Origin: Octopus vulgaris
Lineage: Eukaryota
Assembly: GCA_951406725.2 (NCBI GenBank)
Contig: OX597827.1
Coordinates: 44,702,001 to 44,766,000, forward strand
Reading direction: 5' to 3'
DNA: 64,000 nt
The notes under the pieces were generated by a model that did no database searches, was not told the DNA's origin, and was given only the letters and a program-made list of their open reading frames with translations. The stretch's first letter is position 1. Every line of letters begins with the position of its first letter. Below, in pieces: positions 1-64,000 of the stretch. The position numbers and the translations under genes are program-made.

Positions 1-914
1 GCATGTGCAATCAACTCTAATTAAGTCACTACTTTATCACTTAACCTCATTGCTTGTTAAACGAAATAAAAGTGTTAATAAGCAATTTCATACCACCTTC
101 CAGTCTGTACCTACTTTTGTCCTCACCAACTCCCAAATGCCTGACTCTTGCCAGATAAAATTTCACAGCACCTAATATTCAGAGTTGACCATATATAAAC
201 TGTGAAGATAATTGCTCTTTGCTCTGCCAGTAGTGGAGATCCTAGTCTGTGAATATTTAGTTCCATGCATGTAAACAGCCAGGAAGTAAACTGGCAGAAT
301 TGTCAGCATATAAGACAAATTGCTCTTTATGGTAATTGTTCAGGTCCTTAAAGCTCTAAGTTCAAATCCTGTTGAGGTTAGTATTATTGGCAGTGAATTA
401 GCAAAGTCATTATAGCATCACTCAGAATATCTTATGTCATTCATTCCAGTTCTTTGCACTCTGAATTAAAATACTGCCAAGGTTAGCTTAGTCATTCCCT
501 TTTTTTTTTTTTTAATGTGGTGTTGGTGGTGGTGGCTTCATAGAGTACTAGTCCTGTTCTTGGGTCAATTCTCCTCTTTTCTTCACATTTTCTGTCTGTT
601 TGCCTGTCTGTTCCTAGAAGAAATCATTCTGTGTCAGATCTGATGAGGTATGGGCTTTGCCGGATCCAAAACTGTCCAAGATACTTTTGTATCATGATGG
701 TGCATTTATGCTTCCTTCAGGATTTGAAGGTGCAAGGCAACAGAAGTCAACAAGGAGAGGAAGCCTTCACTATTTCACTACCATGGGCTGCAACTGATCT
801 TTAAAATCTTGCAGGGATTTAATAGGAAGCTACTTCCTAACTGGAGGAAACTAGTTTAGTGGATAAACAACATCAACCACAGCAAGCCAACAAAAGGGTC
901 TGTATGTAGTCATT

Positions 915-1292
915 CAAACATGGTTTGGGGTTCATTCCCACTGTGTGGCACCTTGGGCAAGTGTCTCCTCTATAGCCTCGGGCCAACCAAAGCCTTGTGA
1001 GTGGATTTGGTTGACAGAAACTGAAAGAGACCCGTCATGTATATGTATATATGTATGTGTGTGTGTATATATCTGTCTGTTTTCACCCCCACCCACCCAC
1101 ACACACACATCGCTTGACAACCGATGCTGGTGTGTTTACGTCCCTGTAAATTAGCGGTTCTGCAAAAGAGGCCAATAGAATAAGTACTAGGCTTTACAAA
1201 GAATAAGTCCTGGGAGTCGATTTGCTCGACTAAAGGCGGTGCTCCAGCATGGCCACAGTCAAATGACTGAAACGAATAAAAGAGTAAAGAGT
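915..1292 (+). mobile_element. SINE family A (tRNA-derived head, internal (TA/TG)n microsatellite, GAGTAAAA-type tail), 5'-truncated
   Basis: Contains GGGTTCATTCCCACTG..GGCACCTTGGGCAAGTGTC..GGATTTGG..GAAACTGAAAG, then a microsatellite, then GCTCCAGCATGGCCACAGTCAAATGACTGAAAC. The same blocks recur more than 15 times in the window. Confidence 0.85.
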
Positions 1293-2984
1293 ATACATTA
1301 TCCAACATATTTTGCATGGTGAGTCTACTGAGCGAGATTTGGTTGCTATTTCTACCAGACTGAGGGACTCTAAAGAACAGCACCCTTGTTCAGACTCTGC
1401 ACATCACTGGGCTGAAATGTGACAGCTAATAAATTCAATGGTATCGGCTCTACTTGATAGTGCGGACTAGTTTGATAGACAGCTATCTCTACTCTCTACT
1501 CTGATCTAAGTAATCAATGGCTGCCAAAGTTTTCATGTGGAATCACAAGATACTCTCCTGCTGATTTGATCATGATGATGAAGAACAAATGATGAAAATG
1601 CTATGCAATAATGATAATAATAAAATGGTGATGATAATGGCAGTGATGGTGGTAGTATTAGTAGTTGTTGTTAGAGTATCTGAATGTTTTCTTTTTTTTT
1701 TAAAAAAAAAAAGGAAGAAAAAACATCATTATCCTCCTTTTATGCTAACAGTTCAATCATACTTTCAAAATGTTTTGATTGCATGTGTATGTGTGTGTGT
1801 GCAAATGTTTTATATATATATATACACGTGTGTGTCTGTGTGTGTATATATATGTGTGTGTGTGTTTGTGCATGTGCGCACATGTATGTATGTGAGTATG
1901 TACTTTTTTTGCTCAGCTAACCAGTCACCACTTCTTTGCTCAGAAAATGGTATTTTTTTATAAAAATCAAAAAATCAAAAAAGTAACAAATAACAAAGTC
2001 GTAAAATAATGCAAAACAAAAGCAATTCCAAATCCATGTTTGAAAAGTCACTTAAAATATCAAGAATGCCATAGCTGTGACAGACCATTTTTTTTTTTCC
2101 AGTAATTCATTTCATTTCATTTATTTTTATTATTTACACTGTATTTTCATTCCAAGACACACACACAGAAATTCAGAGAGTGGGCTCCACACACACACAC
2201 ACACACTTGCACAATCAAGAAAATGGTGAGAGATTATTCTTCTGTTAGAATACAGAGGAAAGGAGAACCTCCAAGAGGGTTAGGAGTGGGATGGCCTGAT
2301 CAATATTTATACAGGCATGGCATTCAATTTTGGATGTTGTCAAAAAATGAAAACTTTATTGTTGGGTTTTGTGTTGTCGTTGTTGTTGTAATTGTGTGTG
2401 TATGTACTGGTGGTGATGGTGGGTTCTTTTCAAATTTCAGTTTGCAACATTCAGCTATAATTGTATTTTCCATACCTTTGACACTTTCCTTTACCATTTT
2501 GTTGCCAATGTTAGTGTTATTGCTTTTTTTAAAAAAATGTTATTGCATTCTTTTGTTTTTAATCAATTTTTTTTTTTTAAAAGACCAAATAAACAACGTA
2601 AAATTATGAACAACAACACTCTAATTTTGCCACTGTAATTTTCCTTATATATTTTAATAATAATAATTGCCATTCTTTTGGTTGGTTGAAAACAGTTGGC
2701 ACGTCTCATTTGATATGCTTCCTTCATAATATTCTGGCATAACTCCTTAAAGCTTAACTGGAATTAAAAGAAAGTGTGGATGAGAATTTAAAAAAATTTT
2801 TCTGTCAGGAATGTTGTAGAAGCAACTCTAAATTAGATCTGTTCTTTAGTGACAATTTGCTGAGATCCCCAAAACTAATTCACCCCAGATAGGCATTATA
2901 TAATGATTACATTTTCATCTAGTGGGTCATGGACCTTCCTTACTGTATATGTTTTTGGGAAACATTAATTATCTTTGGTTGCTT

Positions 2985-3385
2985 ACTCTTTACTTGTTTC
3001 AGTCATTTGACTGTGGCCATGCTGGAGCACCGCCTTTAGTCAAGCAAATTGACTCCAGGACTTATTAAGCCTAGTACTTATTCTATTGGTCTCTTTTGCC
3101 GAACCGCTAAGTTACGGGGACGAAAACACACCAGCAACGGTTGTCAAGCGATGTTGGTGGGACAAAGACACACAAACATATTCGCACATGCATATATATA
3201 TATATATATATATATATACGACTGGCTTCTTTCAGTTTCCGTCTACCAAATCCACTCACAAGGCTTTGGTCGGCCCGAGGCTATAGTAAAAGACACTTTG
3301 GCCAAGGTGCCATGCAGTGGGACTGAACTCAGAACCATGTGGTTGGTAAGCAAGCTACTTACCGCACAGCCACTCCTACGCCTAC
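2985..3385 (-). mobile_element. SINE family A, near full length
   Basis: Reverse complement of the family A blocks, with an internal (TA)n. Confidence 0.85.
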
Positions 3386-3479
3386 GCTTAGTTAATATTT
3401 TTTTTAAAATGTGCTGCATACAATTAAAAACCCAGAGTCAGTTAAAGACCGAGGGCCAGCAGCATTTTTTTTTTTTGCA

Positions 3480-3855
3480 TGACTATGATAAGAAGTTTGC
3501 TTCACAACAACATGGTTCTAGGTTCAGTCCCACTGTATGGCACCTTGGGCAAGTGTCTTATATTATAGCCATCCACAGGCTAACCAAAGCCTTGTGACTG
3601 GATTTGGTAGACAGAAACTGAAAGCTGCCCATCATCTGTGTGTGTGTGTGTGTGTGTTCCCCATCACTGCTTGACAACTGGTGCAGGTGTGTTCGCATCC
3701 CCCATAATTTAGCGGTTGGGCAAACTAGCCTGATGGTGTAAGTGCCAGGCTAATAAGAAAATATGTTAGTACTGGATTCAACTCATTCAATAAAAATTCT
3801 TCAAGGTTGTGCCCCAGCATGGCCGTAGTCCAATGACTAAAAGAACTAAAAGATA
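3480..3855 (+). mobile_element. SINE family A, diverged
   Basis: GGTTCAGTCCCACTG, CACCTTGGGCAAGTGTC, internal (TG)n and CCAGCATGGCC tail. Confidence 0.8.
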
Positions 3856-4296
3856 GCATGGGGATATCCAGTGAAATCATGCAAGGCTCTTGTGGAAGGA
3901 AGGAAGGTATCTGTAAACTGGAAACTTTGCCACAATACTGGCAACAGAAAAGGCTGTTTTAAAGGATCCCAATACACCAGAAGGTGACAGGGTATGTTTC
4001 CCACCCAAGTAGGACATGACTGAATTTGAACTCAGAACTCAAAGAAAGCAGAACAAATACCTCAAGGCATCCAGTTCTATGTTTTATAGTTCTGCCAATC
4101 TACCACTTTTAAGATTGGTACCTTTTCTTTTTTTATCGACCTCAAAAGGATAAAAAGCAAAGTTGACCTCAGCAGGATTTGAACTCAGAGAGTGAGAACA
4201 AATACTGTGAAACATTCTGTCCAACACTTAAGTGACTCAGCTAATTCACCACCCAGCTGAGTTAATCTATTGAATAATAATTTCTACATTCTTGTC

Positions 4297-4873
4297 TAAC
4301 CCTTTCTGTACCAACTTATTTGAGACCACTCCTGGTCCCTGATTCTATTTTAACCTTTTTTGCATGGTACTATGGTACAGACTTCCTGTTTTAAACTTAT
4401 CGAAGTTAAAACTGCCAATCAGAATTTCATGTAAATCTATGTTACAAACACCAGTATGATTATGATAGTTATTTTGCTGAATTTTTCATTGTGGTTGGAT
4501 TTGGTAGATGGAAACTAAAAGAAGCCTGTCGTGTGTTTGTGTGTGTGTGTGTGTGTGTGTTTGTATCTGAGTTTGTCCACAACCAGTGTTGGTGTGTTTA
4601 TGTCCCAGTAACTTATCAGTTCAACAAAGAGACCAATAGAATAAGTACAGGGTTTAAAAATAATATAAGTATTGGGATCAATTCTTTCGACTAAAAAAAA
4701 AATCTTTCAAGGCAGTGCTCCAGCATGGCCACAATCATATGACTGAAACAAGTAAAACAAAAAAATAATAAAAGATAATGATAAAGTTATTTTACTAATT
4801 TGTTCATTATTTTCAAAATTAATTGAAACAAAGGCAGCATATTTCAACAAAAATATGGTAATTATAGGGTTAA
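4297..4873 (-). mobile_element. TTAA/piggyBac-type MITE (second family) interrupted by a partial SINE A at about 4490-4775
   Basis: Ends TAACCCTTT and AGGGTTAA. The body is the reverse complement of 32461-32687. Confidence 0.55.
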
Positions 4874-4884
4874 AATCCTTAGAG

Positions 4885-5260
4885 TGTCTGTGTGTTAAGA
4901 AGCTTGCTTACCAACCACATGGTTCCAGGTTCAGACCCACTATCTGGCACCTTGGGCAAGTGTCTTCTACTATACCCTCGGGCTGACCAAAGCTTTGTGA
5001 GTGGATTTGGTAGACGGAAACTGAAAGAAGCCCATCATGTATATGTGTTTGTGTGTCTGTGTTTGTTCTCCCAACATTGCTTGACAACTGATGCTGGTGT
5101 GTTTATGTCCCTGTAACTAAGCAGTTTGGCAAAAAGTGACCGATAGAATAAGTACTAGACTTACAGAGAATAAGTCCTGGGGTCGATTTCTTCGATTAAA
5201 GGTGGTGCTCCAGCCTAGCTGCAGTCAAATGACTGAAACAAGTGAAAGAATAAAAGAATA
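4885..5260 (+). mobile_element. SINE family A, near full length
   Basis: All family A blocks occur in order. Confidence 0.85.
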
Positions 5261-6164
5261 TCTAAATTAAAACTTTTCCATTATGGTTTTTCATAAGAGA
5301 GCCTTTTTATGTTCTAAACACTCATTTGATATAGAAACAAATATAAAAAGTTAATCAATCAAATGGCAAACCCCTTTAATTACTTGATTATTTTCAAAAT
5401 TAACTCAAACACACTGACAGTGTATTTCATAAGGAATACAATTAGGAAACAATTAGCACAAGTGAATAGCCTACATGACTGGGTTTTACCCTATACAGTT
5501 CTGTTTCATTGTGGCTCTGTGGTAAGAAGCTAGCTTCCCAACCACATGGTTCCAGGTTCAGTCCTTAGTAACCATCTTGTTTTACAATGATAGTGGCATT
5601 TCCGCTCTTTTCAGGGCTTCAAGGATTTCACAGCAGCCCTGGCAGGGTGGTGGCTAAAGTGTGCTATGCCTTGCCTAGGTATATACAGGTTAGCTGCAAA
5701 TACTCAATAAGATATATAGGTAGACTGATTTGATTGATTCCTGGACATCAGTGTCAATAGGCTCCCTTACTCATTCGAAGCTGGCCAGAGGTGGTGGTGG
5801 TGGTGGGGTAAACAATTAAAAAGAAAAACAATAGCAACAATAACAGTCTGGATGTGGCATTCAGAAACAAGTAATGTTACAAAAGAAAAAAAAAAACTTG
5901 GAAAAGAAAGAGAGTGTGTGGTAGTGGCACAGGAGCACTGAATCTTGTACAAAATCCAGGTAATCATGGCATACAACACAGAAAAGTAGACCAATAATTA
6001 ATATGTATGTATGTATGTGTGTGTGTGTGCATGTGTGTATGTATGTAGAGATAGATAGATAGATTTGTGTAGGTGTGTATATGAATGTGTGTGTATTAAG
6101 ATTTGTGTGTGCATGTGTAATATTCTTGCTCATTTCAGTACTGACTGGTGGTAACAGTTAATGA

Positions 6165-6199
<35 letters not shown>

Positions 6200-7050
6200 T
6201 CCCTCTCTCTCCCTCTCTCCTCTCTCTCTCAGTATGAATTGCAAAATATGATAGTTCATATCTAATATGTGTGTGTGTATATATATATATATATGTGTGT
6301 ATATGCCTTCTTGTGCTCATATGTTGATGATGATGATGACTATGTGAATATAATCAATATCGATTGGTAAAGAGATTCAGAAGAATTTTTAGGTGTGGAG
6401 TGTGTGTATGTAGTAGGATGTTGTTTGCGCGTGGTGGTGGCGGCGGTGGTAGTGGTGGTGGTGGCGGGGGGACGCAGATGGGAGGTGAGATAATTGAATT
6501 AATCATTGCTAATGGATGGTATAGGCTGCATTAAAAACAATTGAGGTTGTGGAGCGGAGGTGGGTGGGGATGGGGGTGAGATAATAATAATAATAATAAT
6601 AATAATAAGCAAAGATGAAAACAAAACAAATAAATTTTTTTTTTACTTTTTTATTTATTTATTATTAATTAAATAAAAGAATTGTGGAAAAAATCTTGAA
6701 TTAAAATGAAATAATAGTAAATGTATACTCATATACCTACCCATATAAACGCACACACACATATATATATATATATACATACAAATATGCACAAGCATTC
6801 ATATGTATACACACACAAACACATGTATGCACATAGATACATATTGATTTGGCACGTTGTAACCATCATGATTATAAATGCACAAACATGCATACAACCA
6901 TTCAGGAATACGCATACCCTAACCTTTGCCTTTATTGCTGTGTAATTCATATAGTATTCCAACACATACATACACACACACACTTGCTCCTTCCACTCAT
7001 ATCACCATTACAAATGTATACACACATACAAATGGTATTGCCCGTCACCA

Positions 7051-7282
7051 AGGCGGCAAGCTGGCAGAAACATTAGCACGCCGGGTGAAATACTTAGCGG
7101 TATTTCGTCTGTCGCTACGTTGTGAGTTCAAATTCCGCCGAGGTCGACTTTGCCTTTCGTCCTTTCGGGGTCGATAAATTAAGTACCAGTTACGCACTCG
7201 GGTCGATATAATCGACTTAATCCATTTGTCTGTCCTTGTTTGTCCTCTCTGTGTTTAGCCCCTTGTGGGTAGTAAAGAAATA
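7051..7282 (+). mobile_element. SINE family B (tRNA-derived, Nin/Deu-like central domain), full length with target-site duplication
   Basis: GGCGGC.AGCTGGCAGAA head, GAGTTCAAATTCC B-box and GCCTTTC.TCCTTTCGGGGTCGATAAATTAAGTACC core. Flanked by GGTATTGCCCGTCACCA (7034-7050) and GGTATTGCCCATCGCCA (7283-7299). The Nin/Deu assignment is from memory. Confidence 0.88.
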
Positions 7283-7876
7283 GGTATTGCCCATCGCCAT
7301 TGTGTGCTCATCCATACACACAAAATCATAGTTAAATCCTTCTCATTACAAATGTATGCACACATGTGTATAACCCGCCTTATTTCATGTATGTGCGTGT
7401 AGTGTGTGTGCGTGTCTATATTTTGACATGTATGCTCACACATACATATACCCATACAGATTTTACATCCATCAACAGTACAAATGAACTGGGAGTGGGG
7501 CACGTTATATGTCTATCACTATTACAACAACAACAACAACAACAAAAATACAACTCACTCCCCCACCCCCGTTGTTGATTTTTAAAATTGCTACAAGTAC
7601 AGAAAACAAATAAACAAGGATAGATTTTTGATATTGCATCATGAAACGTAAATCTCGTTTTAATCCCATGGTTAACCATTTATATATGTTAGTATATATA
7701 TCCAATTTCCTTAACTACTAGCAAATACACTGAGGCAGTCAATGAAGAAATAAGTTTGCTGTTTTATTTATCTTATTTATTTTTCTTCTCTATTTCTATT
7801 TTCCAACCTATCAAAGCAGTTAAACAAATAGAGAGTTGAGTTTAAATTTAATTTGGCAATTGTAGTATAACTATTA

Positions 7877-8266
7877 CTAGCAGTATCGCCCGGTGTTGCT
7901 CGGATTTGTTTCGACCCTTTAGAATTGGAATTTTTGAAAAGTAAAAATTTTGCATTATGTAGCTTGTTATTCTCTTTAAGTGAACATTTTTCTGGTTGAA
8001 ATACACCAAAAAATGGCGACACAGCAGTAAAAAAATCATAAAAAATAGGGATTTTCATAGAAAAAAAGCACCTTTTTGATGTAAATAATTTTTGGTGTTA
8101 ACATGGTCCGATTTGAATTTTTTCTTCTACAGAAGGAAGAGCAAGCCTTCTTTTATCATACTCTCAATTTTGGTCAACTTGCACCGCAGTGTCTCGGAGG
8201 AGATAGTGTTAGTTGAAGGCTACTAAACCTGCCATACACAGACAACTTCAGCTTTATATATAGAGA
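7877..8266 (-). mobile_element. Non-autonomous Helitron (~390 bp)
   Basis: On the minus strand it starts TCTCTATATATAAAG and ends CCGAGCAACACCGGGCGATACTGCTAG, with a subterminal hairpin. It is inserted between A and T with no TSD. Confidence 0.85.
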
Positions 8267-8907
8267 TAAGGTTCAGTGGAGCAAAAGACAAAATGTGATA
8301 CAGTATTGAGTTAACTCCCTTCGTGTTTTGGCGTTTTCTTCCTACCTGCATCAAATTTACCCTCTATGTAACCAGGTATCAATAAAGTAAGAAGCAGTCA
8401 AATACCAGAGTCAATGTATTCAAGTGTCCATTGCACCCACCATCCTCAGGAAAACTCTTGGTGTTAGATAAAATCAACTGGATAATCTTTTCCAGAGGAT
8501 TTTTGGGCTAGGACCCATGCATAATTTCCAGAAATTCCTGGCCTGACAGTACTACTGGGGAGATTTACCAATTTGGGATAAACTCTACAGGCATGGTAGT
8601 ACCATCAGTCAGGCCCGTTTGAGAAGCGAGCAGAGTGCCCAAACCATCCTGCATGCATTGATCATTTATGGAAGTATGTTGAACAGTTTCTATCGCATGT
8701 AAGATGAATCCAGCTATTATCTCCATTGGGAAGTTCACTCCACTGCCTTCCTTTTCAGTTTTCCTGAATTCAAATCCTATCATAATAACAACACATCTCC
8801 CTTTCATCATTTGGGTTGTAGTATATTTATTTACTCTGAAAAGGGTTTTGTTTTCTTCTTTCTTTCTAAATTTTAGGTAGGTGAAAGAACTCTTTACTAG
8901 GTCTCCA

Positions 8908-9682
8908 AGAATGCAAAAGAGTGTCACATTACTCCTGCTGTTCTTCAACTGTTATAATTGCAATTTCATCAGTGACATATGCATTACATCCTTGATCATG
9001 TTCTGCAGATGAATGTTTGTCTCCCTGGGGGTAGTTTTACAATTCTTAGTGTCTTTCACATGTTTTAATCTCAGTAAGATGCAATAAACCGTTTCATATG
9101 AACAAGTTTGTTTTTAGCCATATGCACAGATATCAAATTGATGAACAATGAGTGATGAATAACTGGGCCTACAAATCCCTTTATAATCCCTTTATAAATT
9201 CATGCAGTTATGTAATAACGTTGATTCCTATTTTGAATATGATGTTTTCATTCAGTTTTATCAATAAAACTCTAGAAGATGAAAGTGGCATGTTTAAAAT
9301 TAGGATCAGATATAATGGAAAATATATAAATCTAATTTGTTTTCTCTGATTTAACAAAATAAATAAGTAAATTCTTTGAATATATAAATCATAAACTGCC
9401 TCTTTTTTCCTGTTTTTCTTCATTTTTCATTTTTATGTGACAATTGTCTTTGGAATTCAATAATTTCTGTATTGAAGATTCGGATTTTGCAGAAGCAAAA
9501 AGAAGAAAAAAATTCAAGAATTACCCCCGTCACTTTTACTGACAACATAGATAATGCTTCATTGCTTCTATCAGATATATGAAGAGATTTTTAAAAATTC
9601 CTGGAACAAAGCTCATCAAAAACTTAAACAACCACTTCACAGATAAACAGTTTTGACAACAGGCATCATTTTTGCCACAAAA
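8908..9682 (-). pseudogene. Decayed Helitron Rep/helicase N-terminal fragment
   Basis: Minus-strand peptides FCGKNDACCQNCLSVKW (9682-9632) and GDKHSSAEHDQGCNAYVTDEIAIITVEEQQE*CDTLLHS (9024-8908). They resemble, in the correct order, the Helitron motifs G.M...C..C.A.KW and D..P.GEH.RR.NAP..DEVAI......RDI.LH as I recall them. Stops and frameshifts are present. Confidence 0.55.
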
Positions 9683-10189
9683 ATTACTGCCATAGATAGT
9701 GACTGTTGTTCCAACTGCTAAAGCTACAATAGGAGAAAGTGATAAAAATGTAAATAACCAACCAACATTATTACCATCACTGTCTTGCCTCTCTCTTTCT
9801 CATGGATCTATATTTTTCTCTCTCTTATACTTTTACTCTTTCTCTTTGTCTCTGCTTGCCTGTTTTTTTGTCCAACTCTTTCTTTCTCTTTACCCCTCCA
9901 ATACAGTTTTTGGCTGATTTTTTTGTTTTTGTCTTATGTTCTCTGTTTATTTCTCTCTCTCTCTCTCTCTCATCTTCTAGTGAGGTGAGAGAGGGAGATA
10001 GACACAGAACAAAATGGTCAGATTTTAGATGGAAATTTTTTAAAATTGACTCAATATATTTATATGTACATGGATGCCCCCCCCCCCCCCCCCGCCCCAT
10101 TTTCTTCTTTCTTTACGTTTGCAACACATCACTTTTAAGTTGACTCTGAATCACCTATAAATTAATTGTGTTATTAACTTATCTTTTAA

Positions 10190-10790
10190 TGCAGTGAGCT
10201 GCCAGAATCATTAGCAAACCAGGCAAAATGCTTAACGGATTTTCATCCATCTTTATGTTCTGAGTTCAAATTTCACTGAGGTCGACTTTGTCTTTCATCC
10301 TTTCAAGATCAATAAAATAAAGTACCAGTTAAGCACTAGGGTCGAGATAATTTACTCACCCCCTCCCCCAAAATTGCTGGCCTTGTACCAGCATTTGAAA
10401 CCAATATATGACTGGTGTGAAGGCATGTGCTCATTATCATCATCATTATTATTATTAAGGCAACGAGTTGGCAGAATCATTACCATGTTGGACAAAATGT
10501 TTAGCAGTATTTCATCTGTTTTTATGTTCTGAGCTCAAATGCTGTCGGGGTCAACTTGCCCTTTCATTACAGGGTTGATAATATAAGTGTTAGTTGAGTA
10601 CTGGGGTCGATGTAATCAGCTTATCAACTCACCAGAAATTGCCAGCCTTGCACCAAAATCTGAAACCATTATTATTAGGAGGATGAGGAGGAGATGGAAA
10701 CGGTTGGTGGATTGGCTGAATCATTAGAACATCAGACAAAATACTTTGCAGCATTAGGTTGCGGTACTTTACATTCTGAGTTTAAATCCT
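10190..10790 (+). mobile_element. Tandem cluster of about 3 degenerate family B SINEs
   Basis: Repeated GGCAGAATCATTAG..TTCTGAGTTCAAAT..CTTTCATCC..CTGGGGTCGA..GAAACCA units separated by (ATT/ATC)n. Confidence 0.7.
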
Positions 10791-10813
10791 ATTACAGGTA
10801 AATCCCCAAAAAG

Positions 10814-10970
10814 CTCTGGTGCTGGTGCCACACAAAGAGCACTAGTGCTGGTGCCATGCAAAGAGTGCTGGTGCTGGTGCCATGCAAAAAAGCACTGGTG
10901 CTGGTGTCACACAAAGAGCACTGGTGCTGGTGCCACACAAGAAACACTGGTGTTGTTGCCATGCAGAAAG
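10814..10970 (+). repeat. Minisatellite, ~26-bp unit x6 (CACTGGTGCTGGTGCCAYRCAAAGAG)
   Basis: Six adjacent imperfect copies lead directly into a family D repeat ending in (GAT)n at about 11158. Confidence 0.85.
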
Positions 10971-11650
10971 CACTGAGTACACTCTGAACAGTGTTCAGCA
11001 TTATGAAGGGCATCCAGCCATAGAAAGCATGCCAAACAGACAATAAAGTCTGATGAGGCAGGTATGGGGGAGGCTTGCTAGCTCCTGTCAAACCATCCAA
11101 CCCATATCAGTAAGACATTAAATGACAATGAAGATGATGATGATGATGATGATGATATGAAGTATCAGTCAGGTGATGGTGTGAATATTGAAATCTACTC
11201 CTTCCTTTATAATTCACAACTGCATGCCTGTGTTAGAAATTTATATTGGGGAATGTAGTGAAGTGACAATCCATTTGGCATTGATAAAATAAATATCAAA
11301 TATCTGACTTTAAGTAGTTAAGTTGTGCTACATAGATTATATAATCTGTGCTGGCAGTCTTAATGACTAGAGTAAGAATCTGGTGGTAGTGGAAATTTAG
11401 GAAAGAAATTTTTTGTTTTGTTGACAGCAGCAACAAAGGATTTCTCTCACCTTAAATCAGACAGACAGACTATCTGCGGTATGTGTAAGAAGTAATGTTA
11501 TAAGGCACCGAAACATGAGCAATGATATGAGGAAAATGTACAGCAATTTGAAAGGAATGTGTTTGGGTTTAGTTTGTTTGTCTTTCGGATGTTCAAATAC
11601 TTACTTATTAGGAATAGGCAAAACTGTGCAGACACAAGTGAAGAAAGTTG

Positions 11651-11705
<55 letters not shown>

Positions 11706-12039
11706 CAAACGGATAGCTGCACTGATGTGGACTTGGTAATGAGTTGTAAAGAGGCAAAGGAAAGAATTTGTAGATGAAGTTTTGAAGGTGTTGGTTTTTA
11801 GTCCCCAGTCAGCCCTAAACAAGCTGACATATAATCTAAGGTATTCCAGCCATAATCATTCCATCTTTTTTTTATTAAGGTTAATTAGGTCTAGATTATC
11901 AAATATCTCCTTTCTTTATTTTACCCTTAGGAGACAACAGGGCTGATCTATCAGCCAAGGAGTCCAATGACAAAGAAGATAGTATGATTTCGTTTAATTT
12001 CCTGCAGGAATATATATATAGTTGTATATATGTAAAGTA

Positions 12040-12193
12040 CTGTATTTTAACGTGTATAAGGAACATCTTGATTTTGGGGACTTAAAATTTGGAAATAAAG
12101 TTTTGTAAGGGATTATAATACTATCTGTGTATAAGAAACTCCCATAACCTAATTTTTGACAAAAAAGGGTTCCTTATACATGTTAAAATTTGG
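12040..12193. mobile_element. pogo/Tigger-like (Tc1/mariner superfamily) MITE
   Basis: TA|CTGTATTTTAACGTGTATAAGGAAC ... GTTCCTTATACATGTTAAAATTTGG|TA: ~25-bp imperfect TIRs with TA flanks. Confidence 0.75.
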
Positions 12194-12317
12194 TAATTCA
12201 TTTTTTTTATATATATATTTTTTCTAGATAAGTGCATGCCCTCTGTAGGGCTTGTGTAAAGGGCCCGGTCTTCTTGTCACTGAAACTCCAATGAGTTATG
12301 GTTTGATAGGGTACAAT

Positions 12318-12550
12318 TTAACCCTTTAGCATTTAGATTACTCTATCAATAGTAATGTTCATGTATTAATATTGTTTTGAATTAATTATCTGTTATCTCG
12401 ACCCTTTGAGATTTCTATGATGTGACTGGGGTTTTTTTTTCTTAAAAATGACATCGTTTGGTAGGTGTAAGAGACCCAATCTGGCCAGTTTTAACATAAA
12501 GCACATAGAATATATGAGCCGGATATGACTAGTTTAAATGCTGGAGAGTA
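12318..12550 (+). mobile_element. TTAA/piggyBac-type MITE (first family), right end decayed
   Basis: Starts TTAACCCTTTAGC. The body matches 45852-46062. Confidence 0.7.
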
Positions 12551-13675
12551 AAAGATTTTAGCTGCTATTTCTAACCAGTCAAGCAACCACTTAATGGTTC
12601 CTTCATTGAGAAGTTATCGCTAGATATGAGACTTTCTAACCTTAGAGAGTGAGAATATAAATTTGTTATTTAGCCCTGAGTCAGCCCTGGTTGAGCAGGC
12701 AAACCTAGGGATGCAAGATATTCCAGCCACATGCATCTCTGCTCTGCTTTTTTTTTCTTGCCTTGATATCTGAAGGACTATATTGTTCAATGCTTTTTTT
12801 TTGTTGTTAACAGTTTATATTGTGATTTGAGAGATATTTAGGTGTCATTTCTAGCAGATCAAGCAACGTTGTGGCTTTTGTTATTTTGTGAAAGCTCAGC
12901 CATTTGAATGACAGAGTTCACTTGACAAGCCTCTGCACAGCCTCTGTCTATCATCAGCCACTTTGACTCAAAAGCATAGGTTGATCCAACGCTATAATAG
13001 GAAACACATGTCAATGACACTCCACCGAGTTGCCTGACCCAGGACTTCATGATTACCAAACAGACTTCTTAACAATCTAGTCATGCCTGCATGCATATAT
13101 AGACATATATAGAGACTCTGTAATGTGTAAATTAACCTAGATGCAACTCATTCTTTCTCTTTTTATATATGAGATGAAAATACGCTTTACTGTATGCATA
13201 ATACATTCCGTCTGTGAATATTAATTTATGTTTGTTTAGGTTTAGCATTTTTCTTGTTAAACAAAGACATTAGATCGATGCAATGGACATTTTGGGTTCT
13301 ATAAAACAAAGTGTTAGTTGCCATTCTTTTCATAAAAATGTACATATGTGTAATATATATTTGTATATATGTGTGTATGTGTGTATATTTATGCATGTGT
13401 GTGTGTGTGTACATATGTGTGTGTATATATATATATATATATGCATGTGTATTTATATATATATATAGTCAATATATATATATGGATGTGTGTGTGTGTG
13501 TGTAATACAGGGTTATGTAAGTGTAAATAATGTGTGTGGTGTTCAAAGAGTAGAAAAAAGTTCAATAAATACATTTAAAAATCTGATTGCTAATTTCACT
13601 GTATTTTAATTTCCTTTTCCATTTTAACATCTTCCAAGTAACATCACCGACACCACTATCACCACGTTGTCTCTC

Positions 13676-13722
<47 letters not shown>

Positions 13723-14259
13723 CCTCTCTCTGTCTCTTTCTCTCTCTGCATCTCTCTCTCTCTTGTTCACTTGCATGCAGGTCCAAATGTGCATCATAAT
13801 ATAACACAGTCGATAAAACAACTCATGTCAGAATGACTGGCCAAGATATGCAATAAAGACCAAAAGAAAGAGAGAAAAGGGGAAAAAAAAAAACTGACCG
13901 AGATAACTTGCGCGATATGCAATCAATATTCACCTCACACCCTACCCTTTGCTAGTGATTATTATTACCATTATTACTGTTGTTTTTATTTATTTATTTA
14001 TTTATTTATTTATTGTATTTATTTCTTTGTCTGAGCTCAAAATCATTTTCAAACATCATTCCTGAATGCGATAGAGAGGGTTTTTTTTTTATAGCAGTTC
14101 CTCTTTCTCCCCCTTTTTTTTTATTGAAAAAAAAAAATCTTATTTCTTTTTATATATTCATTTATTTATTTGTTCTTTCGGTCGCCTTTGCTGCTCAACT
14201 CAGTTCACCACACACACATACATACACATATATATTTTTTATATATATATATATATATG

Positions 14260-14315
<56 letters not shown>

Positions 14316-14937
14316 CATACACGCATACATGCACCAAACCTTCCAGAGAGGGTGCTTCTTTCTGTGATAGAAAATAAAAAAACGTAAAACACAAGCACGC
14401 ACAAAAGTAGTTCTAAGGATAATTTTATAATGATGTTTTTAGTGCCATGTTTGTTTCCAGGAAAATCTTCAAACAGTACCATTGGTGTGTGGATGTGTGG
14501 AAAGCTTAGTTAGAAATGAAGTAGATTATTATTATCATTATTGTTATTGTTTGTTGTTGGTGATGGTGATGGTGGTGGTGGTGGTGCTTCTGCTGCTGCT
14601 GCTGTTCTTGTTATTTCAGCAGTTATATTTTTATTGCATGCTTTCACTGCACAACCTAGCACTGCATTCTGTGTGCCTTGATATAAATTGTTTTTCGCTT
14701 TTTTTTGGGGGGGGGTGTCTTTTGCTAATGTATTGAAAGTACTCTGTTTTATATATATATACATACATACATACATTCATACACACTCCTACATCTTCAT
14801 AAACATAGATACCTATGTATATATGTGTGTATACATATTTTTTTGCATGTGTATGTTGTACACGCATACATAACTTCTGGATTTTTTTTATGTATTTCAT
14901 TGTAAGAATCTCTTTTTTAATCATTCCCAAAGCACCT

Positions 14938-14946
14938 ATTATTATT

Positions 14947-15024
<78 letters not shown>
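14938..15024 (+). repeat. Compound microsatellite (ATT)n(GTT)~25
   Basis: Read directly from the sequence. Confidence 0.95.
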
Positions 15025-15435
15025 CACAATTCAGTTGAAAACCTAAAAAAAAAAAAAAATCAAGAAAATGCAAGCAAACATTTTGGCTATCTCTGTTTCC
15101 AGATCTAAATATCTGGAAATTAGTTTTACCAATTCTGTTAGAGATATAGCATCATTTGTCATAACTGATACATCAATTGCAAAGTATTTTTCTTTTTTTT
15201 TTTTCTATCATCTGTTCCAGTTTCAAATCAGGACACCATTCACTTAAGTCTCCATTTTTCCCAAAAATGTTTTGATAAAATAAATAACCATCAACAATAT
15301 ACTAGAGTGGAACTTATTTTATATTTCTCTTACTATTGAAATTGGTCTTGATTGGATGAGCAGAATTTCTATATCATTGGAAAGAGAACAACAAAAAGAA
15401 TGTCTTTGGGATATTTAATTGCATTCCTTTTAAAT

Positions 15436-15767
15436 CAATGGTTCTTGACCACTTTTTGCCTATGGACCCCTTTGATTCCTCTTTTAGTTTAGTGGACGCC
15501 TATAACCTTTCAAAATTCCAATTTTTCCACATGTTCACTTGTGTATGTTTGCCATAGCACTCTCTGAGAGAACATGTTTCAGCGTCCGTAAACATGTTGA
15601 ATTATGTAAAATGTTACAGAAAGAAACCTAGTTGTTTCTTGCAGTACATAAATACGTCTGGTGCAAAATCTTTTCATGGACCCTTACAATACTGATACGA
15701 ATCCCCAATTTACTAATTTGCTTATGTGGACCCCCAGCGATCATGTGGACCCCGGTTGGAATCAATG
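15436..15767. mobile_element. hAT-like MITE, degenerate
   Basis: CAATGGTTCTTGACC ... GGTTGGAATCAATG ends with multiple GGACCCC subterminal motifs. Related pieces occur at about 27135-27180, 28325-28348 and 53046-53641. Confidence 0.6.
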
Positions 15768-16414
15768 CTTTGAATTTTAATCGTTCATGGCCTAGTGGTT
15801 AGGGTGTCGCACTCATGATTCTGAGATCATGCTTTCAATACCCAGACTGGCTGTTGGTTGTGTTCTTGTGCAGAGAACTTCATTTCACATTCCCCCAGTC
15901 CTCTCAGCTATAAATGGGTAACCTTGTGACAGTTAGGCATACAAGGGTGAGAGGGTGACTCAAGAAAATCACTCAAACAGAGGTCTTGCGTGACACAGTG
16001 ATCAAAAGGCTGAATAGTAAAGCCTGTATTGTGAATCCTTACTGGTTGTTCAATCATATCGAAGTATGGTTGATTGATTGATTAGATTCTGATTTCAAAT
16101 CGGACTGAGAATAGCTTTGCTTTCATCCACTCTGGATCGATAAAATAAAATAACAAATACTGAAGTCTATATAGTTCTATGTTCTTTTTTACCAAAATGT
16201 TACATAGTATTTATTAAAAATCACTCTTAGAAGATTAAATATGTCCTGTATCCCTTTCGAAAAACTGTTAATTGATTCCAAAAATTTCATGGACATTCCC
16301 CCCCACTTTTTTTTTCTAAGCCCAACTTAGCACTGACATTGTTTCTAAGCCTTTTTTCATTTGATGCCTTCACTCTGATTTTCTATTAAAAAATATGTGC
16401 TATCAAAATTAGCT

Positions 16415-16745
16415 TACAGGTGCTTGGCTCAGTGGTCAGAGAGTCGAGCTCACAATTATGAGTTCGATTCCCAGATCAGGCTGTGTGTTGTTTTCTTGAG
16501 CAAGACACTTTATTTCATGTTGCTCCAGTTCACTCAGCTGTGGAAAAAAGTTGTGACGTCACTGGTGCCAAGCTGTATCAGCCTTTGCCTTTCCTTTGGA
16601 TAACATTGATGTCATGAAGATGGTAGGCTAGTATGCATGAACAACTGCTAGTCTTCCATAAACAAATTTGCCTGGATTTGTGCCTCAAAAGGGAACTTTC
16701 TAGTTGCAATCCCATGGTCATTCATGACCAAAAGATGGTCTTTAT
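16415..16745 (+). mobile_element. SINE family C variant (tRNA head plus GTGTCCTTGAGCAAGACACTTTA domain)
   Basis: TGGCTCAGTGG A-box, GAGTTCGATTCC B-box and CTTGAGCAAGACACTTTATTTCA. A reverse copy lies at about 56150-56490 and a partial copy at about 15786-15940. Confidence 0.75.
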
Positions 16746-16759
16746 TCTTTACTTTACCC

Positions 16760-17075
16760 ATATCATTTTGGAATGCAGCCATGCTGGAGCAACCCCTTCA
16801 AGGATTTAATCAGACAAATCACCCCCAGTTATTATGAAGTCTGGTACTTATCCACTGAACCACTAAGTTATGGAGAGCAACAATTGTAACACAAACACTG
16901 CCACACACACACACACACAAAACGGGCTTCCACACAGTTTCCATCTGCCAAATTCATTCACAGTGTGTTGGTTGGCCCAGGGCTATTGCAGAAGACATTT
17001 GCCACACAGTAGGTCTGAACTCAAAACCACATGGTTGCAAAGCAAGCTCCTTAACCACATAGCTGTGCCTGTTTC

Positions 17076-17116
<41 letters not shown>

Positions 17117-17495
17117 GTCTTTTATTTTTTTACTTGTTTCAGTTGTTTGACTGCAGCCATGCTGGAGCACTGCCTTTAGTCAAACAGATCAACCCCAGGT
17201 TTCATTCTTTGTAAGCCTAGTATTTATTCAGTCGGTTTCTTTTGTTGAACCGTTAAGTTCAGGGACATAAACACACCAACAACAGTTGTTAAGCGATGGT
17301 GGGGTGGGGGAGACAATCATAGACCCACAAATACATACACACAGATATATTTTCCATCTACCAAATTCACTCACAAGGCTTTGGTTGGCATAAGGCTATA
17401 GTAGAAGACACTTGCCCAAGGTGCCATGCAGTGGGACTGAACCCAGAACCATGTGGTTGGGAAGCAAGCTTCTTACCACACAATCACTCCTATAA
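16760..17495 (-). mobile_element. Two tandem family A SINEs (one degenerate, one near full length)
   Basis: Family A blocks in reverse orientation at about 16760-17075 and 17125-17495. Confidence 0.8.
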
Positions 17496-18594
17496 ATGTA
17501 TGTATGCATGTATATATGTGTGTGTATGTATGCATTATGCAATACACATTAGAAAGAAGTTTTAAATAACCCCCCATAATTTCAGGCCTTGTGCCTTTAG
17601 TAGAAAGGATCATTATTATTATTGAATAAAAAAATTTTTGTTTTATACTTCAGAATAATTCTTTTCCTGTATTCATAAAACATTTTCTCTGAGAATACTA
17701 CTCTATTCAATTTTTTGTTTCTTAAAGGCTTAAAAAAAAAAAAAAACTGGAAAAATTTCCAACTTTATTTGATTTTAAAAAATTATCTCTTCTCTGTATT
17801 AAAGCCTGAGGATTAACATTAAGAAATAGTTTTGAATAAATAAAATAAGTATAAATACAAAAAGCTTTGGTTGAGATAGAAAAGGAAAAGAATAATCTTT
17901 AGGTCTTACATGAAATTTTACATTTGTAAAAGAATGTTATCTTGGCGTGTGTGTGTGTGTGTGTGTGTGTACATTTAGTTCTTTACTATTTTATATTGAA
18001 TCATATCTCCTCTTATTCATATCATGTGTGCCTTTTCTATTTTCATTTGCTAGTCATATCTGCAAGGCAGTGAGCTGGCCAAATAATTTGGGTGTTGGAA
18101 AAATTACTTTGCAGAATTTGTTCCCAGCTCTTTATGTTCTGTGTTCGAATCCCAACAAACTCAACTTTATTTTTTTCAGCACTTTCAGGGCCGATTAAAA
18201 ATAAAGTACTAGTCAAGTACTAGGGTTGATGGTATCAACTAAACTAGCCATTTCAAATTGCTGGCCTTGTGTCTCAACCAGAAACCATTATTATTCATAT
18301 CCATTGCAGTGTATAGCACAATCATTAGAGCAGCAGTGGATGAAATAGTTTGCTGTATTTAGTTACATGCCTGTACATTTTGAGGTCAAATCCTGCTAAA
18401 GTCAACTCATTAGAACAGCTACCAGTCTAATGCTAGCTGCTTGTTTTAATCAGCAATATTTTCTCCCAAATTTAAGGCCTCTTGCCTATGTTGAAAATCA
18501 TTTAGTCATGTCATGTTTACAAAGAGTTTTGGGTTATTCTTATCCCATATTCCTCACAAGAAATTCAGTCAGTTCTACCTTTTAAAAATATATA

Positions 18595-18823
18595 TTTCTT
18601 TATTGCCCCCAGGGGGCTAAACATAGAGGGGACAAACAAGGACAGACAAAGGGATCAAGTCGATTACATTGACTCCAGTTCATAACTAGTACTTATTTGA
18701 TCGACCCCAAAAGGATGAAAGGCAAAGTCGACCTTGGCGGAATTTGAACTCAGAACATAACAGCAGACGAAATACTGCTAAGCATTTTGCCCGGCGTGCT
18801 AACGATTCTGCCAGCTCGCCGCC
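18595..18823 (-). mobile_element. SINE family B, full length
   Basis: Reverse complement of 7051-7282. Confidence 0.88.
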
Positions 18824-20156
18824 TTTTATAAATATAATAGTTTGATTGCTGTTACGCCACATTAAATCATCATTGTCATCATCCAATCTTTTTGTTACCA
18901 TATTTCTGCTGAAATATACTGCCCTTGATTCAACTAATTTTATAAATAATGAAAAATTTGGTAACTATCTGGTTGTAGCCTGGTGCAGCCTTCTGGCTCA
19001 CCAGTCCTCAGTCAAACCATCCAACCTATGCCAGCATGGAAAGCGGACACTAAACGATGACGACGATGATGATGTCATTATTAATCTGGTATTTGCTACA
19101 TAAATTAAAATAAAAATTTGATGTAAGGTTTTAATTTAATTCACTGTAAAACAAGGATTATGTATCATATAATCAAGGGCAGTTTCAGGCAGGTTCGTAT
19201 CAAAAGGGTTCACTGCTGATATCATGCTGTCATAGGTGGGACAAGTTTGAGAGGGTCCAATGAGACAGAGGGCTACTTTAGGGAACAATGTTTGCTAGAT
19301 GCTGTTCCTAACACCAACTACTTTTACACTTTACGAAGTGTATTCTGTGCCTTCTTCACAGCAAAGGCACCAGTAAGGTCACCAAATAAATCACAATACA
19401 CAACAAACCTCTTGATAGAGTGAGGGTGCAGGATCTGGGAGGTAACCAGGTGTGAGGGAGAAATATTTTCACTGGTAATTATGATATACATACGATCATA
19501 TACAAACATATCTTAGTAAAATTTAAATTATTTATGTTCTGTTCAGGCCTTTTAAAAAATTTTTTGCAATGCATGTAAACAAGTGAACTAATGCAAGTCA
19601 TTTTTGCCCCAATCCATCATATTTCAGTGCATTCCTCTGTTTGTGTATGTGTGTTCACTTACATATATACAAGCATACATAAATACACATATACATACAT
19701 TCCACACTGGATTTCTGTGATAATTTATCTGATTTCTTTGTTACACACACACACACACACACACATGCACACGCACACACACACATACACACACACACAC
19801 ACGCGCACACACAGCTACAATAAGTGTGTTTGTATGTATACTCATTGACTGATTTCAAGCCATCTTCCTGTGCTCACATTATGCATTTAACTCCTCTGTG
19901 TGTGTGTGTGTGTGTGTATGTGTGTGTGTGTGCGCGCGCATATGGATGTGTATGTATTTGCTTCCTTATAATTATATTTATTTGTAGTCTGATAGAGATA
20001 AATAGATATATCTGTGTGTGTTTGTGTGTGTATATGTTTATGTATGTGTATATGTATATATATGTATGTGTATATGTATATATATGTATATATGTATGTG
20101 TATATGTATATATATGTATATATATATATGTATATATATATGTATATATATATATA

Positions 20157-20543
20157 TCTCTCTCTATATAAACGGCAGTTTGTCTGTGCGTGTTTCTGTG
20201 TGTCTGTTTGCTTGTACCCTCACCCTGACCACGGCTTTCAACCGATTCTGATGAAACTTGACACACACATAGCCCAATGTCATAATTCAAAACTAACGCA
20301 GCGAAAATTTTGAAAAGTTCCCCCAGTTCTGAAAAAAATTGATAAATTCGACATGGGGTCGAGAATCAGAAACACAAACCACAAACTGTCTAGGGGACGC
20401 AACTCCACCTTTTTTAACTCTCAAAAAAAAAAATTTACCATCATTTTTTTCCATTTTTTTTGCTATTTTTTTGCTATAACTCTCTAAAACTGCTTTATAG
20501 TTATTTCCCTTACAAACCTGAGCAACGCGGGATACTGCTATAG
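20157..20543 (+). mobile_element. Non-autonomous Helitron (second family)
   Basis: Starts A|TCTCTCTCTATATAAAC and ends CCTGAGCAACGCGGGATACTGCTATAG|T. The 3' terminus is similar to that of the 7877-8266 element but the interior differs. Confidence 0.75.
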
Positions 20544-21477
<934 letters not shown>

Positions 21478-22050
21478 GATGTTTAGGTTTGAATATGTAT
21501 TAATGTAATGTTTTTATAATGATGTATGTGCATCTTTTTGTACAGTTTGATCTCAAATATGATATAATATAACTCCCCTAAACATCAGTAATATATTTTA
21601 TCCTCTTTATCATTTTTTCCCTTTACACTTGAGTATAATGCTTCTAACCAATTTAGACTCTGATGGTTTGCATTAAATTTCTCATGTTTTACAGAAGTAC
21701 ATATGGTATGTATCTATGTATGTATGTATTTATGAATGTACATATATATATATTTATGTGTAGCAACCAATGTTTACTTTTCTTGATAATCATATCTGCA
21801 AGCATATATACATAGATATGTTTATAACATATTTATTTGTACAGTGGGACTGACCTCAGGAGCTACACGATTGCAAAACTAAATTCTCTACATGGCTATG
21901 CTTGTGAATGTGTGTGTGTGTGTTTGTGTTTGCTTGTGAAATAGAGAATAGCATTTCTCTATTTCAAACATTAAGATTAAAAGCCAGACATCAACCATGA
22001 ACAAGCGTGGTGTGATAACATGTACCATGTTTTCACTAATTATTTAGATA

Positions 22051-22125
22051 TTCTTGGTGGTATTAGTTATTGATGTATCCCTGCCTGTCATGTGGGAGAC
22101 CGGGGCTCAATTCCCCACTGGGAAG
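22051..22125 (+). pseudogene. tRNA-Asp(GTC) pseudogene
   Basis: TATCCCTGCCTGTCATGTGGGAGACCGGGGCTCAATTCCCCACTGGGAAG matches the eukaryotic tRNA-Asp segment TATCCCCGCCTGTCACGCGGGAGACCGGGGTTCGATTCCCCGACGGGGAG. The D arm and T loop are damaged, and a T5 run follows at 22136-22140. Confidence 0.8.
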
Positions 22126-22142
22126 GCCATTATACTTTTTAA

Positions 22143-22590
22143 GCACAGGCATGGATTGCTGCATGGTAAGAACTTTGCTTCCCAACAACATGGTTCTGGG
22201 TTCAGTCCCACTACATGACACTTTCAGCAAGTTTCTTTTATTATAGCCCTTGTGAGTGGATTTGATAAATGGAAACTGAAAGAAGCCCAGTGCGTGTGTG
22301 TGTGTGCGTGCTTGTTAGTGTTCATCCCCCATCATCACTTGACAGCCTGTGTTGGTTTGTTTACATTCCCATACCTTGGTGGTTCGTCTAAAAGGGACAT
22401 AAGCAGTAAGCACTAAGCTTAGGAAAAAATCAAGACCTTGGTGGTTCGTCTAAAAGGGACATAAGCAGTAAGCACTAAGCTTAGGAAAAAATCAAGACCT
22501 GGGCTCGATTTGTTTGACTAAACCCGTCAAAACAGTGTCCCAGCATGGCTGCAGTCCAATGACTGAAATGAGAAAAAGATGAAAGATCTA
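22143..22590 (+). mobile_element. SINE family A with internal 62-bp tandem duplication
   Basis: Family A blocks are present, and 22373-22434 is repeated exactly at 22435-22496. Confidence 0.8.
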
Positions 22591-23004
22591 TATAACTGTA
22601 ATCAGACATAGACACTCTCTTGAATCTCCTATTGTTTGGCTTAGTAGGACATCCAGTATGTAACAGCTGGAGGGAGAAGAGAGAGTGCTACACCAGCATT
22701 TGTCTAGGGCTCATTTTCAGGTGTGTAGATTGGAGCAAGCAATGTGAAATGAAGAGCTGTGCTCAAGGATACAACTTGCCACCCAACCCAGAAATTGAAC
22801 CAGCAATATCATGTTCAGGACTGTTGAGCCATGCACCTTCCTCTCAAACATATTGCAAACATATTTTTTATATCTATAGGCAACACCCTATTTGCATACA
22901 TGTTCATGCATTTCCCTGTGTGTGTGTGTGTGTGTTACATATTCTTATATTTATATGTAAGAATGGGGTGAACATGTCTAAAATTCTAGCTACAGTAATG
23001 TTGG

Positions 23005-23417
23005 ATTTACTTTTTTACTTGTTTCAGTCATGTGACTGTCGCCATGCTGGAGCACTGCCTTTAGTCGAGCAAATTGACCCCAGGACTTATTCTTTGTCAG
23101 CCTAGTACTTATTCTATCGGTCTCTTTTGCCGAACCGCTAAGTTATGGGGACGTAAACACACCACCATTGGTTGTCAAGCAATGTTGGGGGGGGGGGGGG
23201 ACAAACACAGTCACACAAACATATACACACACATACATATATATATATACACATATACGACAGGCTTCTTTCAGTTTCCGTCTACCAAATCCACTCACAA
23301 GGATTTGGTCAGCCCAATGCTATAGTAGAAGACACTTGCCCAAGGTGCCACGCAGTGGGAATGAACCCAGAACTATGTGGTTGGTAGGCAAGCTACTTAC
23401 CACACAGCCACTCCTTG
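23005..23417 (-). mobile_element. SINE family A, near full length
   Basis: Family A blocks in reverse orientation. Confidence 0.85.
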
Positions 23418-24031
23418 TAAATTTATGAATGGAATTATTTTCCAGATCATCTTCTATATCTGTCAAGCCATTTTTTTCTGTATCTGTCACTATAAATATG
23501 TCATTGACATACTTGGTACAGATAATACGATGATATTTAAGAATAACTTTGTTTTTTTAATGTTGTTAGCCATGTAAAAGAAAAAAAACCCCCAAAAATG
23601 CGGGCTACAGTGGAGAGCCCATAGTTACTTCATCCCCCTGGGATATAATGTGTATGCATTATAAGTAAGCATTAAATCAAAATAAAAGAGAAAGCCTAAA
23701 TACTAAGCAAAAATAAATAAAATTAATAAATAACCCAAAATTGATAAATGACAAAAGGCAAAAAAAAACCAAAACCAACGAGCAAAATGCAAGAGATAGA
23801 ATGTGTTTTTTGAGAAAGTCTATGAAGAATTAAGGAGAAAGCAATTTCCTCAAGACACTGTTAAATGGAATTATCCATCTGAAGCTGAAAGTTAATTCTT
23901 CGCAGATCAGCTTTCAGCAAGATAAAAATTCTTGCCAAATATTTATCATAATCATTTGCAACACAATACCATTTGTTTAAATAGACTGAGTGAAATGAGG
24001 TGGGGGGAGGGGGTAAGTCTCACTCCTCCCC

Positions 24032-24067
<36 letters not shown>

Positions 24068-24811
24068 CACCATCATCACCATCACTATTTGTACTGTTTC
24101 TTTCCAATTCTCTTTCGCTATGGTTACCCTGCTTCAAGGAAAGAAGCATATGGTGATGGTGGGGGGCGGGTACATCTCCTTCCCACCCGTATCACAAAAT
24201 ATAGTTTGTCATTTTACATTACCATCATCATCATCATAGTATCACCAAAATCATGATCATCATCATCATAACTACCATCAACATTACAATGATGATTATC
24301 ATCATTGTAACCATTGTCATCATCAGTATGGCTGTCATCAGCATCGTAGTACCATAATTCTCTTCCTTCTCCCCCTCTTCTTCGTCATCATTATCATCAT
24401 CATCATCAAAATAAGATTCCAAAGAAATTAGTGATACCCTACACCAACGAAATGGCAATACTGATAGTTTGAAACAGTGGAATATGTTTTTCATGTACTG
24501 AGGAAGAAAGAAAATCCTAATGTTTTGGATGGAATCCTTCCTCGGGGATAGAAACAAAATGCCAATAGGGGTTGAAGGATAAAAAAAATTTGGGGATTAG
24601 TAAGAGAGTGAAAGCAGGAAGGAGGAAGAAGAAGAGGTAACAAGTATTAGTAGAGGGAGCTGGGAAGTTTTAAGAGAGAGGAGAAAATAAAGGTAGCACC
24701 AGTAAATTTGAAGAATTTTGTGAGTAGAGGATTGGGGAAATGACAAGGAACACTGGACAGACAGACCTCTTCCACATGCTTTTATATCTATGCATCATTT
24801 AATTTAATTTA

Positions 24812-25045
24812 TTTCTTATTTACTGCCCACAAGGGGCTACACACAGAGGGGGCAAACAAGGACAGACAAATGGTTTAAGTCGATTATATCAACCCCAGTG
24901 TGTAACTGGTACTTATTTAATCGACCCCGAAAGGATGAAAGGCAAAGTCGACCTCGGCGGAATTTGAACTCAGAACGTAACGGAAACGAAATACCACTAA
25001 GCATTTTACCTGGCGTGCTAACGTTTCTGCCAGCTCGCGGCCTTC
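24812..25045 (-). mobile_element. SINE family B, full length
   Basis: Reverse complement of the family B consensus, with TTTAATTTAATTT on both flanks. Confidence 0.88.
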
Positions 25046-26064
25046 TTTAATTTAATTTTTTGGTATTTGGAGGATTGTGGGGCTCCAATATCTTATCTTG
25101 GGATGGTTTCTGTGGCTAAATGTCCTTCTGAATGCCAGCTGCTGTACAGGGTGTAGTGGGTGCTTTGTTCATGGTACCATTACTAATGAGGTAGGTAATC
25201 TAGCAACTTGCAAGGCTAAATAAGCCCCTGTAAGTAAATGAGAATAAGGAAGAGAGAGAGAGTGTGTGCATGTGTGTGTGTGATGGCTTTAGGTAAGGTG
25301 AAGGGAGATGGTGAAGAATGATGAAAACAGAATTATAGTCATGGGTTGGTGTACTAGAAAGAGAGTAACAAGGAAGTCAGTATAAGGTGGTGGGGAGGAG
25401 TTTGGAAGAAACAAGATAAAAGGGAAGAGATTAGATGTCACATGATCACTGTACATGTGCAGCATTGTCATACAAACGAAGATGTCTGCTTCCAGTCTTC
25501 TGCGAAAAAACATTCTAGCTAAGGGGAAATATTATTTTGGTGAGGGGTTGGCATCAAGCGGGGCATCTGGCTGTAGAAAGTTTGCCTCAACAAATTTTGT
25601 CTGACCTGTGCAAGCTAGAAAAATTGAACATTAAACAATGATGATGATGATGATACACAGAATCACAGACAGTTGCGAGTAACTACTGGCTGAGATTTTT
25701 ACCTGAAAAGTCAGAAATTTCCTCTCACACCACATGCCAACTTAAATAATTTTACTTTTATATACACACACACACATACACACACACACACACACACGCA
25801 CACAGATGTATGGACATTATGCATACATAGGCATACGTACAGATATACATGCTTACAGTCTTGTATAGCTGCAAAGAGGAGAGCCCTGAATCAAATGCCA
25901 ACATCTTAAAAAGGTCACTATGGACAATAGAATCCTTAGGATTGCAACTCAATAGCTTTATAATGAACATAAGTGGAGATATAAGGGCTATCAATATATA
26001 TATTTATATTGGATTGAGTGCTGCATTGGAAATACTCTGATTTTTTGCCCTTATAAGACCATCA

Positions 26065-26101
<37 letters not shown>

Positions 26102-26743
26102 TGAGTATGTTTTTGTGTACCTGTTCCTCTTTTCCCTTTCAATTTTTTTTTTTTTTTACAAATCTGTTAGTGTCCCTTTTATTTTCTCCTCTCCCTCTCT
26201 CTCTCACCAATATCACCTCCCACCACTAACACTTCTTACCTTTATCTCCTTTCCTTTTTTATGTTGGTTAATCCTTATTTATTCATCCTTCAACACCAGT
26301 TGACATTTCTCCCTCACTGATGAAGAGTTCCATCCACAAAACAGCCCCCAAAGCAGTTTGGCTTCTCTTCACCCTCAAGGCAATAAAAACCTTATTACAT
26401 ACTGTTTTTGTGTGTGTGTGTGTGTGTGTCATTGTTGTTAAAATGTATGAAAGGGAAAATTTTCTTCTGCCAGGAAGTGAAATGTCCACCCCCATCCCAC
26501 CCTGTTTGTGTTTCAGTACAAAAATAATGCAGTCACCTCATTCACCCATTAGTTTCCAACTATCAACCTACTGCTTCCCCCACCCCCGTATCAAACTATT
26601 TCTACCTCAAATCACTGCACCCTCTCCCTCATCCCACTTTATTAATTTTATGATGTCTTTCCTTTCTTTCTTTATCTGCCATTCTGATCCTTCATCTCCA
26701 GTTCTTGTTTTCCTCTATCTTCTCCCATTATATATGTACCTGC

Positions 26744-26954
26744 GGCGGCGAGCTGGCAGAACCGTTAGCACGCTGGGCGAAATGCGTAGCCATATTTCGT
26801 CTGCTGTTACGTTCTGAGTTCAAATTCCACCGAGGTCGACTTTGCCTTTCATCCTTTCTGGGTCGATAAATTAAGTACCAGTTATGCACTGGGATCGATA
26901 TCTGTCCTTGTTTGTCCCCTCTGTGTTTAGCCCCTTGTGGGTAGTAAAGAAATA
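26744..26954 (+). mobile_element. SINE family B with perfect 17-bp TSD
   Basis: ATTATATATGTACCTGC at 26727-26743 and 26955-26971. Confidence 0.9.
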
Positions 26955-27179
26955 ATTATATATGTACCTGCCTGTCGCTGTCCTGCTGTCTCCCTCCCGC
27001 CCGCCCTCCCCCTCTCTCTCCTCCACCCTCCCTCTCTGTTTATCTATATCTTGCATCTACACATGTGCACACTTATGTGCACATACACATACATGCTACA
27101 TCTCTCCTCACTTTCTAACCATATATCTTTCTGTCTACTGCCATTTTTTTGGCTATGGACCCTTTTGATTCCTATTTTA

Positions 27180-27643
27180 GGCGCAAGCATGACTGTCGTT
27201 AGGAAGTTTGCTTCCCAGTCACGTGGTTTCAGGTTCAGTCCCACTGCATGGTACCTTGGGCAAGTGTCTTCTGTTATAGCCTCGGGCCAACCAAAGCCTT
27301 GTAATTGAATTTGGTAGGTGGAAGTTATCAGCATGTGTGTACATGTGTAAGTGCTTGTGCCTCCTAACAGAGAGGGAGCCTCCACAGTCATTCAATGAAT
27401 ATCAAAAAAATCCTACTGTATTTTTATCATTAAATATTATTAAGAATTCTATAGAAATACTTTAATTTCTTGTGTAGGCGCAAGCATGGCTGTGTGGTAA
27501 GTAGCTTGCTTCCCAACCATATGGTTCCAAGTTCAGTCCTGCTGTGTGACACCTTGGCCAAATTGTCCTTTATTATAGCTTCAGGCCAACCAAAACCTTG
27601 TGAGTGGATTTGGTAGATGGAAAGTAAATACAATACATCATGT

Positions 27644-27696
<53 letters not shown>

Positions 27697-27941
27697 GACA
27701 CGCACATGCACATATATATATACTTTTATTTGTTTCAGTCGTTTGACTGTGGCCATGCTGGAACACCGCCTTTAGTTGAACAAATTGAACCCAGGACTTA
27801 TTCTTTGTAAGCCTAGTACTTATTCTATCGGTCGTTTTTGTCAAACCACTAAGTTACAGGGACATAAACACACCAACTTCGGTTGTTAAACGATGGGGGG
27901 AGTACAAACACAAACACACACACACACATACATATGTACAT

Positions 27942-27980
<39 letters not shown>

Positions 27981-28270
27981 ACAGGCTTCTTTCAGTTTCC
28001 ATCTGCTAAATCCACTCACAAAGCTTTGGTTGGCCTGAGGCTATAGTAGAAGACACTTGCCCAAGGTGTCACACAGTGGGACTGAACCAGGAACCATGTG
28101 ATTAGGAAGCAAGGCTTTGGCCAGCTCGAGGCTATAGTAGAAGACACTTGCCCATAGTACCAGGCTTAAAAAAAAAAGGTAGTAGGATCAATTTATTCTA
28201 CTAAGAGCTCTTCAAGACGATGCCCTAGCATGGCCACAGTCTAAAGACTGAAACAAGTGAAAGATAAAAG
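27180..28270. mobile_element. Cluster of family A SINE pieces in both orientations, nested in a hAT-like MITE
   Basis: Plus-strand heads at about 27180-27320 and 27476-27625, a minus-strand copy at about 27722-28112, and a plus-strand tail at about 28155-28270. MITE halves lie at about 27135-27180 and 28325-28348. Confidence 0.7.
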
Positions 28271-28449
28271 ATACTGTAGGAGTATAAACAGTTTATTGCC
28301 CAAATTTTAACAGCACAATCTTATATAGACCCTGGTTGGGAACCACTGCCATAGATATTCCCCAAATTACTCTCTCTATTTCTCTCTCTCTCTCTCTCTC
28401 TACAATTTCACGTTTTCAGTATGCACATCATCATCATATTCATCACAGT

Positions 28450-28645
28450 TGGCACGTAAAAAGCACCCACTACACTCACGGAGTGGTTGGCGTTAGGAAG
28501 GGCATCCAGCCGTAGAAACACTGCCAGATTTGACTGGGCCTGATGAAGCCTTCTGGCTTCACAGACCCCAGTAGAACCGTCCAACCCATGCTAGCATGGA
28601 AAACGGACGCTAAACGATGATGATGATGATTATGATGATGATGAT
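28450..28645 (+). mobile_element. Repeat family D (GGCACGTAAAAAGCACCC..GGAAGGGCATCCAGC..CCAACCCATGC..(GAT)n), probable SINE/LINE 3' end
   Basis: Further copies at about 10970-11158, 18970-19075, 25540-25650, 53245-53420 and 63575-63765, plus reverse fragments at about 43760-43880, 58710-58850 and 60970-61090. The trinucleotide tail is typical of RTE-mobilised elements. Confidence 0.75.
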
Positions 28646-28973
28646 TACACACTATCTATTTGAATGTCTATCCACTTGTCCACTATCCTATCTAACTACT
28701 TCTTTTAATCCTCATGCATATCATTTCCATATATGTGTGTGTGTGTGTGTGAGTGCAGGCTTGTGCATATGTGCGTGTGTGTGCATATATGTATGTAAAA
28801 GAATATGTATAATATATGCATATATATATTTATGTGTGTGTGTGTGTATGTGTGTATATATATATATATATATAATAATATATATACTAAAAAAAATGGA
28901 GAAAAAAGACAATAAGAAAAAACAACACAAGGACATGGTACATGCAAAGTATTAATAAGATTCTCAGGGAATA

Positions 28974-29029
<56 letters not shown>

Positions 29030-29039
29030 GTTTGAATGT

Positions 29040-29165
29040 ACAACAAACAAAAGACAGACAGGTGAGAGAACAAGAATCTAGGTATATTAGTTTAACACAC
29101 AGGAAAAATGGAGAAGTTTCAATGTTTCGAGCGTACACTCTTCAACAGGAAGGGACAAGGAAAAT
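29040..29165 (-). mobile_element. Penelope-like terminal repeat fragment with hammerhead-like fold
   Basis: Minus strand reads TTC-CTGTTGA-A-GAGTG-TA-CGCTC-GAAA-CATT-GAA and is homologous to 52226-52340. Confidence 0.55.
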
Positions 29166-29495
29166 AAATAGAGAAAGTGAAAGGAAATAGAGAAAGAAAA
29201 AAAATGTGTCAAAGATTAATGTTTCCGCATGTGTGTGTGTGTATGACAGGTTTCATATACCTTCCAGCTATCAAATTCATTCACAAGACATTGGTTAGCC
29301 AAGGGTTACAGTAGAAGGTAATTGCACCGGATGCTACACAGTGGGATTGATCTCCAAATCATGTGGTTGCAAAATAAGCTTCTCGATGACAAATCATACC
29401 TACACCTGTATTTTATTTTATGTATTTTATTTGAAACATGGTCATGAAAGTATTAAGTCAATAGTTTCTTTTTCTTTATCTTTTATTTTGTAAAG

Positions 29496-29543
<48 letters not shown>

Positions 29544-29631
29544 ATGATTATGTTGCTATTTGAATTGTATAATTAGTCCAGACTACTGGCTCCAATATAC
29601 AGTAGTTAACATGTTATATTTTTTTAAATAA

Positions 29632-29677
29632 CCTCTCTTAATTTTCTCTCTCTTTCTTGTTTCTTTTGCAGGTAAGT
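29632..29677 (+). promoter_or_regulatory. Candidate recursive splice site (3' splice site fused to a 5' splice site)
   Basis: ATTTTCTCTCTCTTTCTTGTTTCTTTTGCAG|GTAAGT, with AG at 29670-29671 and GT at 29672-29673, in non-repetitive sequence. Confidence 0.65.
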
Positions 29678-30379
29678 CACACTATTTCGGTAGACATCTA
29701 TCTGTCTATCTTCCTATGCCTCCTCATCTTGCCTCACTTCTCCTCTCAGTGAAGTCTCTCAGAACAAAACACAATCAATATTTCAAACATTGTTTGAGAT
29801 ATCATCAGCAGCAGCAGTAATAGTGATGGTGGTGGTGTAATGTTTTGTAGCGGTGGTGGCGGCGTAGTAGGTAAGTATGCGGTGGTAGTGGTGGTGGTGA
29901 AGTTAGTTCTCTTTTCATTAAAATTTTTTTTATTCCTCCCCACATCTCTCTCCAGCCTTCTCCACCCTCTACTCACCACCATTAAATCTGATTATTATTT
30001 TCATCTTGCTGTTGTTGTGCTGTATTGTTTTGAACTTCTCTGTTAAAATGTAAGGTCAACTGGTACTGTGAGTACTATTTCATGTGGTGAATATAACATA
30101 TACAAACACACATGTATGTATGCACACACACACACACACAATGGCTGAGGTGAATATATGCACAACATAATTCTATTGTCAAACGTCTCCATCTTAGTTA
30201 TCTTTGTTATCATATTTTTGCTCTGACTGAAATTATTCATTTTTATTGAGCTCTTTGCTAAAATGTTTTACACCAGTGAATATTGTCTTGTATTTGCAAG
30301 GTAGTTATTTCCATTATTACTCATATTACTATACACACTGTATAGTGGTTGGCATTAGGTAGGACATCCTGAATGTTTC

Positions 30380-30612
30380 CTATTTCTTTATTGCCCACAA
30401 GGGGCTAAACATAGAGGGGACAAACAAGGACAGACAAACGGATTAAGTTGATTATATCAACCCCAGTGCATAACTGGTACTTAATTTATCGACCCCAAAA
30501 GGATGAAAGGCAAAGTCGACCTTGACGGAATCTGAACTCAGAATGTAACGGTAGACGAAATACTGCTAAGCATTTCGCCCAGTGTGCCAACGATTCTGCC
30601 AGCTCGCCGTCT
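30380..30612 (-). mobile_element. SINE family B, full length with TSD
   Basis: Flanked by GACATCCTGAATGTTTC and GACATCCAGAATGTTTC. Confidence 0.88.
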
Positions 30613-30882
30613 TAATGACATCCAGAATGTTTCTGCAAACATTAACTTACAACTATAAAAACTGAATATTAACCATATGAATTTCAGCAGGCCCTGAAAG
30701 CCTAAAAAACATCATAGGCTCTTCTCCCAACTAAACCATAAGTTTAGTCCCTAAAATTTCAATATAAGCTGGCTGATCTTCGTCGTTATTTTTTTTTTTT
30801 TTTTTTAATAGTAACATATCATTTGTGACTGTTCCATTCTGAAATTTTAAAAAATAAATTAATAATATATAAAGATAAAAAA

Positions 30883-31265
30883 CGTGGCAGTGTGGTAACT
30901 AGCTTGCTTCCCAACCTCATGGTTCTGGGTTCAGTCCCACTGCGTGGCACCTTGGGCAAGTGTCTTCTACTATAGCCTCGGGCTGACCAAAGCCTTGCAA
31001 GTAGATTTGGTAGACGGAAACTGGAAGAAGCCCGTTGTGTATTTGTATATATGTGTGTATGTTTGTGTGTCTGTGTTTGTCCCCCCAACATCACTTGACA
31101 ACCAATGCTGGTGTGTTTACGTCCCCGTAACTTAGCGATTCAGCAAAAGAGACCGATAGAATAAGTACTAGGCTTACAAAGAATAAGTCCTGGGGTCGAT
31201 TTGTTCAACTAAAGGTGGTGCTCCAGCATGGCCACAGTCAAATGACTGAAACAAGTAAAAGAGAG
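30883..31265 (+). mobile_element. SINE family A, near full length
   Basis: All family A blocks are present with low divergence. Confidence 0.87.
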
Positions 31266-31454
31266 TATGGTTTCACTTAAAGATATCTATCTTTTATTTG
31301 TTTCAATCATTAGCTTGTAGCCATGGTGGGGCACTACCCTGAATTATTTTTAGTTGAACACATTGACCACAGCACTTTTATTAAAAGCTTGATACTTATT
31401 CTGTCAGCCTCTTTTACCAAACCACTGAAGAAGAAGAAGAAGAAGAAGAGCATT

Positions 31455-31755
31455 TGGTTACGTTGACAAGGGTCGCAGCTGATACGATCGACGGAACAGC
31501 TTGCTCAGGAAATTAACGTGCAAGTGGCTGAGCATTCCACAGACACGTGTACCTTAACGTAGTTCGCAAGCGTGACACAGAATGTGACAAAGCTAGCCCT
31601 TTGAAATACAGTTACAACTCATTTTTGCTAGCTGAGTGGACTGGAGAAACATGAAATAAAGTGTCTTGCTCAAGGACACAACGCATCGCCAGGAATCGAA
31701 CTCACAACCTTACAATCATGAGTCAAATGCCCTAACCACTAAGCCACGCGCGCTC
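31455..31755 (-). mobile_element. SINE family C
   Basis: Reverse tRNA head (TGGCTTAGTGG..GAGTTCGATTCC) plus GTGTCCTTGAGCAAGACACTTTA. Homologous to about 39185-39500, 55165-55465 and 58085-58330. Confidence 0.82.
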
Positions 31756-31994
31756 ACTACCAAACCACTAAGCACAGGTTGTCAAGCAGAAGTGGGGGAC
31801 ACAAACACACACACACATGTATGCTGTTATTTAGCTGAAGATCACTCCTGATTGAGTAGACCTGTAATCAAAAGTTTGGCAGTTGTGACCATCTTATCAT
31901 TTTCTATATCAGGGACCACACTGTCCATTCTACCTTTTTGCATTTAATGCAGTAAGGGTGAGTCTCGAGAGATTTGGCTTCTATTCCCAGAGGA

Positions 31995-32687
31995 TTAATC
32001 CTTCTGTTACTATTATATTTCTGTCGAAGCACTGCCTTTGTTTCAATTGATTTTTAAAATAATGGAGAATTTTGTAAAATAATTTTGGTCATAATTAAGC
32101 TGGCGTTTGAAACATAAATTAACATGAAATTTTGATGAAAGATTTCAATTTAGATCACTTTGACAGGATGTTTGTGTCATAAAACCAGGAGCTGTTTCAG
32201 GCAGATTTGGTATTAAAATGGTTTAGCAATCCTGTAGGGATTCCCTAGTTTGGCTTCATTCATTTTTCATTTCACCAATCTTGGTAACTAAGAGGCTCTC
32301 ATAGTTACCTCTAAGAATGAAATGAAATGAAATGGATGAAGATACTGATGATGATGCTGTTGATAATGTCAGCATCATTATGTCAATTATCTAACTCTGA
32401 AGACCAGTTCTTCAGCAACAATTCCATTGTCCCAACCCTTACATTCCCCCCTGACCCACTTTAACCCTTTTGTTATCATATTTCTATTAAAATACTCTGC
32501 CTTTGTTCCATTCACTTTTTGAAATGATGAAGAATTCAGTAAAATAACTTTGTTGTTAATAAGCTGCTGCCTTGAACAAATTAACATGAAATTTTGATGG
32601 AAGAATTGGATTTGGATTGCTTTAAAATAGGAAGTGTGTGTCATGGAAACAGGGGGCAGTCTCAGGTGGGTTGGTATTAAGAGTTAA
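31995..32687 (+). mobile_element. Two direct copies of the second TTAA-type MITE family (about 31995-32224 and 32461-32687)
   Basis: TTAACCCTTTTG...AAGAGTTAA ends and a shared body (AATTAACATGAAATTTTGATG). Also found at about 18886-19211 and 45525-45716. Confidence 0.65.
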
Positions 32688-32875
32688 TATTTAATAGGGT
32701 TGATGTTAGCTTTGAGTCGTTAGACTGTCAACTAAATAGATGTCAGTTCATTTTTTCTACCGACACTGCGTATTGTTAGTGGTCTAAATACTTAGCTCTC
32801 ACCAGCTCAGTCAAACTAATTGTAAAATAGGTATAGGTACCAAAGTTCCAATACAGTTCTATCAAGGAAGCCCGT

Positions 32876-33140
32876 GGGCATATAGCATAGTGGTACTAAC
32901 CCCAAGATTCTGAGTTCAATTCCAGGCAGTACCTTGAATAAATAACAATAATAATAATAATATTTAAAAAATACCTTAGGAATGAGAACCCAGGGTTGAG
33001 TTCAAAATTCCACGAAGACACCTGATGATGGCTGGAGAGTAAATCAGCCAAAACGTTGTGGTAACAACAAAGAAGATGAGGACACGTATCTGTCCAATGT
33101 AAATAATGTATAGAATTCTTCATCTCTCAAATATAAAACA
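32876..33140 (+). mobile_element. tRNA-headed SINE-like element with a minimal type I hammerhead ribozyme motif (G12 position mutated)
   Basis: A-box TAGCATAGTGG at 32883-32893, B-box GAGTTCAATTCC at 32912-32923, an (AAT)n linker, then ACAC-CTGATGA-T-GGCTG-loop-CAGCC-AAAA-CGTT-GTG at 33018-33060. Confidence 0.6.
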
Positions 33141-34052
33141 GAATGGTTTGTTACTACTATGAAATGTGGTAGTGTAATATATTGCACTGCTGAGTCCTTT
33201 CAGCTTGGCTTGGCTTGGTATGGGCCAAAACAGAAATTGCTCTCCTCACATCCCTCTTTGGCACAACCAATTCTCATCAATTGTTGCATGTCATAAACAA
33301 GTGGTCTTCAAGGAATGATGCAACCCGAATATTGCACCTGGTTTTTGCTCTCTTTATTTATTTATTTATTTATTTATTATAAGCCCATCTACCTACAGCG
33401 ATCCTCTCTGTATCCGTATCTTTTGCCAACGACGGCAGATTAACATTCCACATACAATGCTTTGCAACTTGATAAATTTTCAATTGAAAAATATTTCACA
33501 TGATGAAAGGCTTGCCTTGTAAAATATTCGATGGAAACAGCAGCAGCAGCAGCAGCACCAGCAGCACCAGCAGTCTACTTTCAGTGATACTACTGGTGTG
33601 TGAATCGTAGCAACATTAAAGAGCAATTTAATAGCAAGATTAAAGCATTTCATTTTTAAAAACTGCCTTTTATTTTGTTTATATTTCATGTAAATCTTTG
33701 CTTTGTTTTCTTTTTAATTCATTTATTTTATTTTATTTATTTATTTTTTTGGTTTTTTTTTTTCTTTCAAATTTCTAATTTTCCATTCGAAATTATTATC
33801 CAATAACGTTGAAAATTATCTTTCATAGATGGTGTTTTTTTTTGCTTTTTTTTTTTAAATTTTAGTTTGTTCATTGGTTTTAAATTTTTATATTTATGAT
33901 TTGCAAAAAAAAAAAAAAAAGATTACTTTTATTTTTTTTTCTTCTGTTCTTCTAAATTTTAATCAGTCAGGTGCTTGTGTAATGCGAAATGCTGATAAGT
34001 TTATTACAATTATTATTATTATTATTATTATTATTATTGTATATTAGAAACA

Positions 34053-34083
<31 letters not shown>

Positions 34084-35534
34084 TTTGATATATTTTATGT
34101 AGTTGACATGATTATTGGTACTATTAACTATTATCGTTATTAATATTATTATTACCATCGACTGCTGGTGTTATTAATGATATTGTTGTTTTCATTAATA
34201 CCATTAACGTTTATTAGCATTGTTGTTGTGGTGGTGGTGGTGGTGGTGGTGGTGGTATTGGTAGGAGTAGCAGTGGTAGTGTTATACACCAACAACAAAG
34301 ACAACAATAGTAGTGATAGTGGTGGTGGCAGTGGCGGTGGTGGTGGTTGGTGGTTATTTTAAATGCATTCAAAGAGAAAAACTACAAGTTTATAGCTGCT
34401 AATTATTTTGTATTGGAGTCAAATATATTTCATCCTTCTTCCAAACCGCCCATCCTCTCTTTCTCTCTCTCTCTCTCCCCCCTCCCTCTCTCTCTCTCTC
34501 TCTCACTCACTCTCTCCATCTTATCCTTCCTTGCTCAGCACATGAATTACCTATTTGTGATGCTGTATATTGTGTGTGTGTGCGTGTGCGTGTGCGTGTG
34601 TGTGTGTGTGTGTGTATGTGTGTGTGTGTGAAAACACACCTGTGTGTGTATGTATGTATGTATGTGTGTCTCAGTTGTTACAATTTATTGATTATTTCTG
34701 GCAGTAGAGATGATTCTGTATTTGAGGAAATCTATCTTAATTAATGGTGAAAAATGTTGAAAATTTTTCTATCTTCTATTTTATAAATGAATTCAGGTTA
34801 GGTTTTGAATATTTAGCAGCTTTTATTAAATTTTGCTGACCCCACCAGGCTTCAATTAGAGCAAATGTTTGCTAAAGAAAATTGATGATGATGATGATGA
34901 TGATGATGACAGGTGATGATGGTGGTGGTGGTGGTGGTGGTGGTAGTGGTGCTGCTGCTGCTGCTGCCGCTGCTGCTGGTGTTATGGAGGTGATGTGCTT
35001 TGTTGTCATGATAGAAGTGATTGTGATATTACTGTTGTTGTTGAGAGCTAAGTGATGGGAGGAGGATAGGGAGGTGCAGGAGGAGAGCGCAAAGAAAAGA
35101 AGAAATGAAAATAAATATATACAAATAAAAAAAAATATATATGAATATCAAATATCTTAGAACTTGAATGCTTCTTGCCCCTCCCTCTCCACTCATCTCT
35201 TTCTCTCTTCTCCCCCTCTCTCTGAAGGTCCCCCTCTCTCTCTATCTCCCTCCCCCTCTCTCTGAAGGTCTTTTAGAGGTTATTGATCACTGCTGCTATG
35301 TAATAAGTACATTGCTTTGTATTTTCTTCCTTCTTTTTTTTTTCTACTTTCTTAGTATTTTTGCATCCATTTATCCAGACAGTTGACAACTCTCACTTGC
35401 AATGTCTTCATATTCTACCAGAACACTTTTTCCTAGGTAGGAATGCCTGTCAAGAATGTTGCACTAACAAAAACAAGCTTGCACTTTTTCATAGCACATT
35501 AGTTCTAGTAATAATAATAATAATAATAATAATA

Positions 35535-36375
35535 AAAACAATGGTTTCAAATTTTGCCACAAGGGCAGCAATTTTGAGGGAGGGCTACTTATTTTATTGA
35601 TCCCTATAGGATAAAAGGTAAAGTCGACGTTGGCAGAATTTGAACTCAGAACATAAAATGGACGAAATGCTGCTAAGTGTTTTGCCCAGTGCAGTAATGA
35701 TTCTACCAGCTCACCACCTTAACATGAAGACAGGTGAAATTCCTCTGAGTATTTTATCTGGCATGCTAACGATTTTGCCAGCACGCTGCCAATAATTGTA
35801 ATAATAACAACAATCCATTCTACTTACAGGCACAAGGTCTGAAATTTGGGGAGAGGAGGCAAATCAATTATATTGCCTCCACTGTTCAACTGGTACTTAT
35901 TTTATCCACCCCCAAAAGAATGAAAGACAGAGTCAGTCTTGGCTGAATTTGAACTCAGACCATAAACCCAGAAGAAATGCCAATAAGCATTTTGTCTGGC
36001 ATGTTAATGGTTCCGCCACCTCTTGACCTTAGCTAATGATAATAATAATAGTTTCAAATTTTGGCACAAGGCCAGCAAGTTTAGGGTTAGGGGTAAGTCA
36101 ATTACATCAACCCACTGCTCAACTGGTACTTATTTTTATTGACCCCGAAAGGCTGAAAGGCAAAATTGGCCTCGGTGGAATTTGAACTCAGAATATAAAG
36201 ACAGACAAAATGTCACTAAGCATTTTGCTCGGCATGCTAATGATTCTACCAGCTCGTAATAGTAATAATAATAATCCTTTCTGCTATTGGCACAAGGCCT
36301 GAATTTTGTGACCAGGGGACTAGTCAATTACGTCCACCCCAGTGCACAGCTGGTACTTATTTTATTGACCCAGCG
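35535..36375 (-). mobile_element. Head-to-tail array of 4-5 family B-related SINEs
   Basis: Recurrent GAATTTGAACTCAGA, CTGGTACTTATTTTAT and GCACAAGG units separated by (AAT)n. Confidence 0.75.
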
Positions 36376-36917
36376 CCACCTTGTCTGGCGTCCATGCCGG
36401 TAGCATGTAAAAAGCACTCACTACACTCACAGAGTGGTTGGCATTAATTGGAGAGTTGAGAGACCTAGTTGCTTAACTCTTTCATTACTGTATTTACTTT
36501 GAGATGTTCTGTGTTTCTTTCAATTATTTTAGATAAATAAAAGAATTTAGTAAAATAACGTAGTTACTATTAAGCTAGTGTTAGGAACATAAATTGTGAC
36601 TAAGGTTTGGTGGAAGATTTTAATTCAAAACTTATGAAAACAAGACATTTGTACTACAGAGCTGGTTGCATGTCACTGGTACTTCTTTGTCAATATCAGA
36701 AAGTGTCAAAGCAAATATGGCAAGGTATTTTATCCGTTATTCTCATGATTTTGCCAATCCATTGGTCTTCAGTTCAAGTCAGCGAGATTTGAAACAATGA
36801 AATATCACAAAGCATTTTGTACCATGACATGGTAGAGGTTGTTTGTTCAGCTCCCCAAGTCAATCTTCCACCCATGACCAATTCATTTATTTATTTTGAA
36901 AACATACTATTTTCTTT

Positions 36918-37115
36918 TTAACCCTTTAGCATTTGAACTGGCCATATCAAGCCAAAGTATTCTATTTGTTTTATGTTCAAACTGGCCAAAAACCGTCTCT
37001 TACACCTACCCTACGATGTCAAACCAAAAGTAAACCATCCCCAAATCAAAATCTCAAAGCAACAAGATAATACATAATTAATTCAAAACAATATGTATGA
37101 ATAAGTATCACATTT
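36918..37115 (-). mobile_element. TTAA/piggyBac-type MITE (first family), reverse, truncated
   Basis: TTAACCCTTTAGCATTTGAACTGGCCATAT is the reverse complement of the right end of 45852-46062. Confidence 0.7.
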
Positions 37116-37309
37116 GGCAGCATCAAGACATTATGCTTTGATGTGAAAGTGATTTAGCTCCTGTTTCTTGTTGGTCAAAGGACCATGTGGAGTTTGCCCA
37201 TTGGCTACTAGTAGTGGTGGTGATGATGTGAGAGAAGTAGTAGTAATAGTTGTTGTTTAGTTCCGCATCATTCTTAAATCAAGCTGTCCAAGAAAGAGCA
37301 TTCCAGCTA

Positions 37310-37505
37310 TACTCTTTACTCTTTTACTTGTTTCAGTCATTTGAGTACGGCCATGCTGGAGCACTGCCTTTAGTCGAACAAATCGACCCCAAGACTTATT
37401 CTTTGTAAGCCTAGTACTTATTCTATCGGTCTCTTTTGCCAAACTGCTAAGTTACGGGGACGTAAACACACCAGCATCAGTTGTCAAGCGACGTTGGGGG
37501 GACAA

Positions 37506-37538
<33 letters not shown>

Positions 37539-37690
37539 CATATACATATTTACGATGGGCTTCTTTCAGTTTCTGTCTACCAAATCCACTCACAATGCTT
37601 TGGTCAGAAGAGACTTGCCCAAGGTGCCATGCAGTGGGACTGAACCATGTGCTTGGTAAGCAAGTTACTTATCACACAGCCACTCCTGTG
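37310..37690 (-). mobile_element. SINE family A
   Basis: Family A blocks in reverse orientation. Confidence 0.85.
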
Positions 37691-38394
37691 GCTATGTCTA
37701 TTTTGTCTATATTTTTCTGGCACAATGTTATCCAACATAGGCATTTCTTTCCAAAGTGCAAGGATGAGACTCATAGGAAATTTGACTGCTACTTCTAGCA
37801 AATTGAATGATGTTTGTGTTTTTGCTGTGGAACCTTGATCTGTTGCAATCAATCTCATGTCGCTTTTGCAATAGTTTGCACCTCTGTACGCAAACTCCTT
37901 GTTATCCAGCATATGCTTCTCTTTCTCAAGATGCTCGGGTGTGACTCAAAAGATATCCCGGCTGCTATTTCTTGCTGGTTGGATGTAATATTTGTACGTT
38001 TGCTGTGACAACCTTGGTCTGATGCAATTAATCACGTGTTGCTTTTGTGTTAGTGTGCCCCGCTGCACACAACCGCCTGGTTGACTGGCCAGTACAGCAG
38101 CAGCTACAGACTAATTCAAGTTTAAGATAATTGTAGGTAATAAATACTTAGTTTATCTGCTAGAGTGAAACACATCAAACGACAATCATCTTTCACAATG
38201 TTTTATTTTTATTTATTGTTTCTCTCTCTCTCTTTTTATTTTTTTTTTTGCTTTTTTTTTTTTTTATCTTCCTTAAGACAGAGACAGACTTTGCCACAAT
38301 TTCTGGAAATTTCTGAAACTATAGCAAATAATACCTCTTGCACATACATCAAGCACATTACTAGCTCTTTATTTCTCTTTCTCTCACTCACTCA

Positions 38395-38439
<45 letters not shown>

Positions 38440-39184
38440 TGTGTCTTACTCATTTTTCTCTTCAGTAAAAGATAATGGTGAGAAAAGATGGTAGAGTATC
38501 ATCAGAATGTTGTAATTCTACTCTAGAATCACTCCTTGATTTTTTACATGAAAATTTGACCTTAGGGTGGGAGAGTAGAAGTAGGAAGAAGGAAGCTCCC
38601 TAACCCTACCCTAGTTCATCTACCACAACCCACCCCCATCTTCCTCCACTATCTATTATCTCAGTGCAGACTTGAAATGAGTCAGACAAAAGCTATCCTG
38701 GAGCTAAGCAATATTATTGGGGGTTGGGGGCTGATTTTTTTTTTTCATGGGCTCCAGATTATGACTGTTGGGGTGGGAGGCAGAGGAACTATTGTTGTTT
38801 TGCCCTAGGTCAAACCTGCTTTTACCAAACTCAGGATCAAAGGCATTCTATCCCCCATATTGTTTGCCAGCTAAGTCCATTGAGGACTACATTATTCAAT
38901 GTTACCCTCCAATTTTTTGTCTCTGGCCATTCTCTGCAGTAACGCCTTTGGAGTAATGTCCATGAGACACAGGCTGAACACACTATTTAGGTGGGGATGT
39001 TATTTCCTCTATCCTTATTTTCTGCTGCTTTATTTCACCCCCTTTTATTCTTTATCTTTGTTTCCTTGGCGAAGTAATTTTTGTTTTTGTTGATTATTTT
39101 ATCTTTTATGCTTTTAATTTTTTTTTTTTTTTTGCTGTCTTCCTACAAAAATGTTGTTAACAAAATGGGGTTTTTACTGGCAGC

Positions 39185-39500
39185 CCATCAGTTACAGTGA
39201 GGATTCCAGTTGGTTCAATCTACAGAACAGCCTGCTCATGAATTTAACGTGCAAGTGACTGAGCATGCCATGTACATGCGTACCCTTAACATAGTTCTCA
39301 GGGAGATTCAGCATAACACAGAATGTGATAAGGCTGGCTCTTTTGAGATACAGGTACTACTCATTTTTGCCAGCTGAGTGGACTGGAAAAATGAGAAATA
39401 AAGTGTCTTGCTCAAGGACACAACACACCGCTGGAAATTGAACTCACAATGTTACAATCGTGAGCTGACTACCCAAACCAGTATGCCACACACACCTTCA
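39185..39500 (-). mobile_element. SINE family C
   Basis: Homologous to 31455-31755. Confidence 0.8.
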
Positions 39501-39616
39501 CAAAATGGGGTTTTTATACCATCATTCTAATTTACAGCTCAATGGAGACAGACTTGCTAGGTCAACTGTTAAAAGTAGGGGTAGAGTTGATTATACCACT
39601 TCTCTTCACATATATA

Positions 39617-39790
39617 TACAGGGTGCAGTGAATAAACAGTCGTCTAAATTAATCAAAAATGAAAGTAACACAGACATCGCATTTTAATAGATATATTTAT
39701 CAAAATTACATAGAAATATCTTCAAATACTAAAATGTAAATTCATTCAATAAAATCGCCATTGGCTCCAGCCGTGGCTTCCAGGATGATT
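39617..39790. mobile_element. Possible Tc1/mariner terminal fragment
   Basis: TA|CAGGGTG start after (TA)n. No partner TIR was found. Confidence 0.35.
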
Positions 39791-39853
39791 TCAGAGTCTA
39801 AATTATTGACCCACTGCAAAAATATTTTAACTTGAAACAGTGTGAAAATACTA

Positions 39854-40457
39854 TTAACCCATTAACATTCAAATTAGTCTGCCAAATGTTATGCTTATTT
39901 ATTACTTCCGCCTTTGGCAAGGCGGAGGTATGGTTTTTAGTCCTGTTTGTTTGTTTGTTTGTTTGTCAATGGACAAGATATCTCAAGAACCGCTGGATAG
40001 ATTCAGATGAAACTTTCAGAGATGGTTGGCCTCACGACTGGCACAAACTGATTAGATTTTGGGATCAATCCAGTACCGCACAAAGATTCTGGATTATTTT
40101 TCTTGTATTTTTACTTAATTTTTGAGAGCGTTCCAGTTCATTTTTAGTATCCTCATTTGTGAGAGCAGTCGAGTTTATTTCAGATATTCTCATTTTAAAA
40201 ATCATCCCCAGCTAATTGTTGAGAGACGTTAGTGTTGCCTTGGTGGAGGGTTGCACTCTTTGAGTGCTCGTTCACAATGTTTTCAGTTTAATCAATCATG
40301 CATTATCTCATAGCTATGAGATTTCGATGATATGATGATGTGTCATATTTAGAATGACATTGTAGGGTAGTGTGAGAGGCCAGGTATAGTTAATTTGAAA
40401 ATAAAACAGGCAGACTATTTAGGCCAGATATGGCCAGTTGAAATGCTAAAGGATTAA
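39854..40457 (+). mobile_element. TTAA-type MITE (first family) split by a Helentron-type insertion
   Basis: TTAACCCATTAAC ... GCTAAAGGATTAA ends. The body resumes at about 40271. Confidence 0.7.
39899..40272 (+). mobile_element. Helentron-associated non-autonomous element (HINE/DINE-1-like)
   Basis: 5' palindrome ACTTCCGCCTT-TGGC-AAGGCGGAGGT (39904-39929), (GTTT)n microsatellite, 3' subterminal GGTGGAGG, 3' hairpin GCACTC-TTT-GAGTGC (40253-40267), and T-rich flanks. Confidence 0.78.
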
Positions 40458-42081
40458 TGAGGCAGGTGTTGTATAGGGAAGGGATGAGGCATGAATGTCA
40501 TATTTTAGAAAAGGGGGGCAAAAAATGGGGTTTATGACCTTCAAAACTTTCCCAAACATACATGCTATGTAAGGAAAGATAAGTGTTGTGGGAGGATCCT
40601 GAACACCCCCACTTGACTGAAAGTGGACTAAAGGATTTAAATGAATAAAAGAATATGTGAACTGTCAGGCAGTTGACAGTATTGATCCACGGTATTGGTT
40701 ACTGTGTTTTTGCAACATATGTTGGTTTAATATTGCAGCTAAATTTGAGTAGTATGAAGTATGTTCTGTGTGAACATAATAATTCTGTGATAGGTTATTC
40801 TAGATAACCACATTCCAAAATACTTATTTGGGTAATACTATTTTACACCTGACGTGTACATGCATGTCATAACAATAAGTGAAATGGTTTGTATTCAGGA
40901 ATTGAAAGTGCTGCATTGCAATCTCAGCTTACCAAGTGGAAGTATTAGGAATGATACAGTCTGACAAATAAAAAACAGAGATGTAGTATTATTATCTGTG
41001 ATGTTCAGGTGTTGGGTTACTGACCATATGGTTACGGGTTCAAACTCTCGTCACTAAACCCAGGTTTGTGTTGGCTGTGTGGTAAGAAGTTTGCTTCCCA
41101 ACCACATGGTTCCAGGTTCCGTTCCACTGCATGAAACTTTGGCCAAGTGTTTTTTACTATAGTTCCTTTCCTGGTACATCTTTCCACATTTTTCAACATT
41201 ACTAGTACCCAACTGTTGTCTATACAATAACATGTTACAACATGCACACACACACACACACATGATGGGCTTCCAGATTCCACCTACCAAATTTCTCTCA
41301 CAATGCATATTACTCAATGTGTAGCTTTGGTAGAAGACACTTTCTCCAGGGGAGCCACACAGTGGGACTGGATACAAAACCATGACTTTGCAAACCAAAC
41401 TTCTTAATCATACAACCATGCCTGTGTGTGTGTGTGTGTGTGTTCATATGTATAACCTAAAATTTTGCTTAGACATTGTTAACTATTTCTTTTCCTTGAA
41501 GCTCTGTAATGTTGGGAAGGTGGTGACATGCGCAGACCTGATGGGATGGAAGCACATAGTCATCAAACTGAACCACACACAGGCAGTTTTGAATAATCGG
41601 GTGATGTTTTTATTTTCCTTGGGCATGATCAGACAGCTGTCATATATATTTCCCCACTATAGAAAGCTCTGTAGTTGCATTCCACCACATTTCTATCTCA
41701 TACTGTTTCTCAGCAAGATATATCATGACTATTTTAAACTTTTGCCCATCACTGGTTTATTTAGATACCAACCACTCAAGATTTCAACACCTAATATATA
41801 TATATATATATAACATTATGTGATTACATGATTAGCTGTCTTTAGTTCAACAGTGGCTGGTTGAGTTGAGTAGTTACCGGACCATCTGGATGTCTCATGA
41901 AGTTACTCGTAAATATTCCATTATTCCACCACCACTCTAGTTTTTCTTTTTCTAAAGATTCATTTAATTGTAAAGACATAGTACTCACTTCCTTTTGAAT
42001 TATTGAGCACTCTCAGTGATTAAATATCTGGCTTAGATGGACTAAAATTTTATTTCTTAGATTCATGTGTGGCCGGCCTAC

Positions 42082-42112
<31 letters not shown>

Positions 42113-43024
42113 CTTTGCATAAATCCATTCTACTCTTCAGACATGTCTAAGCAGGAAAATAATGGCTTGGTAGGCAAACCCATTTACCTGTATTCTTTCT
42201 CCTCTGTTCCCACTGTCTACCAGCCCCCACCTTTGGCAAGTTTCCTTTCACAGTCATTAAGGTTACACATGTCCATTACAAACTGAAACTGTTCAAAGTA
42301 AAGCAACAAGCACAAACAAAACAACAATGTAAGGAGAAAGGAAAAAAAAAAGAACAAAAAGATTTACCTTTCCCCTTGGTTACAAGCACACACACACCAC
42401 TACCACCACCACACCACCACCAACATCTTAATGAAACTTGAACCTCTTCTTTCTTGAAAGACAAATAGAAAAAAAATAATAATTAAGAGACATGTTTCCC
42501 TTTCTGTTTTTCTTTATTCCTCGCCCTCCTTACTTTCTTTCACTTAAAAACCAATATCCTTCTTGAAACACACACACACACACTTATATACACTCAGGTA
42601 AACCCATAGAAGCATGTACATACACATCCCTACAAATGCACACATAAATACATACACTTATGCACATTAACAAATTTCAAACACCTGTAGATACATGTGC
42701 ACACACAACCTTTCTAACCAAAAGCCTATCCTTGTTATTATCATCATCATCATTATTGATTTTTCTTTATACAAACCTCTACTAGTTGTTTTATTTATTC
42801 ATTGGTTTCAGCCACTGTGGCCATGCCTGGGCTACACCCTTCCAGGTATTTAAGTATATCATGTCAATCACTGTACTTATTAATCTCTAGTTATCAAATA
42901 GCTTGATTACTTTTTTGTACAAAGGAAGGCAACTCAACAGGCCATTTAACACCAGTACACTTATATGTATGCAAACACACCCACACAAATATACAAATCT
43001 ATGGGACAGAATCCAGAATGGGAT

Positions 43025-43195
43025 TCTGTCGCTACGTTCTGAGTTCAAATTCCGCCGAGGTCGACTTTACCTTTCATCCTTTCGGAGTCGATTAAATAAG
43101 TACCAGTTACGCATTCAGGTCGATATAATTGACTTAATCCATTTGTCCTTGTTTGTCCCCTCTGTGTTTAGCCCCTTGTGGGGAGTAAAGAAATA
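43025..43195 (+). mobile_element. SINE family B, 5'-truncated, with TSD
   Basis: AGAATCCAGAAT on both sides (43008-43019 and 43196-43207). Confidence 0.85.
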
Positions 43196-44034
43196 AGAAT
43201 CCAGAATTGGACTGATCCAGTGTGGATCTCAGTCAAGATCAATTCAAAGGAATTATAATGATAAAAGTTAAATGCAGCTATCAAGTGTGTGTGTGTGTGT
43301 GTGTGTGTATGCTTGATAGCTGCATTCTACACTCCTATTTTTCCATCTAAAACCTCCAGTGAACATCCTTCTAATTGATTTTTTTTGCTTTTTCCTTTTT
43401 TACTTTGAAATTTTTTATTTGCCTATATATATATATATATATCAAACAATGACAATGAGTGCTCAATACTGCACTGGTGGGTAAAAATTCTTTATTTGTG
43501 GATTAAGGCTACCATTGGTTTCATGTTAAGGAAGCCCTTAACAGTTATCAAACCTATCACAGGGAATATCAGTGTTCGTCTCCGTTTTGGATTAAATTTA
43601 AACCAAAATGGCAACAAACACAAATGTTCTCTGTGATAGGTTTGAAAATTGTTCAGAACATTTTTTTAACACAAAACAAATGGTAGCCTTGATCCACAAA
43701 TAAAGTGTGTGTGTGTGTGTATATATGAGAGAGGTTTGACAAGGGTTCAATGTATCCAAGGACTGCACCCATGCTCTAATGCCTGATTTGTCATGGTTTT
43801 TACAGTTGAATGCCCTTCCCAATGCCATCCACTTTACAGAGCGTACTGGGTGCTTTTTATGTGCCTCTGGCACTATTGAGGTTGCCATATATACATTGAG
43901 CTTCTTTCAGTTTCCCCTCTGTCAAATCCATTTTCAATGATTTCGTCAGCCTAGGGTTACAGTGGAAGGCACTTGCCTAGGGTGCCATTCAGTGGGATTG
44001 AACCCCAAAGTACATGGTTGGGAAACTAACTTCA

Positions 44035-44071
<37 letters not shown>

Positions 44072-45847
44072 TGTCTTAAATATGTTAGTTCAATATTGAT
44101 TGTGCAGACTTATATCTAACACATTTAAGACCATAGGTTGAATTTCAAGGGGGATTTAGCTGCTATTTCCAGTGAATCAATCCATGATGTGGAACTTCCT
44201 TAAAAAAGCCTGTATATGTTTTTGTTTTTATGAAGTGAACTAATATGACATTTTGTCGTTTACTAGAAGTTGTCTAATTAGCAAGCAGGCAATTACATTA
44301 ATTAATTTCAGGGATGGTGAAAATGGTCGTTAATTCCTTTCTCTTGGGTTTTTAACATATTAAGTGAAAGAAGAGTGATGTTTTAACAAAGTGAACCCTG
44401 GTCACCTGTTACTTAATATAATTATTCCACAATGCTCACCTCACACACACACACACACATGCATACATACATAGATGCTGCAAACTTTTCTAGGAAACAT
44501 TCTCAAAAAGACAATCCCATCTTTTATTCAGACATAGTCACAGTCCATCTAGGATTACATTATGCATTATGTAATATGTCGTTGCAGTTTTTTTTGTTGT
44601 TTTTTTTTATGAGATTTGGGTGTGATTTGATGTAATTCTTTTCCAGGTCAGCTTTTATCAAGTAGACCGATGATCAAAGTATTCCAGTCATGACCATCCT
44701 TTCTTATTTTTAGATAACATACTCCCAGAACTGCATTATTCAATGTGTCTTTCCTGTTTTTTTTTTTTGTTTGTTTTTTGAGGCGGTAAAATATTGTTTG
44801 AGAGGAATTGGGCTGCTATTTCTAACAGGTTAAATATCTACATAATAGCTTACTCTTCTTTACCTTGAAATTTTATCATTGACCCAACCATTCTTGAAAG
44901 TAGGTGGTGTGTATCTGGCATGTTAGAGGGTATAATTTCATTTGCATGTTGTAGGGTCAGTCTTATTCCTTCAATTTTTGGGATGCAAAATTCTGTCAGT
45001 GTGTGTAAACCTCACTATTAGCAACTCTTTTTTTAATGCCATCAAAGAGCACAGCTGCCTTCTGCTTCATGGCAGTTTTTCATTCACTAATACAAAACTT
45101 TAGTGCCATTTTATCTGTCAGACTTCTTCCATTTCTCATTGAAATCTATCCATCACAATATGTTGATTGATGATGACAAGCAGGATTGAAGAATGAAACT
45201 CTTTTGCCATCAGTCTCTGCCATGTTCTCTATTAATCTTAGTCTCATGTTTCCTGTGCTACACCTAAAATATTTCATTCACTTTTTTATGTTCAGATCCT
45301 CTTTGCCCTCTTTATTCCCTAAAAGTTATTCTCTTTACCTCCACTCACACTCTTTCATCAATTTCATTAACTCTCATCCCTTTATTTTTTAGCATCCTTT
45401 CTCATTCTGGCATGCACAAATCTCTCTCTCTCTCTTACCCCCTCTCTCATTTTATCATATTACCTCTCCACTTACCCTTGTCTGTCGAAGAGTTACTTTC
45501 TCTTTCATCTCTCTTACCCATGCTAGCTTTCTCGAAAATTATAAACAATTTATTAAAAATAACTTTTCCAATATTAAGAACGTAAATATTTAGATATTTG
45601 GAACATAAGTTAGTATGATGTTTAGAGGGAAGATTTTAATTTAAATTATTTCAAACCTGGAAGTTTATATTATCAGACCAAAAATTATCTTGGTTGAGTT
45701 GGCATCAAAAGGGTTAATCTCTTGCCTAGTTTAATTCTACCACTTGGTTCTTGTATACCTTTAGCACAGCATTTATATACCTGTATTTGTCTGTGTTGTT
45801 CATATAGAAGTCTTCTTACTTCCAGACAATTAAGCCTGTCCTTTGCT

Positions 45848-46066
45848 TTAACCCTTTAGTGTTCGCATTATTCTGCCAAAATTAATCCTTTTTCATCCAC
45901 ATTGTTTTGAACTAATCATGCATTATCTTGTAGCTATGTGATTCTGATGAGGTAGCTGTTAATTTTTAAAACGATATTGTAGGGTTGATGTGAGAGACCA
46001 GTTTGAACATAAAACAGGCAGAATACTTTTGGCCGAATATGGCCGGTTTAAATGCTAAAGGGTTAA
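45848..46066 (+). mobile_element. TTAA/piggyBac-type MITE, intact ends
   Basis: TTAA|CCCTTTAG ... CTAAAGGG|TTAA, with the element at 45852-46062. Confidence 0.85.
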
Positions 46067-46396
46067 TGGCTTGTCAGCTTTGGAGAATTCTTGATTGTTG
46101 AGATTATCTCATATGTGGTTGGTCTTAATTGCCATTTCCTAATTTTCTCACATCATCTTGAGATGGCTCCGTTATCTTTTACTTGTTTCAGTCATTAGAG
46201 TATGACCATGCTGGAGTAATGCTTTGGATAAATTTTTTTATCCGAATGAATTACCCTCCTCCCCAGTATTTATTTTTAGACCCGGTACTTATTCTATCAG
46301 TCTCTTTTGCCAAACTGTTAAATTACAGGAGTATTAACACACCAGCACCAGTTTTCAAGCACTAGTAGGGGACAAACACAGACACACACATATATA

Positions 46397-47197
46397 TTAG
46401 GTCATCCCATAAATAATGCAGTTTTTTCAGTTGCATGAACTAAAAGTTGGAGAGGGATGGGATAAACTACCTGCATCAACTTGCTATAAAAGCAGGTAGT
46501 AATTTTACCTTGTGCTTATTCTTAGTGCAAGTTTTGAAGAGTGCAGTTTGATTTTAAGAGTTATTTTTTCAAAGCAATAATGGAAGTGGCAAAGGAGCAT
46601 ATTCAGCATATTTTGCTTTTTGAATTCAATAAAGGTAACAGCACAATGGAAAGTGCAAGGAATATTAATGCACTATCTGTGATCAGAAATTAAGCATAAG
46701 TGGTTCCAGAAATTCCGAACTGGAAACTACAGCCGTGAAGACAAGCCTCATCCTGGAAGATCTGTAGAGCTTGAGGAAGATGTCCTACAAATCCTGATGG
46801 AACAAAATCCCATTGTAACTGTTGAGGAACTAGCAGAGAAGCTTGGATTTGGTCATTCAACCATTCATCAATACCTGCGTGCTAATTGGGAAAGTCAGAA
46901 AATTGGGTCACTGGGTTACTCACAAACTTTCTGAGTCTAATCATGTGCAGAGAGTGAATGTGTGCTCTTCTATGTTGAAACGTCTCATGAATGAACCGTT
47001 TTTGGACTAAATAGTGACTGGTGATGAGAAATGTGTTCTCTATAAAAATGTCAAGCACCAAAGACAGTGGGTAAGGAAAGGAGAACCACTGACTCCTGAG
47101 GCTAAAGAAGGTCTTCACCCACATAAGTTGTTGTTATCTTTAGTTCACTTGGAGTTTTGAAACCCAGACCAAATGATAACAAAGATCTACTGCGAGC
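46397..47197 (+). mobile_element. Mariner transposon, 3'-truncated, inserted in the (TA)n of a reverse family A SINE (about 46175-46390)
   Basis: TA|TTAGGTCATCCCATAAATAATG start, followed by a decayed transposase. Confidence 0.85.
46580..47197 (+). pseudogene. Mariner (Mos1-like) transposase pseudogene
   Basis: Frames read MEVAKEHIQHILLFEFNKGNSTMESARNINA, KWFQKFRTGNYSREDKPHPGRS..NPIVTVEELAEKLG, and KLGHWVTHKLS..FLD*IVTGDEKCVLYKN. These correspond to the HTH region, a WVPHEL-like motif and TGDEKW. Frameshifts and stops are present. Confidence 0.92.
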
Positions 47198-47512
47198 ACT
47201 GCCCTCCCTGTTCAACTGGTACTTATTTTATCCACCCCAAAAGGACAGAATCAATCTTGGCTGAATTTGAACGCGGGCCATAAACTCAGAAGAAATGCCA
47301 ATAAGCATTTTGTCTGGCATGCTAATGATTCTGCCAGCTCTTCATGTTAGCTAATAGTAATAATAATGAGTTCGAATTTCACTGGGGTTGACTTTGCCTT
47401 TCATCCTTTCAGGGTCAATGAAATAAGTACCAGTTGAACACTGGGGTTAATGTAATCGACTAGTCCCCTCCCCCAAAATTCCAGGCCTTGTGTCTTCAGT
47501 AAAAAGGATTAT
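47198..47512. mobile_element. Two family B-related SINE fragments in opposite orientation
   Basis: Minus piece at about 47198-47345 and plus piece at about 47368-47512. Confidence 0.7.
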
Positions 47513-50500
47513 TACTAAATTTCTCCCTTTGCACACACATGTGAAAGAGTTGATCTTGTTTGTAAGCTTGATTAAAGCTTTCAAACGGTCCCTTTTCCCC
47601 TTTCTTATATATGTTTTATGACTGTAGGTTATGAGGGGTTATGTGTCATGTGTAAAAGCAGAAGTTGATTTATTTACAGTTTCATATTAAAACATGTTAC
47701 ACACAAAATGATAGCTTTCAAATCCTGTTTTCTGTCTGGTTGAAAATTATCAACTTCAAACCTCTAACTTTTTGAAAAATTTTGTTTTGGGAAAAACTAA
47801 AATATCTCTTGAGATTCAGCTTAGAAAACTACATTAATGTACCAAATTTTAAAATCTTCACTAAACTTTGAATTTTCAAAAATTGACAACCAAACTGAAA
47901 AGATCTGTTTTCTACTCTTTTTGTTGCTAGAGGAAGGTTAGGACAACTGACATACTAATGATGTCTATTGAGGCAGAAGCACATATCCTTAGCTGTCCAC
48001 TTATCTCCAGAGACTAAAACCATCCTTTTCCTTAATAGCATGAACATTTTCGAAAAATTCTTGATTCTTGAGGTTATCTCCCTTTCTCATAAGGAGCCCT
48101 CTTCCCAAATGTCATCTAGTAATTGTTACACATCCTCTAAAGGTGGAGATAATCTTAACACATCAAGAATTTGTGCTTTAAATACCTGTCTGTATTTGCC
48201 TATGTATTTGTTCTATGTTGCAATCTTTCAGAGCAGGTCTCCAGTTTTGAGTTGTTGTCTTTTCAATTCCAAGTTCATAACTGAGTAGAGAAAAAATATA
48301 TATATATACAAAAACAAACAAAAAAGGTCACAAGACTATACTCTTCCTGTCTGTGACTAAGATGGTTAAAGAATAAACATAAACAAAAAAAAAAAAAAAT
48401 AAGACAACATAAAGAGAACAACTTGTTTTCTGCAATTCAATTCATAAACATTTGTAGTGGTGATTTTGAAAGGAGGGCAGCAGAGGCGGTGTGGAGGTGG
48501 GGGGGGGGGGAGAAGTGAGAAAGGGGGAGGTGTGCAATGGCAGGCGGGTGGGTGGCGGGTGGGTAGAGTATTCAGTAAAAGGAAAATCTCCAATTAGTAT
48601 TTTCCTGCCTTTGTGTGTCATCATCATCATCATCATCATGGTTATCAACTACTCATGAAAATGTAATTATATAAATCAATGTCAACCAAGGGAGAGGCTA
48701 TCTATCTTTACTTAGTTGAAGCTGTTCAGTGTGAATAGAGTCAGTTGTCTTTCTCTTTGCTGACTGCTAAATACTAAAATTATTCCTCCAGCCCAATCCT
48801 TTTCTTCTACTAATCTTTCCCTTTCATTCTCTCCTCCTCCTCCTCCTCTTCCCCCCCTTCCCCACCACAACATCACCACCATCACTACCAACCCCTTGTC
48901 TTTATTCCATCCTTTCTTTCCATCTCTCTTGCTTCCCCCACCTTCTCTCTTCTTGCCTGTGTATCAGAGGCAGAGATGGTTGGAGGGGGAATGGAGAAAG
49001 AGAGAGAGACAGAGAGGGACCCACTCTTTTGCCCCCACCCTTTCCATTAGCATTCCATCCTTCTTCCTTTCTTTCTCTCTTACCTCCTTTTTCCCCAGCT
49101 ATGCATGCCCCTTTGTCTAGTCAGCCAGTAAACCAACCAGCTGCCCTCCAGCCAGCCAGCCAGCCATCCAAGTTAGTCAGTAAATATTAGTTGTGCTTGT
49201 TCACTATCATTGATAACATTGTCTACATTGGTTGGCTGGCTGGCTGGTATGGTTGGTTGGTGATTTAGCACTTTCTGTGAACTCTGACTACATTAAATTT
49301 GTGTGTGCGTGCGTGCGCGCACAGGTCTTCTGTGTGTGTATGTGGTTTGTGTTTGTATGCAATCTGTGTGTGTGTGTGTTCTCTTTCCTTTTATTGTATA
49401 ATAACATATTTGCAAATAACTCTCTCTGTCTCTCTTAGAAAATCTCTATCACAAAACTTAACCCCCTAACACCTTAGCTGATCAAAAAAACCTTACTCAC
49501 CATCATAATCTATCTCCTCAGCATCTTTGACATCATTTATCAATGGTTCTCCCCACTCCGCCCCCACGGTCATCCTAAACATCATCATCATCATCATCAT
49601 TACCATCTTCATCATAATTTTCATCATCATCATGCTAATCAATTAATTTTTCACTTTTCTCAATATAATTTATCATAGATGTTTTTCTCATCATCATCAT
49701 CTCACTAATCATTCATTTTCATTGTTCTTGATATCAGAGATGGGTTTGTTTGTTTGTTTTTTTTTGTCAAAATCGACATCATCATTATTGTAATTTTCAT
49801 AATCTTCTTTATCATCCTAGCTTTCATCGTCATTAACATCAGCATCATCACAAGCCATTCACCAGCATCATCACCATCTCCTTCATTATCATTACCATCA
49901 TCATTATCATCATGACCACCATCCTCAACAGATCACCACATCATTCTTACAATGTTGTGATAAACCCTTTAACAAAGCTGTTCAGCTTTCTGAAGGTGTC
50001 CAAATCTAGACTTTATTGGGTGTTAAGTTTAACATGCCACCTTATTCCACAGCCATATTATTATTATTATCATTATTATTGTATAGCTCTGATCTTTAGA
50101 TGCTTTTAGCAGAGTTCAAACTCCTTGGCAACTATTCCAATCTTTTACACTTACTTATTTCACAAAATCTCACTTAGATATTTCATATTGATTTTTTTTT
50201 ATTTTCTGTATTTTCATTTATTTATTCTATCTCATTCTGGAACAAAAGGGGAATGGAATGTAGGCAAAAATTCCTCTTCCTCTTCCTCCTTCATATCTTT
50301 TGAGTTTTTTTTTGTTTTTTTCTTTTTTGTCTTTTTTGTCCTACTTCATCCTCCTCCTCCTCCTCCTCTCTTTAAGCAAACCTTGAGTTCAAAATATTTA
50401 TTGCAATTTAATTAATTATCATTTAACTCTTTAGCATACAGATAACTCTCTGAAATCTCAAATGCTTTTTTATTCACACAGTTTTGAATTAATCATGTAT

Positions 50501-50638
50501 TATCTCTTAGCTTTAAGATTTCATTGATGTGACTGCTTATTTCTCGAATGACATTGTAGGGTAGATGTGAGAGGCCAGATCTGGCTGGTAGGAACATAAA
50601 ACGGGTAAAATATTTGGGCCAGTATTGTCAGTTTAAAT

Positions 50639-51146
50639 CAGTGGTTCCCAAAGTGGGCAGTATTGGTCCCCCCCCCCGGGTGTGGTGGAAAGTTCTAAAG
50701 AGGTGTTGAAGAAAAGTGGGGCAATAATGAGGCAGCGATTCATGTAAAAACAAGTTAAGTTTTATTTGTGAAATACAGTTGCTTTGAATTTGCTTCAGGA
50801 AGGGGTCTATGTTTGTGATGGTTAGCTGGAGTGGGGACACTAAGAATGTGGCCTAGGTGTCAAGGGGGCGACAGGCTAAAAAGTTTGGTAACCCATTTCT
50901 TTACTACCCACAAGGGACTAAACACAGAGTAGATAAACAAGGACAGACAAACGGATTAAGTCGATTACATCGACCCCAGTGCGTAACTGGTACTTATTTA
51001 ATCGACCCCGAAAGGATGAAAGGCAAAGTCGACCTCGGCAGAATTTGAACTCACAACGTAACAGCAGACGAAATACCGCTAAGCATTTCGCCCGGCGTCC
51101 TAACGTTTCTGCTGGCTCGCCGCCTTTAAAAGTTTGGTAACCACTG
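50639..51146. mobile_element. hAT-type MITE with 8-bp TSD
   Basis: TIRs CAGTGGTTCCCAAA and TTTGGTAACCACTG. GTTTAAAT is duplicated at 50631-50638 and 51147-51154. Confidence 0.88.
50894..51127 (-). mobile_element. SINE family B with 15-bp TSD
   Basis: AAAAGTTTGGTAACC at 50879-50893 and 51128-51142. Confidence 0.9.
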
Positions 51147-52159
51147 GTTTAAATGCTAAAGGGTTCTGGTTGTGAGCTGGCAAAATCATCAGCATTTCTC
51201 AAGGCTCTGAATTCGAATACCACCAAGGTCCACTTGATCTTTCTTTCTTTCAGGATTGATAAAATAAATGCTTTTTTCTTCTTTTTTCTTTCTTTCTTTC
51301 TTTTTTTTTTCATTGATTGACAGAATCCTTAGATTGTCAGACAGATTGGACAAAATTCCTTGTAGTATTTGTTACAATCCTTTACATTCCTAATCAATTT
51401 CAGGATTGATAAATTAAAGTACCAGTCAAATATTGATGTTGATGTAATCAACTTCTCTCCTTCCTTAATAGTTGCAGAATTTATTCTGAATTTAAAATGA
51501 TTTCTTTTCTTTTTTTTTTTTCTTCATTGATTAACAGAATCCTTAGAATATCAAATAAATCAGACAAAATGCCTTGCAGTATTTGTTACTGTCCTCATTC
51601 TGAATCCATTATGATACCTATTCCGAGAGTAGTGGTTTAGCTAATTCATTTGAGCAGTATTTGTTCAGGCTCCTTATGTTTTCAGTTCAAATCCTGACCA
51701 AAGTTGATGTATGATAATTGAACACCCCCCAACCCCCGCACCCACAAAACTTGTAACCTTGTGCTTCTGTTAGAAAATAATCATCATCATCCTTACTTTG
51801 TAACTCTGCCCCAATTTGGATGTCAATGTCAACATATTTCATCTCTAAAGATGAAGTAATTAGTCTGAAAAATTATAATCATATTAAGCTTTCATATTAT
51901 TTAGGAATCCAACGGAAGGATTTTGGTCCCATTTAACCATTGATTTCTTTAGATTAGGCACAGGATCATATGTTTGTTTTTATCTGGGTTAAGGAGGAGC
52001 AGTGTATATGCATATTAATATGTATATACACCTACACATGCACACCCGCACACATCAATGTCACCTGCCCCCTTCCACATGCACATACACACGCACGTGC
52101 ACCTTCGTTTTGGGATCACCACTACTTTATTATCTCCCCTTCTTCCTAGCTCTCTTGTG

Positions 52160-52350
52160 TGACCCCTCTGTCCGGCATTCACCATGATAGATCGCTAGCC
52201 ACTATACCTGTTTAGTTCTGTATTCCTTTCTGTCGAAGAGCGTAGGCTTGAAACGTAAAAGACTTTCTCACTTCCTGAGCGCTAAATTAATACATCTGTT
52301 TGTTGTTTACACACCCATCTTCATCGTTTGTTTTTTTTGTAGATTATCAC
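52160..52350 (+). mobile_element. Penelope-like terminal repeat fragment with hammerhead-like fold
   Basis: CTTT-CTGTCGA-A-GAGC-GTAG-GCTT-GAAA-CGTA-AAAG at 52226-52261. Homologous to the reverse copy at 29040-29165. Confidence 0.6.
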
Positions 52351-53045
52351 TATATATATATATATTGAGAGAGAGAGAGAGCGATTTGTATGGAGGGGCG
52401 TTTGTGTTTTATATAAAATAATACATAAAAATGATCACGTGTTAACTGAAAGAGCACTTAAGACATTTAAATAGAATATCAAGTTTAATTTTACAAGAAA
52501 AAATAACTTTAGTACCGAGCTTGGATTATATTATTTTCGTGGTGTTGTCCATGCATTACTATTACCAAATGAAGCAGAAACTAGTGATATGTTCTCCAAT
52601 AGGTGAGATTTGAACACAGTATGGGCTATCAATGAAGACTGGACTAGACTCTATATATCTTCTTCCTTTTTTCTTTTGCATTACTCCCTTTCAAAGGGTG
52701 CTGCTTTTAAAGTGAAATTGTGTATGTGAGTGACTGATAGTGCGTGCGTGCGTGCATACTGGAAGTGCTATAGTCTGTTATGGACAGAAGATATTGATGT
52801 GGCAGTATTGTACTCAAACCAATATGTTACTTCACCTGTCATGTGAGCTTCAGTGCCAAGATGGGATTTTGGCTCTACTGTACTATGCTAGCCAATTAGC
52901 ATGTTACCCATGTTACTGCAGACTGACATTCAATTCAGTTGGCCCCAGTATCTCACAGGTACTTTTTGTAACAACCCTGGATGGATAAAAGTCATTATTT
53001 TGTCTGAAGTTCGTCCGTTTCTGCCAATCCCTCATTCTACTTGAC

Positions 53046-53641
53046 CAGTAGTTCTCAACAGAGGTCCACATGACCCTTGGCAAGGTCCATATGGGATTTT
53101 GCTATTAAAATTTATGTATTTGAGATGACCTGGCAAGCTAAGTGAGGTCGTAGCTATGGCCTATGCCAGTGTCACATAACCAGCCCATTTAAGAGTTCCC
53201 TTTAATCATTGGGCAATGTGCTGTGCTTGAGAAGAACTATTGTGGCATGTAAAAAGCACCCACTACACTCTTGGAGTAGTTGACGTTAAGAAGGGCATCC
53301 AGCTGTAGAAACATTGCCAGATCAGATTGGAGCCTGGTGCAGCCTTCTGGCTTACCAGTCCTCAGTTAAACCGTCCAACCCATGCCAACGTGGAAAATGG
53401 ATGTTAAACAATGATGATAATGTGCAGTAAGTTGGTTATACTTTTACATTACACAAAATATTTTAACAATTTTTTATACAATTCCAGTGTGTGTGTAAAA
53501 TAATAAGGCACTAAAAGAGAATGACTCTCCCCAGACACAATAATAACATTTAATTATATGAATATGATAGGATTTTTTTAAACATCAATAAAATAAGAAT
53601 AAAGGGGTCTATAGGTAAAAAAAAATTATTAACAATCACTG
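53046..53641. mobile_element. Degenerate hAT-like MITE containing a family D insertion (about 53125-53420)
   Basis: CAGTAGTTCTCAAC ... AACAATCACTG ends and GGTCCA subterminal motifs. Confidence 0.5.
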
Positions 53642-54724
53642 TACTAAGACAGACTAAATACTAGAAGGTACTTCCGGACTACCCGTTAGTTTCTACCAAC
53701 TCATTTCCTTTCTGAAAGAACTATGAGAGATTAAGGAACACAGCACAAAAGGATTTTCATAATATGAACTGAAGAAAAAAAAAGATCTTTAGCTTTGTTG
53801 TTATTGCTTTTTTTGTTTTACTTTCATTTTATTTTATATTTGTTATATTTCATTGATATTTATTGACTGTGATGGTGATGTAAACATCATCTCTTAGAGG
53901 GCTTCAGACAAATTGATAGGTGGTGGTGGTGCTGCAGATGGTCAGGGTGGTTGCAGTGGTAGTGGTGGTGGTGGTGGTGGTGGTGGTGGTTTTGCTGCTG
54001 CTGCTGCTGCTGCAGAGGAAATGAAGAGTGAGGATTAGGCCTAAGTCCCTGGCGTAGTGGGCAGAGGAGAATGTCTAAGGAAGGTGTTGCCTCCTGAGAT
54101 ATTTTATTAATTTGTTTATCTGTTACTTCTTTCTTGTCTTTCTTTTTGAAGTATGTAATCTAATTGCAGTGGAAGAACAAGAAGTGTCATCAAACGGCTC
54201 CTTACTTGCAAGGGGATGGGGCGAGAGAGAGAACGAGAGAGGGAGGAGGAGGGGGGGAGCGGGAGATCAATAGGCTTTCTCTAAATGACTAAACATTACA
54301 GACATGACACAGACCGACAGACAGGCCAGCAGACAAGCAATGTGTGATGAGTGGAAAAAGTGTGTTGTGTTGGAGCAGAATGGCTAGGCTGGAGGTGGTG
54401 GTGGGGATGTTGGTGATTGTGGTACAACACTAGATTTATACTAGAGTAGAACCAGGCAGAAGTGAGTGAACTGAGGTGGAGGGCACGGGGGGGGGGGCAA
54501 AGGTATGGGGCAGGATGTTAAATGGTATGCTGCTATAAAGAACAATGAACCAAACAAAAAGGGCTTAGAACTTTTCTCACCTTTGCCACCCTACCTTCCC
54601 TCACACTTTTACACATACTTTTGTTTTGATTTTAGCCTCTTTAGTTTTCATGGTTATTGATATTATTATTATCCTCATCATCATCATCACCATCATCATC
54701 ATCATTATTATTATCATTATTATT

Positions 54725-55115
54725 GTAAGGCGGTGAGCTGGCATGGTCATTGGTGTGCTGGATGAGATGCTTGGCAGTATCATGCCCATCGCTACGTTCT
54801 GAGTTCAAATTCCGCCGAGGTCGACTTTACCTTTCATCCTCTCGGAGTCGATGAAATAAGTACCAGTTGAACACTGGGGTGAATGTAATTGGCTCGTCCC
54901 ATCCCCCAAAATTTGTTGCCCTTGTGATAAAAATTTGAAATTATCATTATCATTATATTTCAGCTGTCACTACATTCTGAGTTCAAATTCCACTGAGATC
55001 GACTTTACCTTTCAGCCTCTCGGGGTCAATAAATTAACCAGTGAAACTCTGGGGTCAATGTAATCAACTAGTCCCTTCCCCACAAAATTCAGGCCTTGTG
55101 CCTTTAGTAGAAAGG

Positions 55116-55154
<39 letters not shown>

Positions 55155-56490
55155 GCTACTGTTGGTTATGGTGAGTAGGGTTCTAGTTGATCCAATAAAC
55201 AGAACAGCCTCCTTGTGAAATTAACATGCAAGTGGCTGAGTACTCCACAGACATGTACCCTTAACATAGTTCCCAAGGAGATTCAGTGTGAGACAGACTG
55301 TGACAAGGCTGGCCCTTTGGAATAAGATACTTCTCACCTTTGCCAGCTGAATGGACTGCTGCAATGTGAAATAAAGCGTCTTGCCCAAGGACACAATGTG
55401 TCACTGGGAATCAAACTCACAACCTTACAATTTTGAGCCAAACGCCCCTAACTGCTAAGCCAAGCAAGCAGAATCACTACAGTGTGTGAGAAAAGGCTTG
55501 CTGCATTTTTTCCAGACCTTTTTTCTCCCGAGTTCAATTCTTCCCCAGATCAACTGTTACCTTTCGTCATTTCCAAATCAATAAAATAAAATACCAAACA
55601 ATTACTGGCTTGATATTATTACCTTAATCCCCTCCCCTCAAAATTGTTGGCCATGTTCCTAAATTAGAAACAATTGTTATAATTATTTTTGTAATTAGAA
55701 GGGCCGATATATTGGCAGAATCATTAGATTATAGAAAAAAAGAAATGTCTTTCTGCATTTGATCCAGCTCTTCGTGTTCTCATCTTTATTCCTGCCAAGA
55801 TCAACTTTGCCTCTAATCCTTCTCAGGTTCATAAAGTACCAGTCAACTTTTGACTAATTGACCAACCCGCTTCCTCTCAAAATTGTTGACTATGTGCCTA
55901 AGTCAGAAAAAAAGATCATCATCATCGTTGTTTTTATTATTAAAGGTGGCAAGCTCACAGAATCTCTAGTTTGCTGAACAAAATGTGCATAGCAGCACTT
56001 TGTCCATCTTCACATTCTGAGTTCATCGACTGAGGTAGACTTAGCCTTTCATCCTTTCAGGTTTGATAAAAATAAGCACCTGCTAAGCACTGGAGACTAG
56101 TCCTCTACTCCAAAATTTCATGCCTTGTGCTTATAGTTGAAAGGATTGAGTGACCCCCTTCGGTCACAAATCACCATGGGATTGCACCTAGAAAGTTACC
56201 CTCTGAGGCACAAGTCCAGGCAAGGTTGTTTATGGAAGACCAGCAGTCACCCATGCATACCAACCTCCCCTCTTCACACCACCAACATTAACCAAGGGAA
56301 AAAGGCAAAGGCCTATACAGCTTGGCACCAATGACATTGCAACTCATTTCTACAGCTGAGTGAGCTGGAGCAATGTGAAATAAAGTGTCTTGCTCAAGAG
56401 CACAACACACAGCCTGGTCCAGGAATCAAACTCACAACCTCATGATCATAAGCTCGATACTTTAACCACTGAGCCATGCACCTTCACCTT
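54725..56490. mobile_element. Dense cluster of family B (plus strand) and family C (minus strand) SINEs
   Basis: Family B units at about 54725-54945, 54960-55120 and 55465-56140. Family C at about 55165-55465 and 56150-56490. Confidence 0.75.
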
Positions 56491-57052
56491 TATTATCATT
56501 ATTATAAAGGGCCTGGTAGCCTCATTTGAACATTCCACAAGATATCCTGTATTTATTTCAACTCTGTACGTTGTGTTCAAATGCTACCAAAGCAAACTTT
56601 GTCTTTTATCCTTCCAGGTTCAGTAAAATAAAATAGCTTGTCAAGTTCACATATTGAATAAAAAATGTCTTGGGATATTTCCTTCTGCTTCTTTGCATTC
56701 TTATTTTGAATTTGTATCTTGCCATTCATCCTTTGGTTAAAATAAAGTACCAGTGAAGTACTGGGTTGGTTGTTATTGACTGTCCTCACCTTCCAAAACA
56801 CCAGGCCTTCTGACTATATTGGAAACAGTTGTTGTTGTTGTTCTTCTTCTTCTTCTTATTATTATTATTATTATTGATTCTTGTGCTGGCAAGACATGTT
56901 TACTTGTGCTCCTATTTTTGCACAAGTTAAACAAATACACAACCTTCCCCAGCCAAACATTTGTGGAAGAAAAACAACAAAATATTAACATAGATTTTAA
57001 AGAAGGGGGAAAATAAAAATAGACAAAATGCTAACACCATCAAACAAACAAA

Positions 57053-57088
<36 letters not shown>

Positions 57089-57804
57089 AAGAGTAAAACC
57101 AAAAAAGATTGACAGATATTGATGAAAATATTGACTTAGATATTTGCAGCAGAAAGCAAACAACATCATCACTCTCTTTTATACACATATGTGCACACAC
57201 ATTGTGTGCACACATGCACAAATTTCGCCTAGCATAAAGGTTATTGGCTTCAGAAGCAGTTTTGTTAACGTTTTTTTCCCCCTAAATATTTCTAGACTTA
57301 TACAAGAAACATAGCCAGTGATATTTCATAAAAGAGCAAGCACATCAGCATATTTTCCTTGCCTGGGGAATATGACCAAGAAGAGTAGGCAAGCAGAAAA
57401 TCGACATACCTTTGTCTTGTAAAAATCAGGTCAGCTTTCAGTGTGCCTTTGAAAGAGCAACTGAAGGAGGTCCTGGTTGATGAGTGTGCTAGCCTTTGGT
57501 GAAGACAACAACAATTAATTATGATAACCTAAAACTAACCCTACCCAGAGAATGTGAGGTGCTTAAAGCCATATGCAAGTCCACAGCTTGTACAACCCAG
57601 TATCCCAATCTTGCTCATACATTTAATTTTGGTATGTTTTTCAATGACTATGTACCCTTCCTATCACCAGCCACTTTTCAGAGTGCACTGGGTACATTTT
57701 ATTGAGCCACTTGCGCCAGAGAGGGACGGAGACAGAATCTCATGCAAAGAGATTTTTAAGAGTTCTCTTTATCCTATATCAGTTATTATTCAGGCTTTGT
57801 AAGG

Positions 57805-58330
57805 AAGTAAGCTGGCAGAACCATTAGCATGCCAGACAAAATGCTTAGCAAAATTTCATCTGTCGTTATTTTCTGAGCTCAGATTCCGCTGATGTTGACT
57901 TTGCCTTTCAACCTTTCCTGATTGAAAATAAGTACCAGTCAAATATTGGGGGGTTGATGTAATTGACTTACCCCCACCCTCAAAACTACTGCTCTGTGCC
58001 AAAATTTGAAACCATTATCAAGGTTAGTACCCTTCTAGATAAAGAGCTTGTAGAGCATCATGTAAAGTCTATCTGAATACCTGGTGGCATGTTGTGTTCT
58101 TGAGCAAGACACTTTATTTCACATAGCTCCAGCCTGCTCAGCTGGCAAAAACGAATAGTACTTGTATTTCAAAGGGCCAGCCTTGTCACATTCTGTGTCA
58201 TGCTGAATCTCCCTGAGAGCTACATTAAGGATGCATGTGTCTGTGGAGTGCTCTGCTACACTTGCATGTTAATTTCTCAAGCAGGTGGATCGGTTCAACT
58301 GGGACCCTCATCATCGTAACTGACAAAATG
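57805..58330 (+). mobile_element. Family B SINE (about 57805-58020) followed by family C SINE (about 58085-58330)
   Basis: Diagnostic blocks of each family are present. Confidence 0.75.
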
Positions 58331-59334
58331 CCAAAATAAGAAAAAAAAAGTTAGTTATACCAACTGCCAAGTTCTGTGTGATAGAATGGTGTTTTGTTAT
58401 TACTGAGAAAAATGGTTATGTAGACCATGGAAAGTTGCCAGATATGGGGAAGGTGCTAATAACAGTAATCTGAGGCTAATTTCATGATGTGGTAAACTTG
58501 CTTAGACTCAATGCCCAACTTCATAGAAGCATTTTCACTATGGCTTGGAGGCCATGTATTTATGATGCAGGAAGGGGTTTAGTAATTTTGCTATATTGAG
58601 CCTTTAATTCTCTTTGCTTGTTCAGACCTGATGAAATCACTAAACAAAGTTTTCACTAAATTCAAACACAAATTTTTATATACAAGTGTATATGTGTGTG
58701 CGTATCATCATCATTGTCTTTCTAACATCTACTTTTCACACTTGTATAGGTTAGATGGAATTCATTGAGGCAGCTTTCTTTCAGCTGGATACCCTTCCTG
58801 TTGCCAATCCTCACTTGTTTCCAAGCAAGGTAATACTTCTCCATGGCCAGACATCTTTTCATGAAAGATTAGAAATGAGCAGCATGACTTGTACAGTAAT
58901 GATGCTCGCTTCTGACCATCATATTATATGGAAACCAGGGGACACAAATACACACATGTACAATGGGCTTCTTTCCAGTTTCCATCTGGTAAATGAACTT
59001 ACAAGGTTTTGGTCAGTCAGTGGCTGTAGTAAAAGACACTTACTGAAGGAGCCATGCAGTGGAACCAAACCTAAACCATCTGTTTGGGAAGCCAACTTCT
59101 TAACCACACAACCATGCCTGTGAATAATGATTTTCTTATCACTCTTTATCACTTTATTTATCATCTACATCACCAATTTAGCAGCACCAGTTTTGTTTAA
59201 TTTCGAGCTAGCAAGTATTTTCATTTTAAATGCCTGTTTGCAATTTCATTTACCCAATTAGGAATATTGTTACTGACGTCCATACATATCGAATTTTAAA
59301 TACAAAGCACTTTTAAAAATGATTCATACTTATT

Positions 59335-59785
59335 AAATCTTCTCTGTCACTGATTGATCAGGAATGTTTATTGTCTGTTTTACATGATTATCTGCTATGA
59401 TTACTTGCTATTTTCCATCATTATTATCCCAAGTTAATCTCTCTGTCATCTGTTTCTCCTGTATTGATCAGTTTTAGAATGTTTATTGTCTGTACACAAA
59501 CACTTTACATGATGTGTGTGGATTAATGTGTCTGTATGTAAAAATGAAAATTCTGTTATGATTACTTGCTATTTTCTGAGATTTTAAGACCAAAATTTAG
59601 TGTGCATCTAACCAAATTATTATCCCAAGTTAATCTTTCAACTTAGAAAACTGGTTCATCACTCATACACATAAGTTTCTCCTGTATATTAGCTATACAG
59701 TTTTAGAAAATCTATTATTGCTTTGTACACAAACACTCAAATAGATATCCATAAATGTATGTGTGTGGATATATATGTCTGTTTG
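59335..59785 (+). repeat. Telescoping local duplications
   Basis: ATGATTACTTGCTATTTTC, ATTATTATCCCAAGTTAATCT, GAATGTTTATTGTCTGT, GTTTCTCCTGTA and TGTACACAAACAC each occur twice in collinear order with different spacing. Confidence 0.8.
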
Positions 59786-59872
59786 TTTTTTTTTTTATAT
59801 ATATGTGTGTTATTATGTATATGTATGTGTTGTTGTTATATGTTGTGTATGATGTATATTGTTGTGTGTCTG

Positions 59873-59914
<42 letters not shown>

Positions 59915-60577
59915 GTGTACGTATTCATATGTATGTATATATGTATGTGTGTGTACGTATTCATATATATATATGTATGTATATATGTATGTGTGTGTAC
60001 GTATTCATGTATATAATGTGTGTGATATCATGTATAAGTATGTATGTGTGCATGTATATACATATGTGAATGCATGTACATATGTATGTGTGTGCATGTA
60101 TATACGGGGTTGGCCAAAAGTCACCCGACAGTAAATCAAAATTCCAAAAATACTTAATATTCAATATCAATTATTCATTTGGGAAAATGGTGTCGCTCAA
60201 GAAGGACTTCAGTTTGAACAATTTCCATGATGCTTCATTTTTAGATGCTTTTTTTATTTAAGTTTGTTCAATTGTTAAACATAAATAAATCTTGAGTATT
60301 AAATGGTTTTGGTTTATGTGTATGCGTGTGTATATGTCTGTGTTTGTACATAAGTTAGTATATGTGTGTGTATATAAGTATGTATGTGTGGATGCATGTG
60401 TATGTGTGTCTGTAAATACTTATGTGTGCATATATAGATACTTATGTCTGTATATGTGTGTATACATGTGTGTGTGTGTACATACACATATGTATGCGTG
60501 TATGTATGGGTATATGTGTGCAATGTGTATATGTATGTGTGCATGTATGGATAGGTGTGTGTATATATGTATATATA

Positions 60578-60910
60578 AGTGCAGGCGTGGCTGTGTGATA
60601 AATAGCTTGCTTACCAAGCACATGGTTCTGGGTTCAGTTCCATTGTGAGTGGAATTGTTAGACGGAAACTGAAAGAAGCCTGTTGTATATATATGTGTGT
60701 GTGCATATGTTTGTGTGTCTGTGTTTATTCCCCACCATCGCTTGACAGCCGATGTTGGTGTGTTTACATCCCTGTAACTTAGTTCGGCAAAAATGACAGA
60801 GTAAGTACTAGGCTTACAAAGAATAAGTCCTGGAATCGATTTTTTTCAACTAAAGGTGGTGCTCCAGCATGGCCGCAGTCAAATGACTAAAACAAATAAA
60901 AGAATAAAAA
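60578..60910 (+). mobile_element. SINE family A with internal deletion
   Basis: The head jumps from GTTCCA to TTGTGAGTGG, and the remainder is canonical. Confidence 0.82.
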
Positions 60911-61754
60911 ATATAATCAAATAAAAGAATGTACGTGAATGCGTGGATGTATACATATATATCTTCCTTGTCATCATCATCCTCACTATTTTAACATCCC
61001 CTTCTCCATGCTCCCACGAATCAGGTGAAATTCCTCAAGGCCGATTTTCTATAGCGTGATGTCCTTCCTATGGCCAACCCTTACCTGTTTCCAAATAACA
61101 TTATATAATTCCCTTACTCTCCTTTAAACATGAATAACACCATGGCTGACATGGTTTCACGTCAGATTGCAAATGACCAGCAACTAACTCTACTATACCA
61201 ATAATTTATCAGAATGTTTTCCCACCATGGCCATCTCAGCTTTTCAATGAAATCAGAAAGGTTGGGGGTTTTTCTTTTTTTTTTTTTTTCACATAACAAA
61301 AAGCGTTTCATTTTTAACTTTCCCATATTTTCTATGAAGTCAGTTTCATCTCCAAATTCTCCAATTATGACCATCCTGTCTTTTGTTTATGGTTTCAGAG
61401 GTTTTCTTTTTCATTTTTTCTTTCACATTAGTAACAATGAAAATATTCCAATCATGACCAACATTTCAAATTTAAAACTTCAACTCAAATAGAGACAGTA
61501 TAGTTTAAAATTAATAAACGAAAAATATGAATATGAAAATTTATGAAAATACTTTTATTGCAGTGCAAATTTATTTTTAGACTGTTAGTTTCATTATAAC
61601 AAAATTTCACCTGCATATGTACTTTATATATATATATGTGTATGTGTGTGTGTGTGCATGTGTGCCTGTGTACTTTTCCATTCTTCCCAAATGTCAAATT
61701 AATACAACTGCTTGTTCCCTCACCTGTTTTGGTCTTTTGTTTTCTATACATTTG

Positions 61755-61927
61755 TGTGGATGTGTGGTAAGTAGCTTGCTTACCAACCACATAGTTCCAG
61801 GTTCATTCCCACTGCGTGGCACCTTGGGCAAGTGTCTTCTACTATAGCCTCGGGCCGACCAAAGCCTTATGAGTGGATTTGGTAGACGGAAACTGAAAGA
61901 AGCCCGTTGTATGTATATATATGTATG

Positions 61928-61966
<39 letters not shown>

Positions 61967-62167
61967 ATGTGTTTGTCCCCCCCAACATCACTTAACAACC
62001 GATACTGGTATGTTTACACCCCATAACTTAGCGGTTCAGCAAAAGAGGCCGATAGAATAAATACTAGGCTTCCAAAGAATAAGTCTTGAGGTCGATTTGC
62101 TCAACTAAAAGGCTGTGCTTCAGCATGGCTGCAGTCAAATGACTGAAACGAGTAAAAGAGTAAAGAG

Positions 62168-62168
<1 letters not shown>
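61755..62168 (+). mobile_element. SINE family A, near full length
   Basis: All family A blocks are present. Confidence 0.87.
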
Positions 62169-62200
<32 letters not shown>

Positions 62201-62605
62201 GACACTGAACTAGGAACCAATCCTGAGTTGGATCTACCGTTTGTATGGATTCGGTACCTGTGTGTATATATGCATTTGTCTATATGTAGATGTATATGTG
62301 CACACTTTCAACATACAACCAGCTAATAGTAACTTCAGTCATTCCTGAGTATTGCACATCCAGTGTCCAACATTACCTAGCACCATACATGTTGAAATAC
62401 CTAGATTCTAATGAATCCTGCTACTGAGGATATATATGTACGTATATGTGTGTGTGTATATTTATACATATGTGTGTGTTTGTGTATGTACTTAAATGTG
62501 TGTACATACATGTATGTGTATGTGTGTATATGTGTACATATATGTATGTACATATATATGTCTGTATGTATGTGTGTACAAATATATGTATAAATACACA
62601 CACAA

Positions 62606-62643
<38 letters not shown>

Positions 62644-63364
62644 TCACAGTCACATAGAACTTATTAGTGAGCTAGAATAATTCCCTGGGGTAGTTTAGCT
62701 AAAATTGAAAAAAATATAACAAAAGGAAGATAACAATAGAAGGTTCATGAAGTTCAGAAAACCAATGGTTTTTGGCCATAATTAGTTGTTTATTGTTTGT
62801 TGATTTCTCTACAAATCACATGATTTTTCAGCCACAATCTAATTGGTTCATATCTTTAAAAATCTTCAGATTTTCTTTCTTTCAAATTTGCATGTTTGTA
62901 TATTTGTATTGAAATTATTAGCCGATAAAAACTGCCTTATATTTTAATGTGTGGGGCTTGTGTTTGCATGTGTATGCATGCATGTCCATTGGGGCATGTG
63001 TATGCATGCATGTCCATTGGAACAGTGAGGTCCATCTAGTCATCCTGGGCTTGGGTTTGGGGTTAGGGTTGGGCTTTGTAGGTACCTTGTTAACTGATCA
63101 GGCCAAGTCATAACTGGTAGGTTCTCTAGCAGTGTGGACAGAAAATGGTTGTGGAGATTTCTTGGTACTGGTTTTCATGGCCTGCTTGCATTGTTCAGCT
63201 GCATCAATCCCGTTGGTTTCACATGTTTGCATGTCCTTGCAGACTGCTGATCACTACTTGCTTCAGTCCTGAGCTATTAGCTCCCATGTGATATGGCTGA
63301 TGTACATACACACACGGTACACGCACACGCATAGTATGTATGTATCTACATATATAGATGGTGA

Positions 63365-64000
63365 TGAGCATGCCAGGTGAAATGTTTAGTGGTACTTTTA
63401 GTCATCCTAATGTTTTGAGTTCAAATTCCATCAAGATTGACTTTGTCTTTCATCATTTTGGGGTCAATAAAATAAGTACCATTTGAGCACTGGGGTCAGT
63501 GTAATTGACTTTTAACTGCTCTTGGGTAAGCATGTAAAAGCTGTACCCCTTTGTCAAGCCAGGGTGGCCCTCGTGTCGGTGGCACATAAAAGCACCCACT
63601 ATACTCTTGGAGTGGTTAGCATTAGGAAGGGCATCCAGCTGTAGAAACTCTGCCAGATCAAGATTGGAGCCTGGTGCAGCCATCTGGTTCGCCAGTCCTC
63701 AGTCAAATTGTCCAACCCATGCTAACATGGAATATGGATGTTAAACGATGTTGATGATGATGATGACCGTTTGGTTAAAAAGTTCATCTCCCAATCCCAC
63801 AGTTTTAGGCTCGGTTCCACTGCATGGCACATTGGCCAAGTGTCTTCTACTATAGCCCTGGACTGACCAAAGCTTTGTGAGTAGGTTTGGCACATGGAAA
63901 CTGAAAGAATCCTATTGTGTGTGTGCGTGTGTGTCCCCTTGTCTTGACATTGTGCAATAATCGTAAGCAAGTGTCACTGTCATACAAGCAGTGTTGCTCA
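63365..64000 (+). mobile_element. Consecutive family B fragment, family D element and family A-like head
   Basis: Family B at about 63365-63515, family D at about 63550-63765, and an A-like head from about 63770. Confidence 0.7.

What the first reader, a model, noticed from the sequence alone, without database searches (positions are those of the whole stretch)
29632..29677. Near-perfect zero-length exon: candidate recursive splicing ratchet point in a giant intron
Seen: a ~35-nt AG-free polypyrimidine tract ending TTTTGCAG, followed immediately by the perfect donor GTAAGT. It sits in unique sequence near the middle of 64 kb with no recognisable exon, and TTAAC/CTTAAT branch-like motifs lie at about 29606 and 29637. 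Known: AG|GTRAGT ratchet points remove very long introns stepwise in Drosophila and in long vertebrate neuronal genes. Inference: this window is part of a plus-strand giant intron processed recursively. I am not aware of this being characterised in cephalopods, but cannot verify that. Alternatively it is the acceptor of an exon or RS-exon beginning GTAAGT.
Basis: partly seen in the sequence, partly recalled or inferred. Interest (0 to 1): 0.75.

Follow-up and report, generated by a model that had tools for sequence, protein, structure and literature searches.

The report
Stepwise-splicing site in giant octopus intron
Near the middle of the 268-kb first intron of the octopus MAEA gene, a strong splice acceptor directly abuts a perfect splice donor; it is one of dozens of such sites in this genome and likely lets very long introns be cut out in steps, as in fruit flies.

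Summary
The motif is real: a 64-nt AG-free zone, CAG, then GTAAGT at 29672. The whole window lies in intron 1 (267,573 nt) of MAEA, a ubiquitin-ligase subunit gene on the + strand of an Octopus vulgaris genome. The site is on the sense strand, 55% of the way along. A near-perfect second donor 199 nt downstream outlines a cryptic exon with stops in all frames; a second ratchet-like site lies 54 kb upstream. Genome-wide, Y13-N-CAG is followed by GTAAGT 75 times, against about 15 expected from non-donor hexamers. Within 500 kb, 19 of 20 pairs of such a site with another donor-like site share a strand, and cryptic donors are enriched just downstream. Two further sites lie sense in a 111-kb gap of the Cast/ELKS gene. 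This fits fly-type recursive splicing with cryptic RS-exons. No junction, lariat or sawtooth was seen: only contigs were available, and conservation was inconclusive. My searches found no report for cephalopods or molluscs. The scan has noted zero-length-exon candidates in other genomes (fungi, protists, vertebrate-like DNA), none listed for this one. Verdict: new member of a known kind; use inferred, not shown.

The parts
1..64000 (+). Part of intron 1 of MAEA (267,573 nt; G000:C14:44585530-44853102). Exon 1 ends about 116 kb before the window, exon 2 starts about 87 kb after it.
   Evidence: Exons found in fetched flanks, matched to human MAEA in PDB 8pjn and to the annotated proteins P0001/P0002; length; no N in the 464 kb that hold it
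29606..29669 (+). AG-exclusion zone, 64 nt
29606..29610 (+). Distal branch-point-like TTAAC (less likely, about 62 nt from the AG)
   Evidence: sequence; role inferred
29637..29642 (+). Likely branch point CTTAAT, A at 29641, 30 nt before the junction
   Evidence: sequence; role inferred from the usual branch-point distance (own knowledge)
29632..29667 (+). Polypyrimidine tract, 33 of 36 pyrimidines
29669..29671 (+). Acceptor CAG of the ratchet point
   Evidence: best of 4,043 AG-GT sites on both strands of 664 kb, 28.6 bits with a matrix trained on other sites
29672..29677 (+). Donor GTAAGT, predicted to be regenerated after exon 1 is spliced to the CAG
   Evidence: use inferred
29672..29870 (+). 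Predicted cryptic RS-exon, 199 nt, stops in all three frames (codon 27 in the MAEA frame)
   Evidence: boundaries inferred from the downstream donor
29868..29878 (+). Downstream donor TAG|GTAAGTAT (GT at 29871), 10 of 11 matches to the U1-pairing consensus
   Evidence: 3 such GT sites on the sense and 1 on the antisense strand of the whole intron; consensus recalled

Best explanation
This is an acceptor-donor junction on the sense strand, 55% of the way through the 267.6-kb first intron of octopus MAEA, and it likely works as a recursive-splicing ratchet point. Likely course: as transcription passes the site, the 199-nt cryptic exon is defined by the strong acceptor and the donor at 29871. The upstream donor (exon 1, or the second ratchet-like site 54 kb upstream) would be spliced to the CAG. 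That would leave exon 1's terminal AAG in front of GTAAGT, a stronger donor than exon 1's own. This donor would be spliced to exon 2, 121 kb on, removing the cryptic exon so that nothing shows in the mRNA. The intron would come out as 146 + 121 kb, or 92 + 54 + 121 kb. Shown: motif, host, strand, position, second donor, genome-wide excess and strand clustering. Inferred: every RNA step.
For: (1) Host and strand: MAEA exons 1-4 all on +, site inside intron 1, split 146,142 + 121,431 nt. Octopus, argonaut and other mollusc proteins join exon 1 to exon 2 with no insert. (2) Best-scoring of 4,043 AG-GT sites in 664 kb; the second best (26.0 bits) is in the same intron and strand; antisense maximum 14.1. 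(3) Genome-wide, hexamer after Y13-N-CAG: GTAAGT 75, GTGAGT 28, GTAAGA 32, GTATGT 24; seven non-donor hexamers 6-35 each. Scaled for composition, GTAAGT is 4.9-fold and GTGAGT 3.3-fold over the non-donors. For the one-purine pattern that includes this site: 10 hits against about 3.5 expected (my arithmetic). (4) Within 500 kb: 10 GTAAGT-GTAAGT pairs (1.3 expected), 9 on the same strand; 10 of 10 GTAAGT-other-donor pairs on the same strand; 0 GTAAGT-non-donor pairs. Independent set: 3 of 9 new sites lie within 500 kb of a known one, all same strand, against 0 of 16 controls. (5) Cryptic-exon signature in the first 30 of 75 sites: a donor of at least 7/9 at +20..+110 in 10 of 30, against 6.5% of 660 control windows and 0 of 30 antisense; 26 of 30 have all frames closed within 90 nt. 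(6) Second host: two sites lie sense in a 111-kb gap between Cast/ELKS exons; 4 ratchet-like sites on +, 0 on - in that 200 kb. (7) Same anatomy as fly ratchet points: long and first introns, near midpoints, cryptic exon (PMC6110457, PMC8605326; passages).
Against: No junction read, lariat or sawtooth was obtained. About 20% of the strict hits (15 of 75) and about 35% of this site's own pattern class are expected without selection, and a window like this one gives such a motif at 0.04. The non-donor controls also gave 10 close pairs, 8 on the same strand; 6 come from one cluster that holds three identical matches, but the control is not empty. Pairs within one cluster are not independent. The 199-nt cryptic exon is longer than the roughly 50 nt of flies, and its donor equals the regenerated donor in the core (8 of 9 each) and beats it over 11 positions (10 against 8), whereas fly ratchet donors generally win (PMC8605326). 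MAEA intron 2 (109.8 kb) has no comparable site. Hosts were found for only 1 of 3 other clusters examined. Conservation was inconclusive.
Confidence: 0.8

Rival explanations
1. It is mainly a regulated poison cassette exon. The 199-nt exon is included through the donor at 29871, adds a stop at codon 27 and sends MAEA mRNA to nonsense-mediated decay; the GTAAGT at its start is secondary.
For: Very strong downstream donor (10 of 11). AGGTAAGT occurs only twice on the sense strand of the 267.6-kb intron, and these are the two ends of this exon. Stops in all frames.
Against: A poison exon does not need a perfect donor at its first base. The genome-wide class shows that donor in excess with mostly weaker downstream donors. 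No protein with an insert between exons 1 and 2 was seen, though decay would hide it. This is also one outcome of the RS-exon mechanism, so the two readings overlap.
Confidence: 0.1
2. It is a chance juxtaposition in microsatellite-rich intron DNA and is not used.
For: 0.04 such motifs per window under a Markov model; about 3.5 of 10 in its pattern class expected by chance; no RNA proof.
Against: It would also have to fall by chance on the sense strand, near the middle of a giant first intron, with a 64-nt AG-free zone, a branch-like motif at -30, a second top-scoring site in the same intron and a 10/11 donor within 200 nt (about 0.002 within 300 nt; my arithmetic, post hoc).
Confidence: 0.07
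3. It is an ordinary internal exon of another plus-strand transcript (non-coding, or from an unknown promoter inside the intron) that happens to start with GTAAGT.
For: A complete acceptor-exon-donor unit is present; non-coding exons would escape my coding-exon search.
Against: No coding partner exon was found in the intron. The odd N-terminus of one O. bimaculoides model maps to a repeat 1.4 kb before exon 2, far from this site. It does not explain the genome-wide excess.
Confidence: 0.03

Closest known systems
Drosophila intronic ratchet points with cryptic RS-exons (PMC8605326, PMC6110457; passages read)
   Same: Pyrimidine tract-CAG|GTAAGT on the sense strand of a very long first intron, near its midpoint, several per intron, with a downstream donor that closes an out-of-frame cryptic exon; many sites per genome.
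   Different: Predicted segments here are 54-146 kb in MAEA and 5-69 kb in Cast/ELKS, against typically 9-15 kb in flies. This cryptic exon is 199 nt against about 50 nt, and its donor is as strong as the regenerated one. No RNA proof here.
Mammalian RS-exons in long introns (Sibley 2015, seen only as cited in PMC8605326 and PMC5126111)
   Same: Intron of hundreds of kb; cryptic exon whose inclusion would shift the frame or add a stop; donor competition decides the outcome.
   Different: Only nine fully suppressed mammalian sites were noted (PMC8605326), and vertebrate long introns show little motif excess (ratio up to 1.5; PMC2773006 Table 2). Octopus has about 60 excess sites from the strictest pattern alone. 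The host here is a ubiquitin-ligase subunit.
Computed RP-site enrichment in sea urchin, mosquito, bee and beetle long introns (PMC2773006; passages)
   Same: Sequence-only evidence of selection for acceptor-donor junctions in an invertebrate with long introns.
   Different: That study used annotated introns and sense/antisense ratios and included no mollusc ('mollus' 0 occurrences); mine uses hexamer controls, clustering and two mapped hosts.

Membership tests
Intronic ratchet point (recursive splice site, fly type) | Complete 3' splice site directly followed by a consensus 5' splice site | tested here: met
Intronic ratchet point (recursive splice site, fly type) | On the sense strand inside a very long intron | tested here: met
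   MAEA intron 1, 267,573 nt, + strand
Intronic ratchet point (recursive splice site, fly type) | Downstream donor defining a cryptic RS-exon | tested here: met
   donor at +199, 10 of 11; enrichment across 30 other sites. Sequence only
Intronic ratchet point (recursive splice site, fly type) | No trace in the main mRNA (flanking exons joined directly) | tested here: met
   P0001-P0005, P0011, P0046, P0049, P0051 run exon 1 into exon 2 without insert; minor decayed forms would not show
Intronic ratchet point (recursive splice site, fly type) | Motif class enriched over controls in the genome | tested here: met
   75 against about 15; same-strand clustering. Sense/antisense ratio in annotated introns not computed
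Intronic ratchet point (recursive splice site, fly type) | Regenerated donor outcompetes the RS-exon donor | tested here: inconclusive
   8 of 9 each in the core; 8 against 10 of 11 with positions +7/+8; simple match count, no trained model
Intronic ratchet point (recursive splice site, fly type) | Junction reads from the upstream donor into the site; sawtooth cover; lariat from the site | tested here: inconclusive
   only contigs of runs guessed to be RNA; tables cut; no joint listed at 29672
Intronic ratchet point (recursive splice site, fly type) | Conservation of the acceptor-donor core across related species | tested here: inconclusive
   contigs of organisms B and E lay on 29562-29781 at 80% or more, but no base-level rows were shown there
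Intronic ratchet point (recursive splice site, fly type) | Weakening the ratchet donor causes cryptic-exon inclusion | not testable with these tools
   needs a minigene or genome edit
Neural microexon (3-27 nt) | A short exon between an upstream AG and the GT | tested here: not met
   no AG for 64 nt before the CAG, so no microexon can end at 29671; size range recalled

The most novel reading that the evidence does not exclude
Octopus uses fly-type recursive splicing at scale, the first such case in a lophotrochozoan, with probably hundreds of sites and steps several times longer than in flies. At MAEA the cryptic exon's donor is strong enough to compete, so the ratchet point doubles as a poison-exon switch that couples stepwise removal of a 268-kb intron to the level of a CTLH ubiquitin-ligase subunit.
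Probability: 0.3. Interest if true: 0.7.

Novelty: new member of a known kind. Interest (0 to 1): 0.55.

Why it matters
Recursive splicing is documented in flies and mammals and predicted from sequence in other insects and sea urchin; I found no report for molluscs. Octopus has vertebrate-sized, repeat-rich introns but appears to carry a fly-like excess of ratchet motifs. That makes three open questions testable: whether the mechanism is ancestral in bilaterians or re-evolves when introns grow, whether step length scales with intron size, and whether it serves only neuronal genes (MAEA here is not one; Cast/ELKS is). The list of 75 strict sites and two mapped hosts is a ready target set for existing total-RNA data.

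Tried and rejected
RNA: no RNA holder listed on record for 29540-35500. One laying on 27692-30991 of X1, X2 (guessed RNA, organism A, one study) and X18, X19 (organisms B, E) gave contigs only, swamped by repeats, with 2,594 joints and 5,704 loose ends not shown. None shown lies at 29672. One X1 contig covers 29674-29852 without differences, inside the proposed cryptic exon; X1 and X2 have no cover in 29452-29671 and some from 29672 on. Contigs cannot show starts, strand or level and the runs may hold DNA, so I do not count this. X18 and X19 cover 29562-29671 (depth 22 and 27) better than 30002-30221 (1-4), but bases were not shown; not counted as conservation. Control Y13-N-CAH-GTAAGT (204 hits, 100 listed) was set aside because one repeated string dominates the listed rows. 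The reversed-pattern control (2 against 75) is weak and not relied on. Host search failed for the C21 and C2 clusters: the best C21 candidate exon hit only a 62-aa fragment without family and a retroelement protein. Two further intron-1 motifs (C14:44637793, 12.8 bits; 44601275, 5.6 bits) score within the antisense range and are not claimed. Microexon reading rejected (no upstream AG). Repeat origin rejected. Long ORFs in the window are microsatellite or repeat reading frames. Paper searches: recursive splicing + octopus 0 papers; + cephalopod 1 and + mollus 2, each with single mentions and unrelated titles, seen as listings only; RS-exon + MAEA 0; two searches were too loose to inform. The Sibley 2015 text was not held. 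No supplements were read. Earlier notes of the scan: none near the window; none on recursive splicing among 8 shown of 130 for this genome.

Full report
Observation. The sequence is as described: a pyrimidine tract at 29632-29667, CAG at 29669-29671 and GTAAGT at 29672-29677, with branch-like TTAAC (29606) and CTTAAT (29637). The AG-free zone is 64 nt. The stretch is single-copy. Taken alone it is not very rare: the loose pattern gives 3 matches against 1.16 expected, and a strict definition appears 6 times in 150 Markov copies of the window. So I looked for context.

Host gene. The window is G000:C14:44702001-44766000. In 664 kb fetched around it, an exon search found plus-strand exons at C14:44853103-288 and 44963137-340. 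They match human MAEA residues 24-84 and 86-152 (PDB 8pjn; E 2e-14 and 1e-19). A first coding exon ends at C14:44585529. The annotated protein P0001 (named MAEA-like, Octopus vulgaris, on a contig of the same length as C14) and its mollusc relatives run this exon straight into exon 2. Intron 1 is therefore 267,573 nt, without N. The site is on its sense strand and divides it into 146,142 and 121,431 nt.

Rest of the intron. With a matrix trained on other sites, this site is the best of 4,043 AG-GT sites on both strands of the 664 kb (28.6 bits). The second best (26.0 bits, C14:44677515, TAG|GTATGT, 129-nt AG-free zone) is in the same intron, 54 kb upstream. The best antisense site scores 14.1. 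Intron 2 (109,848 nt) has nothing comparable. At +199 lies TAG|GTAAGTAT, 10 of 11 matches to the U1-pairing consensus (recalled). The intron holds 3 such sites on the sense and 1 on the antisense strand. The enclosed 199 nt have stops in all frames, at codon 27 in the MAEA frame. Exon 1's own donor is weak (6 of 11); the donor regenerated at the site would score 8 of 11.

Genome-wide test. After Y13-N-CAG, GTAAGT occurs 75 times. Its 12 GT-starting single-change neighbours give 78, 39, 45 and 49 hits in four groups of three. Scaled by base composition to seven non-donor hexamers, the ratios are GTAAGT 4.9, GTGAGT 3.3, GTAAGA 2.1, GTATGT 1.6 and 0.4-1.3 for the rest; all 286 rows were used. The excess follows donor strength, which ordinary exon starts would not need. 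The site itself has one purine in the 13 positions and is not among the 75. Its own pattern gives 10 hits against 16 for three control hexamers, about 3.5 expected.

Clustering. Within 500 kb there are 10 GTAAGT-GTAAGT pairs (1.3 expected, at most 6 in 500 placements), 9 on one strand. All 10 pairs of GTAAGT with another donor-like hexamer share a strand, and there are no pairs with non-donors. Against this, the non-donor set has 10 pairs of its own, 8 on one strand, 6 of them from one cluster with three identical matches; pairs in a cluster are not independent. In the separate pattern, 3 of 9 new sites fall within 500 kb of a known one, all on the same strand, against 0 of 16 controls.

Anatomy of the class. 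In the first 30 of the 75 sites the median AG-free zone is 54 nt, and 26 of 30 have all frames closed within 90 nt. GTRAG is found 13 times at +28..+100 (6 per kb, against 1-2 per kb further away, 0 antisense). A donor of at least 7 of 9 lies at +20..+110 in 10 of 30, against 6.5% of 660 control windows (p about 1e-4). This is the cryptic RS-exon signature described in flies.

Other hosts. I fetched 200 kb around three clusters. On C24 the host is Cast/ELKS on +. Two sites lie sense in the 111-kb gap between the exons matching profile positions 1-69 and 99-209, which would give 69.5 + 36.6 + 5.4 kb; a small exon in between is not excluded. For C21 and C2 no host was identified.

RNA and conservation. 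Neither could be decided. The runs offered were contigs, and none was on record as RNA. Details are under Tried and rejected.

Mechanism. Most likely the 199-nt exon is defined during transcription, the upstream donor is spliced to the CAG, and the regenerated donor is then spliced to exon 2, discarding the cryptic exon. All RNA steps are inferred from the fly and mammalian model (PMC8605326, passages; PMC5126111, part 1 of 3 read). Because the two donors tie in the core and the downstream one has two more matches, some inclusion followed by decay is plausible. That is the bolder reading.

Comparison and novelty. Fly sites occur in most introns over 40 kb, near midpoints and in first introns, with pieces of about 9-15 kb (PMC6110457, passages). 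A 2009 computation found motif excess in insects and sea urchin but not vertebrates, and had no mollusc (PMC2773006, passages). A 2026 review lists Drosophila, mice and humans (PMC13149111, passages). PMC10156609 and PMC7222433 were seen in passages and add no mollusc case. Searches for recursive splicing with octopus, cephalopod or mollusc found nothing relevant; the library lacks most subscription papers. It works like a fly ratchet point and meets every sequence criterion that I could test, while the RNA criteria are open. I file it as a new member of a known kind, in a new lineage, at interest 0.55.

Noticed in passing
G000:C14:44677515 (L049:5515), 24.5 kb before the window: Second ratchet-like site in MAEA intron 1: 129-nt AG-free zone, TAG|GTATGT, 26.0 bits, with a donor-like GTAAGC 26 nt downstream.
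   Followed up: partly
G000:C14, after 44965795: The 3' half of MAEA (residues 187-390 of P0002) was not found in 200 kb downstream or elsewhere in this assembly; the annotated protein is 224 aa with an unrelated last exon, while O. sinensis and argonaut have 390 aa. Probably missing sequence in the assembly.
   Followed up: partly
G000:C14 about 45024440 (L077): T-tract followed by AAG|GTAAGC on +, 22.5 bits, 59 kb after exon 4; would fit a further long MAEA intron, but AAG is a poor acceptor.
   Followed up: no
G000:C24:46558658-46731239 (L182-L200): Cast/ELKS (Bruchpilot-like) gene on + with four ratchet-like sites on its strand: two in a 111-kb gap and two after the last Cast-matching exon.
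   Followed up: partly
G000:C13:4468664-4805400 (+), C8:15104034-15578287 (-), C6:97123276-97256261 (-), C23:40186290-40454875 (+): Same-strand runs of 2-3 strict sites 80-330 kb apart; likely markers of giant genes, hosts not identified.
   Followed up: no
matches, many contigs: A repeat family carries a 13-pyrimidine tract followed by CAA-GTAAGT, one base from the ratchet motif; it could be a source of new sites, not examined.
   Followed up: no
window 20539-21474: 936-nt TA-rich array.
   Followed up: no
window 46683-46931 (+); G000:C14:44825443-44826186 (+): Short mariner-like transposase remnant in the window and a 248-aa GIY-YIG-like frame further on in intron 1 (labels recalled, not tested).
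   Followed up: no
G000:C14:44851680-44851727: The N-terminus of one O. bimaculoides MAEA model (P0047) maps to a repeat 1.4 kb before exon 2; probably a gene-model artefact caused by the giant first intron.
   Followed up: yes
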